From assembly GCA_047601445.1 (NCBI GenBank), contig JASGJH010000001.1:8384001-8448000 (forward strand): a DNA stretch of 64,000 bases. Reading direction: 5' to 3'. A program made the position numbers and the translations under genes. This document shows, one piece after another, positions 1 to 64,000 of the stretch. Numbering within the stretch: the stretch's first letter is position 1; each line of letters opens with the position of its first letter. This DNA is from Myxococcales bacterium (GTDB lineage Bacteria > Myxococcota_A > Polyangia > Polyangiales > DASUME01). The notes under the pieces are model-generated. The model made no database searches and was not told the DNA's origin. It saw only the letters and a program-made list of their open reading frames with translations.

Positions 1-1
1 T

Positions 2-403
2 ATCCTGCGTGAGGTAGGCGGCGCGCCCCACCATCAGACCACCCAGCGTCTTGGTCGCCGAGTACAGCGAGCCCACGCCGTCGGAGCCCTTCATGTAGCA
101 CTGTTTGCCATAGCGGAAGATGGCGAGGTTCGCGATGTCGGCGGCCTCCAGCTTGCTGACGTCCAGGCGACAGTCCGCGCGAGCGTCCGCGGGTGTCCAG
201 GGGTTCATGCCCGGGTCTTTGTAGTCCGCGGTGGTGTGCAGCGCGCTGCTCTGTTCGTGGACCTCGTCATCGCCCTCGCTGCCGTCGGTCGCGATGCAAC
301 CGCCCGTGGTCAACAAGCCCAGGCAAAGCGCGAGCGCGGGCGCGCGCGTGGACAACCTCTGGACAACGCGAGCAATCGATTCTGGTTGGATGGTGCAAAG
401 CAT
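2..403 (-). CDS. Serine hydrolase / beta-lactamase-family lipoprotein, 5' part only (runs off the window)
   Basis: Not in the ORF track; translated by hand. ATG at 403 with GAGGT upstream gives MLCTIQ...ALCLGLLTTGGC (lipobox)...LAIFRYGK...SLYSATKTLGGLMVG. SATK matches the SxxK motif of the penicillin-binding/beta-lactamase fold. Confidence 0.7.
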   Translation of the reverse strand, partial: MLCTIQPESIARVVQRLSTRAPALALCLGLLTTGGCIATDGSEGDDEVHEQSSALHTTADYKDPGMNPWTPADARADCRLDVSKLEAADIANLAIFRYGKQCYMKGSDGVGSLYSATKTLGGLMVGRAAYLTQD

Positions 404-689
404 GGTCGTGACCTCGGGGGATAGGGCAGGGTGCCTCTGCAAACCGCGCCTTGGTGCGCGTGTGCAAGCTCCCTCTCGTCCCTGGCCATTTCACGTCGCA
501 TGCCAGCGCTGCGGCTAGCCTGGTGAATCCGCGTAGAAGCCCGTGAAAATGGGCGTTCCGGCGCCTTTCCCAGCGCAACCAAGGGAATCATCGCGCGGCA
601 TGCGCAGCGGCGAAACGTGCGAACCCGACAAGCGGGCGCGCCGCCGAGCATCAAATTGATAACGCTGGGCAGGTCCCACGAAACGCGGA

Positions 690-719
690 GACCCAGGCCG
701 GCAAAAGCCAGCCCGGGTC
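690..719 (-). terminator. Stem-loop downstream of the phytase-like esterase gene
   Basis: Minus-strand RNA GACCCGGGCUGGC-UUUU-GCCGGCCUGGGUC forms a 13-bp stem using 2 G.U pairs, which pair only on this strand. No U-tail. Confidence 0.5.
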
Positions 720-764
720 CCTTGTCTGGACGGCGATCCGTCGTCTAGAGCGTTTCGCTCCGTG

Positions 765-2897
765 TCACTTGCCCACGGAGACCGTGGCGCTCCCCAGAGA
801 GACGGAGCCGCCGCTGTCCTGGCACGAAATGCCGATGGTGTACGTGCGATCCGCGCCACCCGTACGGGTCGCGCGCAGCAGCACGTTGTGGCCATCCACG
901 ACCGCCGAGTCAGGTCCGTGCACGCTGTTCGGCTGATCGCTGGTCACGCTCAGCGAGCAGACCGTTCCGGGGCAGTTGTCGCTCACACTATAAGCGACGC
1001 TGATCGGAACCAGCTTGTTGTTCGGGGGCCAAAGCAGCGCCTGGCTGACGCCGACGCCGGCGATCGAAGGCGAGGGGTTGACGGCGGTGATGGTGACCGA
1101 TGCCGAGTCGTCCTCGGGCGTGGGGTCGGTGATGCTGGAGGATGCCGTGGCCTTGCTCGTGAGCTGGGTACCGTTGGACACGGCGCAGTCGAGCTTGGCC
1201 GAGAGGGTCGCGGTCACGCTCGCGTCTCCGGCGAGGGTGTCGTAGCTAAAGGTGACGGGAGAGCTGCCGGCCTGGCAGGTACCGCCGGTCGCCGTGCACC
1301 CGAGAGGCAGGAGCTGCGAGGGCAGGGCGTTCGAGAGCGTCACGGCGCTGGCCGAGAGGATGCCCGTGTTGGTAGCCGTTAGCGTGAAGGTGACCTGGGA
1401 ACCGGTGACCACGCTGCTGGCCGACGCGCTCTGGTTGAGCGTGAGGTCCGGACCACGCTCAGTGACCGGCTGCCGCACGTAGGACAGGTTCTTCGCCGCT
1501 AGGTCCTCATCCGTGAAGCCGAACACGTACCAACGGTTCGGGCCCGCCACGTTCGGCAGGAAGTCGTTGTCGTTGGCGACGTAGAGCGTGTGGGTGACCA
1601 CGTCGTTGAGCAGGACGTCAGGACCGAAGGCCAGCCCCTCGATCTTGGCAGGGATCTGCGCCACGGAGGTTCCGTAGGTCTTCAAGGACGCGACGATATC
1701 GAGGAACAGTACCTTCTTCACGGCGTAGTTGAGCAGCGTGGCCTGGCCCGACATGCCGGACACATCCGTGGCACCCGCGATGTCCACGGCCCAGAGCTGC
1801 TTGACCACCGCGTTCGAGCCATCGCCGAGGCCCTTGCCGTCGCGCGTGTCGATCAAGAACTGGTGGTTGTTGAGGGCGATGATCTCGCTGCTGTTGTAGG
1901 CCTTGGAGCTGGTCCCGATGGTGATCTGATTGTCGTAGACGTATTCGTGCGTGGCGCCGGAGGCGATGTCGATGGTCACGATGCGATTCGGGCGCGCGCC
2001 GTCGCCACCGTCCTGGATCAGCGGGCTCTGCACGAGTGCGACGAGGGTGGAGCCGTCCGGGGTGATGGCCAGGCCTTCCATGCCCTTGTTGGTCACGCGG
2101 CCGATGGTGTTGCCGCTGATCTCGGCTGCACCGAGGGCAGACAAGTTCGGGATCGCAAAGTAGCTCGGGAGCGCGAAGCTGCGCAGGCGTTCGCCCGTCA
2201 AGCGGTCGAACTGATACACGTAGGGGCCGTACTCGTCCGCGACGAACACCGAGTTGCCGTCGTTGGAGATGACGAGCCCTTCGGGATCCAGGCGCGCGAA
2301 GTCGGGGGTCGTGGACAGCCCGGGCCCGAAGTTGTCCGAGCGCCCCGTGAAATAGAACTTGCCCGCGGTATTGGCGGCGGGCGTCCCGTCGCCCACGCCA
2401 GGCGTATTGCCATAGACGAGGGGGCTCGCGCTGTAGAGCAACGTCGTGGCCTTGAGCTCCGCCGCCAGGCTGAAGGGAAGCGAACCGGACGTGGCCGGGC
2501 TCAGCTTGAGGCTCAGGGTTTCGAGGCGCGGGATGAACGAGCTCGTGTTGTCGAGCGGGGTGCCGTTCGTGTAGGGCGTGGCGTTGGGGCCGCGATCCGG
2601 AAGACCGAGGAACGTGGTGCCTCCCGCGAAGGCCAGGGCCGAACCGATACCGCCCAGGACGTTCTGCGGCAGGCCGTTCTCCAGGGGGGCCACCACCGGT
2701 GACAGATCGGTGGCAAGATCCAGCGTTCCCGTGGCGATCAGCTGCGGGCCGGTGGACAAGGCCTCGACGTGCGAGGACACCAGCTGCGGGGAGACGTCAT
2801 CTCCAGATTCCGTCCCGGACTGCGCGCCGCAGCCGCCGATCGTCAAGCTGCCACCGATCGCCAACGCTGCCGTGGCTCTTTCGAAACTCTTTCTCAT
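765..2897 (-). CDS. Esterase-like-activity-of-phytase family lipoprotein with C-terminal DUF11/Ig-like domains
   Basis: Lipobox LTIGGC. Motifs LPDRGPN, LDPEGL, ADEYGP, NKGMEGLA, KIEGLAFG, NDNDF. DUF11-like segment DLTLNQSAS..VTFTLTATNTG, then an LWPPN..RTYTI Ig module. Confidence 0.85.
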   Translation of the reverse strand: MRKSFERATAALAIGGSLTIGGCGAQSGTESGDDVSPQLVSSHVEALSTGPQLIATGTLDLATDLSPVVAPLENGLPQNVLGGIGSALAFAGGTTFLGLPDRGPNATPYTNGTPLDNTSSFIPRLETLSLKLSPATSGSLPFSLAAELKATTLLYSASPLVYGNTPGVGDGTPAANTAGKFYFTGRSDNFGPGLSTTPDFARLDPEGLVISNDGNSVFVADEYGPYVYQFDRLTGERLRSFALPSYFAIPNLSALGAAEISGNTIGRVTNKGMEGLAITPDGSTLVALVQSPLIQDGGDGARPNRIVTIDIASGATHEYVYDNQITIGTSSKAYNSSEIIALNNHQFLIDTRDGKGLGDGSNAVVKQLWAVDIAGATDVSGMSGQATLLNYAVKKVLFLDIVASLKTYGTSVAQIPAKIEGLAFGPDVLLNDVVTHTLYVANDNDFLPNVAGPNRWYVFGFTDEDLAAKNLSYVRQPVTERGPDLTLNQSASASSVVTGSQVTFTLTATNTGILSASAVTLSNALPSQLLPLGCTATGGTCQAGSSPVTFSYDTLAGDASVTATLSAKLDCAVSNGTQLTSKATASSSITDPTPEDDSASVTITAVNPSPSIAGVGVSQALLWPPNNKLVPISVAYSVSDNCPGTVCSLSVTSDQPNSVHGPDSAVVDGHNVLLRATRTGGADRTYTIGISCQDSGGSVSLGSATVSVGK

Positions 2898-2947
2898 GAT
2901 TTACGTTCTCCGTGGCGCGGAATCTACGGTTCGCCATGCGGCGTCCA

Positions 2948-2980
2948 TGAGACATTTTGGCTGCAACTTCATTGCAGCCG
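2948..2980 (-). promoter_or_regulatory. Pho-box-like 11-bp periodic element overlapping an inverted repeat
   Basis: Minus strand reads CTGCAATGAAG/TTGCAGCCAAA/ATGTCTCATGG (11-bp period). Perfect inverted repeat GGCTGCAA-N5-TTGCAGCC at 2959-2979, about 60 bp upstream of the esterase start. Confidence 0.35.
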
Positions 2981-3056
2981 CCGCACGCGACCAAGGCGCT
3001 CGGGGAGAGCGTGAGAACCCTCGCGGGGCCGAAGCGGTCCGACCCTTCCAGGCAGC

Positions 3057-3365
3057 TCAGCGATACGGGTTGTACGTATAGGTCCGGGACACGGTCTCCG
3101 GAATATTGAAGTACGCCACCACGAGCTTGACGGGATCCGTCGCGAGCTCGCCGCGCCTGGGTCCGTCGTTGCCGTCGTCCCAGCCCCAGGGAGCCTTGGC
3201 CGCATGGGTATTGCAGCGAATCGCCCCCGAGCCGCAGCCGCCGGTGGTATCCCCTGCGAAGCTGCCGAAGCTCGCGAACGGGGAGCTGTTGTTGCGCTGA
3301 TCCCAGAGGCCCCCCGACGCGAAGACGTCGACCAGCTTGTACTTCACGTCGCGGTCGTTATGCAC
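3057..3365 (-). pseudogene. Orphan C-terminal fragment of a secreted-type hypothetical protein
   Basis: The segment HNDRDVKYKLVDVF..GGLW..APWGWDDGNDGP.RGELATDP..Y.YNPYR is protein-like with GC3-rich codons. The upstream part of the ORF (to 3500) is not protein-like and has no signal peptide. Confidence 0.45.
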
Positions 3366-3646
3366 ACGCCGCTGCGCTGCGAGCTGATGGCGTGCGCGCT
3401 CGACAGGTTCGCTGTGATGCGTCGGCAAAACTGCCACAGCCACTGCGTCTTCTAAACACGCTTCACGCGGTGTGCCTTCATCACTTTGCACGAAGGACAT
3501 CGAAGCTCAGCATTCGTTGTTTAGCGTACGCCAACCGACTGCCATGCCGGTTCGCCTTGGTCCGCGACGCGCGCGGTCGCTGGGCTTGGACGGACTGCGC
3601 GAGCGGACGACGTGCACCACCACGGAGTCCGCTGAAAGGGTTCGCC

Positions 3647-4486
3647 ATGCGCCATTCAATCTTCGCCGCCCTTGTAGTGTTTCTCGCATTTTCCAGCCGA
3701 GCGAGCGCGCAGTCGGCGCCCGAGGTCGGTCTGCAACCTGCGAAGGGACGCGTGTTCCCCGTGGACGGAAACACCGCGCCCAAGCCGCGACCCAGCTTCG
3801 ACGCTGCGGCGAGCGCGCGACACGGAATGATGCTGCCGGATCTGATTGCACCGGGTTCGGACGAAGCGCCCCGGGTCACGGCCACCGGATGGTCTGGCTA
3901 CGACAGCGCGCGTGAGTCGGCCGTGGTGCGCTCGTTCGTGGACGCCAACGTATGGGCACGCCTTTCGCTACGTGCCGGTGTCTCCTACCTGCCTGATCCA
4001 ACAGCTCGATCGGCTCAACCCATGATCGGTGCCAAGGTCCAGCTCCTGCGGCAAGCCAAGCAGGGCATCGATCTCAGCCTCGGCGGATTCTATCGCCTGG
4101 ATCGGTTCACGAGTGAAGAGGGCCTGGCTCAGCTCGTGGTCTCGCTCGGCGGCCGTATCGGCAAGCTGGGGCTCTGGGGCAATCTGACCTACGGTCAGGA
4201 CCTGGAGGGTGACGACTTCGAGGGCGAGAGCATGTTCGCCGTCCTCTATGCGCTCAGGCCCGACCTGCAGCTCGGTCTCGAGGCGCGCGCTCGCTTCTTG
4301 CTCGAGTCGACGGACGCCAAGCGCAAGGACACGCCTGCTCCCACGGGAGACATGTCCATCGCCCCCACCTTCAGCTATGCGCTCGGCCCGGTAGCGCTCC
4401 TCGCGCAGGCGGGAGCCTCGACCCTGCACACGAATTCCTGGCATGCGGGAGCCATCGCGATGGGTGGCCTTTCCGCGGTGTTTTGA
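3647..4486 (+). CDS. Secreted hypothetical protein, probable outer-membrane beta-barrel
   Basis: Signal peptide MRHSIFAALVVFLAFSSRASA, alternating amphipathic strands, terminal Phe (GLSAVF). Start re-called at ATG 3647 behind GAAAGGG. Confidence 0.65.
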   Translation: MRHSIFAALVVFLAFSSRASAQSAPEVGLQPAKGRVFPVDGNTAPKPRPSFDAAASARHGMMLPDLIAPGSDEAPRVTATGWSGYDSARESAVVRSFVDANVWARLSLRAGVSYLPDPTARSAQPMIGAKVQLLRQAKQGIDLSLGGFYRLDRFTSEEGLAQLVVSLGGRIGKLGLWGNLTYGQDLEGDDFEGESMFAVLYALRPDLQLGLEARARFLLESTDAKRKDTPAPTGDMSIAPTFSYALGPVALLAQAGASTLHTNSWHAGAIAMGGLSAVF

Positions 4487-4548
4487 CGCGCAGTCCAGCA
4501 CGGTACCCGCAACGTTTTGGGTTCGAAGCAGCGAGGGAGAGTCTCATC

Positions 4549-7518
4549 ATGAGAAGACCAACACTTTTCAAAGCGCTCCAGTACGGCACCATGACCTCGG
4601 CTCTGATCCTGGCCACGCAAGCCCAGGCGGATCGGCCAGCCACGGGCGCGGCGCCCGAGCAACTGGCGACCGGTCAGTACGTCACGCCCACCGTCCTGCG
4701 CGGTGCGGTCCAGAAGTTTCTGAACCCGGGTCTGGCGGACTACCCGAACTTCATTGCGGGCGAAGCGGTTCGTTCTCAGCTCAGCCCCGACGGCAATACC
4801 CTCGCGGTGCTGTGCGCGGGCCAAAACTCGATCTACAAGCCGACTGGCACCGTGGACACCGCAGCCTCGACGCAGTTCGTATTCCTCTACGACGTGAGCG
4901 GCGCGAAGAAGTCATCGCCCGAGCTCAAGCAGGTGCTCAAGCCGGTCAATACTCATGTCGGTCTGGTGTTCTCGCCGAACGGAACCACGCTGTACGCCGC
5001 AGGCGGCAAGGACGACCTGGTGTACGTGTACCAGCAGACGGACGGCGTTTGGGCACCGAGCGGCACCATCACTCTTGGGCACGGCGCCAAGGGCATCGGC
5101 CTCTCCGTGGGACCGAACGCGAGCGGCCTGGCCGTCTCCGCCGATGGCAGCACGCTGGTGGTGGCGAACAACTACAACGACTCGATCAGCGTCATCGACA
5201 CCGCCACGAACAGCGTGCGCTACGAGCACGATCTGCGTCCCTTCGCTGCCTACAACGAGGGCGTCCAGGGCGGCGTCGGCGGCACCTTCCCCTTCGCCGT
5301 CGCGATCAAGGGCGACGATACGGTCTACGTGTCCTCCGACCGCGATCGCGAAGTGGACGTGATCGACATCAGCAGCAAGACCGCGGGCCGCTTGATCAAG
5401 CGCATCAAGCTGGAGGGCAACGCACTCGGCATGACGCTCGACAAGGCGGGCCGGCGCCTGTTCGTCGCCCAGGACAACGCGGATCGCGTGGCGGTCATCG
5501 ACACGGCGCGCAACGTGGTGCTCGCGAACATCGACGCTCGCGCACCTCTTGGCGTCTTGCCCTACGGCGAGGACCACGCTGGCCACAACAAGAACGCTCG
5601 CTACACCGGTGCCGCGACCTTTACGGTCACTCTGTCGCGCGACGGCCAGACCCTGTACGCCGTCAATGCCGGGGCCAACTCGATCGCCGTGATTCCGCTG
5701 CTGGGCCCCGAGCGCGCCTGGAAGGTGGCCGCACTGATCCCCACCGCCTACGAGCCCCACGACATCACGTTCAGCGCCGACGGCGCGTGGATGTACATCA
5801 TCAACGGCAAGAGCGTGACCGGGCCGAACCCGCAGCACCTCTCGAGCTCCACGGGCTCGATGACCAGCATTCAGTACCCCGGCGGAAATCAAGCGGCGGT
5901 GCTCGCCTCGCGCGCTTCCAACCAGTACCAGTTCCAGCTGGAGCGAGCGTCGCTGGTGGCTGCACCGGTGCCAGGCTGGTGGGAGCTCCCGGGACTCACA
6001 GCCACCGTCGCCCACAACAACTTCTACAGCGGCGAGGGAAGCAACGAAGACCGTAAAGTCATGCGCTTCCTCCAGGACCACGTCAAGCACGTGATCTACG
6101 TGGTCAAGGAGAACCGCACGTTCGATCAGATGCTGGGCGACCTGGAGAACGGCGCCGAAGTCGACCCGACGATCACGCAGTTCCCGGCGGCGATCACGCC
6201 CAATCAGCACCGCTTCGCGGAAGAGTTCGTCACCCTGGACAACTTCATGGATCCCGGCGACGGCAGCATGGATGGCTGGTCGTGGTCGCTGCAGGGCCGG
6301 GTCACCAACACGGAGACGATTACCCAGCAGATCAACTACGCCAACGTGAGCCGCGGGCTCTCCTACGAGTCCGAGGGCGCCAACCGCGGTGTGCCGGTCA
6401 ACTGGGCCACGGTCGCCGAACGCGACGCCGCCGGAGGGCCGGCTGGCACCACGAACTACTCCCTGGCCACAGCGAGCCTGCCTGGTGGCACGGTCAACGT
6501 GCTTACGGGTACCGGCAATCACGCCTCGTCGGACGCGGAAGAGCGGGCTCAGGAGGGCTACATCTTCTCGGCGGTCCTCGAGGCCGGCGGGACGGTGCGC
6601 AACTATGGCATCCTCGTCAACAACATCGGAAGCATCGGCAGCAAGACCGCACCCATCATGGACGCGTACGCGGCCGGAGAAGTGCAGGTCGCGCCGCTCG
6701 AGCCGTCCCTCGCGCCCTTCACGGACGTGTACTTTCGCGGCTACGACCAGAACTATCCCGACCTCTGGCGCTACGACGAGTGGAAGCGCGAGTTCGACCA
6801 GTTCGTGGCCAACGGTAACCTACCGAGTTTGTCCATGGTGCGCCTGAGCCACGACCACATGGGGTCGTTCGGCACCGCGCTCGGCGGGGTCAATACGCCC
6901 GAGACGCAGCAGGCCGAGCACGACCTCTCGGTGGGTCTCCTGGTGGAGGCGGTATCCAATAGCCGCTACGCCAAGGACACCTTGATCGTCTTCGTCGAGG
7001 ACGACTGTCAGGACGGCCCAGACCACGTGGACTCCCATCGCGCGACTACCTACATGGTCGGTCCCTACGTTCGTAAGGGCGCGGTCGTCAGCACCCACTA
7101 CAGCCAGGTCAACGCGCTGCGTACCATCGAGGACATCCTCGGTACCCATCACATGAACCTGAACACGGCGTATCAGCGTCCGATGGCGGAGGTATTCGAC
7201 ATCCACGCGAAGCCCGACTGGAGCTTCACGGCGGAGGCCTCCACGGTGCTGGACGAAATCATGATGGCCCAGGCGCCCGGTGGTCTCAAAGGCGCCGAGT
7301 TCGCCAAGGGCGAGGTGGTCAAGCCCAAGCACAACGCGGAGTACTGGGCCCGCGCCACTGCTGGTCTCGACTTCTCCGAGGCGGACCACGTTTCCCCGGG
7401 CAAGTTCAACCGCATCCTCTGGAAGGGCCTGATGGGAAGCAAACCCTATCCGATGGTTCGGCGCGGCCGCAAGGTCGCTGCCACTGCGCAGCGTGGGGCC
7501 AAGATTGTCGCTCGTTGA
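4549..7518 (+). CDS. YVTN/YncE beta-propeller + alkaline-phosphatase-superfamily phosphoesterase
   Basis: Signal peptide; propeller repeats (VVANNYNDSISVIDT, VAQDNADRVAVIDT); phosphoesterase motifs KHVIYVVKENRTFDQMLGD, SMDGWSW, HDH, EDDCQDGPDHVDSHR. Start re-called behind GAGGGAG. Confidence 0.88.
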   Translation: MRRPTLFKALQYGTMTSALILATQAQADRPATGAAPEQLATGQYVTPTVLRGAVQKFLNPGLADYPNFIAGEAVRSQLSPDGNTLAVLCAGQNSIYKPTGTVDTAASTQFVFLYDVSGAKKSSPELKQVLKPVNTHVGLVFSPNGTTLYAAGGKDDLVYVYQQTDGVWAPSGTITLGHGAKGIGLSVGPNASGLAVSADGSTLVVANNYNDSISVIDTATNSVRYEHDLRPFAAYNEGVQGGVGGTFPFAVAIKGDDTVYVSSDRDREVDVIDISSKTAGRLIKRIKLEGNALGMTLDKAGRRLFVAQDNADRVAVIDTARNVVLANIDARAPLGVLPYGEDHAGHNKNARYTGAATFTVTLSRDGQTLYAVNAGANSIAVIPLLGPERAWKVAALIPTAYEPHDITFSADGAWMYIINGKSVTGPNPQHLSSSTGSMTSIQYPGGNQAAVLASRASNQYQFQLERASLVAAPVPGWWELPGLTATVAHNNFYSGEGSNEDRKVMRFLQDHVKHVIYVVKENRTFDQMLGDLENGAEVDPTITQFPAAITPNQHRFAEEFVTLDNFMDPGDGSMDGWSWSLQGRVTNTETITQQINYANVSRGLSYESEGANRGVPVNWATVAERDAAGGPAGTTNYSLATASLPGGTVNVLTGTGNHASSDAEERAQEGYIFSAVLEAGGTVRNYGILVNNIGSIGSKTAPIMDAYAAGEVQVAPLEPSLAPFTDVYFRGYDQNYPDLWRYDEWKREFDQFVANGNLPSLSMVRLSHDHMGSFGTALGGVNTPETQQAEHDLSVGLLVEAVSNSRYAKDTLIVFVEDDCQDGPDHVDSHRATTYMVGPYVRKGAVVSTHYSQVNALRTIEDILGTHHMNLNTAYQRPMAEVFDIHAKPDWSFTAEASTVLDEIMMAQAPGGLKGAEFAKGEVVKPKHNAEYWARATAGLDFSEADHVSPGKFNRILWKGLMGSKPYPMVRRGRKVAATAQRGAKIVAR

Positions 7519-7546
7519 GGGTTGCGCAGCATGCGGCGGCCAGGCC

Positions 7547-7572
7547 GCCTGCAACCTGAGCTGCAGGCTTCT
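7547..7572 (+). terminator. Possible intrinsic terminator
   Basis: GCCTGCA-N8-TGCAGGC followed by TTCT, about 30 bp after the stop at 7518. Confidence 0.35.
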
Positions 7573-7719
7573 GCCTCACCCCCGGAGTGAACAGACCGCC
7601 TAAAAGATTACTATGGCGACGCGCGACGAACGGCGATACGGTCGTGTCCGTTGTTGGGCTACCGAGTTCGTTGAGGCAGTTCTCCGGCCTGGCGTGGCGC
7701 ACGAGTCACGCGGGCTCGC

Positions 7720-9258
7720 ATGGAGGAACCCGTGTTCGCGAGTACCCGGACGGCATCCCATCCGCGCACCCATGTCGTCTTGATTCCAGGCTTCGTGGGC
7801 TTCGACGCTCTGGGACAGCTGCCATATTATGCGGGAATTTCGGCGGTGTTTCAGGAGTGGGCGCAGGAACGCGGCGCCCGCGACGTCGCCATCCACTACT
7901 TCGACAACTTCCCGACGGCCTCGGTTTCACTACGTGCGGAGCGTCTGCTGCACTTCCTGGCCAAGAAAGTCTTGCGGGGTGAGTTCGCCGAAGGCGACCG
8001 CGTCGTGCTCGTGGGGCACTCCACGGGTGCACTCGACATGCGCCGGCTTCTGTACCGCCTCACGACGGAGGACCCATCGGGCTTCGTGACCCTGGACGGC
8101 GCTTGCAAAATGGCCCACGCCGACATCCTCAGGTTCATCCAGCGGCTGTGCTTCCTTTCGGCACCGCACTTCGGCACCAACATTGCCGACTTCGCGGTAC
8201 GGCTGCGAGAGACGGCCCAGAGTTCGTTGCGCGGCGCAGCCCTGGGCGTCCAGCTCAACCGCGACCCCGTGGCGAGTACGCGCCGGGCGCTCACCAAGCA
8301 TCTGCCCGAACCGCGCTCGAGCTTGGTGCTGGCTATCGCGGATGCGCTCAACGAGAGTGACGAGTTCCTGGGCAAACCAGACAAGAGCGACGAGGGAAAG
8401 CCACCCAAGAGCGGCGCCGACGAGCGCGAGGCGCGTGCCCAGCTCGCGCTATGGCTCGAGCACATGTCCAAGGAGTTCGGCATCCTGGAGGACCTGCGCG
8501 GCGACCCCACCTTGAGGGCAAAGCCAGCCGCCCATGGAGTGCCGAAATCGCCGGCCCATTTCGGGGAAGCCGAGCGCCAGCGAGAGCTCGCGAGCTGGAG
8601 CGCGCGCGGCATTACCACGCGCTCTTACTGCACGAGGGTTTCGGACTCGCCGCAGCGCAAGAACCCGCTGCTCGCTCCACTCATTGCGGCGGTGCGCGCG
8701 GGCGCCCCGTTGCTCAATGTGCTTTCGGACGCGCTCACCAAGGGGTCCAAGTTCTACGTTGCACCGCTCGTGGCTGGCATCGCCTACCTCGCCCAGACCA
8801 GCTTGCCCGCTGCGCCCGCGCTCGGTGCGCTCACCGTCCTCAACGCGCACCCGGAGCTCCTGTTCGAGCTGTTTTGCATGCTGTGCGCCGAAGGTCCCTT
8901 CGAGCGACCTGCGTCGATCTGCGGTGAGCTCACCGACTTTGCCAGTGGTAACCGTGTGTCGAGCGAGAAATTCGAGGTTTCGCAAAGCGACGGTGTGGTG
9001 AATACGCTGTCGATGCTCTGGCCGCCTCCCGATCCCGAAAAGCCCGAGGCCCACACGCACTTCCTGGTCGAGGGCGATCACGGGGAAATCATCGGTCACT
9101 GCGCGAACAAGCTCATCAACCCCGACGCTCCGCACGCAACCGCCGTGAACATCGGTCGCAAGTACTACGCCTACGACTTCTTCCAGTCGAAGTCCACCTT
9201 TGCGGGCCCGGACTTCACCAAGGTGTGGCGGCACTTGTTCGACTTCTGCATCGCCTAG
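7720..9258 (+). CDS. Alpha/beta-hydrolase, lipase/esterase family
   Basis: VVLIPGFVGF oxyanion strand, LVGHSTG nucleophile elbow, SAPHFGT, SDGVV (Asp), GDHGEIIGH (His). Confidence 0.8.
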   Translation: MEEPVFASTRTASHPRTHVVLIPGFVGFDALGQLPYYAGISAVFQEWAQERGARDVAIHYFDNFPTASVSLRAERLLHFLAKKVLRGEFAEGDRVVLVGHSTGALDMRRLLYRLTTEDPSGFVTLDGACKMAHADILRFIQRLCFLSAPHFGTNIADFAVRLRETAQSSLRGAALGVQLNRDPVASTRRALTKHLPEPRSSLVLAIADALNESDEFLGKPDKSDEGKPPKSGADEREARAQLALWLEHMSKEFGILEDLRGDPTLRAKPAAHGVPKSPAHFGEAERQRELASWSARGITTRSYCTRVSDSPQRKNPLLAPLIAAVRAGAPLLNVLSDALTKGSKFYVAPLVAGIAYLAQTSLPAAPALGALTVLNAHPELLFELFCMLCAEGPFERPASICGELTDFASGNRVSSEKFEVSQSDGVVNTLSMLWPPPDPEKPEAHTHFLVEGDHGEIIGHCANKLINPDAPHATAVNIGRKYYAYDFFQSKSTFAGPDFTKVWRHLFDFCIA

Positions 9259-9333
9259 GGCGACGCCCAGGACTGCCTCGTCGTTGTGAGTGCCCGCGCG
9301 CGCGTGCGCGCTTCGATTCATGCGGAGGAATAC

Positions 9334-10851
9334 GTGGCCAAACGAGCGATCATCATGGCGGGTGGTGGAGTCAAGGTTGCGTTTCAGGCAGGCGTGCTCC
9401 AGGTCTGGCTGGACGAAGCCGGGCTGACGTTCGACCACGGCGATGGCGCGAGCGGCGGCGTCTTCAATCTGGCCATGTGGTGTCAGGGCATGACGGGCAC
9501 TCAGATTGCCGACGCCTGGCGTAGGACCGTTCCAGTGGAAGGTGTGTCGCTCAATTTGGCCCAGCTCCCCAAGCTCCTTTGGGCACGCTCGTTGTTCACG
9601 CTCGACGCCTATCGCAAGCACGTCTTTCCTGGCTGGGGTCTCGACTGGGACAAGATCCGAGCTTCGTCCAAGCAGGCGTCGTTCAACGTGTACAACTTCA
9701 GCAAGCACAGGCTGGAGGTCCTCTCCCCGGCGCAGATGAACGAAGACCGGCTTTGCGCTTGTGTCTCGCTGCCCATGTGGTTCGAGCCGGTTCGCATCGA
9801 CGGCGACACCTATATCGACGCGGTGTTTCGCACGGACGGCAACCTGGAGGAGGCCATTCGCCTCGGTGCGGACGAGCTCTGGGTAATCTGGACGGTCAGC
9901 CTGCAAGGCACCTGGAATGACGGCTTCGTGGCCAACTACTTCCAGATCATCGAGGCCTCCGCCAACAGTCATTTCAAGCGCCAGTGCGAGCGCATCGAGG
10001 CCAACAACGCGGCGATCGACGCAGGCAAGGCCGGTGAGTTCGGTCGCAAGATTGCGCTCAAAGTTCTGCAAGCCGAGGTGCCGATGCACTACCTGGTGAA
10101 CTTCAGCCAGGACCGCTTGGTCGAGTGCGTGAACCTGGGGGTTCAGCAAGCCCGCCGCTGGTGCGGCGAGCAAGGCATTCCGCTGACGGCTGGGGAGGAC
10201 GCCCCCACCGACGTCCATACGGTGCAGACCAAGCTGCAGTTTACCGAGGAAATGAAGGGGTACCTCAGCCTGGGCGAGAGCGACTATGAAGCTGGTTACT
10301 TGCGAGGGAAGAAGAGCGGCACCACCGCGATGTTCCACCTGACCATCAAGGTCGATGGCGTGAACCACTTCGTCACGCATCCGCAGCACGAGGCCGGCAT
10401 GGAAGGGTACGTGGACTGCCCAGCCTTCGGGGGGCGCATGCAGGTGCTCGACGGCGCGTTCAACTTGTTCGTGGATGATGGCGATCCGCACCACAAGTTC
10501 ATGTACTACCGCATCTGGTTTTCGGACGGAGAGGGGAAGCCCAAGACTTTGCTCGGCTTCAAGGACGTCAAGGACGACCCCGGATTCGATGTCTGGTCAG
10601 ACACGACGACGTTGTTCACGCGCATCTACGAGGGCCACATTGCCGAGCACGAAGAGGGCACCGGGAAGGTGTTGGCGGCGGGCATCCTCAAGATTCCGCT
10701 GCCGAGCTTCCTACGGCAGCTGACTACCTTCCGGACCGAGGGGCCGACCCTGACGGACCGCACGGCGGCCCTGGCGCGTTTTGGTGCGCTGTTCATGGGC
10801 AGTCTCTGGGATGTCTACGCAACTCACGTACTTTCGTCCGGCCCAGTCTGA
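9334..10851 (+). CDS. Patatin-like phospholipase fused to a cholesterol-oxidase-associated C-terminal domain
   Basis: AGGGVK, GASGG and YIDAV patatin motifs, then an FTEEMKGY..FHLTI..GAFNLF..GFKDV..DVWSDTTTLF domain. GTG start behind GGAGG. Confidence 0.78.
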   Translation: MAKRAIIMAGGGVKVAFQAGVLQVWLDEAGLTFDHGDGASGGVFNLAMWCQGMTGTQIADAWRRTVPVEGVSLNLAQLPKLLWARSLFTLDAYRKHVFPGWGLDWDKIRASSKQASFNVYNFSKHRLEVLSPAQMNEDRLCACVSLPMWFEPVRIDGDTYIDAVFRTDGNLEEAIRLGADELWVIWTVSLQGTWNDGFVANYFQIIEASANSHFKRQCERIEANNAAIDAGKAGEFGRKIALKVLQAEVPMHYLVNFSQDRLVECVNLGVQQARRWCGEQGIPLTAGEDAPTDVHTVQTKLQFTEEMKGYLSLGESDYEAGYLRGKKSGTTAMFHLTIKVDGVNHFVTHPQHEAGMEGYVDCPAFGGRMQVLDGAFNLFVDDGDPHHKFMYYRIWFSDGEGKPKTLLGFKDVKDDPGFDVWSDTTTLFTRIYEGHIAEHEEGTGKVLAAGILKIPLPSFLRQLTTFRTEGPTLTDRTAALARFGALFMGSLWDVYATHVLSSGPV

Positions 10852-10870
10852 AATTCCGGAGAGCACGACC

Positions 10871-12448
10871 ATGGATTTCGACGCGATCGTGATCGGAAGC
10901 GGCTTCGGCGGCGCCATCACCGCCTGCCGCTTGCAGGAGCAGGGCCACAAGGTGTTGGTGCTCGAGCGTGGCCGGCGTTGGGACAAGAAGACCTTTCCGC
11001 GCGCCCCCGAGGACCCCTGGATTTGGCATAACGAAGCCCGTGAGCGGCTGAACGGCTGGGCGGAGGTGCACGCCTTCAAGAACATGGGCGTGGTCACCGG
11101 CGCCGGCGTGGGCGGCGGTTCTCTGATCTACGCGAACATTTCCTGTGAAGCCCATCGGGATACGTTCAAGCGCGGTTGGCCTGCCGAGATCAGTTACGAG
11201 GTCCTGAAGCCCTTCTATGATCGCGTGGGCGCGTTCATGAACGTTGGCGCGATCCCCGACGGGCAAATCACCGCACGCATGCAGTTGATGAAGGAGGGCG
11301 CCAACGCCATCGGTGCGCCCGAACGCTACAAGAAGCTGCAGCTGGCCGTCAGCTTCGACGACCAGTGGACCTACGCCACGGACTTTGAGCGCGGTGAGGC
11401 CGCCAGCAAGATCTTCAAGAATCAGCAGGGCGCCGAGCAAGGTACGTGCGTGCATCTGGGGCGCTGCGACGTCGGCTGTGACGTCCTGGCCAAGAACACC
11501 CTCGATCTGAACTATCTGTACTGGGCGGAGAAAAAAGGCACGGAAGTGCGGCCGCTCCACTTCGTCACCAACATCGAGCCGCTCTCGCAGGGTGGCTATC
11601 GCGTGGCGTTCGAGGAGCTCAAGGGCGGCGCGCGTCATCCGGGCAGCGCCACCGCGAAGCTGGTGATCGTGGCGGCAGGTTCGATCGGCTCCACCGAGCT
11701 CTTGTTGCGCTGCAAACTCGAGACCAAGAGCCTGCCCAAGCTGAGCGAACGCCTCGGCTACAACTGGAGCAGCAACGGAGACTTCCTCACCCCGGCCCTG
11801 CAGCTCGGCCGCGAGGTGAACCCCGCAGTCGGACCGACCATCGGGAGTGCCATCGACTTCTTCGAAGAAGGCGTGGAGGGCGGTTTCTGGATCGAGGACG
11901 GCGGTTTCCCAGCGCTGGTCTCGGGATTGATTGACCACAGGCTCGACCAGCGTGACATCGGCTTCAAGGCCAAGGTCATCCTGAAGTTCATGCAGAAGCT
12001 GTTGCGCCAGAAGGAGGCGTTCCGGAACGTCATGCCCTGGTTCGCCCAGGGCGTGGATGCCGCGAATGGGAAGCTGATGCTGCGACAGCGCTCGTTTCTC
12101 GATAAGCGTCTGAAGCTCGATCTCGAGTGGGACATCGATCGCTCGCGCGAGGTGATGGACAAGATCGTGGCCATGCACGTGAAGCTCGCCCGGCACACGG
12201 GAGGCGTTCCCGTGGTTCCCCCGAGCTGGAGCATCTTCAAGGACTTGATCACGCCTCATCCGCTCGGGGGCTGCAACATGGGCAGGGATGCGAGCCAGGG
12301 GGTGGTCGACCACGCAGGACAGGTGTTCGGCTATCCAGGGCTGTACGTCGCGGACGGCGCCATCATCCCGGAGGCACTGGGTGTCAACCCGTCGCGCACC
12401 ATCGGCGCGCTCGCAGAGCGCATCGCCATGCTGATCGGAGCGCGCTGA
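10871..12448 (+). CDS. GMC oxidoreductase, cholesterol-oxidase (ChoD)-like
   Basis: IVIGSGFGG FAD motif, LERGRRW, GVGGGSLIYAN, CVHLGRCDVGC, AKNTLDLNYL, ITPHPLGGC, GVNPSRTI. Confidence 0.88.
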   Translation: MDFDAIVIGSGFGGAITACRLQEQGHKVLVLERGRRWDKKTFPRAPEDPWIWHNEARERLNGWAEVHAFKNMGVVTGAGVGGGSLIYANISCEAHRDTFKRGWPAEISYEVLKPFYDRVGAFMNVGAIPDGQITARMQLMKEGANAIGAPERYKKLQLAVSFDDQWTYATDFERGEAASKIFKNQQGAEQGTCVHLGRCDVGCDVLAKNTLDLNYLYWAEKKGTEVRPLHFVTNIEPLSQGGYRVAFEELKGGARHPGSATAKLVIVAAGSIGSTELLLRCKLETKSLPKLSERLGYNWSSNGDFLTPALQLGREVNPAVGPTIGSAIDFFEEGVEGGFWIEDGGFPALVSGLIDHRLDQRDIGFKAKVILKFMQKLLRQKEAFRNVMPWFAQGVDAANGKLMLRQRSFLDKRLKLDLEWDIDRSREVMDKIVAMHVKLARHTGGVPVVPPSWSIFKDLITPHPLGGCNMGRDASQGVVDHAGQVFGYPGLYVADGAIIPEALGVNPSRTIGALAERIAMLIGAR

Positions 12449-12455
12449 AGGCGCC

Positions 12456-12947
12456 ATGGACGATTCCACGGATATTATGTGGCCGAGCGAGTTCGCGCCG
12501 ACGCGTGCCCCCGTTCACGTGGCGAATCGGCTCACCAGCGCCGCTGCGCCCGAAGCCGTCTGGGCATGGCTGGTGCGAGCGTCGGGTTGGCCGCATTGGT
12601 ACCCCAACTCTCACCGCGTGCGCATCGAGGGCGGCAAGCTCGAGCTCGAGCCGGCCGCACGCTTTGCCTGGAGCACGTTCGGCGTGAGCCTCGTCTCGCA
12701 GGTGGAGGAGTTCGTTCCCGGGAAGCGCATCGCTTGGAATGCGCGCGGCCTTGGCGTGTGGGCCTATCACGCGTGGCTGATCGAGCCGCGCGGGACTGGC
12801 TGCCTCATCGTCACCGAGGAGACTCAGTACGGGGTGCTTGCACGCCTCGGTCACTTCTTCGCGCCTCAACGCATGTCACGCGGCCATCAGATGTGGCTGG
12901 AGCGCCTGGACGCGAAGGCCCTGGCGGGGCCCCCCGCCGACTCCTGA
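12456..12947 (+). CDS. SRPBCC / START-like lipid-binding protein
   Basis: AAPEAVWAWLVRASGWPHWYP, F.WSTFG, RIAW, HAWLIEP and a C-terminal helix HQMWLERL. Confidence 0.82.
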   Translation: MDDSTDIMWPSEFAPTRAPVHVANRLTSAAAPEAVWAWLVRASGWPHWYPNSHRVRIEGGKLELEPAARFAWSTFGVSLVSQVEEFVPGKRIAWNARGLGVWAYHAWLIEPRGTGCLIVTEETQYGVLARLGHFFAPQRMSRGHQMWLERLDAKALAGPPADS

Positions 12948-12976
12948 GGCGCGGGCAGTGAACCCAGGCGTGGCCG

Positions 12977-13276
12977 TCACGTGAGCAGGCGCTTCACGCT
13001 CTCGATCTTGTCGTCCATGGTCTGTGCCCGGTCCGTGCGCGTACCGAGGCGAATCGAGGTGGTGATGCGCGGAGCACCCATCGCATGCACGCGCTCGTGA
13101 CACTGACGGAGTACGGCCATGACGGCGTCCCAGTCGCCTTCCACGACCGTGCCATAGGCGTGCATCTGGTGGTGCAGGCCGGAGGCCGCCAGCACGCGCT
13201 GGCACTCGGCGACATAGGCAGACACCGAAACGCCCACGCCGAGGGGCACCACACAGAAATCGAGCATCACCTGCAT
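12977..13276 (-). CDS. MTH1187/YkoF-family thiamine-binding protein
   Basis: MQVMLDFCVVPLGVGVSVSAYVA...MHAYGTVVEGDWD...RITTSIRLGTRTDR...KIESV. RBS AAGGAG upstream of ATG 13276. Confidence 0.88.
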   Translation of the reverse strand: MQVMLDFCVVPLGVGVSVSAYVAECQRVLAASGLHHQMHAYGTVVEGDWDAVMAVLRQCHERVHAMGAPRITTSIRLGTRTDRAQTMDDKIESVKRLLT

Positions 13277-13313
13277 TGGCTTCTCCTTGGGTAGGGCGCG
13301 TGAGAGATCGTGT

Positions 13314-14696
13314 TTATACTCGCCAGGGCGTGGGACGCGGCGGGCTGTAGGCACAGAAGACGCCGGTGGTAACCGAGCTGTCGAGGTGATGGCCGAGCTC
13401 GGGCAGCGCACTCCGGATCTTCTCGATGCTCTCGCGGATGCGGGCACTGACGGCCTTGCGAGCACGTTCGACCGGGTCTGCGAGCCCGCGCCGCCGTCCA
13501 CCAAGGCCGGTGGCAGCGCGCAGCTCGTCCAGAAGCGCGTCGCGCTCGTGGCGGTGGCGCTCGGCGTGTTCACTGTCGCCGGAGGCCTCCGCATCGTCGA
13601 TGGCGCGTTCCAGCTGGTGCAGCCTGTTGCGGACGTCGGCCCGCGCGCGCTCGTCGAGGATCGGGTCGGCGGGTGCGGGAGCCCGCGCGACAGCCTCCGG
13701 TCCTTCCATGAGCTGTGCCACGAAGATCTCCTCGCCCGGGCGCGACAGCAAGAGAGACAGGTCGGCGAGTCCGCGCGCGTGCTTGAGGTGGCAGCGCCGA
13801 CCGGCGAAGGCGATGCTCCAGATTTCACCTTCGCGCACGAACTCGTTCTCGTGGTCGCGCCGCTCAGAGGCCAGGCGAGAGCGCGGATTGCCGGGGACCA
13901 GGAAGGACAGCGTAGCCTGTGCCACCGATTCCCAGTCACCGAGCCAGGGAAGATGGGCGTCGCCCTCGAGGGGCACGAACGTGGCACCCGGAATGACGGA
14001 GGCCAGGTGGCGACCGTGACCGAACCCGATGGCATGGTCGTCCTTGCGATGCAGCACCAGAGTGGGTACGCGGATCTGGCCCACCACATCCGAGACGTCC
14101 ATGCGGTAGATGTGCTCGAGCGTGGCGGCGGCAATCTCGGAAGATGCCGATGCGCGCTGGCTCTCGGCGAGCCGCTTGCGCTCCTCGGTCGTGTACCCGG
14201 GCGCGAACATGTCCGTCAGAGCCTTCGAGCCCAGGCCCCAGTGGGCGCGCACCAGATGGACCATGGCCTGCTGAAGGTCCGCGGGCGCCAGCTTGGGGCC
14301 ACACGCATAAGCACCGTACAAGACCAGCTGGCTCACGCGCTCCGGGTGACGTGCGGCGTAAGCGATGGCCGGCGGTCCGCCGCAGGAGCCGCCAAAGAGA
14401 ATCACTCGCTCGCTGCCCAGTTCCCCGATGAGCTTGTCGAGATTGGTGACCTCGTCTTCCAGCGAGTGCGCCGCGCTCTCGCGATCGCTCAATCCGACGC
14501 CGGGACGATCGTACCGAACGACCGCGAAGTGCTCCGTGAGTCGGTTGAACAGGGCGCGGAACCCGGGATCGTTGAAGTCGTGCTCGAGGTGGCTCACCCA
14601 CCAGGCCGGGAAGACCAGCGACGGCCCATGGCCGTCGACAGCGTAGGCGATGGGTTTTCCCGCCGTTCCTTGAAAGAAGCGGATCCTGGCTGGCAC
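13314..14696 (-). CDS. Alpha/beta-hydrolase-fold protein fused to a putative transcription-regulator C-terminal domain
   Basis: RYDRPGVGLSDR, FGGSCGG elbow, VPTLVLH..D, GDAHLPW. C-terminus GLADLSLLLSRPGEE..DPILDERAR..ERARKAVSARIR..TGVFCAY resembles tails of ATPase-type regulators. Confidence 0.75.
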   Translation of the reverse strand: MPARIRFFQGTAGKPIAYAVDGHGPSLVFPAWWVSHLEHDFNDPGFRALFNRLTEHFAVVRYDRPGVGLSDRESAAHSLEDEVTNLDKLIGELGSERVILFGGSCGGPPAIAYAARHPERVSQLVLYGAYACGPKLAPADLQQAMVHLVRAHWGLGSKALTDMFAPGYTTEERKRLAESQRASASSEIAAATLEHIYRMDVSDVVGQIRVPTLVLHRKDDHAIGFGHGRHLASVIPGATFVPLEGDAHLPWLGDWESVAQATLSFLVPGNPRSRLASERRDHENEFVREGEIWSIAFAGRRCHLKHARGLADLSLLLSRPGEEIFVAQLMEGPEAVARAPAPADPILDERARADVRNRLHQLERAIDDAEASGDSEHAERHRHERDALLDELRAATGLGGRRRGLADPVERARKAVSARIRESIEKIRSALPELGHHLDSSVTTGVFCAYSPPRPTPWRV

Positions 14697-14705
14697 CGCG
14701 TGAGT

Positions 14706-15461
14706 TTACCGGGCGGCGGAGGCTCCAGCCAAGGGCCCGGACGAGGCCCGACGGGGCAGGGGCAGCAGCATCGGAACCGTTGCCTGGTAGCGCCGATACT
14801 CATCACCGAACACGCGTACCAGGTCCCGCTCTTCGTGCTTCACCCCGATCAGCACGTACGCAGTCAGCAGCGCGGCGAGCAGGAGGTGGCCCGCGCTCAT
14901 CGTCGGCGTGCTCCAGAGCGCCAGCAGCATGCCGAAGTAGAGGGGGTGACGGACCCAGCGATAGAACAGCGGCGTCCGCAGGACCGGCTTGGACGCGTCG
15001 CTGGCCAGCCCCTGGCGCAGCCCGAACAGCTCCCAGTGATCGATCAGGAAGGTGCTGACGAGTGCGATCGCCCACCCGGCGACCTGCAGCGTCCGTGCGA
15101 CCAGGGCCAGCGCGCCGCCGCTGGTCCACAGCTGGAAGGTGCCGATCGGCCGCCACTGCCAGCAAAGCAGGGCGACCTGCGCAGCAGCGATCAGCACGTA
15201 CGTGCTCCGCTCGGCCGCGGGCGGGACGATCCGCGTCCAAGCGCGCTTGAAGGCTGGGCGAGCCATCACGCTGTGGACAAGGCCGAAGAAGAACACTAGC
15301 CCCACGTCAAGCGAGACGGCCAACAGCGGCGAGGTGGCGGGACCGTCGTCGATCGTCTTGGGCACGCCCCAGCCCGAAGCGAAGCCCGCAAAGTAGCTGA
15401 ACGACGCCAGGAACGCCGCATAGGCGAGCAGTGCATAGAGACGAATGAACGGATGTCGCAT
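14706..15461 (-). CDS. mddA: Methanethiol S-methyltransferase (isoprenylcysteine carboxylmethyltransferase / nurim-like)
   Basis: VPKTID, HSVMARPAFKRAWTRIVP.AAERSTYVL, WQWRP, STFLIDHWELFGLRQ, YRWVRHPLY, EERDL..FG..Y..Y...VPMLLP. Confidence 0.8.
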   Translation of the reverse strand: MRHPFIRLYALLAYAAFLASFSYFAGFASGWGVPKTIDDGPATSPLLAVSLDVGLVFFFGLVHSVMARPAFKRAWTRIVPPAAERSTYVLIAAAQVALLCWQWRPIGTFQLWTSGGALALVARTLQVAGWAIALVSTFLIDHWELFGLRQGLASDASKPVLRTPLFYRWVRHPLYFGMLLALWSTPTMSAGHLLLAALLTAYVLIGVKHEERDLVRVFGDEYRRYQATVPMLLPLPRRASSGPLAGASAAR

Positions 15462-15471
15462 ACCTTGAAGG

Positions 15472-15501
15472 CGCTAGAACCGGGGCCGCACCCCGCTAGA
15501 A
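15472..15501. promoter_or_regulatory. Direct repeat CGCTAGAA x2 with 22-bp period immediately upstream of mddA
   Basis: CGCTAGAA at 15472-15479 and 15494-15501. Confidence 0.4.
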
Positions 15502-15623
15502 GCGAACTGGCACACCCGAAAGTTCGCGCGCCAGCCTGTTTGAGTTGGTGTGCGTCTGCGTGCGTGTAGCCCTAACCTGACGTGAGCGCGTGAGTGGCCG
15601 GCCCTCTCGCTCCACCGTGAAGT

Positions 15624-16097
15624 ATGATCCTCCAAAGGGCGGGGAGCATGGAACGCGGACGGGTCGTACTTTCCACGGTGGCACTCACGCAGGTCGACGA
15701 CCTGCTGATTCTCTTTCAGGGCGGCACGGACATCCCCGAGTCCGAAATCACGGCCTGGATGGATCGCATCGCGAAGTTCGACTACGACTACCTGCTGATT
15801 TCGATTCATGGCAGCGGTGGCATGAACTCCAAGCAGCGCGCTCGCATCGGGGAGTTCTGGAAACAGTCGGGCCGCGAGCATCCGCGCACCGCGGTCCTGA
15901 CGGAGTCGGCGGTGCAGCGTCACATTGCGACAGCGATGACCTGGATTCTCGGCAAGCCCATCAAGGTGTTGGCCCCCGATCAGCTCGAGGAAGCGCTCAA
16001 GTACCTGGGCACGCGCGCCAATATGGCGGAGGTCTCGCGCACCGTGAGAGCCGTCCACACGGCGCTCGAAGAGAAGAGCCGACTCAAGACCGGCTGA
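15624..16097 (+). CDS. Small STAS/SpoIIAA-like hypothetical protein
   Basis: Pattern ..NSKQRARI..RTAVLTES...HIATAMTW..IKVLA..LEEALKYL. Start may instead be ATG 15648 behind GGGGAG. Confidence 0.6.
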   Translation: MILQRAGSMERGRVVLSTVALTQVDDLLILFQGGTDIPESEITAWMDRIAKFDYDYLLISIHGSGGMNSKQRARIGEFWKQSGREHPRTAVLTESAVQRHIATAMTWILGKPIKVLAPDQLEEALKYLGTRANMAEVSRTVRAVHTALEEKSRLKTG

Positions 16098-17049
16098 CGC
16101 TGCGACCCGTCTGGCGTCCCCCCTTGGATGCCGACGGGCGTCGCTGGATGCGTCCCGCGGGTAGAGCTGGCAACGCCGCGTACTGTTCGCCGAGCCATTG
16201 CGTGAGCTCTTCGAAGGGAAAGCGCGTGTCGTCGTCGCGATGCGCCAGCGCGATTTGCCCGGGCAACGTGAAGCGTCCCGGAAGAGGCACCGCGAGCCGG
16301 CCACTCGTGACCCACTCGGTGGTGAGCGGAAACATGCCCCACATCACGCCGAGGCCATGTTCGGCCGCGCGTACGGCCTCCAGGTACGTGTCGAATGTCT
16401 GCACCTGATTGGGATCGACCGTGAAGCCATGGCTCTTAAGCCCATTCACGATCCCTCGGTCCGACAGGGTCTGCACCTCGATCAGCTGCTGCTTCGCCAC
16501 GTCCTTGATGTCCCGGATCGAATGCGCGAGTTCGGCCGAGCAAACGAGCGTGATGACGAGGTCGCCGAACGAGCGCGCGGTCACACCGGGCCGCACGGCT
16601 CCTCCGAGTCGGATGGTGGCGTCGAGCTCGCTGCTGCGCAGATCGGTGACGTGAACGTTGGTTTCGATACGCACCTTGAACCCTGGAAAGCGCGCGCGCA
16701 GGCTGGCCATCCGCGGCAGCAGGAACTCGTATGCCACGAAGGGAATCGTCTCCAGCCTCAACACCGGGGCTGCCGTGCGCTCACGAAGGGACTTCCCGGC
16801 GTCGCGCACGTCACGTAGTGCCTGGCGCACGCGTCGCAGGTAACGCTCGCCATCGTCGGTCAACTCCACGCTGCGTCCGCGGCGAATGAAGAGCTCGGTT
16901 CCGAGCGAGTCCTCGACCGCCTTCACCTGCTGGCTAACAGCAGAGCGCGTGATGTGCAGTTCGTCCGCCGCGGCCTTGAAGCTGCCGAGGCGGCCGGCAG
17001 CCTCCACGGCGAGCAGGAAGCCAAGCGGTGGCAGGTCATGGAATTGCAA
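16084..17049 (-). CDS. LysR-family transcriptional regulator (GcvA-like)
   Basis: LPPL..L.AVEAAGRLGSFKAAADELHITRSAVSQQVKAVEDSLG.ELF.R.GR.VELT HTH plus substrate-binding domain. Divergent from the DsbA-family gene. Confidence 0.92.
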   Translation of the reverse strand: MQFHDLPPLGFLLAVEAAGRLGSFKAAADELHITRSAVSQQVKAVEDSLGTELFIRRGRSVELTDDGERYLRRVRQALRDVRDAGKSLRERTAAPVLRLETIPFVAYEFLLPRMASLRARFPGFKVRIETNVHVTDLRSSELDATIRLGGAVRPGVTARSFGDLVITLVCSAELAHSIRDIKDVAKQQLIEVQTLSDRGIVNGLKSHGFTVDPNQVQTFDTYLEAVRAAEHGLGVMWGMFPLTTEWVTSGRLAVPLPGRFTLPGQIALAHRDDDTRFPFEELTQWLGEQYAALPALPAGRIQRRPSASKGGRQTGRSVSRS

Positions 17050-17181
17050 GGAAGTAGGCCTTCTGTAAGTCCGTTCGAGCGTAACTTTGGCTAACCCATG
17101 GGCAAGGAGATATCGCTTGTGTGCTGCACGAGTATGGACGCAAGCTGCCCTCGCTTACACCTGCTTATTGGAGACTCGATC

Positions 17182-17796
17182 ATGGGCGCTCTTCACCCCA
17201 TCCGCTTCTACTTCAGCTTCCGCAGCCCCTACGCGTGGCTCGCCGCAGAACGCTTCGAGCTCGAGCTCGCGGGGTTCGACTACGAGGTCGAACTCATTCC
17301 GTTGTTTCCCACCGCCGAGACCTTCCCGAACGATCCCGTCAGAGTGCCGAACAAGCTGCGTTACCTGGTGGCCGACACCATGCGCCTTGCGCGCGAGTAC
17401 GGCCTTCGCTTTCGTCTCGGCGCCGGGATCGACAACGACTGGGCCAAGGCCCACGCGGCGTTCCTGGGCGCCGTGCAGCGAGGCGTGGGCTTTCGCTTCA
17501 TGCAGGAGATGTTTCGAGCTCGCTTCTGCGAGGCGCGCGACCTCGGCGACGATGGCGTGCTGAGCACGGTCGCAGAGCGCTGTCAGCTGTCGGCCGCGGA
17601 GATCCTGGCCGCCGCGAACTCCGAAGAGTTGCGAGCCCAGGTGAGCGAGAACTTCAGCCTCGGCCAAAAGCGCGACGGCATTTTCGGCGTGCCCAGCTTC
17701 CTCTACCAAGGTCAGCTCTTCTGGGGGCACGACCGACTCGGCTCGCTGCGCCGTGCGCTGCTCGAAGCCGAGGGCGCACGCGCCGTGGCCTCCTAG
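17182..17796 (+). CDS. 2-hydroxychromene-2-carboxylate isomerase / DsbA (GST-kappa) family protein
   Basis: IRFYFSFRSPYAWLA and GIFGVPSF...QLFWGHDRL motifs; RBS GGAG. Confidence 0.85.
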   Translation: MGALHPIRFYFSFRSPYAWLAAERFELELAGFDYEVELIPLFPTAETFPNDPVRVPNKLRYLVADTMRLAREYGLRFRLGAGIDNDWAKAHAAFLGAVQRGVGFRFMQEMFRARFCEARDLGDDGVLSTVAERCQLSAAEILAAANSEELRAQVSENFSLGQKRDGIFGVPSFLYQGQLFWGHDRLGSLRRALLEAEGARAVAS

Positions 17797-17897
17797 TCCG
17801 TTCGAATCTTCTCGTGTGAAGGAGCACCGTCGCTTGCCAACCCCGGCGAGGAGGCTGGGCTGCGCGCGTATCGGCTTGGATTGCGGAGGAATGGAAT

Positions 17898-19593
17898 ATG
17901 GCTCGCTATGTGTGGACGACACTCCGGCTCTCGATGGTGCCACTCATGCTCGCGCTGGCAGCGGGGTGTACGTCGAACACGCTGACGCAGAACGGGGGGC
18001 GAACGTCGGAGTGCTCCGAGTCGCAGCGCTCGGATTGCAAACCCGACAAAGGCGCGGGCGATGGCGATGAGCCGGGCGAACAGGGAACTCCGCTGCCTTG
18101 TGATGTGCAGACCCTGTTGGTCGAGCACTGCGGCGAATGCCACGGCCAAAAGCTGCGTTTCGGCGCACCGATGCGTCTCTTGAACCTCGAAGACCTGAAA
18201 GCCAACGCCGGCAAGTCGTCCGATCCCGAGGCGGCGAAGAGCGTGGCAGGACTCAAGGAGTACGAGGCAGTCTTGAAGCGCATCAGCGACACCAAGCGAC
18301 CGATGCCGCAGCCACCCAATCCTGTCCTGACCGCCGCGCAGAAGAAAGTTCTGAAGGACTGGGTCGCAGACGGAGCCCCCGGGCGCGCAGGGGGCGAGAC
18401 CTGCGAGAGTGACCCGCTCACGACCGGCGAAGACCCAGACAAAGGCGACGACGGTGACGAGCAAGACGGCGGCGAGGAGCCCATGGGTGCCCCGTACTGG
18501 GGAGTCGAGCAAAGCGGAGGTCCCGAGGGCTGCGAGACCTACTACGAGTTCCGCGCGCACGGGAAGAAGGGGGAGCACGACGCCACCCCTTACATGGCGC
18601 GCGGCACCGGTCAGAGCATCGGCAACGAGTACCGCTGCTTCTACTTCAAGCCGCCGTGGAACGCAGAGGACGTGGGCCTGTGGTTCGAGCCGCTGATCGA
18701 CAACCAAGAGAATCATCCACCATTGGCTGTTGTACGGAACCGACGTGGCGACGCAGGAGTCAGGCACGTCGGCGCCCTGTCATGCTGCCGAGCCGGGAGC
18801 GTACTTGCTGGCGGGTTGGGCTCCCGGAGCACCGCCCGCCGAGCTCCCCGCCGACATCGGACTGCAGATGCCGACTTCGGGTTTGATCCTGGAGCTCCAC
18901 TATTACAACCAGTCCGGCGCGGCCAAGCCGGACCACAGCGGCGTCAAGCTTTGCACCGCCAAGAAGAACGCCCGCAAGAACACCGCGAGCATCTCGTTCA
19001 CGGGTACCGAGGGTATCTGCCTGCAACCCCAGGCCTCCTACACCGATGCCAATCCATACCGTGACAGCACCGGGGGCAGCGGCGGCAAGTCGCGCGGCCT
19101 GTGCGATCCGAACGACAGCGGCGACATCCACATGTTCCGTCTCTGGCCGCACATGCACAAGCTTGGAACGCACATGAAGGTCACATTGCATCGCAAGGAT
19201 CCCAACAGCGCGTTCGGCGGCGTGACCGACTATGTGGTCTATGACGGAGACTTCGACTTCGCACTCCAGACCACCCATAAGTTTCGCTGGAACGGCCAGG
19301 AGGTCGACGAGCTGATTCTCAAGAGCGGCGACACGATGACCACCGAGTGTTGGTACGAGAACGACACCAACGACAAGGTCACCTTCGGCGAGAGGACCCA
19401 GAACGAGATGTGCTACGGGTTCGTGTGGGCCTGGCCCGTGAATGCCCTGGTCACGAACGACGTGGACTTGAAGCTCGATCCCATCAACGCGATCGGCTCG
19501 ACGATCCAGCCCTCGCGACGCTGTCTGAATCCGACCGGCATCTTCCAGAGCTGCAACGGCTTCCCCGCCGACTATCCCGCGTTTAGCGAGTAG
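17898..19593 (+). CDS. Lipoprotein: c-type cytochrome domain + copper type II ascorbate-dependent monooxygenase (PHM/DBH-like); one-base frameshift at about 18704
   Basis: Lipobox LAAGC; heme motif HCGECHG. Removing one C in AAC-C-AAG gives PLIDNKRIIHHWLLYG, joining ORF 17898 to ORF 18730, which carries LELHYYN, PHMHKLG and NEMCY. Confidence 0.82.
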
Positions 19594-19635
19594 CGGCCCC
19601 CGCCCTACGGAGCAAGACGCCTTCGGGTCGTCGTC

Positions 19636-20490
19636 CTACGGGCATCCGCTCGCGCTGCTCGGGTACAGCTTGTCCTGCTTGTTGAGGGCGCAGTTCTCGG
19701 CGTTGAGCGCCTTACCCTGCTGGCTCGAGCACAACAACTTGCCGCTGATGTGGCCCGAATCACCGCCGAGCACGCCTCCGAGGATCGGGCACGCATCGCC
19801 CTCCTTGAAGTACACGGACGGGCTGCTGGGCGTGCTGGCCACGCAACCACGGCTATCTCCGCCTTCCATGACCAGATCACAGCCGACCGGATAGGGCGCC
19901 CAGGCCGGGCACTCCGCCGTGACGCAGTCGCCGTCGATGTTGACGGGGACATCGACCGCGCAGCCCTCGTCAACCTGGTCGTTGCAGTTGTCGTCCTTGG
20001 CGTTGCCGCAGATCTCCGGGTAGCACTCGCACGCGTCCTTGGGGAACGCGATGCCGGTGCTCTCACAGGGGCCCCAGGCAGGGAACTCTCCGCTCGAGCA
20101 GGCTTGACGCCCCGCGGGACACAGGCCTCCAGCGCTTTCCTTGGGGCCGAAGTAGCAGGCTTGCGTGGCGCCCGGATTGCACGGGCAGTCCTCGTCGACC
20201 AAGCCGTCCTGATCTTCGTCGATGCCGGTATCGCAGCGCTCCTTGCTCGCCGGAGGACGCGCCGATCCGGAGGAGGTTCCGGAGTCCGCCTTATGCTGTG
20301 AGGAATCTCCGGCGTCGCTGCGGTCGTGCTCGCCGCGGGCGTCATCGTCGTCGTCCGAAGAGTCGGTCTGGTCACCCGCGTCAGCGACGTCGTCCGCATC
20401 GCCCGAGGCGCCCGGCGAAATCGTGGGCTCGGCGGCGGAACACCCTGCCCAACACGCCACGCCGACCATCCACACTGCCACTACGCGCAT
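19636..20490 (-). CDS. Cys-rich lipoprotein with MopE-like putative metal-binding repeats
   Basis: Lipobox CWAGC; acidic linker; repeats ERCDTGIDEDQDGLVDE and EICGNAKDDNCNDQVDEGC. Confidence 0.75.
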   Translation of the reverse strand: MRVVAVWMVGVACWAGCSAAEPTISPGASGDADDVADAGDQTDSSDDDDDARGEHDRSDAGDSSQHKADSGTSSGSARPPASKERCDTGIDEDQDGLVDEDCPCNPGATQACYFGPKESAGGLCPAGRQACSSGEFPAWGPCESTGIAFPKDACECYPEICGNAKDDNCNDQVDEGCAVDVPVNIDGDCVTAECPAWAPYPVGCDLVMEGGDSRGCVASTPSSPSVYFKEGDACPILGGVLGGDSGHISGKLLCSSQQGKALNAENCALNKQDKLYPSSASGCP

Positions 20491-20612
20491 CGTTTGCCCC
20501 GGGTTTGGGCGCCGACCCTAGCGCATTCCCGCGCCGAATCGGAGGATTTTTGAACGTCTGTTGGGGGCTTGCTCACAGACGCTGCGGGCCCTGTGGCCTC
20601 GTAGAGCGGCGT

Positions 20613-22826
20613 TCAGGCCTTTCGCGCCGAAGCCCGGCGCGCGCGCACGACATCCAGCGAACTCGGCCCTGTTCGGCTCGACTGCTCGTGCGCAGCGAGG
20701 ACGTTCTCGCACAGGCCGAGCAGGGTCGTCACCAGATCGGGTAGGGGCTGCCCGTCGCGCGCTGCCATCTGGACCTTGCGCGCTGCCTCCGAGATGGTGT
20801 CGAAGCCAAAGCTGCCGCCGATGCCCACCAACTGATGCGCTACCTCCGCGATGCGCTCACAGTCGGAGGCCTCCAGGGCAACGCGAATCTCACCGATATG
20901 GCGGCGCAGCGTCTCCATGAAGTTCGGCATCAAGCGCAACACCTGCTGCTGGGCCAGTGCACTGATCGCGGCGTGCTCGCCGTCCCCTGCCTGCTTGGAG
21001 AGGTTCGCGAGGCGCTCGATGGTCCCGAGCAATGCCGCCCAATCGATGGGCTTGACCAGGTGCGCGTTGCAGCCGACCTCCAGGGAGCGCTCGGCGTGCG
21101 TCGACATGGCGTGTGCGGTCAGGGCTACGATGGGACCGGCATAGTCTGCGGCGCGCAGCTTTCGGACCGCTCCGTAGCCATCGAGCTTCGGCATCTCCAT
21201 ATCCATCAGCACGACCCGGTATCGCTCGCGGCCTTCGAGCACCGCGCTCAGCGCCGCTTGACCGTCGCTCACGACGTCCACGGTGGCGCCCGCCCGTCGC
21301 AGCATCGCGCTGATGAGCCGCTGGTTGTCCAGTCCGTCCTCGGCCAGCAGCACGCGTACGCCCCGTAGGCGCGTGGAGACGTCGGCATGGTCGCTGCTGC
21401 GGTCAGGCTGCGCACGCTGTTGCAACGTCTGAGCGGTGTACGGACGCAGCTCGACGTCCCTGGCGGGCAGTTCGAGCGAGAAGGTGCTTCCTTGACCGGG
21501 TGTGCTGGACAACCGAACTTCGCCACCCATGCTGCGCGCGAGCTTGCGCGAGATGTGCAGACCAAGGCCCGTTCCTTGGTATGCCCGTGCAGCCGAATCG
21601 TCCGCTTGCACGAAGGGCGCAAACAGCCGCGCCTGCGCCTCGGGGCTGATGCCCGGTCCCGTGTCGGTCACGTCGATTACCACGCGACCAGGTACCGCTT
21701 CGTAGCGCGCGCTGAGCCGTACCGTCCCGCGGGTCGTGAACTTGAGGGCGTTGCCCACCAGGTTCGTCAAGATCTGCCGAACCCCGGTGGCATCTGCGCG
21801 CACGTTGATGGGCAGCGGAGTCTCCGCTGTGACCGAGAACCCGAGGCCGCGCTCTGTTGCGTGCAGCCGCATCAACGACTCGACCTCCGACAGCACGCGC
21901 GCCAGCGCGAAGGGTTCCATCGACACCGAGACCTTGCCGGCCTCGATCTTGGCCAGGTCGAGGATCTCGCCGACGATATGCAGCAGGTGCTCCCCATTGC
22001 GGAGAATCACTTCGGCGTGGCTCGCGCGCACGCCCTCGTCCCGCTCCGCTGCGAGCAGCTCTGCATAGCCGAGGATGGCGGTGAGCGGCGTACGCAGCTC
22101 GTGGCTCATGTTGGCGAGGAAGACGCTCTTGGCCTGGTTTGCCGCGTCGGCTTCGCTCTGCGCGCTCTGAGCCTGGGCCGTCGCCAGCGCCAACCTGTCT
22201 GCATGCGCACTCAGCTCCGCGTTCGCCGCTAGCGAGGCGATGAAGTCTCGATACAGCATCCTGCCATGCAGCTGCAGAAACCCGAAGAACATGGCCACGG
22301 CCGCAGCCACTCCCCATGCCTGTCGCACGTCGAGCGAGAGCACGGTCACGAGCGGCGGCACGAGAATGCAGACGAGGTAGGCACGCAGCAGCGGCAGGTC
22401 GGCGTTGAGCGTGGTGACGGCACCCGCGGCGATCCCCGCGGTGGGGATCAGTACCACGATGCTGTTCGCATCGAGCCCGAAGGCGAGCGCGACCGCCGCA
22501 CAACCGCCCCAGACGGTCCCCTGCAGCAGCGCGCCCACACGGAAGCACCAGGTCCAGCGGCCCGGAGCGCGGGCGTAAAGCGCGGGCAGGCGCGCGACGA
22601 CGCCGAGGCGGAAGGCCGAGATGAGCAGTGTCCCGAAGACTAGGCAGAATTTCCAGGAGGTCGGATAGGCGGACGGCGAAACGGTCGCCACCACCAACAC
22701 CGCGAGGACGAACGCAGCGACGATGCCGGACCGCGAGCGCCTGGCCATGATCGTCGCGGCAGCTTCGGCCACGCGGTGTGCCGGAATCTGCGCGAGAGGT
22801 GACGTCCGCTGTCTCATCGGTGTCAC
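20613..22826 (-). CDS. Membrane hybrid sensor histidine kinase (HisKA-HATPase-REC-Hpt)
   Basis: About 5-6 TM helices; [48 protein letters not shown]; Hpt [12 protein letters not shown]. Confidence 0.92.
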
Positions 22827-22935
22827 CCAGTCATGCTACCCGACGCTGGCTCCGATGGCGCCCGGTTTGCGTCAGGTGACGCGGCAGAGCAGTCGTCACC
22901 GGTGCAGCAAGGTGTGCGGCGATAGGCCGTGAGCG

Positions 22936-25900
22936 GTGTCTGCTCGCTCGGCAGGAGACGGCATACGCCGGGGGGTAGACTGCGTTCTGGAGAAGGACGC
23001 GGTGCGAAGCCGGTACCAAATCCAGCAACAGGTTCATCGGGGCCCTCGCTCGCGGGTCTCCCGCGCAACGCACGTGTCCACCGGCGAACAGGTCATCCTC
23101 AAGCAGAACGCCACCGACGTTCCGATCTCCGCGGCCTTCGCGCGCTCGCAACGAGAGTTCTGCATCGCCTCTCCTATCCAGTCGGAGCACGTGGCGCACT
23201 ACCTGGGCGTCGAGCGCGAGGCCGATAGTGTCGCCGTCATCGAGGAGGTGTTTGGTGACACTTCGCTCGCCGAGCTGCTGCGGTATGGGTCGCTCCCCAT
23301 CGATGTCGCGCTAGCGGTCGCAGTCGAGGTCAGCGCCGGGCTCTGCGACGTTCACGCCCACGACGTGATCCACCGTGCGATTCACCCGGGCAACGTGCTG
23401 GTGGATACCGCGACGTGGCGCGCCAAGATCGCCGATTTCTCCGAGGCGACACTGCTGCAGGAGGTTCCGGAGCCCACGCGCCGCCTGGACGCTGACGCCA
23501 TCCCGCTCCCCTATATCTCGCCGGAGCAGACTGGTCGCATCAATCGACAAGTCGACTACCGGACCGACTTCTACTCGCTCGGAGCGACGCTCTATCATGC
23601 ACTCGCAGGCCATCCACCTTTCGAGCTGGCCGATCCACTGTCGCTCGTGCACGCGCACATTGCCATTGCGCCAACGCGTCTGTCGGTCGTCGATGCATCG
23701 ATCCCGGAACAGATTTCACGGATCGTCGACAAGTTGCTGGCGAAGAACGCGGAGGATCGCTACCAGAGCGCGCGCGGCATCATGGCCGACCTGCGCGAGT
23801 GCCTGGCGCAGTATCGGCGATTGCAGCAGGTGACGGAGTTCCCGCTCGGGCGCTCCGACGTGCCCGAGAAGTTCATCATTCCCCAACGCTTGTACGGCCG
23901 TGCGCCAGAGCGCCAAGCGCTGCTCGACGCGTTCAACGCTGCAGCTCGGGGGCAGAAGCTCCTGTTTCTGGTGCGTGGTAGCTCGGGAATCGGAAAGTCG
24001 TCGCTGGTCAACGAGACCCACAAGCTGGTGCTCGAGCGGCGCGGCCTCTTCGTCTCCGGCAAGTTCGATCCGCTCAAGGGGCATGCACCTTACTCGGTGA
24101 TCGCACAGGCGCTGCGGCAGCTCTGTCGAGGGCTCTTGAGCCTGCCCGAGCAGGATCTCGTGCATTGGAAAGCGGATATCCTCGAGCGTGTGTCGGTCAA
24201 TGCAGGGCTCATCATCGATCTCGCGCCCGAACTCGAGCGCGTGCTCGGTCCTCAGCCTCCGGTGCCGGAAACTGGCTTGACCGAGGCACAGCATCGGTTC
24301 GACTTGACCCTGGTGCGGTTTCTATCGGCGTTCGCCAGCCCCGCGCATCCACTGGTGCTGTTCCTGGACGACCTGCAGCGAGCGGACCCCGCGACGCTGC
24401 ATGCCCTGAGTGAAATCCTGCGACTCCCGGAGCCCACGCACCTGCTGGTCATCGGCGCGTATCGAGACAACGAGGTCGACGCGAACCATCCGCTCACCGT
24501 CACGCTGACTTCCCTGGGCAACGAGGGTGTGGAGGTTCAGGAGGTGCAGCTCGCGAATCTTGCACTCGAACAGGTGAGCGCCCTGCTCGCGGATACGCTT
24601 CGCAGGCCCCCGCCTGAGCTCGCTGACTTGGCAGAGCACGTCATCGGAAAGACCGGGGGCAATCCATTTTTCGTGCACCAACTCCTGCAGACGCTGCACG
24701 ACGAGAAGATCTTGCGATTTTCCACCGAGCTGCGCGCCTGGACCTGGGAGCGGGCGGCTCTCGGGGCGATGAACATCTCCGCCAATGTCGTGGACCTGAT
24801 GTTGCGAAAGCTTTCACGCCTGCCGTCGGCGACCAACGAGGCGCTACAGATCGGCGCCTGTGTCGGGAACCTCTTCGACCTGGAAACGCTATGTGCCGCG
24901 ACCGCGCTCTCGAAGGAGGAGATGCGGGCTCGGCTCGCGCCAGCGGTCCGCGAGGGGCTCCTGGTTCCGCTCGATCCGAACTATCCGCTCGGCCTAGTCG
25001 ATATCACCGAGGAGCAGTCGGCCTCACGCGAACCTCGAGAGCATCCTGATAGCTCCTCCGAAGCCGAGCATGTCAACTATCGATATCGCCTGCTGCACGA
25101 CCGTGTGCAGCAGGCTGCCTACGAGAGCGTTACCGAGTCCGGTAGGCCCGAGGTCCACTTGCGCGTCGGCCGAATCCTTCTCGCCAGGACGAGCATGGAC
25201 TCACGGGGCGCGTTGATCTTCGACATCGTCGATCAGCTCAACCGCGGGGCCCACCTCATTCGGGAGCCCGATCGCAGGCGCGAGCTTGCGGAGCTGAACC
25301 TCGAGGCGGGCAAGCGGGCACGTCTCGGGACCGCCTATCACGAGGCGCTCGCGTACCTGGAGCGAGGCCTCGAACTCTTGTCCACCGAAGCTTGGTCCCT
25401 CGACTATGACTTGTCGTACGCGCTGCACCTGCGCTACGCCGAGTGCGCCTACCTCACGGGTCGCTTCGACGAAGCGCGTGCGTTCGCCGACGCGCTCTTT
25501 TCCAAGCTTCGCACGCCGATCGAGAAGTCGGAGCTGTACGCGATCCTGATTGGACTCGAGACGAATCGCGGCGAGAACGCGCGCGCGATCGCGCTCGGGC
25601 GCGAGGCGCTCTTCGCACTGGGCCATCCGCTCCCTCAGCTGAAGACGACGCTGCCGCTCGTGAGCTTGCTCGCGAAGGTCAAGCTGGCCACGGTCAAGCG
25701 GCCAATCGCGAAGTTGGTCGAGCTCCCGCCGCTGACGGACCCCGTGCTGGTGCCCGTGGTGAACATCCTCAACCACCTCGTACAGCCTGCCTTGTTCACG
25801 GACCCGAAGCTCTTTGCCTGGATCGTGAACGAGAACCTGCGGATCGCCATCGCCCACGGCTTCGCACCCAGCGCCGCCTTCGGTTTCCTCAACTACGGAC

Positions 25901-28900
25901 TCTTCCTGGTCGCACGCAAGCGAGACTACGCGGGTGCACTCGCCATCGGTCAGGTCGCGCTCGACCTGGCCGCGCGTCCGGACGCATTCGCACTCAGGGG
26001 ACGCATCTACGACGCCTACGCCGTATCCGTGAACGCGTACGCCGAGAACCACGTGCGAACGTGTATTCCGCTGCTGAAGCAGGCCATCGAGCTGACGCTA
26101 GAGAGCGGCGACCTCCTCTACACGTCGCTCGCCTCCGCAGCCGTTCCGATGATCATGCTCATGGCGGGCATGCAGCTTGCCGAGATCTGCGACGAAAACG
26201 AGCTGAGACAGCGCTCTACGTGCGCCTTCCGCTACGAAGACATGACGCTCGCGATGCGGATTCTCGGCCAATGTCTGCGCTGCCTGCGCGGCAAGACGCT
26301 GGGGCCCACCAGCTTTGCCACCGACGACCTGGACGAAGCCGCCCTCTTGGCCGAGGTCGAGGCAAGACCCGACCCGCTCTGGCGATCCCTGTTCTTCATG
26401 TGGAAGATTCAGGTCGTTGCGCTGATGGGCGACCACCGAGAAGCCCTCCGGCTCGTCCTCTTGTACGACGACATGATCGAGAGCTCCAATCGCGCGTGGA
26501 TTTGGGCGTCCGAGCACCTCTTCTTTGCCAGCCTCACTCTGGTGGCGGGCCTGCGCGACGCAGCCGACGATTCCTCGCTCGCGGCTCCGACGGCAGATTG
26601 CGACACGGCGGCGCTGCAGCGCTCGCTCGCGCAGAAATTGGGGCTCCTCGCGGAGTGGGCCGCGAGCGCACCGGTAAACTTCCGGCACAAGCACGCCCTC
26701 GTATCGGCCGAGCTAGCAGACCTCGGGGCACGCTTCGAGCAGGCGGGGTTGCTCTACGACGAGGCCGTGAGCGAAGCCGCCGCGAACGGCTTTCCCCAAC
26801 ACGCCGCGCTTGCCGCCGAGCTCGCGGGCCGCGCGTACTTGCGGCGTGGCCGCACCAAGATTGCGCGGGCCTATCTGGAGGACGCTCGTGCGGGCTACGA
26901 AACCTGGGGAGCGCTGGGCAAGGTACGCGCGCTTGATCGAGAGTTTTCCGAGCTGCGGGGCAAAGCGCCCACCCACGCGCAAACCGCCCGCACGCTCGAC
27001 GCCGTCAGCGTGCTGCGAGCCTCCCAGGCGCTCTCGAGCGAGATCGCGTTGCCCACTCTGCTCGAGCACATGATGCAAATGATCGTCCAGACGTCGGGCG
27101 CCCAGCGCGGGTCATTGCTGGTGGAGCAGGCGGGGCGACTGAGGATGGAGGCGCACCTCGATGTCGCGGACAGGGTCGTGGAAGTCCCTGCCGGCGCAGG
27201 CGCCGACGGTCACGGGTTCGTGTCGGACGCCATTGTTCGCTATACGCTGCGGACTGGCGAAGAGTTGGTGCTCGCGGATGCTGCTCGAGGTGGAGAGTTC
27301 ACGCGCGACCCTTACGTGCTGACCCATGGCTCCAGGTCAATCCTCTGCATGGCGGTGCGCCACCGTGACCGCGTGATCGCGGTGCTCTTTCTCGAGAACG
27401 AGCTCTCCGCGGACGTGTTCACGGAGGAGCGGCTCGAAGTATTGCGGCTGCTCGTCGCGCAAGCGGCCATTTCGCTGGAGAACGCGCGTCTCTACGATGC
27501 GCTGCGCGCCCGCGAGGCGTTGCTGCGCGACCTCTTCGAAGGGATGCCGGTGGGGGTCTACGTCGTGGATGCGCAGGGGCGGACTGCGTTCGAGAACCGC
27601 CGGGCCGTGGAGATTCTGGGCGAGGAGCTCGCTCCCACCGCCGAGCTGCGGGCCGCTCAACGAGCCCGTAGCATGCGTCTCGCCGGGACCGACGATCCCT
27701 ATCCCGTCGAACGCCTCCCGCTCATGCGCGCACTGCGCGGTGAGACGGCGATGGAGGACGACATGGAGGTCGTGCGTCCCGATCGGCGTGTACCGATCGC
27801 CGCGTGGGGCACGCCGATTCGTGGGGACGACGGCGGCGTCCGTTACGCGGTCGTCGCGTTCCAGGACATCACGCAGCAGCGCGCCATGGAGGCAGACCGC
27901 ACGCGCCTCGAGGCTCAGTTGCACCAGGCGGAACGTCTCGAGTCGATTGGGCGTCTGGCAGGCGGCGTCGCTCACGACTTCAACAACCTGCTCACGCCGA
28001 TGCAGATCTACGCGGATCTAGCCGCGGACGCGCTACCACCGCAGTCGCCCGTTCGCGCTCAGATCGAGCAGATCCGTCGGTCTGCCGAGCACGCAGCCGA
28101 GCTCACGCGGCAACTCCTTACCTTCGGGCGCAAGCAGGCGCTCGAGGCGCGTGAGCTGGATCTCAATCAAGAGGTGCGCGGCTTCGAGCGACTGTTCCGA
28201 CGCGTGGTACGTGAAGACATCGAGCTGGACCTTCGGCTTGCTCCGGCGCTGCGGCCGGTGCGCGCCGACCCTTCTCAAATCCAGCGCATCCTGATGAATC
28301 TCGCCATGAACGCGGCGGACGCGATGCCCCATGGCGGACGCATTACGATCGAGACCTGTGTTGCCGGCGATTCACCCGGAAGCCGCGACGCGAGCGAGCA
28401 GGAGCCGCGTCCCCCCGTCGCCCTCTACGTGCGAGATACAGGGGTGGGAATGGATAAGGACATCCTCGAGAAGATCTTCGATCCGTTCTTCAGCACCAAG
28501 CAGCCCGGCAAGGGCAGCGGGCTCGGCCTCCCCACGGTGCACGGTCTCGTCAGCCAACATGGCGGGCAACTGTCCGTGCAGAGCGAGCCGGGAAGAGGCA
28601 CCACGTTCGAGATTCTGTTTCCGAGTATCCAAGGAGGAAACGCGAACGCGGTCGGCAAGGCACCCGAAGAGTCTGAGCTTCCAGTGAGTCGCGGCGAGAC
28701 CATTCTGCTGGTCGAGGACGACGATGCCGTGCGCGTTGCATTGCGTCAGGTGTTGATCGGCGACGGCTACCGCGTTGTGGCTAGCGGGAGCCCGAAGGAA
28801 GCGCTGAAGCTCGCACGGGAGCTCGGCGACCAGATGGATCTGGTCATCACCGACCTCGTCATGCCTGTCATGAACGGCCGCGAGCTCTTCGCCCAGCTAT

Positions 28901-29076
28901 CGCGCGAGCGACCTGCGCTTCCGGCGCTCTTCATCTCGGGCTACGCCCAGGACGTGTTGGCCGCTCCCTCGGAGGTCGACGCCGCGGTCGAACTGCTGCC
29001 GAAGCCGTTGTCGACGAACACGCTCCGTTCGAAGGTTCGTGAGGTTCTGGGGCACGCAGCGAAGGGCCGCACCTGA
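22936..29076 (+). CDS. Multidomain Ser/Thr kinase-like + AAA ATPase + GAF + PAS + histidine kinase + receiver
   Basis: Kinase-fold motifs YISPEQTGR and DFYSLG; Walker A GSSGIGKS; Walker B LFLDD; GGNPFF; GAF ...AAISLENARLY; H-box VAHDFNNLL; GSGLGL; REC VEDD..DLVMP. Exact start uncertain. Confidence 0.92.
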   Translation: MSARSAGDGIRRGVDCVLEKDAVRSRYQIQQQVHRGPRSRVSRATHVSTGEQVILKQNATDVPISAAFARSQREFCIASPIQSEHVAHYLGVEREADSVAVIEEVFGDTSLAELLRYGSLPIDVALAVAVEVSAGLCDVHAHDVIHRAIHPGNVLVDTATWRAKIADFSEATLLQEVPEPTRRLDADAIPLPYISPEQTGRINRQVDYRTDFYSLGATLYHALAGHPPFELADPLSLVHAHIAIAPTRLSVVDASIPEQISRIVDKLLAKNAEDRYQSARGIMADLRECLAQYRRLQQVTEFPLGRSDVPEKFIIPQRLYGRAPERQALLDAFNAAARGQKLLFLVRGSSGIGKSSLVNETHKLVLERRGLFVSGKFDPLKGHAPYSVIAQALRQLCRGLLSLPEQDLVHWKADILERVSVNAGLIIDLAPELERVLGPQPPVPETGLTEAQHRFDLTLVRFLSAFASPAHPLVLFLDDLQRADPATLHALSEILRLPEPTHLLVIGAYRDNEVDANHPLTVTLTSLGNEGVEVQEVQLANLALEQVSALLADTLRRPPPELADLAEHVIGKTGGNPFFVHQLLQTLHDEKILRFSTELRAWTWERAALGAMNISANVVDLMLRKLSRLPSATNEALQIGACVGNLFDLETLCAATALSKEEMRARLAPAVREGLLVPLDPNYPLGLVDITEEQSASREPREHPDSSSEAEHVNYRYRLLHDRVQQAAYESVTESGRPEVHLRVGRILLARTSMDSRGALIFDIVDQLNRGAHLIREPDRRRELAELNLEAGKRARLGTAYHEALAYLERGLELLSTEAWSLDYDLSYALHLRYAECAYLTGRFDEARAFADALFSKLRTPIEKSELYAILIGLETNRGENARAIALGREALFALGHPLPQLKTTLPLVSLLAKVKLATVKRPIAKLVELPPLTDPVLVPVVNILNHLVQPALFTDPKLFAWIVNENLRIAIAHGFAPSAAFGFLNYGLFLVARKRDYAGALAIGQVALDLAARPDAFALRGRIYDAYAVSVNAYAENHVRTCIPLLKQAIELTLESGDLLYTSLASAAVPMIMLMAGMQLAEICDENELRQRSTCAFRYEDMTLAMRILGQCLRCLRGKTLGPTSFATDDLDEAALLAEVEARPDPLWRSLFFMWKIQVVALMGDHREALRLVLLYDDMIESSNRAWIWASEHLFFASLTLVAGLRDAADDSSLAAPTADCDTAALQRSLAQKLGLLAEWAASAPVNFRHKHALVSAELADLGARFEQAGLLYDEAVSEAAANGFPQHAALAAELAGRAYLRRGRTKIARAYLEDARAGYETWGALGKVRALDREFSELRGKAPTHAQTARTLDAVSVLRASQALSSEIALPTLLEHMMQMIVQTSGAQRGSLLVEQAGRLRMEAHLDVADRVVEVPAGAGADGHGFVSDAIVRYTLRTGEELVLADAARGGEFTRDPYVLTHGSRSILCMAVRHRDRVIAVLFLENELSADVFTEERLEVLRLLVAQAAISLENARLYDALRAREALLRDLFEGMPVGVYVVDAQGRTAFENRRAVEILGEELAPTAELRAAQRARSMRLAGTDDPYPVERLPLMRALRGETAMEDDMEVVRPDRRVPIAAWGTPIRGDDGGVRYAVVAFQDITQQRAMEADRTRLEAQLHQAERLESIGRLAGGVAHDFNNLLTPMQIYADLAADALPPQSPVRAQIEQIRRSAEHAAELTRQLLTFGRKQALEARELDLNQEVRGFERLFRRVVREDIELDLRLAPALRPVRADPSQIQRILMNLAMNAADAMPHGGRITIETCVAGDSPGSRDASEQEPRPPVALYVRDTGVGMDKDILEKIFDPFFSTKQPGKGSGLGLPTVHGLVSQHGGQLSVQSEPGRGTTFEILFPSIQGGNANAVGKAPEESELPVSRGETILLVEDDDAVRVALRQVLIGDGYRVVASGSPKEALKLARELGDQMDLVITDLVMPVMNGRELFAQLSRERPALPALFISGYAQDVLAAPSEVDAAVELLPKPLSTNTLRSKVREVLGHAAKGRT

Positions 29077-29217
29077 AGGCCTGAGCGCTGCTCGCCCCCG
29101 GGGCGCCGGGAGAGGGGGACGCCTACCTTCTGCGCCCTTGCCCACCAAAAGATGCCGGCCCAGCGGCCGGCGTTGCCGCGCTGGCTTCACCGCGTGTCCA
29201 ATCGGCATGAGGGGTAG

Positions 29218-32200
29218 TTGATGCGTGGTTTGCTGACTCGGTGGGTCGCGGCGATGGCCGTGATCGCGGCGGTCTGTTCCTGTGGTGTGAGCGAGTCTGC
29301 AAACTCAGATCAGTCCGAGCCAGGACTTCGAGAGCTCTCTCTCGAGCAGCTCACCGCACGCATGCTGGAGCTGCACCAAGGCTACCTGCACGCGCCTGGG
29401 GCGGCGCTCAGCGACGAGCTCGCCGAGGTGGCCAGCTTGCGTGCACCGCTGCTGCGACAAGTCGCACGTACGGACGGAGCGCGGGCGCGGCGCAGCGTGT
29501 TGCCGGACTACGTGCAGGTCAGCTTGCCGGACGCGGTCCAAAAGCTCGTCGAGCACCGGCTGACGCGCACCGGAAAGCTCGTCGCGCGAATCTACGACTA
29601 TCCCGAGCGTGCGGTCACCGAGCACGTGCTCGAGCTCTCGGCCGAGGAGCGCTACACGCTGGCGTACGCGGGGGATGCGCCCCATGCGCTGAGCGGTTCG
29701 ACGCTCGCCGTCAACGGGTGGGACCTCGGCGAACGGCTGGTGATGGTCGAGACTGCGGAGAACAAGGGGAAGCCGCTCGGAGTGCAGCCGTTTACGGATG
29801 AGAAGTTCCTCGTGCTGCTCATCAACTTCTTCGACAACAAGACCACCCCCGGCAGCACCATCAACTCGATCAAGTCCACGCTCTTCGGCGGCGGCAGCGA
29901 TGACGTGAACACGTTCTTCAAGGCCGCCTCCCAGGGGACCGCGACTATCACCGGGGACGTGTACGGCTGGTTCACCATCAAGCAGAACCGCATCAACTGT
30001 CATCCCGACACGCTGGCCGAGCTCGGCCTCTCCGCCGCCGCGCAAGCAGGCATCGACATCGCTGCGTACGACCACTATGTCTTCGTGCATCCCGACATGA
30101 GCTGTGGCTGGTCCGGCCTGGCCACCGTCGGAGGAGATCCCCAGACCTATGCCTGGGTGGTCGAGGACTCCACGGACATCGACCATATCTTCGAGCACGA
30201 ACTCGGCCACAATCTGGGCCTGAAGCACGCGCAGTCGGCTGACTGCGGAAGCAGCACGTTGCTCGCGGACCTCAGCGGTTGCACGACGAGCGAGTATGGC
30301 AACAAGGTCGATACCATGGGGTCGGGAACGGCCTCGTACAGTGCCTTTCAGCTCGAGTACGCCGGTTGGCTCAATCAAGGATCCTTTCCCGCCATTACCA
30401 GCGTGGGCGCGAGCGGAACGTACACCATCGCGCCCTTGATGGGCACGACCGCCGGTCCGCGCGCTCTCAAGGTCCCTTACGGCGCCTCCGGGACCCTGTC
30501 GCGCTCGTACTACGTCGAGTACCGCCAGCCGACCAGCATCGACAGTCCCGTGAACAACACGGTCTTCGACGATGGCGTGCTGTTCATGCTCGCGACCGAA
30601 GACTCGACCTACGAGAGCTACGCGTTCGACATGCACCCGACCGGGAGCGCGTACACGCTGCAAAGTGGCGAGACGTTCACGGACGATCGCGGCACCACGT
30701 TCAAGGTCGTGTCGACCAGCAGCACGGGCGCGACCGTGAGCGTGACGCTGCCGGCCGCGGCGGCCTCCTGCACGCGCGCCGCCCCCACGCTGACGATCAC
30801 GAAGAAGGCAACCGAGAACAGCTACGCGCCGGGCGTGCTGGCCACCTACACGATCCAGCTCACCAACAACGATAGCGCCGGCTGCGGCGCGAGCTCGTTC
30901 GCACTGGCCACGAGCGGCTTTCCACAGGGCTTCAGCGTCTCGAGCCAGCCGAGCATCCTCGCCTATCCGGGAACCACAGGCCGCGCGACCTTGCGCGTCG
31001 TACCACCCGCGAACGCCTCCGGTACGACGACCTTCACCGTGACTGCCGAAGATGCCAGCGTCAGCGGGCACGCGACCAGCCGCAGTGCGGAGTACACCGC
31101 GTCGACCTGCGTCGTGAAGAGCCCGACCATCAGCTTCTCGCCAGCGAGCAAGGGCGTGGCGAGCGGATCTTCGCTGGTGAGCGAGGACTTCTACGTCGAG
31201 ATCACGAACAACGACTCCGCTGACTGCGGCACGATGTCGTTGCGTGACGCCAAGGACCTCGTCAACAACACCCTTTGGAGTTCGTTCCTCGAGGTGGCCG
31301 CGCTGAACACTGCAATCGCGCCGGGTCAGACGGTTGCGGGCAGGTACATCGTCTACGTGCCGATCGACCAGAGCGCTGGCACCTATGACGTCGGGCAGCT
31401 TCTCACGTGGTCGCACAAGACGCCGAGTGGCACCCAGTACACGTCGCAGGTGATGCGACCGACCGTGGTCGTCGGAGGAGGCTGTACCCGCGTCCGGCCG
31501 CTGGTGAGCGTCACGCCGAAGTCCAGCAACATCGGCTATGGATCGGCGAACAACTACACCGTGAACATCAGGAGCCTCGATTCGGCGAGCTGCTCCGCGC
31601 GTAGCTTTACGCTCGCCGCCACACCCCCGACGGGTTGGACGGCCACTCTCGACAGCTCCTCGGTCAGCTTGAGCCCGGGCGGAACCGCGAGCGCAACCCT
31701 CACCGTCACGCCTTCGGGCTCGGCCCTGGCAGGCGACTATGCGACCGTCGTCACAGTCACCAACGACACGGCGTCGAGCAGCGCCAGCGCCACCTACGCG
31801 CTGCGCTGTCAGATCCAGGTCAATCCGACTGTCAGCTTCATCCCGAGTAAGCAGGTGGGCAGCGCGGGCGATACGCTGACCTACACGGTCAAGGTGGCGA
31901 ACACCAGCCCAGTCGCCTGCGGCACCGAGACCTACACGCTGTCCGAATGGATGTTCGGTGAGCACGGAACGACTGGTTGGGAGCTGGCGCTTGGGACCGA
32001 TAGCCTCGCCGTCAAGGCGGGTTCGTACGCCACGACGACGCTGACCATGACCTCGCCGCTCGACGCGCCGGCCTGGCCGCTCTACCGGGCAGCGGTCAGC
32101 GCGACCGACTCGCAAGGTCACTCCTCTTCGGCCACGAATTACTACGAGGTGCCCTGCGTGCGCCGTGACCCCTCGGTCTCGTTCGTGCCCGCACAAACCG

Positions 32201-35200
32201 TGGTGCAGGCGGGCAGCTCCGTGGTGTTCACGGCGACGGTCACGAGCAACGACACGGTCGGTTGCCAGGGCGATGATTTCGCGGTCACGCCGACGTGGCC
32301 CAGTGGCTGGAGTGGGCCTCCTTGGGATGGTCTTTTTTTGGCTGGCGGCGAGAGCGGCACCATCGACTTCACCCTCAGCGTGCCGAACAAGGTCACGCCG
32401 GGGACTTATACCGCGAGCGTCTTGGTCACCACGGCGAACAACACGCAGGGATCGGCCGCCCACGACTTCTCCGTGATCTGCGACCGCGCTCCGCCCACCA
32501 TCACTCTCACGCCCAGCACCCAGAGCACGGTGGCCGGGGATTGGCTCGACTACTCCATCAGCGTCACCAACAACGACGCTGCAAACTGCCCTGCGCAAGA
32601 CTTCGCCCTCACCGACACGGTCCCGGCGGGCTGGACGGGTGTGCTCGATGCGACGTCGCTTTCGATCGCTGGCGGCGGAACCAAGAGCGCGACCCTCACG
32701 GCCACGAGTTCCTCGGACGCCTATGGCGCCGCCAACCCGCTGAGCGTCACGGCGACCGGCTCGAGCGGAACCGCCAAGGCCAACGCGTACTACGGCGTGA
32801 CGTGCACGCGTGCCAAGCCGACCGTCACACTCGCGCCGACCTCCCAGACGGGTGCGCCGGGAGCGACGCTCGGCTACGGCGTGACCGTCAAGAACAACGA
32901 CAGCGGTTGCAGTCCAGGCGTGTTCGCGCTGGGTAGCACGCTGCCGAGCGGCTGGGCGGGAAGCTTCACTCAGACGTCCCTCACGTTGGCGTCGGGGGCC
33001 TCGAGCAGCACCAACCTCTCGGTGACCTCGAGCGCCGGGGCGACTGGGACTCAGTCCTTGAGTGTGAGCGCGAGCAACGCCGACAGCGGCAGCAAGAGTG
33101 CCAGCGCTAGCTACGTGGTGGCCTGCACTCGCCACGCACCCAGTGTGTCATTGAATCCGAGCACGCAGACCGCCGTCGCCGGGACCGATCTCTCCTACAG
33201 CGCGACCATCACGAACAACGACAGTGGCTGCAGCGCTGGTACATTTGCGCTCGCCAGCAGTGTGCCAGCTGGCTACTCCGCAATCCTGGGCGGTGCGAGC
33301 GTTTCTCTGGCGTCCGGTGCGTCGACCCAGGTGAGCCTCTCCGCAAAGTCGCCGATCACCGCGAGCGGAACGGCCAGTCTGAGTGTCAGCGCGAGCAACG
33401 CGGCCAGCGGGAGTGGCTCCGGCAGCGCGGACTACGTCGCCACGCCAGCGCCCTGCACGCGTGCGGCGCCCACCTTGTCGCTCAGTCCGAGCTCGCAGAG
33501 CGGAAGCGCCGGTGCGCAGCTCTCCTACACGGGCACGCTCAAGAACAACGACAGCGCCACCTGCAGCTCGGGGACCTTCACGCTCACTAGCAGCGTGCCT
33601 GCGAGCTTCACGGCGACGCTCGACAGCTCGAGCCTGACCGTCGCGGCGGGCGCGTCCTCGAGCGTAAGCTTCAAGGTCACGAGCCCGGCGAACGCCACGG
33701 CTGGCACGAACTCGGTCAGCGTGACGGCCTCGAACGCGACGAGCGGAAGCGCGACCGGCTCTGCGGGGTACGAGGTGAGCGTGCCATGCACGCGGACGGC
33801 TCCTAGCGTCGTGTTGAGCCCAAGCACCCAGAGCGGCGCTCCAGGCGCCAAGCTCACCTACACAGTCACGGTCACCAACAACGACACGGTGGAGTGTGCT
33901 GCACAGAGCTTCACGCTGGGAGCGAGCGTGCCTCCCAACTTTAGCGGGGCGCTCTCGCCGACCTCGCTGAGCCTCGCTGCGGGCGCTTCGGGTAGCGCGA
34001 GCTTTGCCGTCACAGCCCCTGGGATGATCGCGCCGGGCGCCAAGACCGTCGGCGTGACGGCCAGTGGCAGCAAGAGCGGCAGCGGCAACGGCTCGGCGAC
34101 CTTCCAGGTCACCCCCAATCAGTGCGTGCGGAGCGCGCCGGCCGTGTCGATCGCACCGAGTTCTCAGAGCGGCGAGAGCGGCAGTGCCCTTCAATACACG
34201 GTCACCATCACGAACAAGGACAACAACGTCTGTCCGTCCGGCATGTTTTCACTCTCGGCGAGCGCGACGCTCGGCTTTCAGACGTCGCTCAGCGCCGGCT
34301 CCATCAGTCTGGCACCGAATGCTTCGGGTAGCGTGACGCTGACCGCCACGTCGCCCCAAAAGGCCGTCGCTGCGAGCACGCTCACCGTCTCGGCTCAGGG
34401 TGGGGCCAGCGGCACCGGGAGCGGCACGGCCACGTATACACCGAGCTGCGTCCATCATGCCCCCTCGCTGACGGTGGACACGAACTCGCAGACTGGCGCG
34501 GGCGGCGCGACACTCAAGTACAGCGTCACGCTGACCAACCAGGACTCGGCCGTTTGCCCTGCTGCCGCCTTCGACCTCGTCGCCAGCGCGCCTGCGGGAT
34601 TCACCGCACAGCTTGGCTTGAGCACGGTGAGTCTGGCTCCCGGGGCGGCCAGCACTATCGCCCTGTCGGTGGGCTCCCCGGCGAGCGCCAAGGGCACCAA
34701 CACCGTCCATGTCGATGCCGCCAACGCGGTGAGCGGCAACGCGGGAGTCAGTACGGACTACGTGGTGAGCTGCGTGCATCATGCGGCGAGCCTCACGTTC
34801 GAGGCGAGTACGCAGAGCGGCGCGGCGGGCAGCCCGCTGACCTACAAAGCTACCCTGACGAACAACGACGCAGCGGCCTGTGCCGACAACACATTCTCCC
34901 TCGTCGCCGCGGCACCCACCGGGTTTACGACCGAGGTCGCCTTGCCGAGCGTGTCGCTTGCGCCAGGCGCGAGCAGCGAGGTGGCGTTCACGGTGACCTC
35001 GCCGGCCAGTGCTTATGGCGACAACGACGTGAGCCTCACGGCCAGCGCCACGGGCAGCGGCAACACGGTGGGTCACGTGACCTATGCGTTGTTGTGCACA
35101 CGCGCACAGCCGACCCTCAGCTTTGGGGTGCCGATCCAGAGCGCCGCGCCGCAGGTCCCAACCAAGTACTCGGCCAGCCTCGTCAATCGCGACAGCGGCT

Positions 35201-37159
35201 GCGCGCCCAGCGACTTCACGATCGCAGCGGGCACGCCGCTCGGCTTTGTTCAGGGCCTGTCGGCGTCCAGCGTGACGCTCGGCTCGGCTGCATCTACCAC
35301 GGTCGACCTCACGGTGACTGCTCCGGTGGCAGCCTACGGAGACAACGCGCTGAGCATGACCGCGGGCAGCGCCCAGAGCGGGCAAGTGACGGGCAGCGCA
35401 ACACTGAGCGTGGTGTGCGCTCATCAGGCGCCGCTGTTGCAGGTCAACCCGGGTTCGTTGCACGGCTTGGCGGGCAGCGCGCTCGTCTTCACGGCGACGG
35501 TCTCGAACGCGGATGTGGGGTGTCCGGCCCAGGACATCGCCTTGAGCGCACTGCCGATCAAGGGCTTCTCGGCGGTTTCTGCGCCGACCTCACTCACGCT
35601 CGCCAGCGGTGCGGGCGGCCAGGCCACATTCACCGTGACGTCGTCTGCCAATATGTCGGCTGGCTCGTACTCGGTCGCCTTCACCGCACAGGATCCCCGC
35701 GGAGCCAGCGCGCAAGCCAGCGCGGTCGCGGTCGTCGACCCGCCCCCGTGCGTCGCCAAGGCACCCGTCGTCCACCTGAGTCCGGCCAGCTTGGCTGGGC
35801 ATCCGGGCGATCAGAACTCCTACCTGGCCAGCGTCGATAACCTCGACTCGAGCACCTGCGAACCCGCGGGCTTTCGGCTCTCGGTATTCGGAGACGCGAC
35901 CTTCACCACGGCCGTGGAACCAAATGAGCTGACGCTCGCGCCAGGTCAGTCGAGCGCAGCGTTTTCGGTGAAGGTCACCGCGCCCTCGGATGCGCCGCTC
36001 GGGCCGAGCTCCTTTTCGTTGGTCGCGACCCGAGTGCAGAGCGCAGGTTCGCAGAACGACAGTGGCAGCGCCGATCTGCTCTACGACGTCTCCTCCGCGC
36101 CCTGTCTCGCCGGCACGCCGACGCTCGTGGTCGATCCGGTCGGTCGGAGTGGAACGGGCGTCGCCCTCACGTACCGTGTCGCGGTCACCAGTCATGCACG
36201 CGGAACCGAGTGTCCGAGCGAGAGCATCACGCTGGCGGCGCCGACCACGGCGGAATCTCGCAACCAAGCTCTCTGCGGTTCTGCTCGGGCTCGAAGCCGG
36301 AACGACGCAGACGGCGACACTCACGCTCACGCCCACGGGCAACGCCAGCGAGGGGCCGCACGAAGTGTTGGTGAGCGCAACGTCGGATAGCGGAGAGCTC
36401 ACCGCCACGGCCAGCTACCAGCTCGATTCAGCGGGCTGTTCGCGCTCTGTGCCCGAGCTAGTCGCGGTCGCATCGCTGCAAGAGGTACACGCGGCCGGCG
36501 CCATCGCGACCTACTCCTTGACGCTGGAGAACCTCGACTCCGCGGGCTGCGCCGACGGCGTGTTCGATCTCTCGAGCGAGCTCGGCGCGGAATGGTCGCT
36601 GGTCGCCGCACCAGTGACGCTGGCTCCCGGCGCCAAGACGAGCTTGCTCGTGAGCGTCAGCTCGCCCTCCACGGAGCCGGTCGGCACGACTGCCTTTGCG
36701 GTGACAGCGAGCCAGCGCAGTGATCCGGCCTTCAGCGCGAGCGAGCTGCTCGACTACACCATCGTGGCGGCCGCGCCGGATGCCGGCGTGGGGCCGAAGG
36801 ACGCTGGCGTGGAGCCCCTGGATGCTGCGGTGGGCATGGATGCGGGCGACGCGCTGGAGGACGCTGGTGTCGATGCGAGCGTCGGCGATGCCACGAACGA
36901 GCGTCCGGCCAACCCGGAGGCGGACGCGATGACCGGCGGAGCGCATGACGCGGGGAGCACGCCATCGGTTCCCGACATGCACACGGATACGGGCCCCGAC
37001 GACCAGAACGACGAGCATGATGCCGGCCCAGACAAATCGAGTACCCAGGGGCACGGTGGCTGCGCAGTCGCCGAACCCGGCCGAGGAAGGTTGAGTGAGC
37101 TCTTGGGAATCGTGACGTTGGCCCTCGCATTCGGCCTTCGACGCAGACGCGTCGTATGA
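29218..37159 (+). CDS. Giant zinc metalloprotease (M11 gametolysin / M6-like) with about 18 Ig-like NEW3-type repeats and a MYXO-CTERM-type tail; one-base frameshift at about 36253
   Basis: Lipobox AAVCSC; HELGHNLGLKH and DTMG Met-turn; YYVEYRQP; ~100-aa repeats C.R..P...SQ.G..G..L.Y...TNND...C. Removing one G in GCG-G-AAT joins it to ORF 35990..37159, which ends GGCAVA..TM..RRRR. Confidence 0.85.
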
Positions 37160-38409
37160 TTCGGGCCCGGCACTGGATCAGCCTGGGCTCCGTACTGTGT
37201 GCCTGCAGCGCGTCGAATGGCGAGGTCGCGGGAACCAGCTGGGCAATTACGGGCGGAGAACCCGACTCGGCATACCCGGCAGTGGGGCGCGTGGTGTCGG
37301 CAGCGCTCGAATGTTCGGGCACGCTGATTGCGCCGCAGGTCGCGATCAGCGCCGCACACTGCGACGGCAGTGACCTGGTGTTCGTGCTCGGTGACGAAGA
37401 GATTCCGGTGGCGCACACGCAGGTGCATCCCTCCTATGGGGTCGCGGACCCACAGGCGTCCGACTTGATGCTGCTCGAGCTCGCGTTCCCGGCGAGCACG
37501 TCACCCATACCGATCTCCACCGACATTCTGGCTGCTTCGGAGGCGGTCACGCTGGTCGGTTTCGGCGAGGACGAACAGGGCGCCAGTGGAACGCGCAGAC
37601 AGGGTGCGTCCGTGGTGAGCTCGGTGGCGATGAGCACCTTTGAAGTGGCAGGCGATAGGGGAGCGCAGGCCTGCGCGGGCGATTCTGGGGGCCCCGTGCT
37701 GAGCAGCGCGGACCGCGGTCTCGCGGGGATCGTGTCGACAGGCGAGGGGGAATGCGGAAGCGCGGTCGCGTTCACCAAGCTGTCTGCCTACACGACGTGG
37801 CTCGCCGTGAATGCGCCAGAAGCGCGCTCGAGCTCAGGAGATCCCTTGAGCGCTCGGGATCAGCCGCCCGAGCTGCAAATCGTGAGGCCCGGGGAGGGGG
37901 CCACGATGCCGGTGGAGTTCGAGCTGGTGGCGGTCGTTGCCGACGACCACGGGGCGCTCACCGTCGAGCTACTCGTCGATGGCACGGTGCGCGTCGCCGC
38001 GGTGGCCGAGCGCGAAACGCGTCTAGCCGTGCTTGCCGCTCCCGGTCCGCATCAGTTCGTGGTGCGTGTGGCGGACGCGAGCGGCAACGTCACGGAGACT
38101 ACGCGCCAGCTCACGCTCGAGGCGCCCCTCACGCCGCCCGGAGCCATCGGCTCCGCCTGTTGGGACGACACGGATTGCGCCCAAGGCGAATGCGCGGTCA
38201 CAGCGGACCAGCGCGTCTGCGCGGAGAGCTGTTCCGCCGACGCGGGATGCGAACCTGCCTCGCCAGCGCATCGCGGTCCGGACGCGGCATCGTGCGCGCT
38301 GACCATCCTTCCCGAGACCCAAAGGCAAGCCTGGCCTGTTGCGTGGATGGTGCTGTTGGCGCTGAGCAGTCGTGCTCGCCGACGACGTGGCCATCGCGGT
38401 CCTCAGTAG
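37156..38409 (+). CDS. Trypsin-like (S1) serine protease with Ig-like and Cys-rich domains and a C-terminal TM/Arg-rich tail
   Basis: ITGG activation site, CSGTLI, SAAHC, SDLMLL, CAGDSGGP. ATGA overlap with the upstream stop. Confidence 0.88.
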   Translation: MIRARHWISLGSVLCACSASNGEVAGTSWAITGGEPDSAYPAVGRVVSAALECSGTLIAPQVAISAAHCDGSDLVFVLGDEEIPVAHTQVHPSYGVADPQASDLMLLELAFPASTSPIPISTDILAASEAVTLVGFGEDEQGASGTRRQGASVVSSVAMSTFEVAGDRGAQACAGDSGGPVLSSADRGLAGIVSTGEGECGSAVAFTKLSAYTTWLAVNAPEARSSSGDPLSARDQPPELQIVRPGEGATMPVEFELVAVVADDHGALTVELLVDGTVRVAAVAERETRLAVLAAPGPHQFVVRVADASGNVTETTRQLTLEAPLTPPGAIGSACWDDTDCAQGECAVTADQRVCAESCSADAGCEPASPAHRGPDAASCALTILPETQRQAWPVAWMVLLALSSRARRRRGHRGPQ

Positions 38410-38410
38410 C

Positions 38411-38442
38411 GAGCGCAAGAGCGCAAGAGCGCAGAAGCGCAG
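38411..38442 (+). repeat. 8-bp tandem repeat (GAGCGCAA-like) x4
   Basis: GAGCGCAA GAGCGCAA GAGCGCAG AAGCGCAG directly after the trypsin stop, between convergent genes. Confidence 0.6.
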
Positions 38443-38477
38443 CCACGGGTCTTGGCCGAGGAGCTCGAGCGTTTGGC

Positions 38478-38855
38478 CTAGTTGCCAGGCGATTCGAGCC
38501 AGCGGAGCGCTTCGTCGAGTCCTGGAAATCCCTGGATTTCGAGGCCCGATGAGACGCTTACGGCGAGGATCGACATGGGCACCGAGGGCAGTGTGTACAC
38601 GACGGCAATGCGCTGGATGCGGCGCTGGTAGCTACGCAAGAAGTCCAGGTGACTCAGCGCAAATGCCGGGGTGAAGTGCACGACGCCTAGCGTCTCGAAG
38701 AGCAGACAAGCGCGCCCCGGTAGCCGCACGATGAGCTGTATGAGCTCGGGGATGTAGCTCGTGTGATGACCGTCCAGCTCCCCGCGGCAGCGAATCTCGA
38801 TGATGCCCTCCTTGAGCAGTCGAACGAGCACCGGTTTTGCGTCGTCTGAGAGCAT
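38478..38855 (-). CDS. Small STAS/SEC14 (SpoIIAA-like) protein
   Basis: ..IEIRCRGELDG..LLFET..RIQRIAVV..IQGF..LDEALRWLE fold pattern. Start uncertain. Confidence 0.55.
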   Translation of the reverse strand: MLSDDAKPVLVRLLKEGIIEIRCRGELDGHHTSYIPELIQLIVRLPGRACLLFETLGVVHFTPAFALSHLDFLRSYQRRIQRIAVVYTLPSVPMSILAVSVSSGLEIQGFPGLDEALRWLESPGN

Positions 38856-38950
38856 TCCCGCGAAGGCTACCCCGAGAGCAGGCATCGTGGGACCACAGAC
38901 TCGTCGGTTTCTGGCGCTCAAGGCGAGTCTGTGGCTGGCTCGCCCCTGCC

Positions 38951-39523
38951 ATGTCCAAGTCGACTCGCAGCCAGCTTCGAAGCGTACAGTTTGGCAGCCG
39001 GCCTGCAGGGCTGGGGCAGCGCGCGCTCGTTGCGGTCTCCGCTCTGCGCTCGCGGGCGGGCACCCATGCTTCGAGCCAGCTTCGCCGCGCGGCGGGGGAC
39101 CTTCTCGCGGGCGCGCTCGGCAAGCTCGAGGGACGCATGCTGGGATCGGCGGGCTCCGAGCGTTCCGTGGAGCGCATGCGCGAGGTGCTGGAGCGCGACC
39201 GCGCCCTTGCTTTCGCCGGGCATGCGGCCACTGCTGCAGCGTCGCTTGCCACCTCGCCAGGGCGTCCGGACGCCGCTACCGCAGCGGACGCCGCGACCGA
39301 GGCGACGAATGAACCGACGGCGCCCGAGGCAACGAAGGCGGTGAGCTGCCAGGAGCCGATCCGCACCCGGACGTTTGCGCGGCTCTTGGCGGCGCAGGGC
39401 CACCTGGAGCGGGCGCTGTCGATCTATGCTTATCTGATCGAGCAGCAGCCAAGCGATGCGGGCCTGATGGACGAGGCCGCTGCGCTGCGCGCGCTTCACC
39501 CCGAGGTTCTCCAGCCGTCCTAG
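38951..39523 (+). CDS. Hypothetical protein with a C-terminal TPR-like motif
   Basis: IRTRTFARLLAAQGHLERALSIYAYL..QP.D C-terminal motif after a low-complexity linker. Confidence 0.55.
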   Translation: MSKSTRSQLRSVQFGSRPAGLGQRALVAVSALRSRAGTHASSQLRRAAGDLLAGALGKLEGRMLGSAGSERSVERMREVLERDRALAFAGHAATAAASLATSPGRPDAATAADAATEATNEPTAPEATKAVSCQEPIRTRTFARLLAAQGHLERALSIYAYLIEQQPSDAGLMDEAAALRALHPEVLQPS

Positions 39524-39623
39524 TCATGCCGCGCGACTCGACGTGGATTCACAGGGCGTGCTCGAACAGCCACACCAGATCTCGAGACGTGTGAGCTAGA
39601 TGGCTCTTTTCTCTCTTTTGGTC

Positions 39624-39639
39624 AGGCACGCTTCCTGCT
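39624..39639 (+). promoter_or_regulatory. Sigma-54-type -24/-12 promoter candidate
   Basis: AGGCACG-CTTC-CTGCT: GG-N10-GC spacing and close to consensus TGGCACG-N4-TTGC. Preceded by a T-rich tract, about 17 bp before ATG 39656. Confidence 0.5.
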
Positions 39640-39655
39640 TTGAACCCCGCGTCAG

Positions 39656-40558
39656 ATGGTGATGCACCTCCTCACGGCGATCCTCCTCGCGGCCTCGGTT
39701 GCGGCACCAGCATGGGCCCAGGATGCGAGGGCGGCGCCCGCTGCTGCCAGTGCGGACGCGGAAGCCCAGGCATACAGAGCGCAGCTGGTCGAGGCCCGCG
39801 CAAAAATCGACCGCCAGTTGGCCGAGGCGCGAGCGGAGCGGAAGAGGGCGAGCTTGGTAGCGCCCGCCGTGGGCTTGGCCGGCAGTGTCGGTGCGCTCGG
39901 CGTCTTGAGTCTCGTGTTCCTCACGTATCCGGGGTACCCAGAACATGCGGGATCGATCCTGATCGCCTCGACGGTACCGGCGGTGACCCTGGTCGGCAGC
40001 GGCGTCTTCTTCAGGCTACGGAGGAAACATCACAGGGGAGCTGGTCGCGCGATCGCAGCACTCGAAACCCAGCGTACGGTACTCGATGCCCGCCTGAGAG
40101 ACACGAGTCGAGAAGGCCGATTGGCTGCGGATCGCGTAGAAGCTGCGGCTCGCGTGCGCCTGGCCGAGGTTGACGCTCGCCGGCTCGAGCTCCAGCGCGA
40201 GCAACACGGCTATTCCTACGCGGGGCCCATGGTCTTGGTGGCAACTGGCACGATGGCGGCCGCTACCTTCGCGCTCTGGTCGTTCACTGTCTGGCTGAGG
40301 GAGTATGCGTTCAGCGAGTACCCCGAAGAGTATTCGGATGACTCCAAGCGTTTGGTGCGAGGCATGGCGGCGGGTTCGCTCGCGGGGATCGCGTTGGCAG
40401 CGGGAGGTGGCCTGTGGTTTCGCTCGAGCCGTCGCGCCCGGGCGCGTCTTGCACCTGAACTCCAGAAGCTCGAAGTCGAGCGCAACGGGCTGCAGATGCA
40501 CATCGCACCTCAGCTTGGCCCCACGAGCTTGGGATTCATGCTTCAAGGCCGCTTTTGA
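39656..40558 (+). CDS. Secreted/membrane hypothetical protein with two coiled-coil + hydrophobic-hairpin units and a C-terminal GRF
   Basis: Signal peptide ..APAWA; two similar Gly/Ala-rich helix pairs; ends IAPQLGPTSLGFMLQGRF. Confidence 0.7.
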   Translation: MVMHLLTAILLAASVAAPAWAQDARAAPAAASADAEAQAYRAQLVEARAKIDRQLAEARAERKRASLVAPAVGLAGSVGALGVLSLVFLTYPGYPEHAGSILIASTVPAVTLVGSGVFFRLRRKHHRGAGRAIAALETQRTVLDARLRDTSREGRLAADRVEAAARVRLAEVDARRLELQREQHGYSYAGPMVLVATGTMAAATFALWSFTVWLREYAFSEYPEEYSDDSKRLVRGMAAGSLAGIALAAGGGLWFRSSRRARARLAPELQKLEVERNGLQMHIAPQLGPTSLGFMLQGRF

Positions 40559-40671
40559 CGGGCTGAGCAGGCCGCGCTCATGATTTCATCCCACAAACTT
40601 CAAGCCTGAGATGCTGGCCTCAACGACCGTGAATCGTACCCTTGCGCTGTCGCTTGACCTGGGGAGGATTC

Positions 40672-41313
40672 ATGGAGAGAGCCAGTGCAGTTCGCGCGCT
40701 TGCCGTGTCCTTTTGTACGCTGATCGCCTGTACGCACTCGGAGCGCCCAAGCCCGACTGCCACTTGCCTCGCTCCTTCGTCTGGACCCGACGCCTGCGAG
40801 GATCAGATTTGCCTCGAGGAGCAACAGACCCTGACCGTCGACAGCCACCAGGCTTCCGATGGCCAGTTCAACTGCCGCGGTTGCAAGGACCCAGACGTGC
40901 TCTCCAGAGATGACCGCCTCGAGAATGCCTTCGTCACGTTCAGCACGCCGGACCTCGAGGTCCACCTGACCTTCGACAATCGCGTGTCCCTCGACCTCAC
41001 GCTCGAGAACCTGCGCAAGTACGCCGGCGACGCGAGCGGCACCTACCACGTGCAGGGCGGGGGCATGGGCTTTGCGTTCGTTCCGTTCGAAGTCGCCTCC
41101 TACACCGGGGGACGCCTTCGGGTCCGCTTCGACGCCTCCCTCGGGACCTTCAGCTATGACGGCGAACGCACCCCCTACAGCTGCGACGTCGTGATCGGGG
41201 GCCAAACGGTCCCCTCCGTGTGCACCAAGATGACGTGCGGCTACCAGACCCAGGCGGGTGGTCACCCGGTCGAGTTGGCGGTGGACCTCGCGGGCGAGCT
41301 CGCCTTCTACTGA
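40672..41313 (+). CDS. Uncharacterised Cys-rich lipoprotein (paralog of 59850..60494)
   Basis: RBS GGAGG; lipobox TLIAC; GC3-rich codons. Confidence 0.75.
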   Translation: MERASAVRALAVSFCTLIACTHSERPSPTATCLAPSSGPDACEDQICLEEQQTLTVDSHQASDGQFNCRGCKDPDVLSRDDRLENAFVTFSTPDLEVHLTFDNRVSLDLTLENLRKYAGDASGTYHVQGGGMGFAFVPFEVASYTGGRLRVRFDASLGTFSYDGERTPYSCDVVIGGQTVPSVCTKMTCGYQTQAGGHPVELAVDLAGELAFY

Positions 41314-41404
41314 GGCACCCCGGACCACGTCGACGGCGGGCACCCTGAAAATTCGTGCGGCGCGTTTCATCAATGGGTCCCCTTCGGGTGACTCACCTAC
41401 CGCC

Positions 41405-41953
41405 ATGCGTATCCCCCAACGTTTCCTTTTGTCGCTCGTCGTCGCGCTGTGGTTCGCTGCCTGCGGTGACGACGGCGGCTACGACTCGCCCCAGACCTGC
41501 CAGCTCGAGTGCGAGCGCGCGGCGCAGTGCTCGCCCCGGACCGACCCGCGTGCCTGTCGCGACCAGTGTGCATACCCGTCCAGGCCGTCACCGCCACCCT
41601 TGAGCCCGCGCTACCTGGATGCCGTGCGCCGCTGCCTGGCCACGATCTCCTGCGATGTGGCGAGTCTGGGCGGTGCGAGCGACACCTGCGCCCGCGACGC
41701 CGCGCTCAGCCTCGAGCCGTCGAAGCCCGCGAGCGACCTGTGCCGGCGTGCTGTCCGCGCGGATGAGCTGTGCCGCGTGAACACGTTTTCCAGCAGCGCC
41801 TGCCTCGAGGAGGTCAAGATCTACGACGACGAGGTGCTGCGCCGAGCAGCGCGCTGTTACGACGGTGCGTGCGTGGATCAGTCGCGGTGTCTGGAGTACG
41901 TTTTCGGCTATCCGTACCCGTACGTCTATCCGTATCCGCGGGAGATCCGCTGA
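41405..41953 (+). CDS. Cys-rich helical lipoprotein with a Tyr-Pro tail
   Basis: Lipobox FAAC; two Cys-spaced helical repeats; C-terminus GYPYPYVYPYPREIR. Confidence 0.72.
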   Translation: MRIPQRFLLSLVVALWFAACGDDGGYDSPQTCQLECERAAQCSPRTDPRACRDQCAYPSRPSPPPLSPRYLDAVRRCLATISCDVASLGGASDTCARDAALSLEPSKPASDLCRRAVRADELCRVNTFSSSACLEEVKIYDDEVLRRAARCYDGACVDQSRCLEYVFGYPYPYVYPYPREIR

Positions 41954-42011
41954 GCGGGCGTCTTCGGCGACCCCGGCCATCGTCGGGCTGCCCCGCGGCC
42001 GTAAGAAATTC

Positions 42012-42042
42012 TGAACCGGTTTGAACCGACCTGGACTCTAGG
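42012..42042 (+). promoter_or_regulatory. Putative ECF sigma promoter, copy 1
   Basis: TGAACCG-N17-CTCTAGG, 6 nt before ATG 42049; a second TGAACCG at 42022. Confidence 0.6.
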
Positions 42043-42048
42043 GACGGC

Positions 42049-44428
42049 ATGGGTTCGTGTCGGATTCGGTCGAAGCGGGCGCTGGCGAGCAGGACGGCGC
42101 TCGTCATGGCGCTCGGTCTCGCCGCCTGCGGGGAGGGCGAGGCGCCTTCTTCGGCGGCACCGGGCGCGCCGCCGGGGGCGCCCCACCAGGATTCGGACGA
42201 GATTGCCGGCGAAGTCACCGAAGACGCCGGACCTCCGAGCTTCGGTTGCGAGGCCAGACCCCCCGCGGGATTCATCACCCAGTGCTCGGGCTGCCATACG
42301 CTCGGGGGGACGAACCAGGGCGGAAAAATCCCAGACCTGCGGATGTTCGCCGGCACCGAGGCCGAGTTCGTGACCCAGGTGCGTCGCGGTGGCGGAGGGA
42401 TGCCGGCGTTTTCGGAAGCCAAGCTGAGCGACGCGGGACTGCACGAGGTCTACACCTTCCTCCGACAGGGCGACCCCGGGGCGCAGTCGGGTCAAGCGGG
42501 CGGCTCCGGCGGCGAGCAAAACTTCGGGCTAGGCAACGTCAGTCCGCTGTTCGGGGAGAATACGGCCTTGGCTGTGAGCTTCCTGCGCGACGACGGCGTG
42601 TTGATCACGCGAGGCGCGGGCCGCGTGCGTGGGCGTCACGAGCTCGAGGGGACGTACGGACCGTTTGGTCCGCTCTACTTCGAAGGACGCACCTTCGGCT
42701 TCGTGATCGAGGACTTCACGGTGCGCGGCGAGAATCGCATCGTGGTGAGCTATCTGCCGCTGGCGCGTCCGCAAGACAAGACCAACTTTCGCGCCTTCAA
42801 GATCTACGGCGATGGCAACGTCTTTCACGCCAACACGGGCATGGACTCGGATACGCCGCTGCCTTCGCTCGCGCAGGCAGGCAGCGACCCGGCGCAGGAA
42901 TACGCGACCCGCATCGCGGCCTTTGCCCGGGTGCAATCCCATGAGGTCAAAGGCAACGCGCGCACGGGGAAGCCCCTGCAGGCGGGCGAGCTGTTCGAGT
43001 TCGAGTTCGGTGTGTTCATCGAGCCCTCGGCCGTGCGCGCCAACAGTCGAACCGCCTATTACACGGATACCTTCCGCTACCGCGTGGGCCAGGGCGGTCT
43101 CACGATGGAGAACGCCGACACCAGCGGCCAGCTCGGGCCCACGATGGACGCGCAGCTCGGCGGTGCCACCACCGTCGCCTGGGCCTACGCCGAACCGGAG
43201 CTGTACTTCTCCCAACTGGCGTCGAACACTCAGCACGAGCACGTGCAGGCGTTCGTGGATGGCCGCAGGCTGTTTCACACGGACTTCGACACAGGGGCCC
43301 ACAGCGAAGCGGGCAATCCGGCGTTCGACGCCCAAGCCCACAAACTCGGACCGCTATTCGTGAGCCATGCGTGCGTGAACTGCCACGTGCGCAACGGTGG
43401 AGGCGAGACCCTGGTGGGCAGCTTGAGCGAGACCAGCACGATGGCGTTCAAGCTGTACGATGCGGGGGCGGAGCTCGGCAATCAGCTGCAGCTGCAGGAA
43501 GGATTGGCGCGCTCGGTCGCGCCGGAGCAGCGCGAGGTCTCGTTGTCCGACGGAACGCAAATGCTGTCACGTCCGACCTTCGAGGTGCAGGACAAAACCG
43601 GGCGGGAGCTCGCGTACTCGGCGCGTGTGGCGCGTCGCCTGGTGGGGCTCGGGCTGCTCGAAGCGATCGACGAGACCACCCTCCTTTCACGGGCCGATCC
43701 GCAAGACTGCGATGGCGATGGGATCTCGGGCAGGCCGCATCTGGTGGCCGACCCGGAGCGCGGCGTGCTGCGGGTGGGGCGCTTTGGTTGGCGCGCCGAA
43801 AAGGTGAGCGTCGAGCATCAGGTGGCCGACGCGTTGTCGGCAGACCTCGGCGTGTCCTCCCGCGTGCTGCCTGGCAGCGCGCAGGCAGCCGGAGCGGGCG
43901 GGGCCGCTGGCGCGCAGAACGTCGAGCTCGACGATGATGGCCTGCGCCGCCTCACCACGTACATGCGCCTGCTCGGCGTGCCACCGCAGCGCGCGGCGGA
44001 CAGCCCCACCGTGATGCGCGGCGAAACGGTGTTTCACGAGGTGGGTTGTGCGAACTGTCACGTGTCGGCGCTGACCACCGGCAGCTCCCATCCTTTCATC
44101 GAACTGCGTGGGCAGTCGATCCGGCCGTACACGGATTTGCTGCTGCATGATCTGGGGCCCGATCTCAGCCGATGCCAGCGGCCTGCCGGCCCGCGAAGGC
44201 GTGGAGCAGCCGGCCAGTGCGAGCGAGTGGCGCACCGCACCGCTGTGGGGCGTGGGGCTCTCGCAGACCGTGCAGGGCTACGTGGCGCTCCTGCACGACG
44301 GCCGAGCCCACAGCGTGCTCGAAGCGATTCTGTGGCACGGGGGCGAGGCTCAAGCGGCGCGCGAGCGGGTGGTCGCGCTGTCGAAGGCCGACCGTGAGGC
44401 TCTCGTGCAGTTCGTGGAATCGCTATGA
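42049..44428 (+). CDS. Di-heme oxidoreductase (DHOR) family lipoprotein with an extra N-terminal cytochrome c domain; one-base frameshift at about 44167
   Basis: Lipobox LAAC; three CxxCH motifs (CSGCH, CVNCH, CANCH); GRRLFHTDF, GLGLLEAI, GRFGWRA, PYTDLLLHD. Removing the A in CTC-A-GCC gives HDLGPDLAD and joins EWRTAPLWGVG..LLHDGRA..EAILWHGGEA. Confidence 0.87.
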
Positions 44429-45132
44429 GTTCTGTGGCTTACACTCGCGCGGACGTTCTTGCTACGCGTCGGCAGTCGGCTCGAGTAAGGTGGCCCGCCG
44501 TGGCTCCACCCCTGACGAGTCGAGCGCCCTCGGACTTTGGCCTGCGGGCCGATCCGTCCGCTGCGTCGGCCGGGATGTCCGGCCGCGAGCAAGACGACAA
44601 GGCGCGTGTGCGGCAGGTCGAGGCCGTGGAGTCTTCCGAGGGCTTGGATACGGCCGCGGTGTTCCGACGCTACGCGCCCTATGTAGCCAAGGTTGGACTG
44701 CGCATCCTGGGGCGGCGCGATGAGCTCGATGACTTCGTGCAAGATGTCTTCGTCACGGTCCATCGCAAGCTCGACTCGCTGCGCGATGTGGCCGCGTTGA
44801 AGCACTGGTTGGCCACCCTGGCGGTTCATGAGGCGACGCGCAGACTGCGGCGTCGCAAGTTGCGTGCGCTGTTGGGCATGGGCTCGGTGCCGGACTACGC
44901 GGATGCCGCAGACGCCTCGGCTTCACCCGAGCAGCGCGCGCTGTTGGCGCAGGTCTTCTTGGCGCTCGAGGCGCTGCCAGCAGACGAGCACGTGGCTTGG
45001 TCCCTGCGCTACATCGAGGGCGAGACCATGGAGCGCGTGGCGGAGCTGTGCGCCTGCTCGCTCTCCACCGCGAAGCGCCGTGTGGCGGGGGCCGAAAAGG
45101 CGCTCGAAAAGCGGGGACTAAGCCATGTCTGA
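44425..45132 (+). CDS. ECF RNA polymerase sigma factor
   Basis: Region 2 DDFVQDVFV..LKHWL; region 4 LRYIEGETMERVAELCACSLSTAKRRV. ATGA-coupled to the upstream gene; true start may be further downstream. Confidence 0.9.
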   Translation: MSSVAYTRADVLATRRQSARVRWPAVAPPLTSRAPSDFGLRADPSAASAGMSGREQDDKARVRQVEAVESSEGLDTAAVFRRYAPYVAKVGLRILGRRDELDDFVQDVFVTVHRKLDSLRDVAALKHWLATLAVHEATRRLRRRKLRALLGMGSVPDYADAADASASPEQRALLAQVFLALEALPADEHVAWSLRYIEGETMERVAELCACSLSTAKRRVAGAEKALEKRGLSHV

Positions 45133-46273
45133 GCGGCTTGCCGAGCGGCTATCCCAGGCGCGAGAGCACCTCGATGCGGACTTCGGATCCCGTGAGGTCG
45201 AGCGCGGACTCGCGGGTCTGCAGCAGCGGATTCGCCGGCGTCGTCGTGTGACGCAGGCGACAGGTGCGCTGACGGTGCTGACATTGCTGGTGGGCTCCTG
45301 GTTGCTCTTGCCGCGCGCGTCCGAGGTCGCTCGCCAATCCGAGAGCGGGCCGGCGGTGGCTGGCTCGCGTGCGCTGCGCACGGCAGACGGATTGGTTGCG
45401 CGCCTGCTTTCCCCGCAGACCGTGCTGCAGCTGGAACACGAGCGACAGGACGAGGTGAGCTTGCAGCTGGAGCACGGCAGCGGTCACTTCGAGGTCACGC
45501 GTAACCCGCGGCGGCGCTATCGCGTGCGCGCGGGACAAGTCGACGTGGAAGTACTGGGCACCGCCTTTGAGGTCACCAGACAGGCAGCAGGCGCCAGAGT
45601 TCGTGTGGAGCACGGCCTGGTGCGCGTGCGCTGGCCCAGCGGCGAGCAGCTCTTGCACGCTGGAGAGAGCGGCGAGTTTCCTCCCGTCGTGTCCGCGCCC
45701 GTGGCCGCTGCCAGCGAGCCCGTGCAGGAGGTCGAAGCGAGTGTGTCCGCCCGCGAGCCAATCCAAGACGCGGACCTGCTCGTCGATCCGTCGCTGCGCT
45801 CTACTGTGCTCGCCCGGGACCGCTCCCGTGAGCGCTGGCGTGCACTGGAGCGCGCGGGCAAGCATCGCGAAGCATTCGGGTCCCTGGGCGAACGGCCCGT
45901 CGAAGACTTGGCCGGCCTGCTGCTCGCTGCCGATGCCGCGCGCCTGTCCGGACATCCCCAGCAGGCGGCGACGTACCTGCAACGGCTGATGCGTCGCTAC
46001 CCGCGCACCGCTCCGGCACGCCTGGCCGCCTTCACCCTGGGGCGCCTAGCGCTGCGCGAGCTCTCGGATCCTGCGCTCGCCGCCCGCAGCTTCGCGCGGG
46101 CCTATGCGCTCGATCCGAAGGGCCCCTTGGCCGAAGACGCGCTGGCACGGGAGGCCGAGGCCTACCACCGCGCGGGCGACTTGGGACGGGCCCGAAAGGC
46201 TGCTACGCGCTACATCGAGCAGTTCCCAGATGGCGTTCGGCGCGACGACATTTCCCGCTATCTCGCGCCATGA
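45125..46273 (+). CDS. FecR-family anti-sigma/transducer with a C-terminal TPR
   Basis: Single TM helix; LEHGSGHFEV..RYRVRAGQVDVEVLGTAFEV..VRVEHGLVRV; C-terminal helical repeats ending ..RYIEQFPDG. Confidence 0.88.
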   Translation: MSERLAERLSQAREHLDADFGSREVERGLAGLQQRIRRRRRVTQATGALTVLTLLVGSWLLLPRASEVARQSESGPAVAGSRALRTADGLVARLLSPQTVLQLEHERQDEVSLQLEHGSGHFEVTRNPRRRYRVRAGQVDVEVLGTAFEVTRQAAGARVRVEHGLVRVRWPSGEQLLHAGESGEFPPVVSAPVAAASEPVQEVEASVSAREPIQDADLLVDPSLRSTVLARDRSRERWRALERAGKHREAFGSLGERPVEDLAGLLLAADAARLSGHPQQAATYLQRLMRRYPRTAPARLAAFTLGRLALRELSDPALAARSFARAYALDPKGPLAEDALAREAEAYHRAGDLGRARKAATRYIEQFPDGVRRDDISRYLAP

Positions 46274-46301
46274 GCCGCAGCGCGCCAGTGCGCTCCCAGC
46301 A

Positions 46302-47321
46302 GTGGCTCGCGGTCTGGCCCGCCTGCTCCGGAGCCAGACGTGGGGGCTCTTGAGTTTGCTTTGGCTGTGGGTAGCCCATGCTCAAGCGCAGGCCGACACG
46401 GGATCTCACAGGCGCGTCACGATCACCTTCACGAGCTGTGAGGTCCCATCGCCGTCCGAGGTGCGCGCGCTGCTGGCGATCGAGCTGCGCGAGGACCTGC
46501 TGCCCGACGGCACCGGCGAGCTCGAAACGGGCGGGGCCGCCCGCGAGCAACGAGCTGACTACCACGTGCAGGTGCAGTGCAGCGGACACGAGGCTCAGGT
46601 GACCGTGCGCGAGACCGCTGCCACGCGAACTATCGCTCTCGCCAAGGAGCCCGTGGAACTGCGCGCACGCCTGCTCGCGCTGGCCATCGCCGAGCAAGTC
46701 AGTCCGGCTTCGGAGCCGGTGCCCACCAAGGCACAGACAGCCACCACGGAGCCCGCCATCGTGCAGCCCGATCCGCAAGCTGTTGCCCCGCTTCCACGCT
46801 CGACGCCGCGCGCGTCCGCCGCCGAACACTTCGCCTGGGCCGCCCTGCAGCTGCAGGCGAGTCCCTTGCTCGGTCCGGGTGTCACGCTCGGGCTCTCACA
46901 GCGGATTTGGCGCCTCCTTTCCTGGTCGAGCAGTCTCTCCTACAGCTTCGCACGCAGCTCCCTCGACGACGGTGAACTGCGCGTGCAACAGACCTCCGTG
47001 AACACAGGACCTGCGCTGCACCTGGCCTTCAGCGACCTCGTGCTGGAGCTGGGCGCTGGCATGCGGGCCGGCTGGCTCGGACTGCGCGGTGAGCCCGACG
47101 ACGCGGCCCGCGTGCGCGGCAAACGCGTGGACACGTGGCTCGCAGGGCCGTCCCTGTTCGGCGCGCTGTTCGTAAACGCGGGCAAGCGCGGCTTCGGGAT
47201 GCTGGCGCTCGAGCTCGCCTATACGCTGCGCAAGGTACACGCCGATGTTCAAGGAGGCGGAGGACGCACGCTCTCTGCACTATGGGGTGCGGCTTCCCTG
47301 GGGGGAGGTTTCGCGTGGTGA
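46302..47321 (+). CDS. Secreted protein with a C-terminal beta-barrel-like domain
   Basis: Signal ending AHAQA; N-terminal alpha/beta domain; Pro-rich linker; about 8 amphipathic strands; terminal Trp (GGGFAW). GTG start inferred. Confidence 0.65.
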   Translation: MARGLARLLRSQTWGLLSLLWLWVAHAQAQADTGSHRRVTITFTSCEVPSPSEVRALLAIELREDLLPDGTGELETGGAAREQRADYHVQVQCSGHEAQVTVRETAATRTIALAKEPVELRARLLALAIAEQVSPASEPVPTKAQTATTEPAIVQPDPQAVAPLPRSTPRASAAEHFAWAALQLQASPLLGPGVTLGLSQRIWRLLSWSSSLSYSFARSSLDDGELRVQQTSVNTGPALHLAFSDLVLELGAGMRAGWLGLRGEPDDAARVRGKRVDTWLAGPSLFGALFVNAGKRGFGMLALELAYTLRKVHADVQGGGGRTLSALWGAASLGGGFAW

Positions 47322-48256
47322 GGGCGCTCGCGTGCCGGTCGTCGGTCCCGTGGGCTGCGCTCGCGTTGGTGCTCTCCGGCTGCGCGCAGCTCGAGGCCGT
47401 GGTGCTCGTGGTGCGCGACGCGAATGTCGATGAGCCGGCGATCGACGCAGCGACGGAGCCGTCGGATGCAGGCGACGCTGGGTCCCCCGACGCGGGCCGA
47501 GACGCAGGGCCCGACACACGCGGCGTGTGCAGGAGCGGAGGCAGCAAGGACGGCTTCTACGAGACCTTCGACGGACCTGCACTGGACCCGACGCGCTGGC
47601 TCGTCGCCCAGGGCCGCCTCGAGTTCGCCGGCCGAATGGCCCAGGGCGGCTTCCTGGCCGAGAACGTCCGCGTGGAAGGCGGTTCACTCGTGCTCACCGT
47701 GCACGGAGACCTGCACGCTGGCGGACGACGCACGGGGGCTGCCATCGTGACCCGCGATCTGTTCGCGTCGGCGACGTATCAGGCCCAGGGGCACCTGGTC
47801 GGTCCGCCTGGTGTGGAGTTCGCGCTGGCGTCGCTGCGCGATGACGATCGTGAAGGTGGCATCGACATCGCGACTCCGGGCCTGGAGGCTGACCGAGCGA
47901 GCTACGCGCGAGTCCACATGCGCAGCCGCGACGCAGCGGGCACGAGCGAGACACAGTTCGCCTTGGCCGAGACCCTCGACGATGGCGCGAGTCACATCCT
48001 GCGCTTCGATTGGTACACCACGGCCCAGAGCGCGGTGCGCTTCTGGGTCGACGACATGCCGCGCTCTCAACTGGATGAGCATCTGCCGATGCGAGCTGGC
48101 CGCATGTGGCTCCTTGCCTGGGTGCCGGGCGAGGCAGCGGCCGACTTCGACACGGTCGAGATTCGCATCGAGAATGCCTTCGTCACCCCGTTCGGCAATA
48201 GTGGAGATTTATGCCAGGACGGCGAGCTCTCCGGGCCTGGACTGGCACCTCCGTAG
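47318..48256 (+). CDS. GH16-like lipoprotein lacking the catalytic glutamates
   Basis: Lipobox LSGC; FYETFDG..LDPTRW, ENVRVEGGSLVL, TGAAI, H.LRFDW..VRFWVDD jelly-roll pattern. The active-site strand reads GGIDIATP instead of EIDIxE. GTGA overlap with the upstream stop. Confidence 0.7.
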   Translation: MRALACRSSVPWAALALVLSGCAQLEAVVLVVRDANVDEPAIDAATEPSDAGDAGSPDAGRDAGPDTRGVCRSGGSKDGFYETFDGPALDPTRWLVAQGRLEFAGRMAQGGFLAENVRVEGGSLVLTVHGDLHAGGRRTGAAIVTRDLFASATYQAQGHLVGPPGVEFALASLRDDDREGGIDIATPGLEADRASYARVHMRSRDAAGTSETQFALAETLDDGASHILRFDWYTTAQSAVRFWVDDMPRSQLDEHLPMRAGRMWLLAWVPGEAAADFDTVEIRIENAFVTPFGNSGDLCQDGELSGPGLAPP

Positions 48257-48271
48257 GAACGCCACTTTTCC

Positions 48272-48303
48272 TGAACCGATCCGCACCTGCCCTGCCTCCT
48301 AGG
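48272..48303 (+). promoter_or_regulatory. Putative ECF sigma promoter, copy 2
   Basis: TGAACCG-N17-CTCCTAGG, 5 nt before ATG 48309. Confidence 0.65.
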
Positions 48304-48308
48304 CTCGC

Positions 48309-50105
48309 ATGCAGGCACCATCGCCAGTCACTGCCACGGCCCGTTCGCTTTTGGCGAGCGTGCTCGGGCTCTGTCTTGGGGCGTGCTCCGGATCCGTCGA
48401 GGGACCGCTGGGGCCGGGCGCTGACTTCAGCGCCTCCACGAGCGCGGCCCTGCTGGGGCGCACTGGCCCGCGCCGCCTGACCAACACGGAGTACGACAAC
48501 ACGGTGCGCGATCTCCTGGGCACCGAGCTCAACGTGGCCGCCAACTTCGTGGCCGAGGAGGCTGGTGGCTTCGACAACGTGGCTCAGGCACTCGGCATGA
48601 CCCCGAGCCAGTACGAGTCTTACTTCAACGCCGCCGAGACCCTATCGCACGAGCTGTTCGCGGACACTGCGCGCCGTGCGCAGGTCGTCTCGTGCAGCCC
48701 GACCGGGAGCGATGGCGGACCGTGCCTCGAGCAGTGGCTGTCCGAGTTCGGGGGCCGAGTCTTTCGACGCCCTCTGGCGGCCGAAGAGAAAGCGAGCCTC
48801 AAGCAGGCCTTCGGGCGCGCGCTCGCGCTGGGCGAGGCGCCGATGGCAAGTGTGGAGCATGTGCTCGTTGCCATGCTCTCGTCGCCGCAGTTCCTCTATC
48901 GCATCGAGACCGGTGCCGACGTCCAAGCAGTCGTGTCCGCCCGCGAACGAAGCACGAACGCGGGCACGTCAGCCGGCGAGCAAGGTGCCGCGAACGACGG
49001 ACGGGTGTTGCTGGACAGCTACGCGCTGGCCTCCCGTCTCTCGTACTTTCTCTGGAGCACCATGCCCGACGCGGCCCTGTTTGCGAAGGCCGAGGACGGC
49101 TCGCTCATGGATCCCGTGGTGCTTCGCGCAGAGCTCGCGCGCATGCTCGACGATCCGCGTGCCGGCTCCTTGCTGGACAACTTCGCCGCGCAGTGGCTGA
49201 GCTGGCGCGAGCTCGCCCAGCACAAGGTGCTCGCGGCCCGCTACCCCGAGTTCGATGACGCCCTGCGAGACTCGATGCTGAAGGAAGCGCGAGCCTACGT
49301 GTCGGAATTTCTATTCGAGGACCGGCCCCTCAAGGACTTCCTGCGAGCCCAGCTGAACTTCGTGGATCGACGACTCAGCCAACTCTACCAACTCGATCTG
49401 GCCCTGCCGTCGTCCGAGGAACTCGTGCGCGTCGAAGCAGGCGGGTCCGCCTGTGAGCCTGGCGTCGACAACCCTAACGGCGACCGCCGTGGCTACCTCG
49501 GCCTCGCGGCGTTTCTCACGGTGTCCTCGTTCGCCCAGCGCACCTCGCCCACGCTGCGCGCCAAGTGGGTGCTCGAGGAGCTCATGTGCAGCGTCGTCCC
49601 CCCGCCGCCACCCAACGTCACAGCTCAACTCGAGGACACCGCGAACGCTGCCGCCAGCATCGAGAACGTGCGCGAGCGCCTGGAGCTACACCGCAGCGAT
49701 CCGGGTTGCGCGAGCTGTCACGCGCGGCTCGATCCGATCGGGCTCGGTCTGGAGTCGTTCGACGCCATCGGTCGGAGCCGCACGCACTACGAGAACGGGG
49801 ATTCGATCGACACCCTCGGTGAGCTGCCGGATGGGCGCACCTTCGATGGACCGGTGGAGCTCTCCGCCATCCTGGCCGACGATCCACGCTTCGAGCCCTG
49901 CGTGGCGCGCAAGCTCTTGACCTACGCCCTCGGCCGCACCCTCGGCAGCGAGCCCGACCTCGTGGCGCACACCGTGGCCTCCTACAAGCCGCAGGGCACC
50001 CTGCGCGCGATGATCGAGAGCATCGTGCTTGGCGACGCCTTCCGGTACCAGGCCCAGTCGACGCAGGCGGAGCCGCCCGCGCGCAACGCAGGGAGTGCAC
50101 CATGA
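48309..50105 (+). CDS. DUF1592-containing protein (DUF1587/1595/1592/1588/1585; planctomycete cytochrome-c-like)
   Basis: RRLTNTEYDNTVRDLLG, RVFRRPL, SPQFLYR, LASRLSYFLWSTMPD, TSPTLRAKWV, CASCH..DPIG..LESFDAIG, YALGR; lipobox LGAC. Confidence 0.92.
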   Translation: MQAPSPVTATARSLLASVLGLCLGACSGSVEGPLGPGADFSASTSAALLGRTGPRRLTNTEYDNTVRDLLGTELNVAANFVAEEAGGFDNVAQALGMTPSQYESYFNAAETLSHELFADTARRAQVVSCSPTGSDGGPCLEQWLSEFGGRVFRRPLAAEEKASLKQAFGRALALGEAPMASVEHVLVAMLSSPQFLYRIETGADVQAVVSARERSTNAGTSAGEQGAANDGRVLLDSYALASRLSYFLWSTMPDAALFAKAEDGSLMDPVVLRAELARMLDDPRAGSLLDNFAAQWLSWRELAQHKVLAARYPEFDDALRDSMLKEARAYVSEFLFEDRPLKDFLRAQLNFVDRRLSQLYQLDLALPSSEELVRVEAGGSACEPGVDNPNGDRRGYLGLAAFLTVSSFAQRTSPTLRAKWVLEELMCSVVPPPPPNVTAQLEDTANAAASIENVRERLELHRSDPGCASCHARLDPIGLGLESFDAIGRSRTHYENGDSIDTLGELPDGRTFDGPVELSAILADDPRFEPCVARKLLTYALGRTLGSEPDLVAHTVASYKPQGTLRAMIESIVLGDAFRYQAQSTQAEPPARNAGSAP

Positions 50106-51574
50106 CCAGGCCCCAGCACAGCTTCTCGCGCCGCACGCTCCTGCGTGGCGTCGGTGTGTGTCTCGCACTGCCTTATCTCGAAAGCTTGGCCCCGCGCTCA
50201 CTTGCTTCGGCGCAAGCCGCGCCCGCCAAGCGCTTCATCGCCAGCTACTTCCCGAATGGCGCCGCCGCCGACTACTGGCCCGTGAAAGGCAGTGGCGCGG
50301 GCTGGACACTCTCGCCGCTGCTGGCGCCGCTCGCCGCCCACAAACGCAGGCTCGTCGTCTTTTCCAACCTGGAGAACTACAGTCCGATGCAGGACAACCA
50401 GGGCGTGGAGCCGAGCCATGCGCGCCTGTGCGGGGCGTTTCTTACCTGCGTCGACTCCGACGCCGTGCGCGAGAAGCTCAAGGTGGAGATGGCGAATGGC
50501 ATCTCCATGGACCAGGTGATCGCCGCGCAGATGAAGACCACGCTGCCTTCGCTGGAGCTCGGTCTTTCCACCCTCAATAGCTACGAAGACGGTCGCCATC
50601 CGTCGCTCTCCCGCAGCATCGCGTGGGCGAGCACGACTCAGCCGCTCTACAAGGAGGTCAATCCCCAGGCCGTGTTCGATCGTCTGGTGGCCGCCGGGGC
50701 GGTGGACGCGAGCGGGGCGGCGGACCCCCAAGTGGCCGCGCAGGCAGCCAGGCGCAAGGCGCTCAAGCTGTCGGCCCTGGACTTCGTGCTCGAGAGCGCC
50801 CGCGGTCTGAGCGGCAAGCTCGGGCGCGAAGACAAGCCCAAGCTCGAGGAGTTCTTGAGCTCGGTGCGAAGCCTGGAAGAGCGCGTGCGCGGACTCTCGG
50901 ACGCCATCGCGCAGCAGAGCGCGCCCATGTGTGAGGTGATGGATCGCCCGCCGCGAGCCTACGCCGTCAACGTCAGCGAGGGCTACGATCGCGGCACCCA
51001 CGCCGCCGTGATGAACGACCTCATCGTGATGGCACTGCGCTGCGACGTGACCCGCGTGATTACGCACATGCTCGACGACGCCCGCAGCGACTTCGTGTAC
51101 GACCACCTGATCAACCGCAAGTTCAGCGCCGAGGGCTCTACCGAAGGCTCCGGCAAGGTGGGTGGCTTTCACGGACTGCAGCACGCCGGTGACAGCAACG
51201 ACGGCTACGCGACCATCAACTGGTGGTTCAGCCAGCAGATGGCCGAGCTATGCAGCAAGCTGGAGGCAGTGCAGGAGGGGGAGGGGAGCCTGCTCGATCA
51301 CACCCTCATCCTGTACGGCGGCGCCATGCATGGCAGCGATCACGACGGCCGACCCCTGCCCATGGCCCTCATCGGCGGCAACGGCGCGGGCATCCGCACC
51401 GATCAGCACGTGGACTTCAGCGCCAGCGCGGCCGGGCGCCCCCTGCGGGATCTCTATTTCACCATCTTGAACGGCTACTTCGGCCTCGATGTACCGAGCT
51501 TCGGCGAGCATGTGGCGGGGATTCCCAACAAGCTGATCAGCGAAATTCTCGAGCTGACCCTGCCTTTTTTCTGA
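50102..51574 (+). CDS. DUF1552 (HXXSHH) family protein, Tat-exported
   Basis: SRRTLLRG..LALPYLESL Tat leader; YFPNG; SMDQVIA; SLELG; NPQAVFDRL; ALRCDVTRV; FHGLQH; SLLDHT. Confidence 0.92.
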   Translation: MTRPQHSFSRRTLLRGVGVCLALPYLESLAPRSLASAQAAPAKRFIASYFPNGAAADYWPVKGSGAGWTLSPLLAPLAAHKRRLVVFSNLENYSPMQDNQGVEPSHARLCGAFLTCVDSDAVREKLKVEMANGISMDQVIAAQMKTTLPSLELGLSTLNSYEDGRHPSLSRSIAWASTTQPLYKEVNPQAVFDRLVAAGAVDASGAADPQVAAQAARRKALKLSALDFVLESARGLSGKLGREDKPKLEEFLSSVRSLEERVRGLSDAIAQQSAPMCEVMDRPPRAYAVNVSEGYDRGTHAAVMNDLIVMALRCDVTRVITHMLDDARSDFVYDHLINRKFSAEGSTEGSGKVGGFHGLQHAGDSNDGYATINWWFSQQMAELCSKLEAVQEGEGSLLDHTLILYGGAMHGSDHDGRPLPMALIGGNGAGIRTDQHVDFSASAAGRPLRDLYFTILNGYFGLDVPSFGEHVAGIPNKLISEILELTLPFF

Positions 51575-51603
51575 ACCGCTTTTGGCCTTCCTGCCCTCCT
51601 AGG
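51572..51603 (+). promoter_or_regulatory. Putative ECF sigma promoter, copy 3
   Basis: TGAACCG-N17-CTCCTAGG, 5 nt before ATG 51609; geometry identical to copy 2. Confidence 0.65.
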
Positions 51604-51608
51604 AGGGC

Positions 51609-52586
51609 ATGCGCACCCTCTTCCTCGCCTGCTGCCTCTCTCTCGTCGCCTGCACGGATGCCGACTCTCCTGGGGAATCGCTCGATGCCGGGTCTCCCCC
51701 CACCAACGACGGTGGCAAGGAGGAGGACGACGACACGGCTCACGACGCTGCTCCCGAGGACACCTCAGACGATCCGGGCGAACAAGACGCCGGTCGCGAC
51801 GCGGGCAAGCCGGACGGCAAATCCGACGCGGGCGCGGGCCAAGACCTGCCCGGTTGGAAGCTCGTGTGGAACGACGAGTTCGACGGTCCTGCCGGCACCG
51901 TGCCCGACAAGACCCGCTGGGTCCCCGAGAACAAAGGGGACGGCTTCGGCAACAACCAATTGGAGTTCGACACCAATCGCGCCGAAAACGCCGCGCTCGA
52001 CGGCAAGGGGCAGTTGATCATCACCGCCCGCAAGGAAGAGTACATGGGCCGCCACTACACCTCGGCGCGCCTCAAGACCCAGGGCAAGTTCGAGCACAGC
52101 TACGGCCGCTACGAAGCGCGCATGCAGATCCCCTTCGGCCAGGGCATGTGGCCCGCCTTCTGGATGCTCGGCACGAACATCGGAAGTGCGGGTTGGCCCG
52201 ACTGCGGGGAGATCGACATCATGGAGAACATCGGCCGCGAGCCCACGCTGGTGCACGGCACGCTGCACGGCCCTGGCTACTCGGGCGGCAACGGCATCGG
52301 CGCCTCCTCCTCACTGCCCAAGGACGCCCACTTCAGCGACGCCTTCCACGTGTACGCCATCGAGTGGGAGAAGGAGGTCGTGCGCTGGTATGTCGACGGC
52401 GAGCTGTATCAGACCCGCACTCCCAAGGATCTGCCGGGTCAAAGTAAGTGGGTCTACGATCACTCGTTCTTCATCCTGCTGAACTTGGCCGTCGGCGGGC
52501 AGTGGCCGGGCAATCCCGACAACACCACGACGTTCCCGCAACAGCTCAAGGTGGACTACCTGCGGGTCTACGATCGCATGCCCTGA
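51609..52586 (+). CDS. GH16 endo-beta-1,3-glucanase (laminarinase-type) lipoprotein
   Basis: Lipobox LVAC; WKLVWNDEFDG, YTSARL, GMWPAFWMLG, WPDCGEIDIMEN (intact ExDxxE), FHVYAIEW, LNLAVGG.WPG. Confidence 0.95.
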   Translation: MRTLFLACCLSLVACTDADSPGESLDAGSPPTNDGGKEEDDDTAHDAAPEDTSDDPGEQDAGRDAGKPDGKSDAGAGQDLPGWKLVWNDEFDGPAGTVPDKTRWVPENKGDGFGNNQLEFDTNRAENAALDGKGQLIITARKEEYMGRHYTSARLKTQGKFEHSYGRYEARMQIPFGQGMWPAFWMLGTNIGSAGWPDCGEIDIMENIGREPTLVHGTLHGPGYSGGNGIGASSSLPKDAHFSDAFHVYAIEWEKEVVRWYVDGELYQTRTPKDLPGQSKWVYDHSFFILLNLAVGGQWPGNPDNTTTFPQQLKVDYLRVYDRMP

Positions 52587-52591
52587 ACGCT

Positions 52592-52609
52592 CCTACCCGC
52601 TTGGGTAGG
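52592..52609 (+). terminator. Stem-loop after the GH16 gene
   Basis: CCTACCC-GCTT-GGGTAGG starting 6 nt after the stop; no U-tract. Confidence 0.4.
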
Positions 52610-52696
52610 GCTGGCGTTGGGGAGGGTGTTCGGAGTGCGAAAGCATCGGCGCACGCCCCCAACATCGCGTACATCAGGGCCCACCAGGCCCAACGC

Positions 52697-53458
52697 ATGC
52701 GTCGTATCTTCCTCGCGCTCTTCACCGCCATTCTGTTCCTTTCAAGCTTTCCACTCGGCGCAGAGGCCGAGGACACCCAAGACGACGAGGCCCGTGCCCT
52801 GTTTGAAGCAGGCCTGGTCGCCTATGACAGTCAGCGCTTCGAGAGCGCGCTGATGTACTTTCGTCGCTCCCTCGCCTTGAGTGGCCGCGCCAAGCTGCAT
52901 TACAACGTGGGCCTTGCTCTCGAGCGCCTCGGGCGCGCTGAAGAAGCGATCGATAGCTATTCGCTCTACCTGCAGGCCATCCCCGACGCTGCAAATCGCC
53001 TCGAGGTCGAGGGGCGCATTGGATCGCTCGAGAAATGGGTCCCAGAGTCGAAGCCGGGCGCCGTCCCCGAGGCCGTCCAAAGCCCGCCGACTGAAGTGGT
53101 CCAACCGCCGGCTTCCGAGCAAGCGCCGACCGCGGCTACGCAGGGTCCAACGCGCAGACGCCGTACGGGCCTTGCGCTGGTGGCGAGCGGCGGAGCACTC
53201 CTCGCAGCCGGTGGCGTGTTCGTCGGCCTGGCACTGCGCGCGCAACACGAAGTCGAAGCTGCGCCGCAGGGGGGCTACTGGCAGCACGTCGCATCGGACA
53301 ACGACCGTGCCCTCACCTTTTCCGTGGTGGGCTTTTCCCTGCTCGGCACCGGTGTCGTCAGCGCCGTGCTGGGTGGCGGACTCTGGTTTCGCAATCGTCA
53401 CATCACGGTCGACGTCGCCCTCGCACCGCGCGCGTTTTGCCTGCAAGGACGTTTCTGA
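52697..53458 (+). CDS. TPR protein with a hydrophobic hairpin and C-terminal GRF
   Basis: Signal peptide; EARALFEAG..LHYNVGLALERLGR.EEAI..Y..YL; Gly/Ala-rich helix pair; ends CLQGRF. Confidence 0.82.
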   Translation: MRRIFLALFTAILFLSSFPLGAEAEDTQDDEARALFEAGLVAYDSQRFESALMYFRRSLALSGRAKLHYNVGLALERLGRAEEAIDSYSLYLQAIPDAANRLEVEGRIGSLEKWVPESKPGAVPEAVQSPPTEVVQPPASEQAPTAATQGPTRRRRTGLALVASGGALLAAGGVFVGLALRAQHEVEAAPQGGYWQHVASDNDRALTFSVVGFSLLGTGVVSAVLGGGLWFRNRHITVDVALAPRAFCLQGRF

Positions 53459-55167
53459 TGAGCACGCGGTTCGAGCTCGCGCGACCCCACGCGCTGTTTC
53501 TGGGTGTCACCGCACTGGCGCTGAGCGCCTGCACGCCCACCATTCCCGAGGGGCGCTTCGCTTGCGATGACCACCACGCATGTCCGCCCCGCTTCGAGTG
53601 TCGCGAGGACAACCTGTGCTACTCGCGCGACTTCAAGCGCGACGATCACGGCGGCGACGGCATGGATGGCGGCACCGACGCTTCCAACCTGCCGACCGAC
53701 GCGGGCGATCAGCCCCAATCTTCCGGTGACGGCGGTGATGCCATGCCCGACGCGGCCGTGGACCTGGGAACGGCCCCCCTGCGCGTGGTGCACGCCGCGA
53801 TCGCCGACGACGTGAATAACCTGATGCTCCAGGTGGATGAGCTCCCCGCCTTTCCACTCGCCTACGGCGACGTGAGCGCCTTCGTCCCTGGCGAACCACG
53901 CAGGGTGCGCATTCGCGTCAGCGACGCAGGCCAGGTCGTGAGGCTGGATACGCAGTTGGAGTTGACGGCCACCTCCGCCATGGTCCTGCTGAGCGCGCCC
54001 GCGGGGCTGAGCATGCGCGTGATCCCGGTGCCGGCTCCGCCGGTCGATGGCTCCCGTATCGCTGCCGTCAACGCCATGTCGGTTGGCCTGTCCGTGGTGT
54101 TCGATCAGCAAGACGCGATGCCCGACCCGAAGAGTCTGAACGCTCTCGAAGCGGAGCCCACGCTGGATCTCGACGGCGTTAGCAAGCGCTTGCTCGTTGG
54201 CTTCGATCAGGGCGGCTTTATCGCAGGCTTCTCCGGATTGTCGCTGGACTCGGGATCCATCTTGGTGCTGCTCGGTGACTCCCGGCGTCCGCTCATCGAC
54301 CCGCGCGGTCCACGCGCTGTGGTCCTGCACGGCCGAGACGCGCTCTCGCTCTTGTCCGATCCGCTGGTGACCCTGGTCCACTTGTCCACGGCGCCCGTTC
54401 GAGCGATCGAAAACGAGGCCGCGGCCGCCGTCTACCCGATCACGCTGTGCGTCACGGATCGCTTCCAGCGTCTGAACACCGGAGACTTTCAGTTCAGTGA
54501 GATCACGCCACAGATCCCCGTGTCGATCGAAAACGGGGATCGCTTCTACGTGCTGCCAGTGGCCGAGTCGGATTGCAGTGCTCGGCCCGTCGCCGAGTTT
54601 GCCGTGGCGAGTGCCAACCTTCAGAAGGGACGCAGATACCTCGTTCCATTCACCGGCGACAAGGACCGCATGGTCATCCCCGACGGCGGCCTCCCGCAGG
54701 CGGAGGCCGGGCCCGTGCCCAACCTGGTGGCATTCCCCGAAGCAGATCGCGAAGGGATCTCGGAGAACTCACGCCTGGTGACGTTTGGACATGCGGCCAT
54801 GCTGACCACGGAGCCAGACACGCTGCTTCGCTTCACGCCCCCGGCACCGAACGCCGCCGTGATGTTGGATCGCGCCGACACCGCAGGCCAAGAGCAGGCG
54901 GGCAGCGGACAGGATGCGGGCAGCGACGAGCAGCAGTCGATCATGATGGAGTACATTTCTGCGAAGGACCTGCCGTCAGGCGCTCAGCTGGCCAGGCTCC
55001 ATTTCGACGTGACCACCCACGGCAGCCGCTCGGTGTTCATGATCGCAACGGACCCGCTCGTCTGGCACGCGAACACCGTCCCGGAGCTGATGCTGACCGT
55101 GATCGAGACCTTCGACGACCAACCCTGGACGTCCAACGTCGTTCAAGGAACCCTGGAACCGAACTAG
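53458..55167 (+). CDS. Lipoprotein with an N-terminal Cys knot and DUF4397-like beta domains
   Basis: TGATG coupling; lipobox LSAC; FACDDHHACPPRFECREDNLC; repeats LRVVHAA, IAAVNA, VTLVHLS, VTFGHAA. Confidence 0.68.
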   Translation: MSTRFELARPHALFLGVTALALSACTPTIPEGRFACDDHHACPPRFECREDNLCYSRDFKRDDHGGDGMDGGTDASNLPTDAGDQPQSSGDGGDAMPDAAVDLGTAPLRVVHAAIADDVNNLMLQVDELPAFPLAYGDVSAFVPGEPRRVRIRVSDAGQVVRLDTQLELTATSAMVLLSAPAGLSMRVIPVPAPPVDGSRIAAVNAMSVGLSVVFDQQDAMPDPKSLNALEAEPTLDLDGVSKRLLVGFDQGGFIAGFSGLSLDSGSILVLLGDSRRPLIDPRGPRAVVLHGRDALSLLSDPLVTLVHLSTAPVRAIENEAAAAVYPITLCVTDRFQRLNTGDFQFSEITPQIPVSIENGDRFYVLPVAESDCSARPVAEFAVASANLQKGRRYLVPFTGDKDRMVIPDGGLPQAEAGPVPNLVAFPEADREGISENSRLVTFGHAAMLTTEPDTLLRFTPPAPNAAVMLDRADTAGQEQAGSGQDAGSDEQQSIMMEYISAKDLPSGAQLARLHFDVTTHGSRSVFMIATDPLVWHANTVPELMLTVIETFDDQPWTSNVVQGTLEPN

Positions 55168-55298
55168 GGATTGGAACGGGATCCGGCAAGAAAAAACCCA
55201 TTCGACTGGATGTTTGCAGTCAGCCTGCAGGCTTTTGAGCCATCGCTGGTCCATCCACTCTTGTCAGCCCGGGGGTTTTACGCATTGATGGCTGTCCC

Positions 55299-57389
55299 AT
55301 GGCAGCGAAAATTATCCGCGCGGCTCTGCCGTCCACCCTTTGGCTCCTGAGTGCTTGCGCTAACGACCCCGGGCTCCCGGACGTCAGCGAACGAGAGGAT
55401 GCTGCCCTGGTGGGTCGCCTCGAACAGTACGAGGTGGACCACGGAGACGGCTCCTATCGCAACGAGTACGCCCTGAGGCTCGACGACGGGACGCACGTGG
55501 AGCTGCAGTTCGCGGTCGAGCCGGAGCTGCATTCTGGCAGCAGGGTGGTGCTCAACGGTCGCTATGTGTCCAACGACGAGCCGCTCTCCCTGCGCGACAG
55601 TTTGCGCCTGGGACCGACGCGCTTTGCCGTGGATGACGCGAGACTGGAGCGCGCTGCGGTGGGCATGGTCCAGCAAGGACTCGTGGCTCCTCCTGACGTC
55701 ACGGTCACGGGCGCGGTGGTGCTGCTGAACTTCAAGGGCAAGAACGCGCAAAACTATACGGCCGATACCGCTCGCAAAGAGCTCGCCCAAGTTCACGACT
55801 ACTACCTCGAAATGTCCTACGGCTCGTGGACCATGGATACGGACGTTCTGGGTCCCTATCTCGTCGACGCTCCCTCTCAGTGTGATCTCGACACGCTCGG
55901 CACCCTTGCGAAGGCCACCGCGCGCGCCCAGGGCGTCGACATCGACCAATACGATCACGTGGGCGTGAAGATCGCCGGGCTCGACGGCCTCGATTGTCCG
56001 TGCGGCGTTGCGTACGTGGGCAACACGCCGGCGCAGGGTGGCATTTCGAACGGCGGCACCAGCTTGTACACCTGCTCCGGCGCCAACGCCTACGCGCACG
56101 AGATGGGACATGGCATCGGCCTCAGCCACTCGAGCACGGCGCCATGCAATGGGGTCGCCTATCGCCCGGGGCTCTCGGGCTGCAACATCGTCGAGTACGG
56201 CAATCGCTTCAACACCATGGGCGGCGGCCTCGGTCACTTCAACGCGATGCAAAAAGCAACGCTGGGCTGGCTCAACGGCTGCAACATCCAGCGCGTCAGC
56301 AAGGACGGCGAGTTCGATCTGACGGCGATTCAGGTCGGCGTCGACAACCAGGCCCAGGGGTTGCAGATCGACACCGGGGACACGATGAGCGGCGGACCGC
56401 TCTATTTCTACGTCGAGTATCGCAATCCAACGCTGGCCAAGTTCAATGCGCTCAAGGACAACGGGAGCCCGCGCGAGCGCGGACCGGGCCTGCACGTGAC
56501 GGTGTCACGTGACTTCAGGTCCACGCAGGGGGAAGGGCGCACCATTCTCATCGACGCGTCCAACGGCCTCAAGGGATTGCCGTCCGATGGCTCCGATGCC
56601 GACCAGGCCAAGGGCGATCCGCGCATGGTGGTGGGCGACGTGTTCAAGCCCAACGCCAAGGTAACGATCGAATTCGTCTCGCAGACGGACAAGGTCGCGC
56701 ACGTGAAGGTGACCTTTGCGGGTGGCGGAAGCGGAAGCAACCAGTGTCAGTCCAGTGCGGTTCCACCCGGTCCGCCCGATGTTCCCGAGGGCTATGCGGC
56801 CACGCTCTTCCAGGATTGCGACTACGAGGGCGGATGGTCTGTGAGCTTGCCCGAGGGCAAGTACACGACCGCCGAGCTCAAGGCGCTGGGGGTGAAGGAC
56901 AACGATGCTTCCTCCTTGGTGCTCGCGCCGGGCTACGACGCCCTGCTTTACGCAGATGACAACTTCGGCGGAAAGTCGTCCACACGCTCCAGGTCCCTGA
57001 GCTGCTTCACCAAGATCGACATGAACGATGCGCTCAGTTCGATCGAGATTCGCTCCAACGGGATGGCCCCTGGTCCCGACGCCGGCACCGGCCCCGATGC
57101 CAGCGTCGCTCAGGACGCAGGCGGTGGTGGCGGTGGCGACGGCGACATGACGCCTGCTGGCGACGGCGACGCACACGGGGGCGACGCCAGCACGCGAGCT
57201 CCGGACGCGAGCGCGGAAGAGCCCTCCGACGGCAGCGAAGACGACGGAAAGCCAGCCCATCATGGTGGCTGCAGCGTGCACCCGCAACGCTCTGCCGGTA
57301 CCCCATGGGCCTTGCTCGGGCTCGGCGTTCTCCTGGGCCTCGGACGCCTTGCTGCAACTCGAGCGCGCCGGCGGCTGGTCCGGGCGTGA
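55299..57389 (+). CDS. M11/gametolysin-like metalloprotease with a beta/gamma-crystallin domain and MYXO-CTERM-type tail
   Basis: Lipobox LSAC; HEMGHGIGLSH; EYGNRFNTMG; FYVEYR; crystallin motifs LFQDCDYEG..DASSL..LYADDNFGG..NDALSSI; GGCSV-TM-RRR tail. Confidence 0.87.
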   Translation: MAAKIIRAALPSTLWLLSACANDPGLPDVSEREDAALVGRLEQYEVDHGDGSYRNEYALRLDDGTHVELQFAVEPELHSGSRVVLNGRYVSNDEPLSLRDSLRLGPTRFAVDDARLERAAVGMVQQGLVAPPDVTVTGAVVLLNFKGKNAQNYTADTARKELAQVHDYYLEMSYGSWTMDTDVLGPYLVDAPSQCDLDTLGTLAKATARAQGVDIDQYDHVGVKIAGLDGLDCPCGVAYVGNTPAQGGISNGGTSLYTCSGANAYAHEMGHGIGLSHSSTAPCNGVAYRPGLSGCNIVEYGNRFNTMGGGLGHFNAMQKATLGWLNGCNIQRVSKDGEFDLTAIQVGVDNQAQGLQIDTGDTMSGGPLYFYVEYRNPTLAKFNALKDNGSPRERGPGLHVTVSRDFRSTQGEGRTILIDASNGLKGLPSDGSDADQAKGDPRMVVGDVFKPNAKVTIEFVSQTDKVAHVKVTFAGGGSGSNQCQSSAVPPGPPDVPEGYAATLFQDCDYEGGWSVSLPEGKYTTAELKALGVKDNDASSLVLAPGYDALLYADDNFGGKSSTRSRSLSCFTKIDMNDALSSIEIRSNGMAPGPDAGTGPDASVAQDAGGGGGGDGDMTPAGDGDAHGGDASTRAPDASAEEPSDGSEDDGKPAHHGGCSVHPQRSAGTPWALLGLGVLLGLGRLAATRARRRLVRA

Positions 57390-57500
57390 CCGACAGAACA
57401 GCCGATTTTTGATAGCGGGGCGAGGCCATTTACCTCTACAACCCGGGCGCGCCGGGCGTCGTCCGGTAGGTTGCCCATCGTCTCGGAGTGCCCTTCGCCC

Positions 57501-59702
57501 ATGACTCAACCCATCCAACAGCGGCAAGTCAGGCAGATCCCCGTAAGCGAGGCAGAGCGCTCGCATGTCTGCGAGCTATGCGAGGCCGGTTGCGGCTTGT
57601 TGGTCGAGCCGAAGAGCGGGCGCGTGCGGCCGGATCCAGCGGACGTTTTCTCCAGAGGGTTCGTGTGCCCAAAGGGCGCTGCGCTGCCCGCGCTCGTCGG
57701 CGACCCCGACCGGCTGCGCGGACCCGTCCGCCGGGGCGCCGACGGGAGCTTCCAGGCGATCAGCTGGGACGAGGCGTTCGCCACCATCGCGCGGGAGCTC
57801 AAGGCGATCCAGAGGCGCCATGGTCGTGACGCCGTCGCCACCTACGTGGGCACGCCCGTGGTGCACAAGCATGGCTCCGTGCTCATGCGCAACGCGCTGC
57901 TTGGCACGCTGCGTACGCGGAACTCCACCAGCGCCGGTTCGCAGGACACCACGCCGCGCTTCGTCGCTTCCTATCTCATGTACGGGAGCGCTTTCTCGGT
58001 GCCCGTCCCTGACGTCGATCGCACTGCTTTCTTCCTTTGCATTGGCGCCAATCCACTGGTTTCGAACGGCAGCCTGATGACTGCGCCGAACATGCGCGCG
58101 CGGTTGCGCGCCCTGCGCGAGCGCGGCGGCAAGCTGGTGGTGGTCGACCCGCGCCTGACCGAAACCGCGGAGGTGGCCGACGAGCACATCTCCGTGCGCC
58201 CCGGAGGCGACGCGGCGCTGGTGCTGCTGATGGTGCGCGAGCTGCTCCGCTCGGGCCGTGCGGACGAGCGGCGCATCGAGCGCACCGCCCACGGCTTCGC
58301 CGCGCTCAAGGCGGCGCTGCTCGCCCTCGATGTCCGTCAACTGTCGCGTCACGCAGGCATCGAGGAGGCCACCATCGTGCGATTGGCGCACGATTTCGCC
58401 GACGCGCCGAGCAGCGTCGCGTACGCCAGAATGGGCGTGTGCAACAACGAGTTCGCCACGCTGGCGAGCTTCGCGGTCGATCTGTTGAATCTGGTGGCGG
58501 GACGTCTGGGCGAGCTGGGCGGCTCCATGTTTCCCACGCCCGCCGTGCCACTGGCACGCCTGGCGCGCCTGAGCGGAGTGGACGGCTTTGCGCGCTTTCG
58601 CAGCCGCGTGCGTGGATTGCCGGAGACCGTCGGCGACATACCGGCTTCCACCTTGGCCGAAGAGATGGAGACCGCCGGTCCGGGACAAGTCCGCGCACTC
58701 GTGACCTGGGCTGGCAATCCAGTGCTCAGCACGCCTAACGGCCGTCGGCTCGCGCTCGCTCTCGAACAGCTCGACTTCATGGTGTCGATCGACTTCTACG
58801 TGAACGAGACCTCGCGCTTCGCGGACATCATTTTGCCGCCGGCTTCTCCGCTCGCTGACGATCACGTCGACCTCTTCTTCGCCAACTTCGCCGTGCGCGA
58901 TGTCTTGCGCTGGACCCCGCCCGCCGAGGAGCGCGCGCCGGACGAACGCTGCGACTGGGAGATCGTGCTGGAGCTATGCGAACGGATGGGCGGAGGCCCG
59001 ACCGGCATCCGCGCGGTCGACCTGCTCTATCGCGGTGCGCGCAAGCTCGGCTATCGCTTCCATCCCTCCCATCTGCTGGAGCTGGCCATGCGCATCGGCC
59101 CCCACGGCGACTACTTTTTGCCGTGGCGTGCCGGCCTGAACGGCAAGCGGGCGCGCGCGGCGGAGCACGGCGTCGACCTGGGGCCACTTCGTCGGGGCCT
59201 ACGCGCGCGCGTGCATCACCGGGGTGGCAAGCTCGAGCTGTTTCCTGCGGCCATCCAGCGTGCCCTGCAGGAGCTCGTCACGACCTGCGACCGTGCGCCA
59301 GACGTGCACGAACTCTTGCTGATCGGCCGCCGCGATCTGAGCTCCAACAACTCGTGGATGCACAACCTGCCTCGCTTGGTGGCCGGCCGTGAGCGTTGCG
59401 TGCTCTTCGTGCATCCGCTGGACGCCCAGCGTGCTGGACTGACCGACGGCGACACCGCCCTCATGGAAAGTCGAACTCACCGCGGCAGCGTCCCGGTCAA
59501 GATCACGGATAGCGTGCGCGAAGGGGTGGTGAGTTTGCCCCATGGCTTCGGCCACGCCGGCATCGCCCCCTTTCAGCGCGTGGCAGCTGCCCACCCTGGT
59601 GTATCCATCAACGACTGGACCGACGACCAGGCCGTGGAGTCCGTGGTGGGGCAGTCGATCCTCAACGGCGTCCCCGTGCGGCTTCGGCCGGCATCGGCCT
59701 AG
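57501..59702 (+). CDS. Molybdopterin-dependent oxidoreductase with an N-terminal 4Fe-4S site; substrate unknown
   Basis: CELCEAGCG..CPKG; DPDRL..P; IGANP..SNGS; VVVDPR.TETA; NETSRFADIILP; NNSWMHN; VSLPHGFGH. No Tat signal. Confidence 0.9.
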   Translation: MTQPIQQRQVRQIPVSEAERSHVCELCEAGCGLLVEPKSGRVRPDPADVFSRGFVCPKGAALPALVGDPDRLRGPVRRGADGSFQAISWDEAFATIARELKAIQRRHGRDAVATYVGTPVVHKHGSVLMRNALLGTLRTRNSTSAGSQDTTPRFVASYLMYGSAFSVPVPDVDRTAFFLCIGANPLVSNGSLMTAPNMRARLRALRERGGKLVVVDPRLTETAEVADEHISVRPGGDAALVLLMVRELLRSGRADERRIERTAHGFAALKAALLALDVRQLSRHAGIEEATIVRLAHDFADAPSSVAYARMGVCNNEFATLASFAVDLLNLVAGRLGELGGSMFPTPAVPLARLARLSGVDGFARFRSRVRGLPETVGDIPASTLAEEMETAGPGQVRALVTWAGNPVLSTPNGRRLALALEQLDFMVSIDFYVNETSRFADIILPPASPLADDHVDLFFANFAVRDVLRWTPPAEERAPDERCDWEIVLELCERMGGGPTGIRAVDLLYRGARKLGYRFHPSHLLELAMRIGPHGDYFLPWRAGLNGKRARAAEHGVDLGPLRRGLRARVHHRGGKLELFPAAIQRALQELVTTCDRAPDVHELLLIGRRDLSSNNSWMHNLPRLVAGRERCVLFVHPLDAQRAGLTDGDTALMESRTHRGSVPVKITDSVREGVVSLPHGFGHAGIAPFQRVAAAHPGVSINDWTDDQAVESVVGQSILNGVPVRLRPASA

Positions 59703-59849
59703 CCAAAGGCAGGAGCCTGAATCGACCGGCCGGGGAGGGCGTTCACCCCAGGGCCCTGGCAGGCGTAGTGATTTGTGGACGCCGCGCGCCTCCCGGTTGG
59801 CGAAGAGCGCGTCCTCGACTAGTCATGGAGGCCATTCTTGGGAGTGTCC

Positions 59850-60494
59850 ATGCGTATCGCCTTCATCCTCGCTTCATGCACCAGCCTCGCGCTCGCTTCG
59901 GCCTGTACTCCGTCGGAGCGCCCTCCCGTCGGAGAGCGCGCCTGCATGCCGCTCACGCACGCCGGAGCCCAGGCCGATTGCGGCGAAGACTTCTGCGGCA
60001 AGAAGTCCTACAACGTCGCGGTCAACTACGTGTTGCCCAATGGCTTCGAGTGCACCACGCCCTGCGAGAACCTTCCCACGGGGCCCGGTAGCCAGGCTGC
60101 GCAGAACTTTCAGTACTCGCACGATGGGCTCTATTTCATTTTGACCTTCGGACCCGGTGTCTTCGCTTCGCCTTCCCAGTACACGTCCAAGGACCTCTCC
60201 GACACCTTCCAAAGCGGCTACCTGGCCTACGACATCCAGGACGGCGCATACACGGGGCGGGTAGGCCTGAACTTCGCCGCCAAAGGCTACGAAAAAGGCT
60301 ACGAAGACTCGGTCGTGGACCACGTCGGCTTCGAGGGCGGCCAGCTCGTCTTCAAGGTGCACGGCGCAACCAACACCGCCGTCGGCGTGGATGACGCGCC
60401 CTGTGGGGGCGGGCAGGATTGCTCCTGTCACTACCAGGGCGACGAGATCGCACTGTCATTCGATATTCACTCGACCATGGAGCGCCCGCTCTGA
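59850..60494 (+). CDS. Uncharacterised Cys-rich lipoprotein (paralog of 40672..41313)
   Basis: RBS GGGAG; lipobox ASAC; GC3-rich codons. Confidence 0.78.
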   Translation: MRIAFILASCTSLALASACTPSERPPVGERACMPLTHAGAQADCGEDFCGKKSYNVAVNYVLPNGFECTTPCENLPTGPGSQAAQNFQYSHDGLYFILTFGPGVFASPSQYTSKDLSDTFQSGYLAYDIQDGAYTGRVGLNFAAKGYEKGYEDSVVDHVGFEGGQLVFKVHGATNTAVGVDDAPCGGGQDCSCHYQGDEIALSFDIHSTMERPL

Positions 60495-60522
60495 GTTGAG
60501 CTCGGCCGCATCCGAGACGGCT

Positions 60523-60906
60523 TTGTCCACGCGCGCGGTGGTGACGCTGAATGCCAGCCATGCCATCGCGATCGTGCGCCAAGCTCTCAAGGAGCAGGGC
60601 TTCGGCCACAAGCACCAGGGCTTCCCGGTGCTCGATGGCGAGGGCCTGCTACTCGGCGTGGTGACCCGCTCGGATATCTACGAGGCGGACACCTCGCGCG
60701 AGCGGATAGGGCAGCTAATCAAGCGAGCCTGCGTGGTCACCTTCGACGACTGCAGCCTGCGCGAGGCCGCCGACACCATGGCCCGCGAACACATCGGACG
60801 CCTCCCCGTCGTCTCGCGCGCGGAGCCACGTCGCCTCTTGGGCATCATCACGCGCAGCGACCTGGTGGACGCCCACGCCACGCGCCTGGCTGCTCAGGGG
60901 CGGTAG
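60523..60906 (+). pseudogene. CBS-domain pair resembling the cytoplasmic tail of a ClC chloride channel; probably a truncated remnant
   Basis: HQGFPVLD..G.LLGVVTRSD and SLREAADTMAREHIGRLPVV.R..P..LLGIITRSDL. No ATG/RBS and no upstream membrane domain. Could be a stand-alone CBS protein from a TTG/GTG start. Confidence 0.55.
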
Positions 60907-60975
60907 GGAACCGCGACGGAACCGCCATTTGGGTGACTCTCGTCCAACCATGGCGGGGCGACTGAACCGCGAGGA

Positions 60976-61116
60976 ATGTTTCGCGTGGCAGCCCGCGTTC
61001 CCGACGCCTACTGCGACGACTCCAACGTGTGCCGACCTCGCCGCGCATCGGTCCAGTCGTGCAGTGATGGCGCCGAGTGCAGCTCGCTGTTGTGCGAGAG
61101 TCACAAGTGCACCTAG
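60976..61116 (+). other. 46-codon Cys-rich ORF (small protein or gene remnant)
   Basis: Hand translation MFRVAARVPDAYCDDSNVCRPRRASVQSCSDGAECSSLLCESHKCT*, 6 Cys; below the ORF-track cut-off. Confidence 0.4.
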
Positions 61117-61272
61117 GACTTGTGACGTGGAGGCTACGCAGCAACGCGTGGCGATCGTGAGCGTAGTGGTGGACCTGGACGTTCACCAATGTTCACCACG
61201 CCGACCAGGTCCAAGTCAACGCGCAGTGCTGGACGAGCTCTGAGCGTCAGTGCCGGAGCGCAACGGCACTCG

Positions 61273-63498
61273 CTACCGATCCATGTTCGTCAACTTGGCC
61301 ACTCGCACTGCGCACGCCTTGTAGGCTGGCTGACGCGAGTACGGATCGAACGCCGCGAACGTAAGGCGGTTGATCTCGTCGTAGTGCATGGGGATGAAGA
61401 CCTCTCCCGCCTTCACCGTTTGGGTCACGAAAGCGCGCGCGTGAATCTGCGCACGCTGCGACGCCACCTGGACCAACTCGTCCGGCGCGATGTTCAGCTG
61501 CTTGGCATCGGCCGGTGAGATCTCGACGTAGACCTCCGAGGGAGCCAGGCGGCGGAGCACGTCGGAGCGCTTGGTACGCGTGAGGGTGTGCCACTGGCTG
61601 GAGCTTCCGCGTCCGGTGAGCAACGTCAGCGGGAACTTCTTGCTGGTGGGCTCCGGCAAGGGCCGTGGCGCCTCGAACAGAAAGCGCGCGCGTCGATCCG
61701 GTGTGAAGTAGCCACCTTCCGCGAACAGCCGGCGCTGGTTGTCCTCGAGTCGCTCGCCGCTCGGCAGCGGCCACTGGATGCCGCCGGCGCGGTCGAGCAT
61801 GGCGTAGTCCTCGATGCCGGTGATGTCGTTGGGGCGCCCCGCGCTCAATCGCTTGAGGATCTGGAACACGGCCTCCGGGCTCGTCCACTCCGCGAACATC
61901 TCGCCGCAGCCCCAGGCTTCCGCCACGAGGCGGAAAATGTGGAAGTCAGCCAGGGCCTCGCCGGGGGCGCGCGCCACGCTCTTGATCACACCGATGCGGC
62001 GCTCCGAGTTGATGAAGGTGCCTTCCTTCTCGCCCCAGCCCGCGGCCGGCAGCACGATGTCCGCGCGCTGCGTGGTCTCGGTGTCGACGTACATGTCCTG
62101 CACCACCAGGCACTCCAGCTTGCCCAGGGTCTCGAGGAAGTCCTGTTGATTGATCCAGGAATGGGCCGGGTTGGTGGCCACGATCCACAGTGCCTTGATC
62201 TTGTTGGAGAGGATGCCTTCGATGATCTGGTCGTAGGCGAGGCTCGGTTGTGTCGGGATGCTATCGGCCTCGATATTCAGGATACGCGCGACGTCGGCAC
62301 GGTCGCTCTCGGAAGTGAAGCTGCGCCCACAGAAGAGGGCCGTGGTGTTGCTGAAGGCGCGCGAGCCCATGGCGTTGCACTGGCCCGTGATGGAGTTGGC
62401 GCCGGTGCCAGGACGACCGATGTTGCGGGTCATCAAGGAGAGCGCGATCAGAGCCTGCGCCGTGCGCGTGCCTTCGTGGCTCTGGTTGACCCCCATGGTC
62501 CACCAGAAGCTCACCCGCTTGCCTTCATGGATCAGCTCCGCCAGGCGTGCGATGCGCGCCGCGGGAATGCCCGAGTCGGCTTCGCCGCGCTCCAGGGTGA
62601 AGTCGGCCACGCTGGCGCGAAATTCCTCGAAGCCGGTGGTGTGTTCCGCGATGTAGTCGAGGTCGACCCAACCGCGCGCGATCAGCTCCTGAGCCACCGC
62701 GTACAGCAGACTGAGGTCGCTCTTGGGGCGGATGGCGTAGTGATGCTGGGCCGCCATCGCGGTCTCGGTCTTGCGCGGATCGATCACGATGATGTTGGGC
62801 TTGTGCCGGTTGCGACAGACGCGCTCCCACATGATGGGGTGCGCGATACACATGTTGGAGCCCACCAACACGATGGTGTCGGACTCCTCGAAGTCCGCGT
62901 AGGTGAACGGTGGCGCGTCGAATCCGAAGGCTTCCTTGTACGCCGTGGCCGCCGTGGCCATGCATTGGCGCGTGTTGCCGTCGCCGTGCAGCATGCCCAT
63001 GCCGAACTTACCGAGCGCGCCGAGAAACGCGAGCTCCTCCGTGGGAAGTTGCCCCGTGCCGAGCCAGGCCACAGACGCAGGGCCGTACTTCTCCTGAATG
63101 TCCTTGAAGCGATCCACCATCTCAAAGATGGCGTCTTCCCAGGATACGGCCGTGAGCTTGCCGTTGCGCCGCACCATCGGCTTCACTGCGCGCCCGGGCC
63201 CGCGCAGCGGCGCCAGTGCCTCCCAGCCCTTGGGGCAGGCCATTCCGATGTTGACGGGGTGGTCGGTGGCCGGCTTGAGCCCTACCGCCTCGCCCTTCTG
63301 CAACATCACCTCGAGTCCGCAGCCGGTGGAGCAGAAGCCGCACACCATGGTGGTGGTGGCCTCGGGCACCAGCTTGGACGGCACGCGTCCGAGGCCGTAC
63401 TTGGACGGCTCCTGCAGCAGCTCGCGCGTGAGCGGACCCTCGCGCTGTACGAGCAGGTTCATGCCAGCGCGCTTGAGCTTGTCGACGACCCCGCTCAT
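61273..63498 (-). CDS. nasA: Assimilatory nitrate reductase catalytic subunit (NasA/NarB-like)
   Basis: [30 protein letters not shown] (Mo-Cys); [43 protein letters not shown]. Start 63498 overlaps the upstream stop. Confidence 0.9.
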
Positions 63499-64000
63499 CG
63501 CAGGCCTCCTGGCATACGAGACGCCGGTGCAGCGCGGAAGAACAGATAGCGCTCGGCCAGCTCGCCAGCCAGCAGGGTCCCCAGCATCGCGATCGCGATG
63601 GGCGCCCACGATGTGCCTGGCGAGCTCTGTGAGAGCAGCTCCCACGGCAAGAGCACGCCGCCCACGAGCAGCAAGCCGAAGCGCAACATGGTCACGCGCG
63701 AGAGCTCACCGCGCATCACCAGGGCCATCCGCTTCATGGCGGTGGTACGGCGGTCGCTCGCGTAGCTCAGGGCGTGTCCCTCGAACACCAGCTTGAAGGC
63801 CGCGCAACCCATGATCACCCAGTGCAAGAGCGACGGGCGGTGCGCCGCACGCGCCTCTGCGCCGAAGGTCGATACGGCGAGGACCGAGGCACAGCCCAAC
63901 AGCAGGGTCGTGCTGAAGAACTTGAGCCCGGTCTGCGTGAACGACCACTGTTCTCGACGCGTCGCCACGTAGACCATCACCGAACAGAACACGCCGAGTA
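63495..64000 (-). CDS. DmsC/YnfH-family molybdoenzyme membrane anchor, 3' part only
   Basis: [15 protein letters not shown], several TM helices and the terminal [11 protein letters not shown]...MPGG motif; coupled to the nitrate reductase gene. Confidence 0.78.

What the first reader, a model, noticed from the sequence alone, without database searches (positions are those of the whole stretch)
42012..55167. Candidate undescribed beta-glucan-sensing / redox system: DHOR cytochrome - ECF sigma - FecR - barrel - inactive GH16 - DUF1592/DUF1552 - active GH16
Seen: ten co-oriented, mostly overlapping or abutting genes. They encode a tri-heme DHOR lipoprotein, an ECF sigma, a FecR-TPR protein, a barrel-like protein, a GH16-like lipoprotein without catalytic Glu, a heme-motif DUF1592 protein, a Tat-exported DUF1552 protein, an intact GH16 glucanase, a TPR-GRF protein and a DUF4397-like lipoprotein. 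Known: ECF/FecR pairs perform cell-surface signalling, normally via a TonB-dependent receptor, and none is present here; DHOR, DUF1592 and DUF1552 lack an established function. Inference: a signalling cascade using a non-TonB receptor that detects beta-1,3-glucan (e.g. fungal/oomycete wall or laminarin) and induces a hydrolase plus two heme-c redox modules. This would suggest a role for these DUFs in carbohydrate oxidation.
Basis: partly seen in the sequence, partly recalled or inferred. Interest (0 to 1): 0.88.

Follow-up and report, generated by a model that had tools for sequence, protein, structure and literature searches.

The report
Dead-glycosidase sugar sensor of myxobacteria
This myxobacterial gene cluster pairs a sigma factor and its anti-sigma with a predicted small outer-membrane barrel and a glycosidase-fold lipoprotein lacking its catalytic residues, which likely act as a sugar receptor that would switch on a glucanase and heme proteins; the same design recurs with other dead glycosidases across Myxococcota.

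Summary
Mostly confirmed, and broader than reported. The conserved unit is eight genes: DHOR cytochrome, ECF sigma, FecR-TPR, barrel, dead GH16, DUF1592, DUF1552 and active GH16. The last two genes are not conserved with it, and DHOR is frameshifted here but intact in relatives. The site is conserved in relatives, even before an unlinked GH16 orthologue. A blind search found the related TGAGCC before 51 of 73 cognate ECF genes (48 of 368 controls). The barrel models as 8-stranded with a TolB-N-like domain. It lies beside FecR-TPR in 75 of 80 Myxococcota loci, and 20 of 20 barrel-first loci have FecR-TPR; no TonB receptor was found in either set. The neighbouring lipoprotein varies. Versions with a shared N-terminal motif have lost catalytic acids in GH16, GH44, GH114 and GH29 (one GH29 ambiguous). 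Best reading: a modular cell-surface signalling system without a TonB receptor, using pseudo-glycosidase receptors, here likely for beta-1,3-glucan. Binding, contacts, induction and the redox role are untested.

The parts
42012..42039 (+). Promoter-like site P1, TGAACC-N18-CTCT, 9 nt before the DHOR ATG (leaderless transcript predicted)
   Evidence: exact match before DHOR in 6 of 6 loci with upstream sequence
42049..44428 (+). Tri-heme lipoprotein: cytochrome c, unnamed middle domain, DHOR. Frameshift near 44165-44171 in this sequence; intact in relatives
44425..45132 (+). ECF sigma factor (start at 44425, overlapping the DHOR stop, or at 44575)
   Evidence: 61-71% identity to orthologues
45125..46273 (+). 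Predicted anti-sigma: N-terminal cytoplasmic part, hydrophobic segment, FecR domain, C-terminal YbgF/BamD-like TPR. G001 keeps the TPR but has lost most of the FecR domain
46302..47321 (+). Predicted 8-stranded outer-membrane beta-barrel with N-terminal TolB-N-like domain and Pro-rich linker; no Pfam family; start uncertain (46302-46356)
47318..48256 (+). Pseudo-GH16 lipoprotein with N-terminal motif (CAQLEAVVLV); GIDIA in place of EIDIE; predicted receptor
48272..48299 (+). Promoter-like site P2, TGAACC-N18-CTCC, 9 nt before the DUF1592 ATG
   Evidence: exact in 6 of 9 loci, within 2 mismatches in 9 of 9
48309..50105 (+). DUF1587/1595/1592/1588/1585 (PSCyt3) lipoprotein, one CxxCH
50102..51574 (+). 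DUF1552 protein with twin-arginine motif
51572..51599 (+). Promoter-like site P3, TGAACC-N18-CTCC, 9 nt before the GH16 ATG
   Evidence: same site before the unlinked orthologue in G006
51609..52586 (+). GH16 lipoprotein with intact EIDIME, closest to endo-beta-1,3-glucanases
   Evidence: 2hyk, E 9e-87
52592..52609 (+). 7-bp hairpin after the GH16 stop, without a T run; possible end of the unit
52697..53458 (+). TPR protein ending in GRF; 5 paralogues in this genome; probably not part of the system
53458..55167 (+). Lipoprotein of no known family; probably not part of the system
   Evidence: not found in orthologous loci

Best explanation
The locus is likely a cell-surface signalling cassette that needs no TonB-dependent receptor: a GH16-fold lipoprotein that has lost both catalytic glutamates would bind a beta-glucan (likely beta-1,3-glucan), a predicted 8-stranded barrel would pass the signal to the FecR-TPR anti-sigma, and the freed ECF sigma would transcribe three conserved promoter-like sites in front of the DHOR cytochrome, the DUF1592/DUF1552 pair and a glucanase gene with intact catalytic motif. 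Shown from sequence or calls: gene content, synteny, loss of the catalytic residues, the promoter-like motif and its position, barrel/FecR-TPR linkage across Myxococcota, and no linked TonB receptor found. Predicted by models: the GH16 fold and the barrel with its TolB-N-like domain. Inferred and untested: the lipoprotein's N-terminal motif docks on the barrel and displays it at the surface; the barrel's periplasmic domain contacts the TPR; ligand binding releases sigma; P1 gives positive feedback on the sensing genes; the ligand is beta-1,3-glucan (about 0.6 given the rest); the heme proteins act in oxidation or electron transfer on the glucan or its products (about 0.35). The four-part module (sigma, FecR-TPR, barrel, motif-bearing lipoprotein) appears general, with the lipoprotein's passenger domain exchanged between cassettes.
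For: Synteny in two families. Motif exact before 6 of 6 DHOR and 6 of 9 DUF1592 genes, before the ECF only where it is the first gene (1 of 9), and at 3 or more mismatches before the window's other seven genes. In five relatives, 5 of 6 genome-wide hits are in the locus and the sixth precedes the unlinked GH16 orthologue, 58.6% identical. Blind search: TGAGCC before 51 of 73 other cognate ECF genes against 48 of 368 control regions, with the bipartite form peaking at spacer 18 (31 of 73; 0-9 at other spacers). Barrel in 75 of 80 FecR-TPR loci. FecR-TPR in 20 of 20 barrel-first loci. No TonB receptor in either set. Both Glu lost in 10 of 10 motif-bearing GH16-like proteins and kept in 11 of 11 relatives without the motif. 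The same pattern in GH114 (2 dead with motif, 2 intact without), GH44 (2 lack the Glu of NEP) and GH29 (L120 lacks the Asp and neighbours a GH29 that keeps it). Beta-1,3-glucanase-type cargo in G000, G114, L035 and G006, and a GH158-like gene in G001.
Against: No binding, contact or expression data. The closest intact relatives of the pseudo-GH16 are an uncharacterised clade, and its best structural match is a lichenase, so its ligand is not fixed. The window's copy has lost a cleft Trp that 7 of the 10 motif-bearing proteins keep. Only 38 of 58 genes after a barrel are lipoproteins and 19 of those 38 match the motif, which was defined from these same sequences; the window's own copy matches it only loosely. 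GH29 L102 may keep an Asp shifted by one residue. Many passenger domains are not glycosidase-like (RCC1, FG-GAP, LRR, or no Pfam hit). Genome-wide motif counts are no higher than controls; only position is informative. The genome holds 18 TonB receptors that could act in trans, and my TonB profile recovers only 13 of 18 in leave-one-out. DHOR is frameshifted in this sequence. The GH158-like match is weak (E 4e-9) and that gene has no motif of its own.
Confidence: 0.62

Rival explanations
1. Same signalling design, but the ligand is not beta-1,3-glucan. It is another glycan recognised by the uncharacterised GH16 clade from which the receptor derives, such as mixed-linkage glucan or a prey or plant polysaccharide.
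For: Nearest intact relatives carry the bulge-less EIDIE motif and have no close solved structure. The best structural match is a lichenase, Z 22.6. L035 has the motif before a divergent esterase-like lipoprotein.
Against: Cargo hydrolases are beta-1,3-glucanase-like in two different families, and the unlinked GH16 orthologue keeps the motif.
Confidence: 0.18
2. The barrel and dead-GH lipoprotein are outputs or accessories (adhesin or substrate holder). The anti-sigma senses the signal by another route: directly in the periplasm, through a TonB receptor encoded elsewhere, or through kinases as proposed for ECF267.
For: 18 TonB receptors elsewhere in the genome. The ECF267 description proposes phosphorylation. 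15 of 58 cassettes have an opposite-strand gene after the barrel.
Against: Near one-to-one linkage of barrel and FecR-TPR in both directions. G001 lost most of the FecR domain but kept TPR, barrel and lipoprotein. The barrel has a conserved N-terminal domain predicted to face the periplasm.
Confidence: 0.15
3. A chance cluster of common myxobacterial genes with a decaying GH16 and a broken DHOR.
For: The genome has 11 DUF1592 loci, 3 DHOR genes and over 60 sigma-like ORFs. DHOR is frameshifted.
Against: Gene order is conserved across two families at 50-70% identity for most core genes (barrel 32-44%); DHOR is intact in relatives; the dead GH16 is conserved as an open frame; the motif is conserved.
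Confidence: 0.03

Closest known systems
ECF267 (Casas-Pastor et al. 2021, PMC7826278; main-text passages and supplement part 28 read)
   Same: Myxobacterial ECF with a FecR-like, TPR-fused anti-sigma at +1 and no TonB-dependent receptor.
   Different: That description names no barrel, no lipoprotein and no regulon, calls the promoters 'not conserved', and proposes kinases. Here a barrel, a motif-bearing lipoprotein and a conserved promoter-like site are found.
FecI/FecR/FecA cell-surface signalling (ECF239-243; PMC7826278 passages; mechanism recalled)
   Same: ECF sigma, FecR-domain anti-sigma, adjacent outer-membrane barrel gene, and output genes matched to the ligand.
   Different: The adjacent barrel is predicted 8-stranded with a TolB-N-like domain, not a TonB-dependent transporter. 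The anti-sigma ends in TPRs. Recognition appears to be handed to a separate lipoprotein.
ECF21 of Bacteroidetes (PMC7826278 supplement passages)
   Same: [quoted passage not shown]
   Different: Different phylum and predicted promoter (GCAACC/CGTCT). The passages seen mention no FecR-TPR and no dead-glycosidase lipoprotein.
SigI/RsgI of Clostridium thermocellum, RsgI6-GH10 (PMC10328401 passages)
   Same: A glycosidase-fold domain serves as polysaccharide sensor for an alternative sigma that induces the matching hydrolases.
   Different: There the sensor is fused to the anti-sigma in a single-membrane cell. Here it is a separate, apparently exchangeable lipoprotein that must signal across two membranes.
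Cbp2D/Cbp2E of Cellvibrio japonicus and PSCyt-CBM proteins (PMC8981238, PMC12542752, PMC5615132, PMC6004670; passages)
   Same: DUF1587/1592-type heme proteins tied to polysaccharide use; Cbp2D carries DUF1587 and c-type cytochrome domains and matters for growth on cellulose.
   Different: Here the protein is a lipoprotein without a CBM, paired with DUF1552 and placed behind an ECF-type promoter next to a glucanase. I did not compare its sequence with Cbp2D.

Membership tests
FecIRA-type cell-surface signalling | ECF sigma with FecR-domain anti-sigma at +1 | tested here: met
   (PF04542, PF08281, PF04773)
FecIRA-type cell-surface signalling | Linked TonB-dependent receptor | tested here: not met
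   nearest PF00593 match is 287 kb away; 0 of 80 and 0 of 20 related loci with a profile that recovers 13 of 18 in leave-one-out
ECF267 | FecR-like anti-sigma fused to TPR at +1, no TonB receptor | tested here: met
ECF267 | Sigma scores in the ECF267 group profile | not testable with these tools
   the classification's HMMs are not held; NCBIfam gives only the ECF superfamily
ECF267 | Protein kinases in the gene neighbourhood | not tested
   no systematic kinase count was made
ECF21 | Anti-sigma with outer-membrane barrel fused or at +2 | tested here: met
   barrel at +2
ECF21 | Bacteroidetes range and GCAACC/CGTCT promoter | tested here: not met
   relatives are Myxococcota; motif is TG(A/G)ACC-N18-CTCY
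GH16 (gene 47318-48256) | Beta-jelly-roll GH16 fold | tested here: met
   3i4i Z 22.6, rmsd 2.3, 201 aligned; Foldseek E 9e-13; model from a 4-row alignment, mean pLDDT 68
GH16 (gene 47318-48256) | Catalytic ExDx(x)E | tested here: not met
   GIDIA; both Glu absent in 10 of 10
GH16 endo-beta-1,3-glucanase (gene 51609-52586) | EIDIME motif and closeness to laminarinases | tested here: met
   activity itself not tested
8-stranded OmpA/OmpW-like barrel | Eight antiparallel strands and C-terminal aromatic residue | tested here: met
   model pLDDT 83; OmpW Z 17.4, rmsd 3.2, 167 aligned; ends in W
SigI/RsgI | Glycan sensor fused to the anti-sigma | tested here: not met
   sensor is a separate gene; anti-sigma is FecR-TPR
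DUF4397 (last gene) | Pfam DUF4397 match | tested here: inconclusive
   no Pfam or NCBIfam hit; a distant fold match is not excluded

The most novel reading that the evidence does not exclude
Myxococcota run a distinct class of trans-envelope signalling: ECF sigma, FecR-TPR anti-sigma, an 8-stranded barrel transducer and a plug-in lipoprotein receptor repeatedly made by killing a glycosidase (GH16, GH29, GH44, GH114). It works without TonB receptors, through a shared leaderless promoter TG(A/G)(A/G)CC-N18-C(A/T)CY. Each dead enzyme names the sugar that induces the neighbouring DUF1592/DUF1552 or DHOR genes, which would give substrates for these heme families of unknown function.
Probability: 0.5. 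Interest if true: 0.93.

Novelty: new variant of a known kind. Interest (0 to 1): 0.86.

Why it matters
Known FecR-type signalling crosses the outer membrane through TonB-dependent transporters. The 2021 ECF classification noted a myxobacterial group lacking such a receptor and left its input open. This work supplies a candidate transducer, a candidate receptor slot and a candidate promoter, so the question can be tested directly. Repeated conversion of unrelated glycosidases into candidate receptors suggests a modular sensor that could be re-aimed by swapping one domain. It also gives named inducers to test for the DUF1592/DUF1552 and DHOR heme proteins, and suggests how soil myxobacteria may detect fungal or algal glucans.

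Tried and rejected
No sequencing run was listed for 43500-45500, so the frameshift and expression could not be checked with reads. A single-protein scan of genome contigs found no relative. The ESM Atlas gave no usable hit for the DHOR middle domain. The 120 listed of its 254 homologues show only DHOR and cytochrome c Pfams, no CBM, so a CBM fusion was not supported. My first motif form (ending CTAG) was over-fitted to this genome and replaced by CTCY. The exact motif was not found at the cassettes of most other ECF loci; they use TGAGCC. A large dispersed regulon in this genome was rejected: 5 hits with ATG at spacer 18, 3 in the locus, against 0-4 at other spacers. A ten-gene system was rejected. 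Earlier-findings look-ups by sequence and by words returned nothing. Paper searches returned nothing; others listed no paper whose title or abstract start describes the module.
Full report
Setting. The window lies in a 9.5 Mb single-contig genome. Source names on the closest FecR homologues point to Polyangiales, Myxococcota. GC content across the locus matches the rest of the window.

Observation. The ten genes are present and the domain calls hold, with the corrections given in the observation check. DHOR is frameshifted near 44165-44171; its true end overlaps the first ECF ATG. Orthologues in G001, G002 and G006 lie in open frames of 780-793 aa. Two of 11 DUF1592 genes in this genome are also split, so an assembly indel is the likelier cause (inference; no reads were listed).

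Extent of the unit. The dead-GH16 profile matched 6 of 401 genomes of the order, in two families, and 7 metagenome loci. L036 repeats the G114 locus, and L035 gives near-identical scores to it, so these are not independent. The order DHOR-ECF-FecR-barrel-dead GH16-DUF1592-DUF1552 holds in G006, G003, G104, G114, L035 and L038 as far as each contig reaches, and shorter contigs agree. The intact GH16 follows in G114 and L035. G001 has ECF-FecR-barrel-dead GH16-DHOR, then a GH158-like gene. The TPR-GRF and last lipoprotein genes were found in none of these, and a hairpin follows the GH16 stop.

Promoter. Three near-identical sites lie 9 nt before the DHOR, DUF1592 and GH16 ATGs. With G001, G002, G003 and G006 the consensus became TG(A/G)ACC-N18-CTCY. 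It is exact before 6 of 6 DHOR and 6 of 9 DUF1592 genes; the other three read TGAGCC or TGAGCT. It is exact before 1 of 9 ECF genes, the one that starts its operon, and absent before the GH16 genes of G114 and L035, which directly follow DUF1552. In 58.7 kb of loci not used to derive it, spacer 18 gave 7 plus-strand and 3 minus-strand matches; other spacers gave 0, except 4 at spacer 20 and 2 at spacer 13, which I did not examine. In five relatives the pattern with ATG had 6 hits, no more than the 6 of the reversed control, but 5 were in the locus and the sixth precedes an unlinked GH16 orthologue. In G104 and four genomes where the dead-GH16 profile found no match, 1 of 5 hits was in the locus and 4 were not before related genes. 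A blind word count upstream of 73 other cognate ECF genes returned TGAGC as top word. TGAGCC was in 51 of 73 against 48 of 368 control regions, with a second box C(A/T)C(T/C/A) at spacer 18 in 31 of 73, often about 36-45 nt before the called start. I read this as the family's autoregulated, often leaderless promoter, of which the locus uses a variant. No start site was mapped.

Barrel. The model (20-row alignment, pLDDT 83) has eight strands and an N-terminal alpha/beta domain. The barrel matches OmpW, OprF and OmpA (Z 16-17). The N-terminal domain matches the TolB N-domain weakly (7mx5, Z 8.2, rmsd 3.5, 98 aligned). The family has no Pfam; all 30 ESM Atlas hits lack a common Pfam family and the three shown are Myxococcota clusters. 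An ECF was found in 77 and a barrel in 75; two of the five misses end at the contig edge and one was later recovered with an N-domain profile. Conversely, a barrel search hit 17 of 301 phylum genomes. I fetched 20 of the 21 places outside G000: all 20 have FecR-TPR and 19 an ECF; one repeats an earlier locus. That profile was built from FecR-linked barrels, which may bias it. No TonB receptor was found in either set.

Receptor slot. In 58 loci with a gene after the barrel, 43 are on the same strand, 38 are predicted lipoproteins, and 19 of the 38 match C-x(1-7)-[GDA][DEPTAN][VL][LF]. The controls are 8 of 234 other lipoproteins in the same loci, several flanking a cassette, and 14 of 1593 in G000. 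The motif was defined from these sequences; it recurred in 4 new barrel-first loci. Passenger domains vary: GH29, GH44, GH114, beta-helix, LamG, heparinase-like, RCC1, LRR, or none.

Loss of catalysis. The window's protein models as a GH16. Ten of 10 motif-bearing homologues lack both Glu, while 11 of 11 relatives without the motif, chosen by short length from 150 hits, keep EIDxE. In GH114, motif-bearing L150 and L093 lack the acids of EPDN and DEEC that L081 and L128 keep. In GH44, L103 and L090 lack the Glu of NEP; L090 keeps the second Glu. In GH29, L120 lacks the Asp and lies beside a GH29 that keeps it, while L102 is ambiguous. Which residues are catalytic in these families is recalled, not taken from a call.

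Cargo. DUF1592 lies in 9 of 78 and 5 of 19 other cassette loci, against 1.8 and 0.4 expected at the mean density of six genomes, or 4.7 and 1.0 at the highest; kin are not independent. In G000, 4 of 11 DUF1592 genes sit beside an ECF with a barrel-like gene, judged by eye from gene calls. Several of these DUF1592 genes have a TGAGCC-type site upstream and several do not.

Mechanism. See Best explanation. The weakest steps are the physical contacts, which are untested, the ligand, which is inferred from cargo, and the chemistry of the heme proteins.

Literature. I read passages of PMC7826278 (main text; supplement file 1, which is cut when stored, part 28 and term hits), PMC8981238, PMC12542752, PMC5615132, PMC6004670 and PMC10328401. 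ECF267 is the nearest described group; ECF21 shows an anti-sigma with a barrel; RsgI6 shows a glycosidase-fold sensor; Cbp2D links DUF1587-type proteins to cellulose. Searches listed no paper on the four-part module or its promoter, judged from listings. The library omits most subscription papers, and unseen parts of the ECF supplement may bear on this. An earlier AI note on this genome describes a related module with propeller lipoproteins; I confirmed its gene layout but count it as a lead only.

Verdict. A real, conserved system. It works like cell-surface signalling but fails the FecIRA membership test. It is best filed as a new variant with a fair chance of being a class of its own. Interest 0.86.

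Noticed in passing
window 29218-37159 and 55299-57389: Two secreted proteins with weak reprolysin-like metallopeptidase hits flank the locus. The 2,390-aa one appears to continue in another frame near 36365-36390, a second likely indel; both end in a myxobacterial sorting-type tail (label recalled).
   Followed up: no
G000 about 5,132,600-5,144,200: Distant variant cassette: ECF, TPR anti-sigma, three barrel-like genes and five propeller-like lipoproteins starting CGDxxx(V/I)G.
   Followed up: partly
G000 2197608, 4079587, 5745571, 8475696, 8877120, 9416923, 3659072, 5948320: Further ECF/TPR anti-sigma cassettes in the same genome; some have TGAGCC-N18-CACT upstream.
   Followed up: partly
L035:3548-4759 (minus strand): Esterase-like lipoprotein divergent from DHOR with the exact motif upstream; no Pfam hit at 1e-4; possible extra regulon member.
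   Followed up: partly
L010:7718-8581: G001 anti-sigma has lost most of the FecR domain but keeps the TPR, barrel and dead GH16.
   Followed up: partly
L046:569-1438: A different ECF gene lies just upstream of the unlinked G006 GH16, so a second regulator cannot be excluded there.
   Followed up: no
P0002, P0005, P0008-P0012, P0015: An apparently uncharacterised GH16 clade (NHEIDIEMPG), often in tandem domains, with no close solved structure; the likely source of the receptor.
   Followed up: partly
window 42480-43190 (DHOR residues about 145-380): Unnamed conserved domain between the cytochrome c and DHOR parts; 254 homologues, no Pfam, no Atlas hit.
   Followed up: partly
G123, G575, G102: DUF1592 matches range from 0 to 40 per genome among five genomes of the class.
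   Followed up: no
window 57501-59702 and 61273-63645: Two molybdopterin oxidoreductases; the second looks like an assimilatory nitrate reductase (by recall).
   Followed up: no

Follow-up and report, generated by a model that had tools for sequence, protein, structure and literature searches.

The window is the whole 64,000-nucleotide stretch of the Myxococcales genome that was analysed. Between positions 42,012 and 52,586 it carries the genes and predicted promoters listed in Table 1. The sigma factor encoded at 44425 contained only the Pfam domains Sigma70_r2 and Sigma70_r4_2, with region 3 absent, which places it among the ECF (group 4) sigma factors. Its best solved relative was RpoE, and it has Ser at the position of RpoE Gly168, Arg at that of Asn84 and Lys at that of Arg171. 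Its closest named relatives came from Polyangiales MAGs, and at least 1864 of the 8000 scored candidates were relatives at E 1e-30. The fusion of a FecR-like anti-sigma with TPR repeats at position +1 occurred at this locus and in 72 of 100 family representatives. The frame of the DHOR gene shifts near 44160-44200 and is intact in all four orthologues; an assembly error is possible.

Table 1. Genes and predicted promoters of the locus (positions in the window)
Feature	Position	Strand	Remarks
Predicted promoter 1	42012..42049	+	-35 TGAACCG 42012-42018; -10 CTCT 42036-42039; predicted start 42048/42049 (A of ATG)
Cytochrome c and DHOR (di-haem oxidoreductase) lipoprotein	42049..44428	+	
ECF sigma factor, regions 2 and 4	44425..45132	+	start overlaps DHOR stop
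FecR-like anti-sigma with TPR repeats	45125..46273	+	hydrophobic stretch near N terminus
Myxococcota-specific exported protein	46104..47321	+	start uncertain
GH16-fold lipoprotein without both catalytic glutamates	47135..48256	+	start uncertain
Predicted promoter 2	48272..48309	+	-35 TGAACCG; -10 CTCC 48296-48299; predicted start is ATG of DUF1592-family gene
DUF1587/1592/1588/1595/1585 lipoprotein	48309..50105	+	
DUF1552 (HXXSHH) exported protein	50102..51574	+	
Predicted promoter 3	51572..51609	+	-35 TGAACCG; -10 CTCC 51596-51599; predicted start is ATG of GH16
GH16 lipoprotein, catalytic motif intact	51609..52586	+	beta-1,3-glucanases are closest solved structures

The two GH16-type lipoproteins differed in their catalytic motif. 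The last gene of the locus matched beta-1,3-glucanase 2hyk with an E value of 5e-87. The first lipoprotein, here called pseudo-GH16, did not qualify as an active hydrolase, as the glutamates of the motif E-x-D-x-(x)-E are missing, and none of 77 homologues had Glu at either catalytic column. Its predicted fold (pLDDT 96.7) was aligned to beta-glucanase 1u0a with a Z score of 24.4 and an rmsd of 2.0 over 201 residues; folding of the single sequence gave a pLDDT of 32. Comparison with GH16 by sequence alone was not significant, and only the feature and fold searches were. The exported protein encoded before it may be a small outer-membrane beta-barrel, a lead only, because the nearest named clusters were OMP beta-barrels (0.86-0.88). 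No TonB-dependent receptor was detected by a Pfam scan among 19 + 5 window proteins, and a simple motif check of the 37 genes called from 14 to 74 kb revealed no kinase catalytic-loop motif. An Rfam search of positions 40000-56000 gave no match. Scans for sigma70 promoters and terminators were at chance level, and no terminator was found between the transcription units.

The three motif copies at 42012, 48272 and 51572 that the preliminary description had reported were all confirmed. They share TGAACCG-N17-CTC(T/C), and the distance from the first T to the A of the ATG is 37 nt. Copies 2 and 3 had been singled out for their identical spacing, which is correct, but copy 1 has the same geometry. 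The spacer sequences differ among the copies although both boxes and the ATG distance are fixed. Copy 1 heads the DHOR-sigma-FecR/TPR-barrel-lipoprotein operon, from which autoregulation of the sigma operon is predicted. A second TGAACCG lies 10 nt downstream in this copy, together with a short palindrome, and a weak AGGGA is located 4-5 nt before the DHOR ATG. In copy 3 the TGA of TGAACCG doubles as the stop codon of the DUF1552 gene, and AGGAGG is present just 2 nt before the GH16 ATG.

Other elements first assigned to the motif were less constant. TAGG and the CCTG of the spacer were found in none of eight orthologue sites and are not part of the core. The exact pattern TGAACC-N18-22-CTAG-N4-8-ATG, searched in 61 genomes, had no copy in the nine genomes of the same genus, which also shows that TAGG is not core. 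An upstream A/T run was present at all eight orthologue sites, as described, but the T tract of copy 3 lies in coding sequence. GCATG was seen at four of the seven orthologue sites with a near ATG, and GC precedes the ATG at 14% of ordinary starts in any case.

The strict pattern TGAACCG-N16-18-CTC(C)TAG gave three matches in the 9.5-Mb genome, all within the same 10 kb. About 0.075 matches were expected genome-wide, but the significance is overstated as the pattern was drawn from these three copies. The genome-wide scan proposed in the preliminary description points to a local regulon of three promoters. A matrix built solely from eight sites of six other genomes provided a fair test of the window sites. 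They ranked 2, 5 and 16 of 74 sites with at least 15 bits, and were the top three of the seven matrix sites that are followed by an in-frame start at a distance of 34-60 nt. The bare consensus TG(A/G)ACC(A/G)-N17-CTC(C/T) occurred 37 times in the genome compared with 33.9 expected, and an ATG followed at 36-37 nt in only 4 of these 37 matches. Background frequency had been named beforehand as evidence against a regulon; the bare consensus occurs at this frequency, and the strict pattern returned the three local sites. A loose pattern over 301 genomes was near background and uninformative alone, and no site preceded any of 10 DUF1592-family paralogues in the same genome.

In related genomes a site was present before DHOR in all three orthologues with upstream DNA (G001, G002 and G006). 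Three of four orthologues of the DUF1592 gene had it (G003, G104 and G114), while the copy in G006 was degenerate with a long leader. For GH16 it was found in one of three orthologues (G006, on a separate contig); in G104 and G114 this gene had a Shine-Dalgarno sequence and an ATGA overlap instead. The locus was rearranged in G001, where the sigma gene and the relocated DHOR gene each had a site. The ATG was located at 36-37 nt in seven of the eight orthologue sites. In G003 the same promoter was leadered, with a GTG at 53 nt and a Shine-Dalgarno sequence. In two families of the order the sites accompanied this sigma clade, and the motif was retained upstream of genes that are not homologous to each other in six other genomes.

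The larger sigma family had a related promoter motif, TGAGCCG-N16-nCACT, which was found de novo. The gapped word GAGCC-N18-CAC occurred in 36 of 95 family upstream regions, compared with a shuffle maximum of 11-14; the coding-region control (27/92) mirrors conserved protein sequence and does not serve as a null. A family-type site was present upstream in 61 of 100 representatives and in 1.3% of shuffles. The recognition-helix column with the highest mutual information with base 4 of the -35 box aligned to RpoE Gly168, which is listed as a -33 determinant in Table S1 of PMC7776599. TGAGCC was found in 52 of 55 members with Ala in this column and in none of 15 with Ser. Fisher's test gave P 4e-8, a value that ignores kinship, with Ser in about three lineages, and in three of the seven clade rows the assignment was made manually, using the DUF1592 site. 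The TGAACC variant of the clade tracks one recognition-helix residue.

Arg at the Asn84 position was present in 54 of 70 family members and C at offset 24 in 63 of 70; the exchange Asn84Arg favours C at -12 in Dataset S3 of PMC7776599 (summed 0.49 vs 0.18 for G). Lys at the 171 position fits C at -31. The relation of an acidic residue at Lys56 to -11A was weak (18/22 vs 28/48, P 0.06), and no clean residue rule was found for the -11 base. With the exception of this weak rule, the box sequences fit the DNA-reading residues of the sigma factor. The sites also have the two-box spacing of 16-18 nt of ECF promoters, lie upstream of the sigma factor's own operon and are conserved with it. The ECF sigma factor next to them, which is paired with FecR/TPR, likely recognises the three sites as its -35/-10 promoters. 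The earlier assignment of the motif to the sigma factor at 44425 gained support from phylogenetic footprinting, the autoregulatory motif of the family and the covariation of the -35 box with the recognition helix.

Combined with the -12 C, Asn84Arg and the C at offset 24 place +1 at offset 36. A pyrimidine-purine step occurred at offset 36/37 in 31 of the 42 family sites with a start codon at 40 or beyond; other offset pairs had it in 7-21 of 42, and in 29 where start codons fall. The published 'likely TSS' corresponds to offsets 35/36, one base before this peak. A leaderless signal of the host was apparent for sigmaA, with TAnnnT 6 nt before the ATG in 76 of 1571 starts compared with about 9 at other distances. 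Leaderless mRNA is defined as having at most 5 nt before the start codon (quoted in PMC12754779). All three starts had an ATG and no usable Shine-Dalgarno sequence, with duplex energies of -3.9, -2.4 and -3.3 kcal/mol compared with -7.5 for DUF1552. This is a weak discriminator, since about 65% of the 2251 unambiguous starts in the genome had no strong one. The earlier claim of leaderless messages is supported by the geometry, the published register, the pyrimidine-purine step and the sigmaA signal of the host, but not by its Shine-Dalgarno argument. The mRNAs of all three promoters are likely leaderless, with a predicted leader of 0-2 nt.

It is unlikely, though not negligibly so, that the promoters belong to the sigma factor while the working mRNAs are leadered, by an earlier start or by read-through translation. 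As no terminator was found between the units, read-through could supply such messages. The AGGAGG of copy 3, the weak AGGGA of copy 1 and the leaders of the DUF1592 orthologues in G003 and G006 would also agree with it. Within the family the first start was at 39 nt or beyond in 42 of 61 sites and at 35-38 nt, the leaderless geometry, in only 16 of 61, although it was no further than 45 nt away (a leader of less than about 10 nt) in 45 of 61. Against leadered messages stand the register of the -10 box by published rules and the peak of the pyrimidine-purine step. Moreover, the Shine-Dalgarno spacers of this genome peak at 5-9 nt and not at 2 nt, and the conserved cluster contains no unit member ahead of promoter 1 from which transcription could read through.

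Reading of the sites mainly by another sigma factor, such as the Ser-bearing paralogue at genome position 8877713 or an ECF17/SigL-like factor, appears improbable. The genome had 106 region-2 matches (roughly 100 sigma factors), several unrelated ECF groups use a TGAACC -35 box according to the supplement of PMC7826278, and the paralogue has Ser and a TGAACCG site of its own. However, the -10 box of that site is GTACAA, and the residues at positions 56, 60, 80 and 84 differ. The sites also travel with this sigma clade across the two families, and no CTC-type site was found before 18 homologous cargo genes in five same-genus genomes lacking the orthologue, although two DHOR-type checks may miss the start. 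Two DHOR paralogues of the same genome and one in G004 were left out, as the 900-nt window may not reach their start. That the motif is an operator of a non-sigma transcription factor or a non-promoter relic of local duplication is very improbable: the second TGAACCG and palindrome of copy 1 and the background frequency of the bare consensus fit this, but the motif overall is not dyad-symmetric, its boxes and ATG distance are fixed despite differing spacers, its sequence covaries with the DNA-reading residues of the sigma factor, and non-homologous genes in six other genomes retain it upstream.

The sigma factor resembles ECF267 of the ECF classification 2.0 (Casas-Pastor et al. 2021, PMC7826278) and is ECF267-like only. 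Both are ECF sigma factors of myxobacteria whose +1 gene encodes a FecR-like anti-sigma carrying fused TPR repeats, and neither has a TonB-dependent receptor in its context. The description of ECF267, a Sorangium/Chondromyces clade, reports no conserved target promoter and one to three conserved protein kinases, whereas a clear family promoter and no kinase motif in the 37 genes were found here; barrel and pseudo-GH16 partners are absent from that description. Promoters of ECF17 and M. tuberculosis SigL share the -35 hexamer TGAACC and autoregulation, but have CGT instead of CTC(T/C) as the -10 box, and ECF17 is actinobacterial with a different anti-sigma (PMC7826278). The local autoregulated regulon, the 16-18-nt spacer, the Gly168, Asn84 and Arg171 determinants, the pyrimidine-purine start and the upstream A/T tract agree with the general ECF code (Todor et al. 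2020, PMC7776599). The leaderless geometry was seen at 10 of the 11 sites of the clade and at 16 of the 61 of the family, compared with leaderless ECF fractions of 0.2-5.2% in that paper, which gives no deltaproteobacterial row.

In the literature searched no paper on leaderless ECF sigma promoters in myxobacteria was found. The portion of the supplement text of PMC7826278 that was searched does not contain GAGCC, CACTA or 'leaderless', but Tables S1-S5 of that paper may hold these promoters. Likewise, TGAGCC, Sandaracinus and Deltaproteobacteria were absent from eight files of PMC7776599, whose Datasets S1 and S2 may hold these promoters, and dproNOG was absent from the searched portion of its Dataset S6. 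Autoregulated ECF sigma factors, local regulons and some leaderless mRNA are already known. As far as the literature search reached, the specifics are new. They give a large ECF family of myxobacteria, for which the published classification reported no conserved motif, a promoter and a specificity switch of one residue that can both be tested. The motif allows local regulons to be recognised in sequence and gene starts to be corrected, and it is a handle on the DUF1592/DUF1552 and DHOR proteins.

In FecI/FecR/FecA and in the ECF cell-surface signalling of Bacteroidetes polysaccharide loci, an ECF sigma factor is paired with a FecR-like membrane anti-sigma, and the pair controls genes close by when a ligand outside the cell is sensed. 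By analogy, an outside ligand may act here through the ECF sigma factor and FecR-like anti-sigma on nearby carbohydrate and redox genes, without a TonB-dependent transducer; the operon has the small barrel-like protein and the disabled GH16 lipoprotein instead. The sigma factor would be held by the membrane anti-sigma and freed by an envelope signal, and would then transcribe its own operon, giving positive feedback, and two cargo units from the three sites. In the least certain step, the signal would be beta-glucan bound by pseudo-GH16, a candidate beta-glucan sensor, and relayed via the small barrel protein to FecR/TPR. Sugar sensing may in this way switch on the GH16 beta-glucanase. The explanation as a whole, with promoters of the adjacent sigma factor, leaderless mRNAs, anti-sigma release, feedback and likely a beta-glucan signal, is considered probable. 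A wider version, in which beta-glucan signalling is TonB-independent, the Ala-to-Ser exchange insulates the regulon from paralogues and the mRNAs of the family are mostly leaderless or have leaders below 10 nt, is rather doubtful. DHOR and the DUF1592/DUF1552 proteins have no shown link to glucans. Should pseudo-GH16 be the sensor, predatory soil bacteria would use a pseudoenzyme as receptor for the cell-wall glucan of fungi or algae.

The bipartite motif of the preliminary description, TGAACCG-N17-CTC(T/C), was present at all three places reported, and in each copy the A of the ATG lay at offset 37, counted from the first T of TGAACCG. The strict pattern proposed earlier for a genome-wide scan, TGAACCG-N16-18-CTC(C)TAG, matched three times in the whole 9.5-Mb genome (66% GC), every time at this locus. 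As this pattern was fitted to the three copies themselves, an independent matrix was built from eight sites in six other genomes. With this matrix the window sites ranked 2, 5 and 16 among 74 genome sites scoring at least 15 bits, and they were the top three of the seven matrix sites with an in-frame start 34 to 60 nt downstream. The bare consensus occurred at background frequency genome-wide (37 observed vs 33.9 expected). The signal is therefore carried by position and not by rarity, and the regulon looks local.

Features of the locus and its surroundings (window positions)
Feature	Position	Strand	Content
Metallopeptidase	29218-37159		2300 residues, exported, numerous Ig-like repeats; apparent frameshift near 36390
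Promoter 1	42012		cytochrome c/DHOR (di-haem oxidoreductase) lipoprotein, ECF sigma, FecR/TPR anti-sigma, barrel-like protein, lipoprotein
Second TGAACCG in promoter 1 spacer	42022-42028		no -10 at proper distance
DHOR frame change	44160-44200
Local ECF sigma	44425-45132	+	60-residue N-terminal extension; start overlaps DHOR stop
Pseudo-GH16 lipoprotein	47135-48256		last gene of operon 1
Promoter 2	48272		DUF1592-family gene, DUF1552
Promoter 3	51572		GH16, closest to beta-1,3-glucanases; TGA is the stop codon of the DUF1552 gene
Second, related peptidase	55299-57389
Molybdopterin oxidoreductase	57471-59702	+
Molybdopterin oxidoreductase	61273-63498	-

Orthologous clusters were found in six genomes (G001, G002, G003, G006, G104 and G114). 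The site preceded DHOR in all three orthologues with upstream DNA (in the three others the contig ended too early), the DUF1592 gene in 3/4 and GH16 in 1/3. The G001 cluster was rearranged, with a site upstream of the sigma gene and also of the relocated DHOR, while GH16 of G006 lay on a separate contig and had retained its site. The GH16 genes of G104 and G114 lacked the site; they had a Shine-Dalgarno sequence and an ATGA overlap that couples them to DUF1552. The ATG stood at 36 to 37 nt in 7/8 orthologue sites. Two DUF1592 orthologues speak against this geometry: that of G003 had a GTG start at 53 nt with a Shine-Dalgarno sequence, and that of G006 had a long leader behind a degenerate copy of the site. 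Of the additional motif features described, the upstream A/T-rich run was kept at 8/8 orthologue sites, but TAGG and CCTG were found at none of the eight. The site was absent before all ten DUF1592-family paralogues of the window's own genome. Among 18 homologous cargo genes in five same-genus genomes without the orthologue, none was preceded by a CTC-type site and one had TGAACCG with a CAC-type -10. A DUF1592-family gene of genome G005 (L276, G005:C52), in which no close match to the local sigma was found, had TGAACCG, a CAC-type -10 and an ATG at 39 nt. A second near-site in G006 (L260, G006:C175, 6400-6440) with an ATG at 35 nt stood before a sodium:dicarboxylate symporter gene, near the promoter-bearing GH16.

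The genome contained 106 sigma region-2 matches, and the nearest named relatives of the local sigma were from Polyangiales MAGs (67% identity). From the FecR/TPR-paired family of this sigma, 109 members were reduced to 100 representatives (<90% identity), of which 72 had FecR at +1. Like ECF267 (PMC7826278), the locus has FecR-TPR at +1 and no TonB receptor; unlike in ECF267, a motif check of the 37 genes called around it found no protein kinase. The sigma is therefore classed, by architecture, as ECF267-like only. The ECF267 entry of PMC7826278 calls the target promoters not conserved. When gapped words were counted without bias in the 95 representatives with sufficient upstream DNA, GAGCC-N18-CAC turned up in 36 regions, with shuffle maxima of 11 to 14, and a matrix seeded on these regions found a site in 61/100 representatives vs 1.3% of 470 shuffles. 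The family promoter is TGAGCCG-N16-nCACT(A), and the window promoter is a variant of it. Five paralogous family sigmas of the window's genome (genome positions 2197617, 5745706, 8475855, 8877713 and 4080237) were each preceded by a TGA(G/A)CCG-type site of their own. Of the 61 family sigmas with a site, 37 had an L-(R/H/T)-x-(V/I/L) motif in their N-terminal extension, which is unstructured.

The -35 boxes were assigned with a model neutral at the variable bases (67/100 representatives above the 95% null), and three clade members whose upstream DNA was truncated were assigned by hand using their DUF1592 site. Sigmas with Ala in the recognition helix had TGAGCC in 52/55 cases and those with Ser in 0/15, an association whose P value is inflated by kinship, Ser occurring in about three lineages. 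This column had the highest mutual information with base 4 of the -35 box. The residue aligns to RpoE Gly168, a position listed for -33 in Table S1 of PMC7776599, and with a 16-nt spacer -33 coincides exactly with base 4 of the box. The clade of close relatives of the local sigma (7 rows, support 98/86) had TG(A/G)ACC and CTC throughout. PMC7826278 gives TGAACC as the -35 of ECF17, 33, 111, 209 and 258 as well. Among the seven family members of the genome, Leu-Ser-Thr at the helix position was confined to the local sigma and one paralogue, whose own -10 differs from the window -10. The proposal that the motif represents the -35 and -10 of the sigma at 44425 was thus strengthened by orthologue footprinting, the family upstream motif and helix/-35 covariation, and the three sites are predicted with high confidence to be real ECF promoters of this sigma. 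Helix variants at L113, L117, L124, L133, L135 and other loci paired with TGACC(A/T)G, TGAGACG, TGACCCG and TGGGCCG boxes, a candidate for a small natural code.

Leaderless mRNAs had been proposed from the short distance between -10 and ATG and the lack of a properly spaced Shine-Dalgarno sequence. The latter is little evidence because only 35% of 2251 unambiguous genome starts reach -6 kcal/mol. The promoter register was more informative. Sigma position 84 was Arg in 54/70 and offset 24 was C in 63/70; according to Dataset S3 of PMC7776599, Asn at this position prefers G at -12, whereas Asn84Arg prefers C (summed 0.49, against 0.18 for G), and one family member has the canonical CGTCTA at those same offsets. 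Offset 24 therefore corresponds to -12 and offset 36 to +1. As independent evidence, among the 42 family sites with the first start at 40 nt or beyond, or with none, 31 had a pyrimidine-purine step at 36 or 37, compared with 7 to 21 at other pairs and 29 at the pair where start codons cluster. The predicted promoters of PMC7776599 have such a step in 67.3%, at positions one base earlier in the present numbering. In all three window copies offsets 36 and 37 are the C and A of CATG, so that register and step place the predicted start at the A of the ATG or one base before it.

The sigmaA-type TAnnnT occurred 6 nt before the ATG in 76 of 1571 starts of the genome vs about 9 elsewhere, with a second rise at 7 to 9 nt (31, 36 and 48). 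Given the peak at 6 nt, the host uses leaderless starts, and mRNAs with no leader or a very short one appear to be frequent in this myxobacterium. The first start across the 61 family sites was at 35 to 38 nt in 16, at 39 to 45 nt in 29, at 46 nt or beyond in 13 and absent in 3; by these positions, which are merely first in-frame codons, the sites would mostly be leaderless or have leaders too short for a Shine-Dalgarno sequence. Leaderless ECF transcripts make up 0.2 to 5.2% in other clades covered by PMC7776599, leaderless sigmaA transcription was proposed for myxobacterial pexR (PMC12754779), and all 171 leaderless starts reported for S. meliloti have AUG (PMC3616915). If the sites are real promoters of the local sigma, transcription from them is probably leaderless. 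As a window scan found no terminators between the three units, leadered messages may also arise by read-through.

Signal peptides with a lipobox-like Cys at their end begin at each of the three ATGs. The frame change in DHOR is likely an assembly error, since the reading frame was intact in 4/4 orthologues. The outer-membrane barrel-like identity of the fourth product of operon 1 is only a lead. The last product has a GH16 fold (predicted structure pLDDT 96.7; Foldseek E 3e-14; Z 24.4 with an rmsd of 2.0 over 201 residues, against beta-glucanase 1u0a), and its language-model neighbours were GH16 (0.96). Glu was found at neither catalytic column in any of 77 homologues, and the gene followed the barrel gene in 5/5 orthologous clusters long enough to show the order. 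The catalytically disabled lipoprotein might bind glucan as a sensor and relay the signal via the barrel protein to FecR/TPR. This is the simplest reading with an intact beta-glucanase as a predicted target, yet beta-glucan sensing by the predicted pseudoenzyme is put forward tentatively, at somewhat less than even chances. DHOR and DUF1592/DUF1552 are not known to be linked to glucans. Both peptidases flanking the locus carried sorting-like C-terminal tails.
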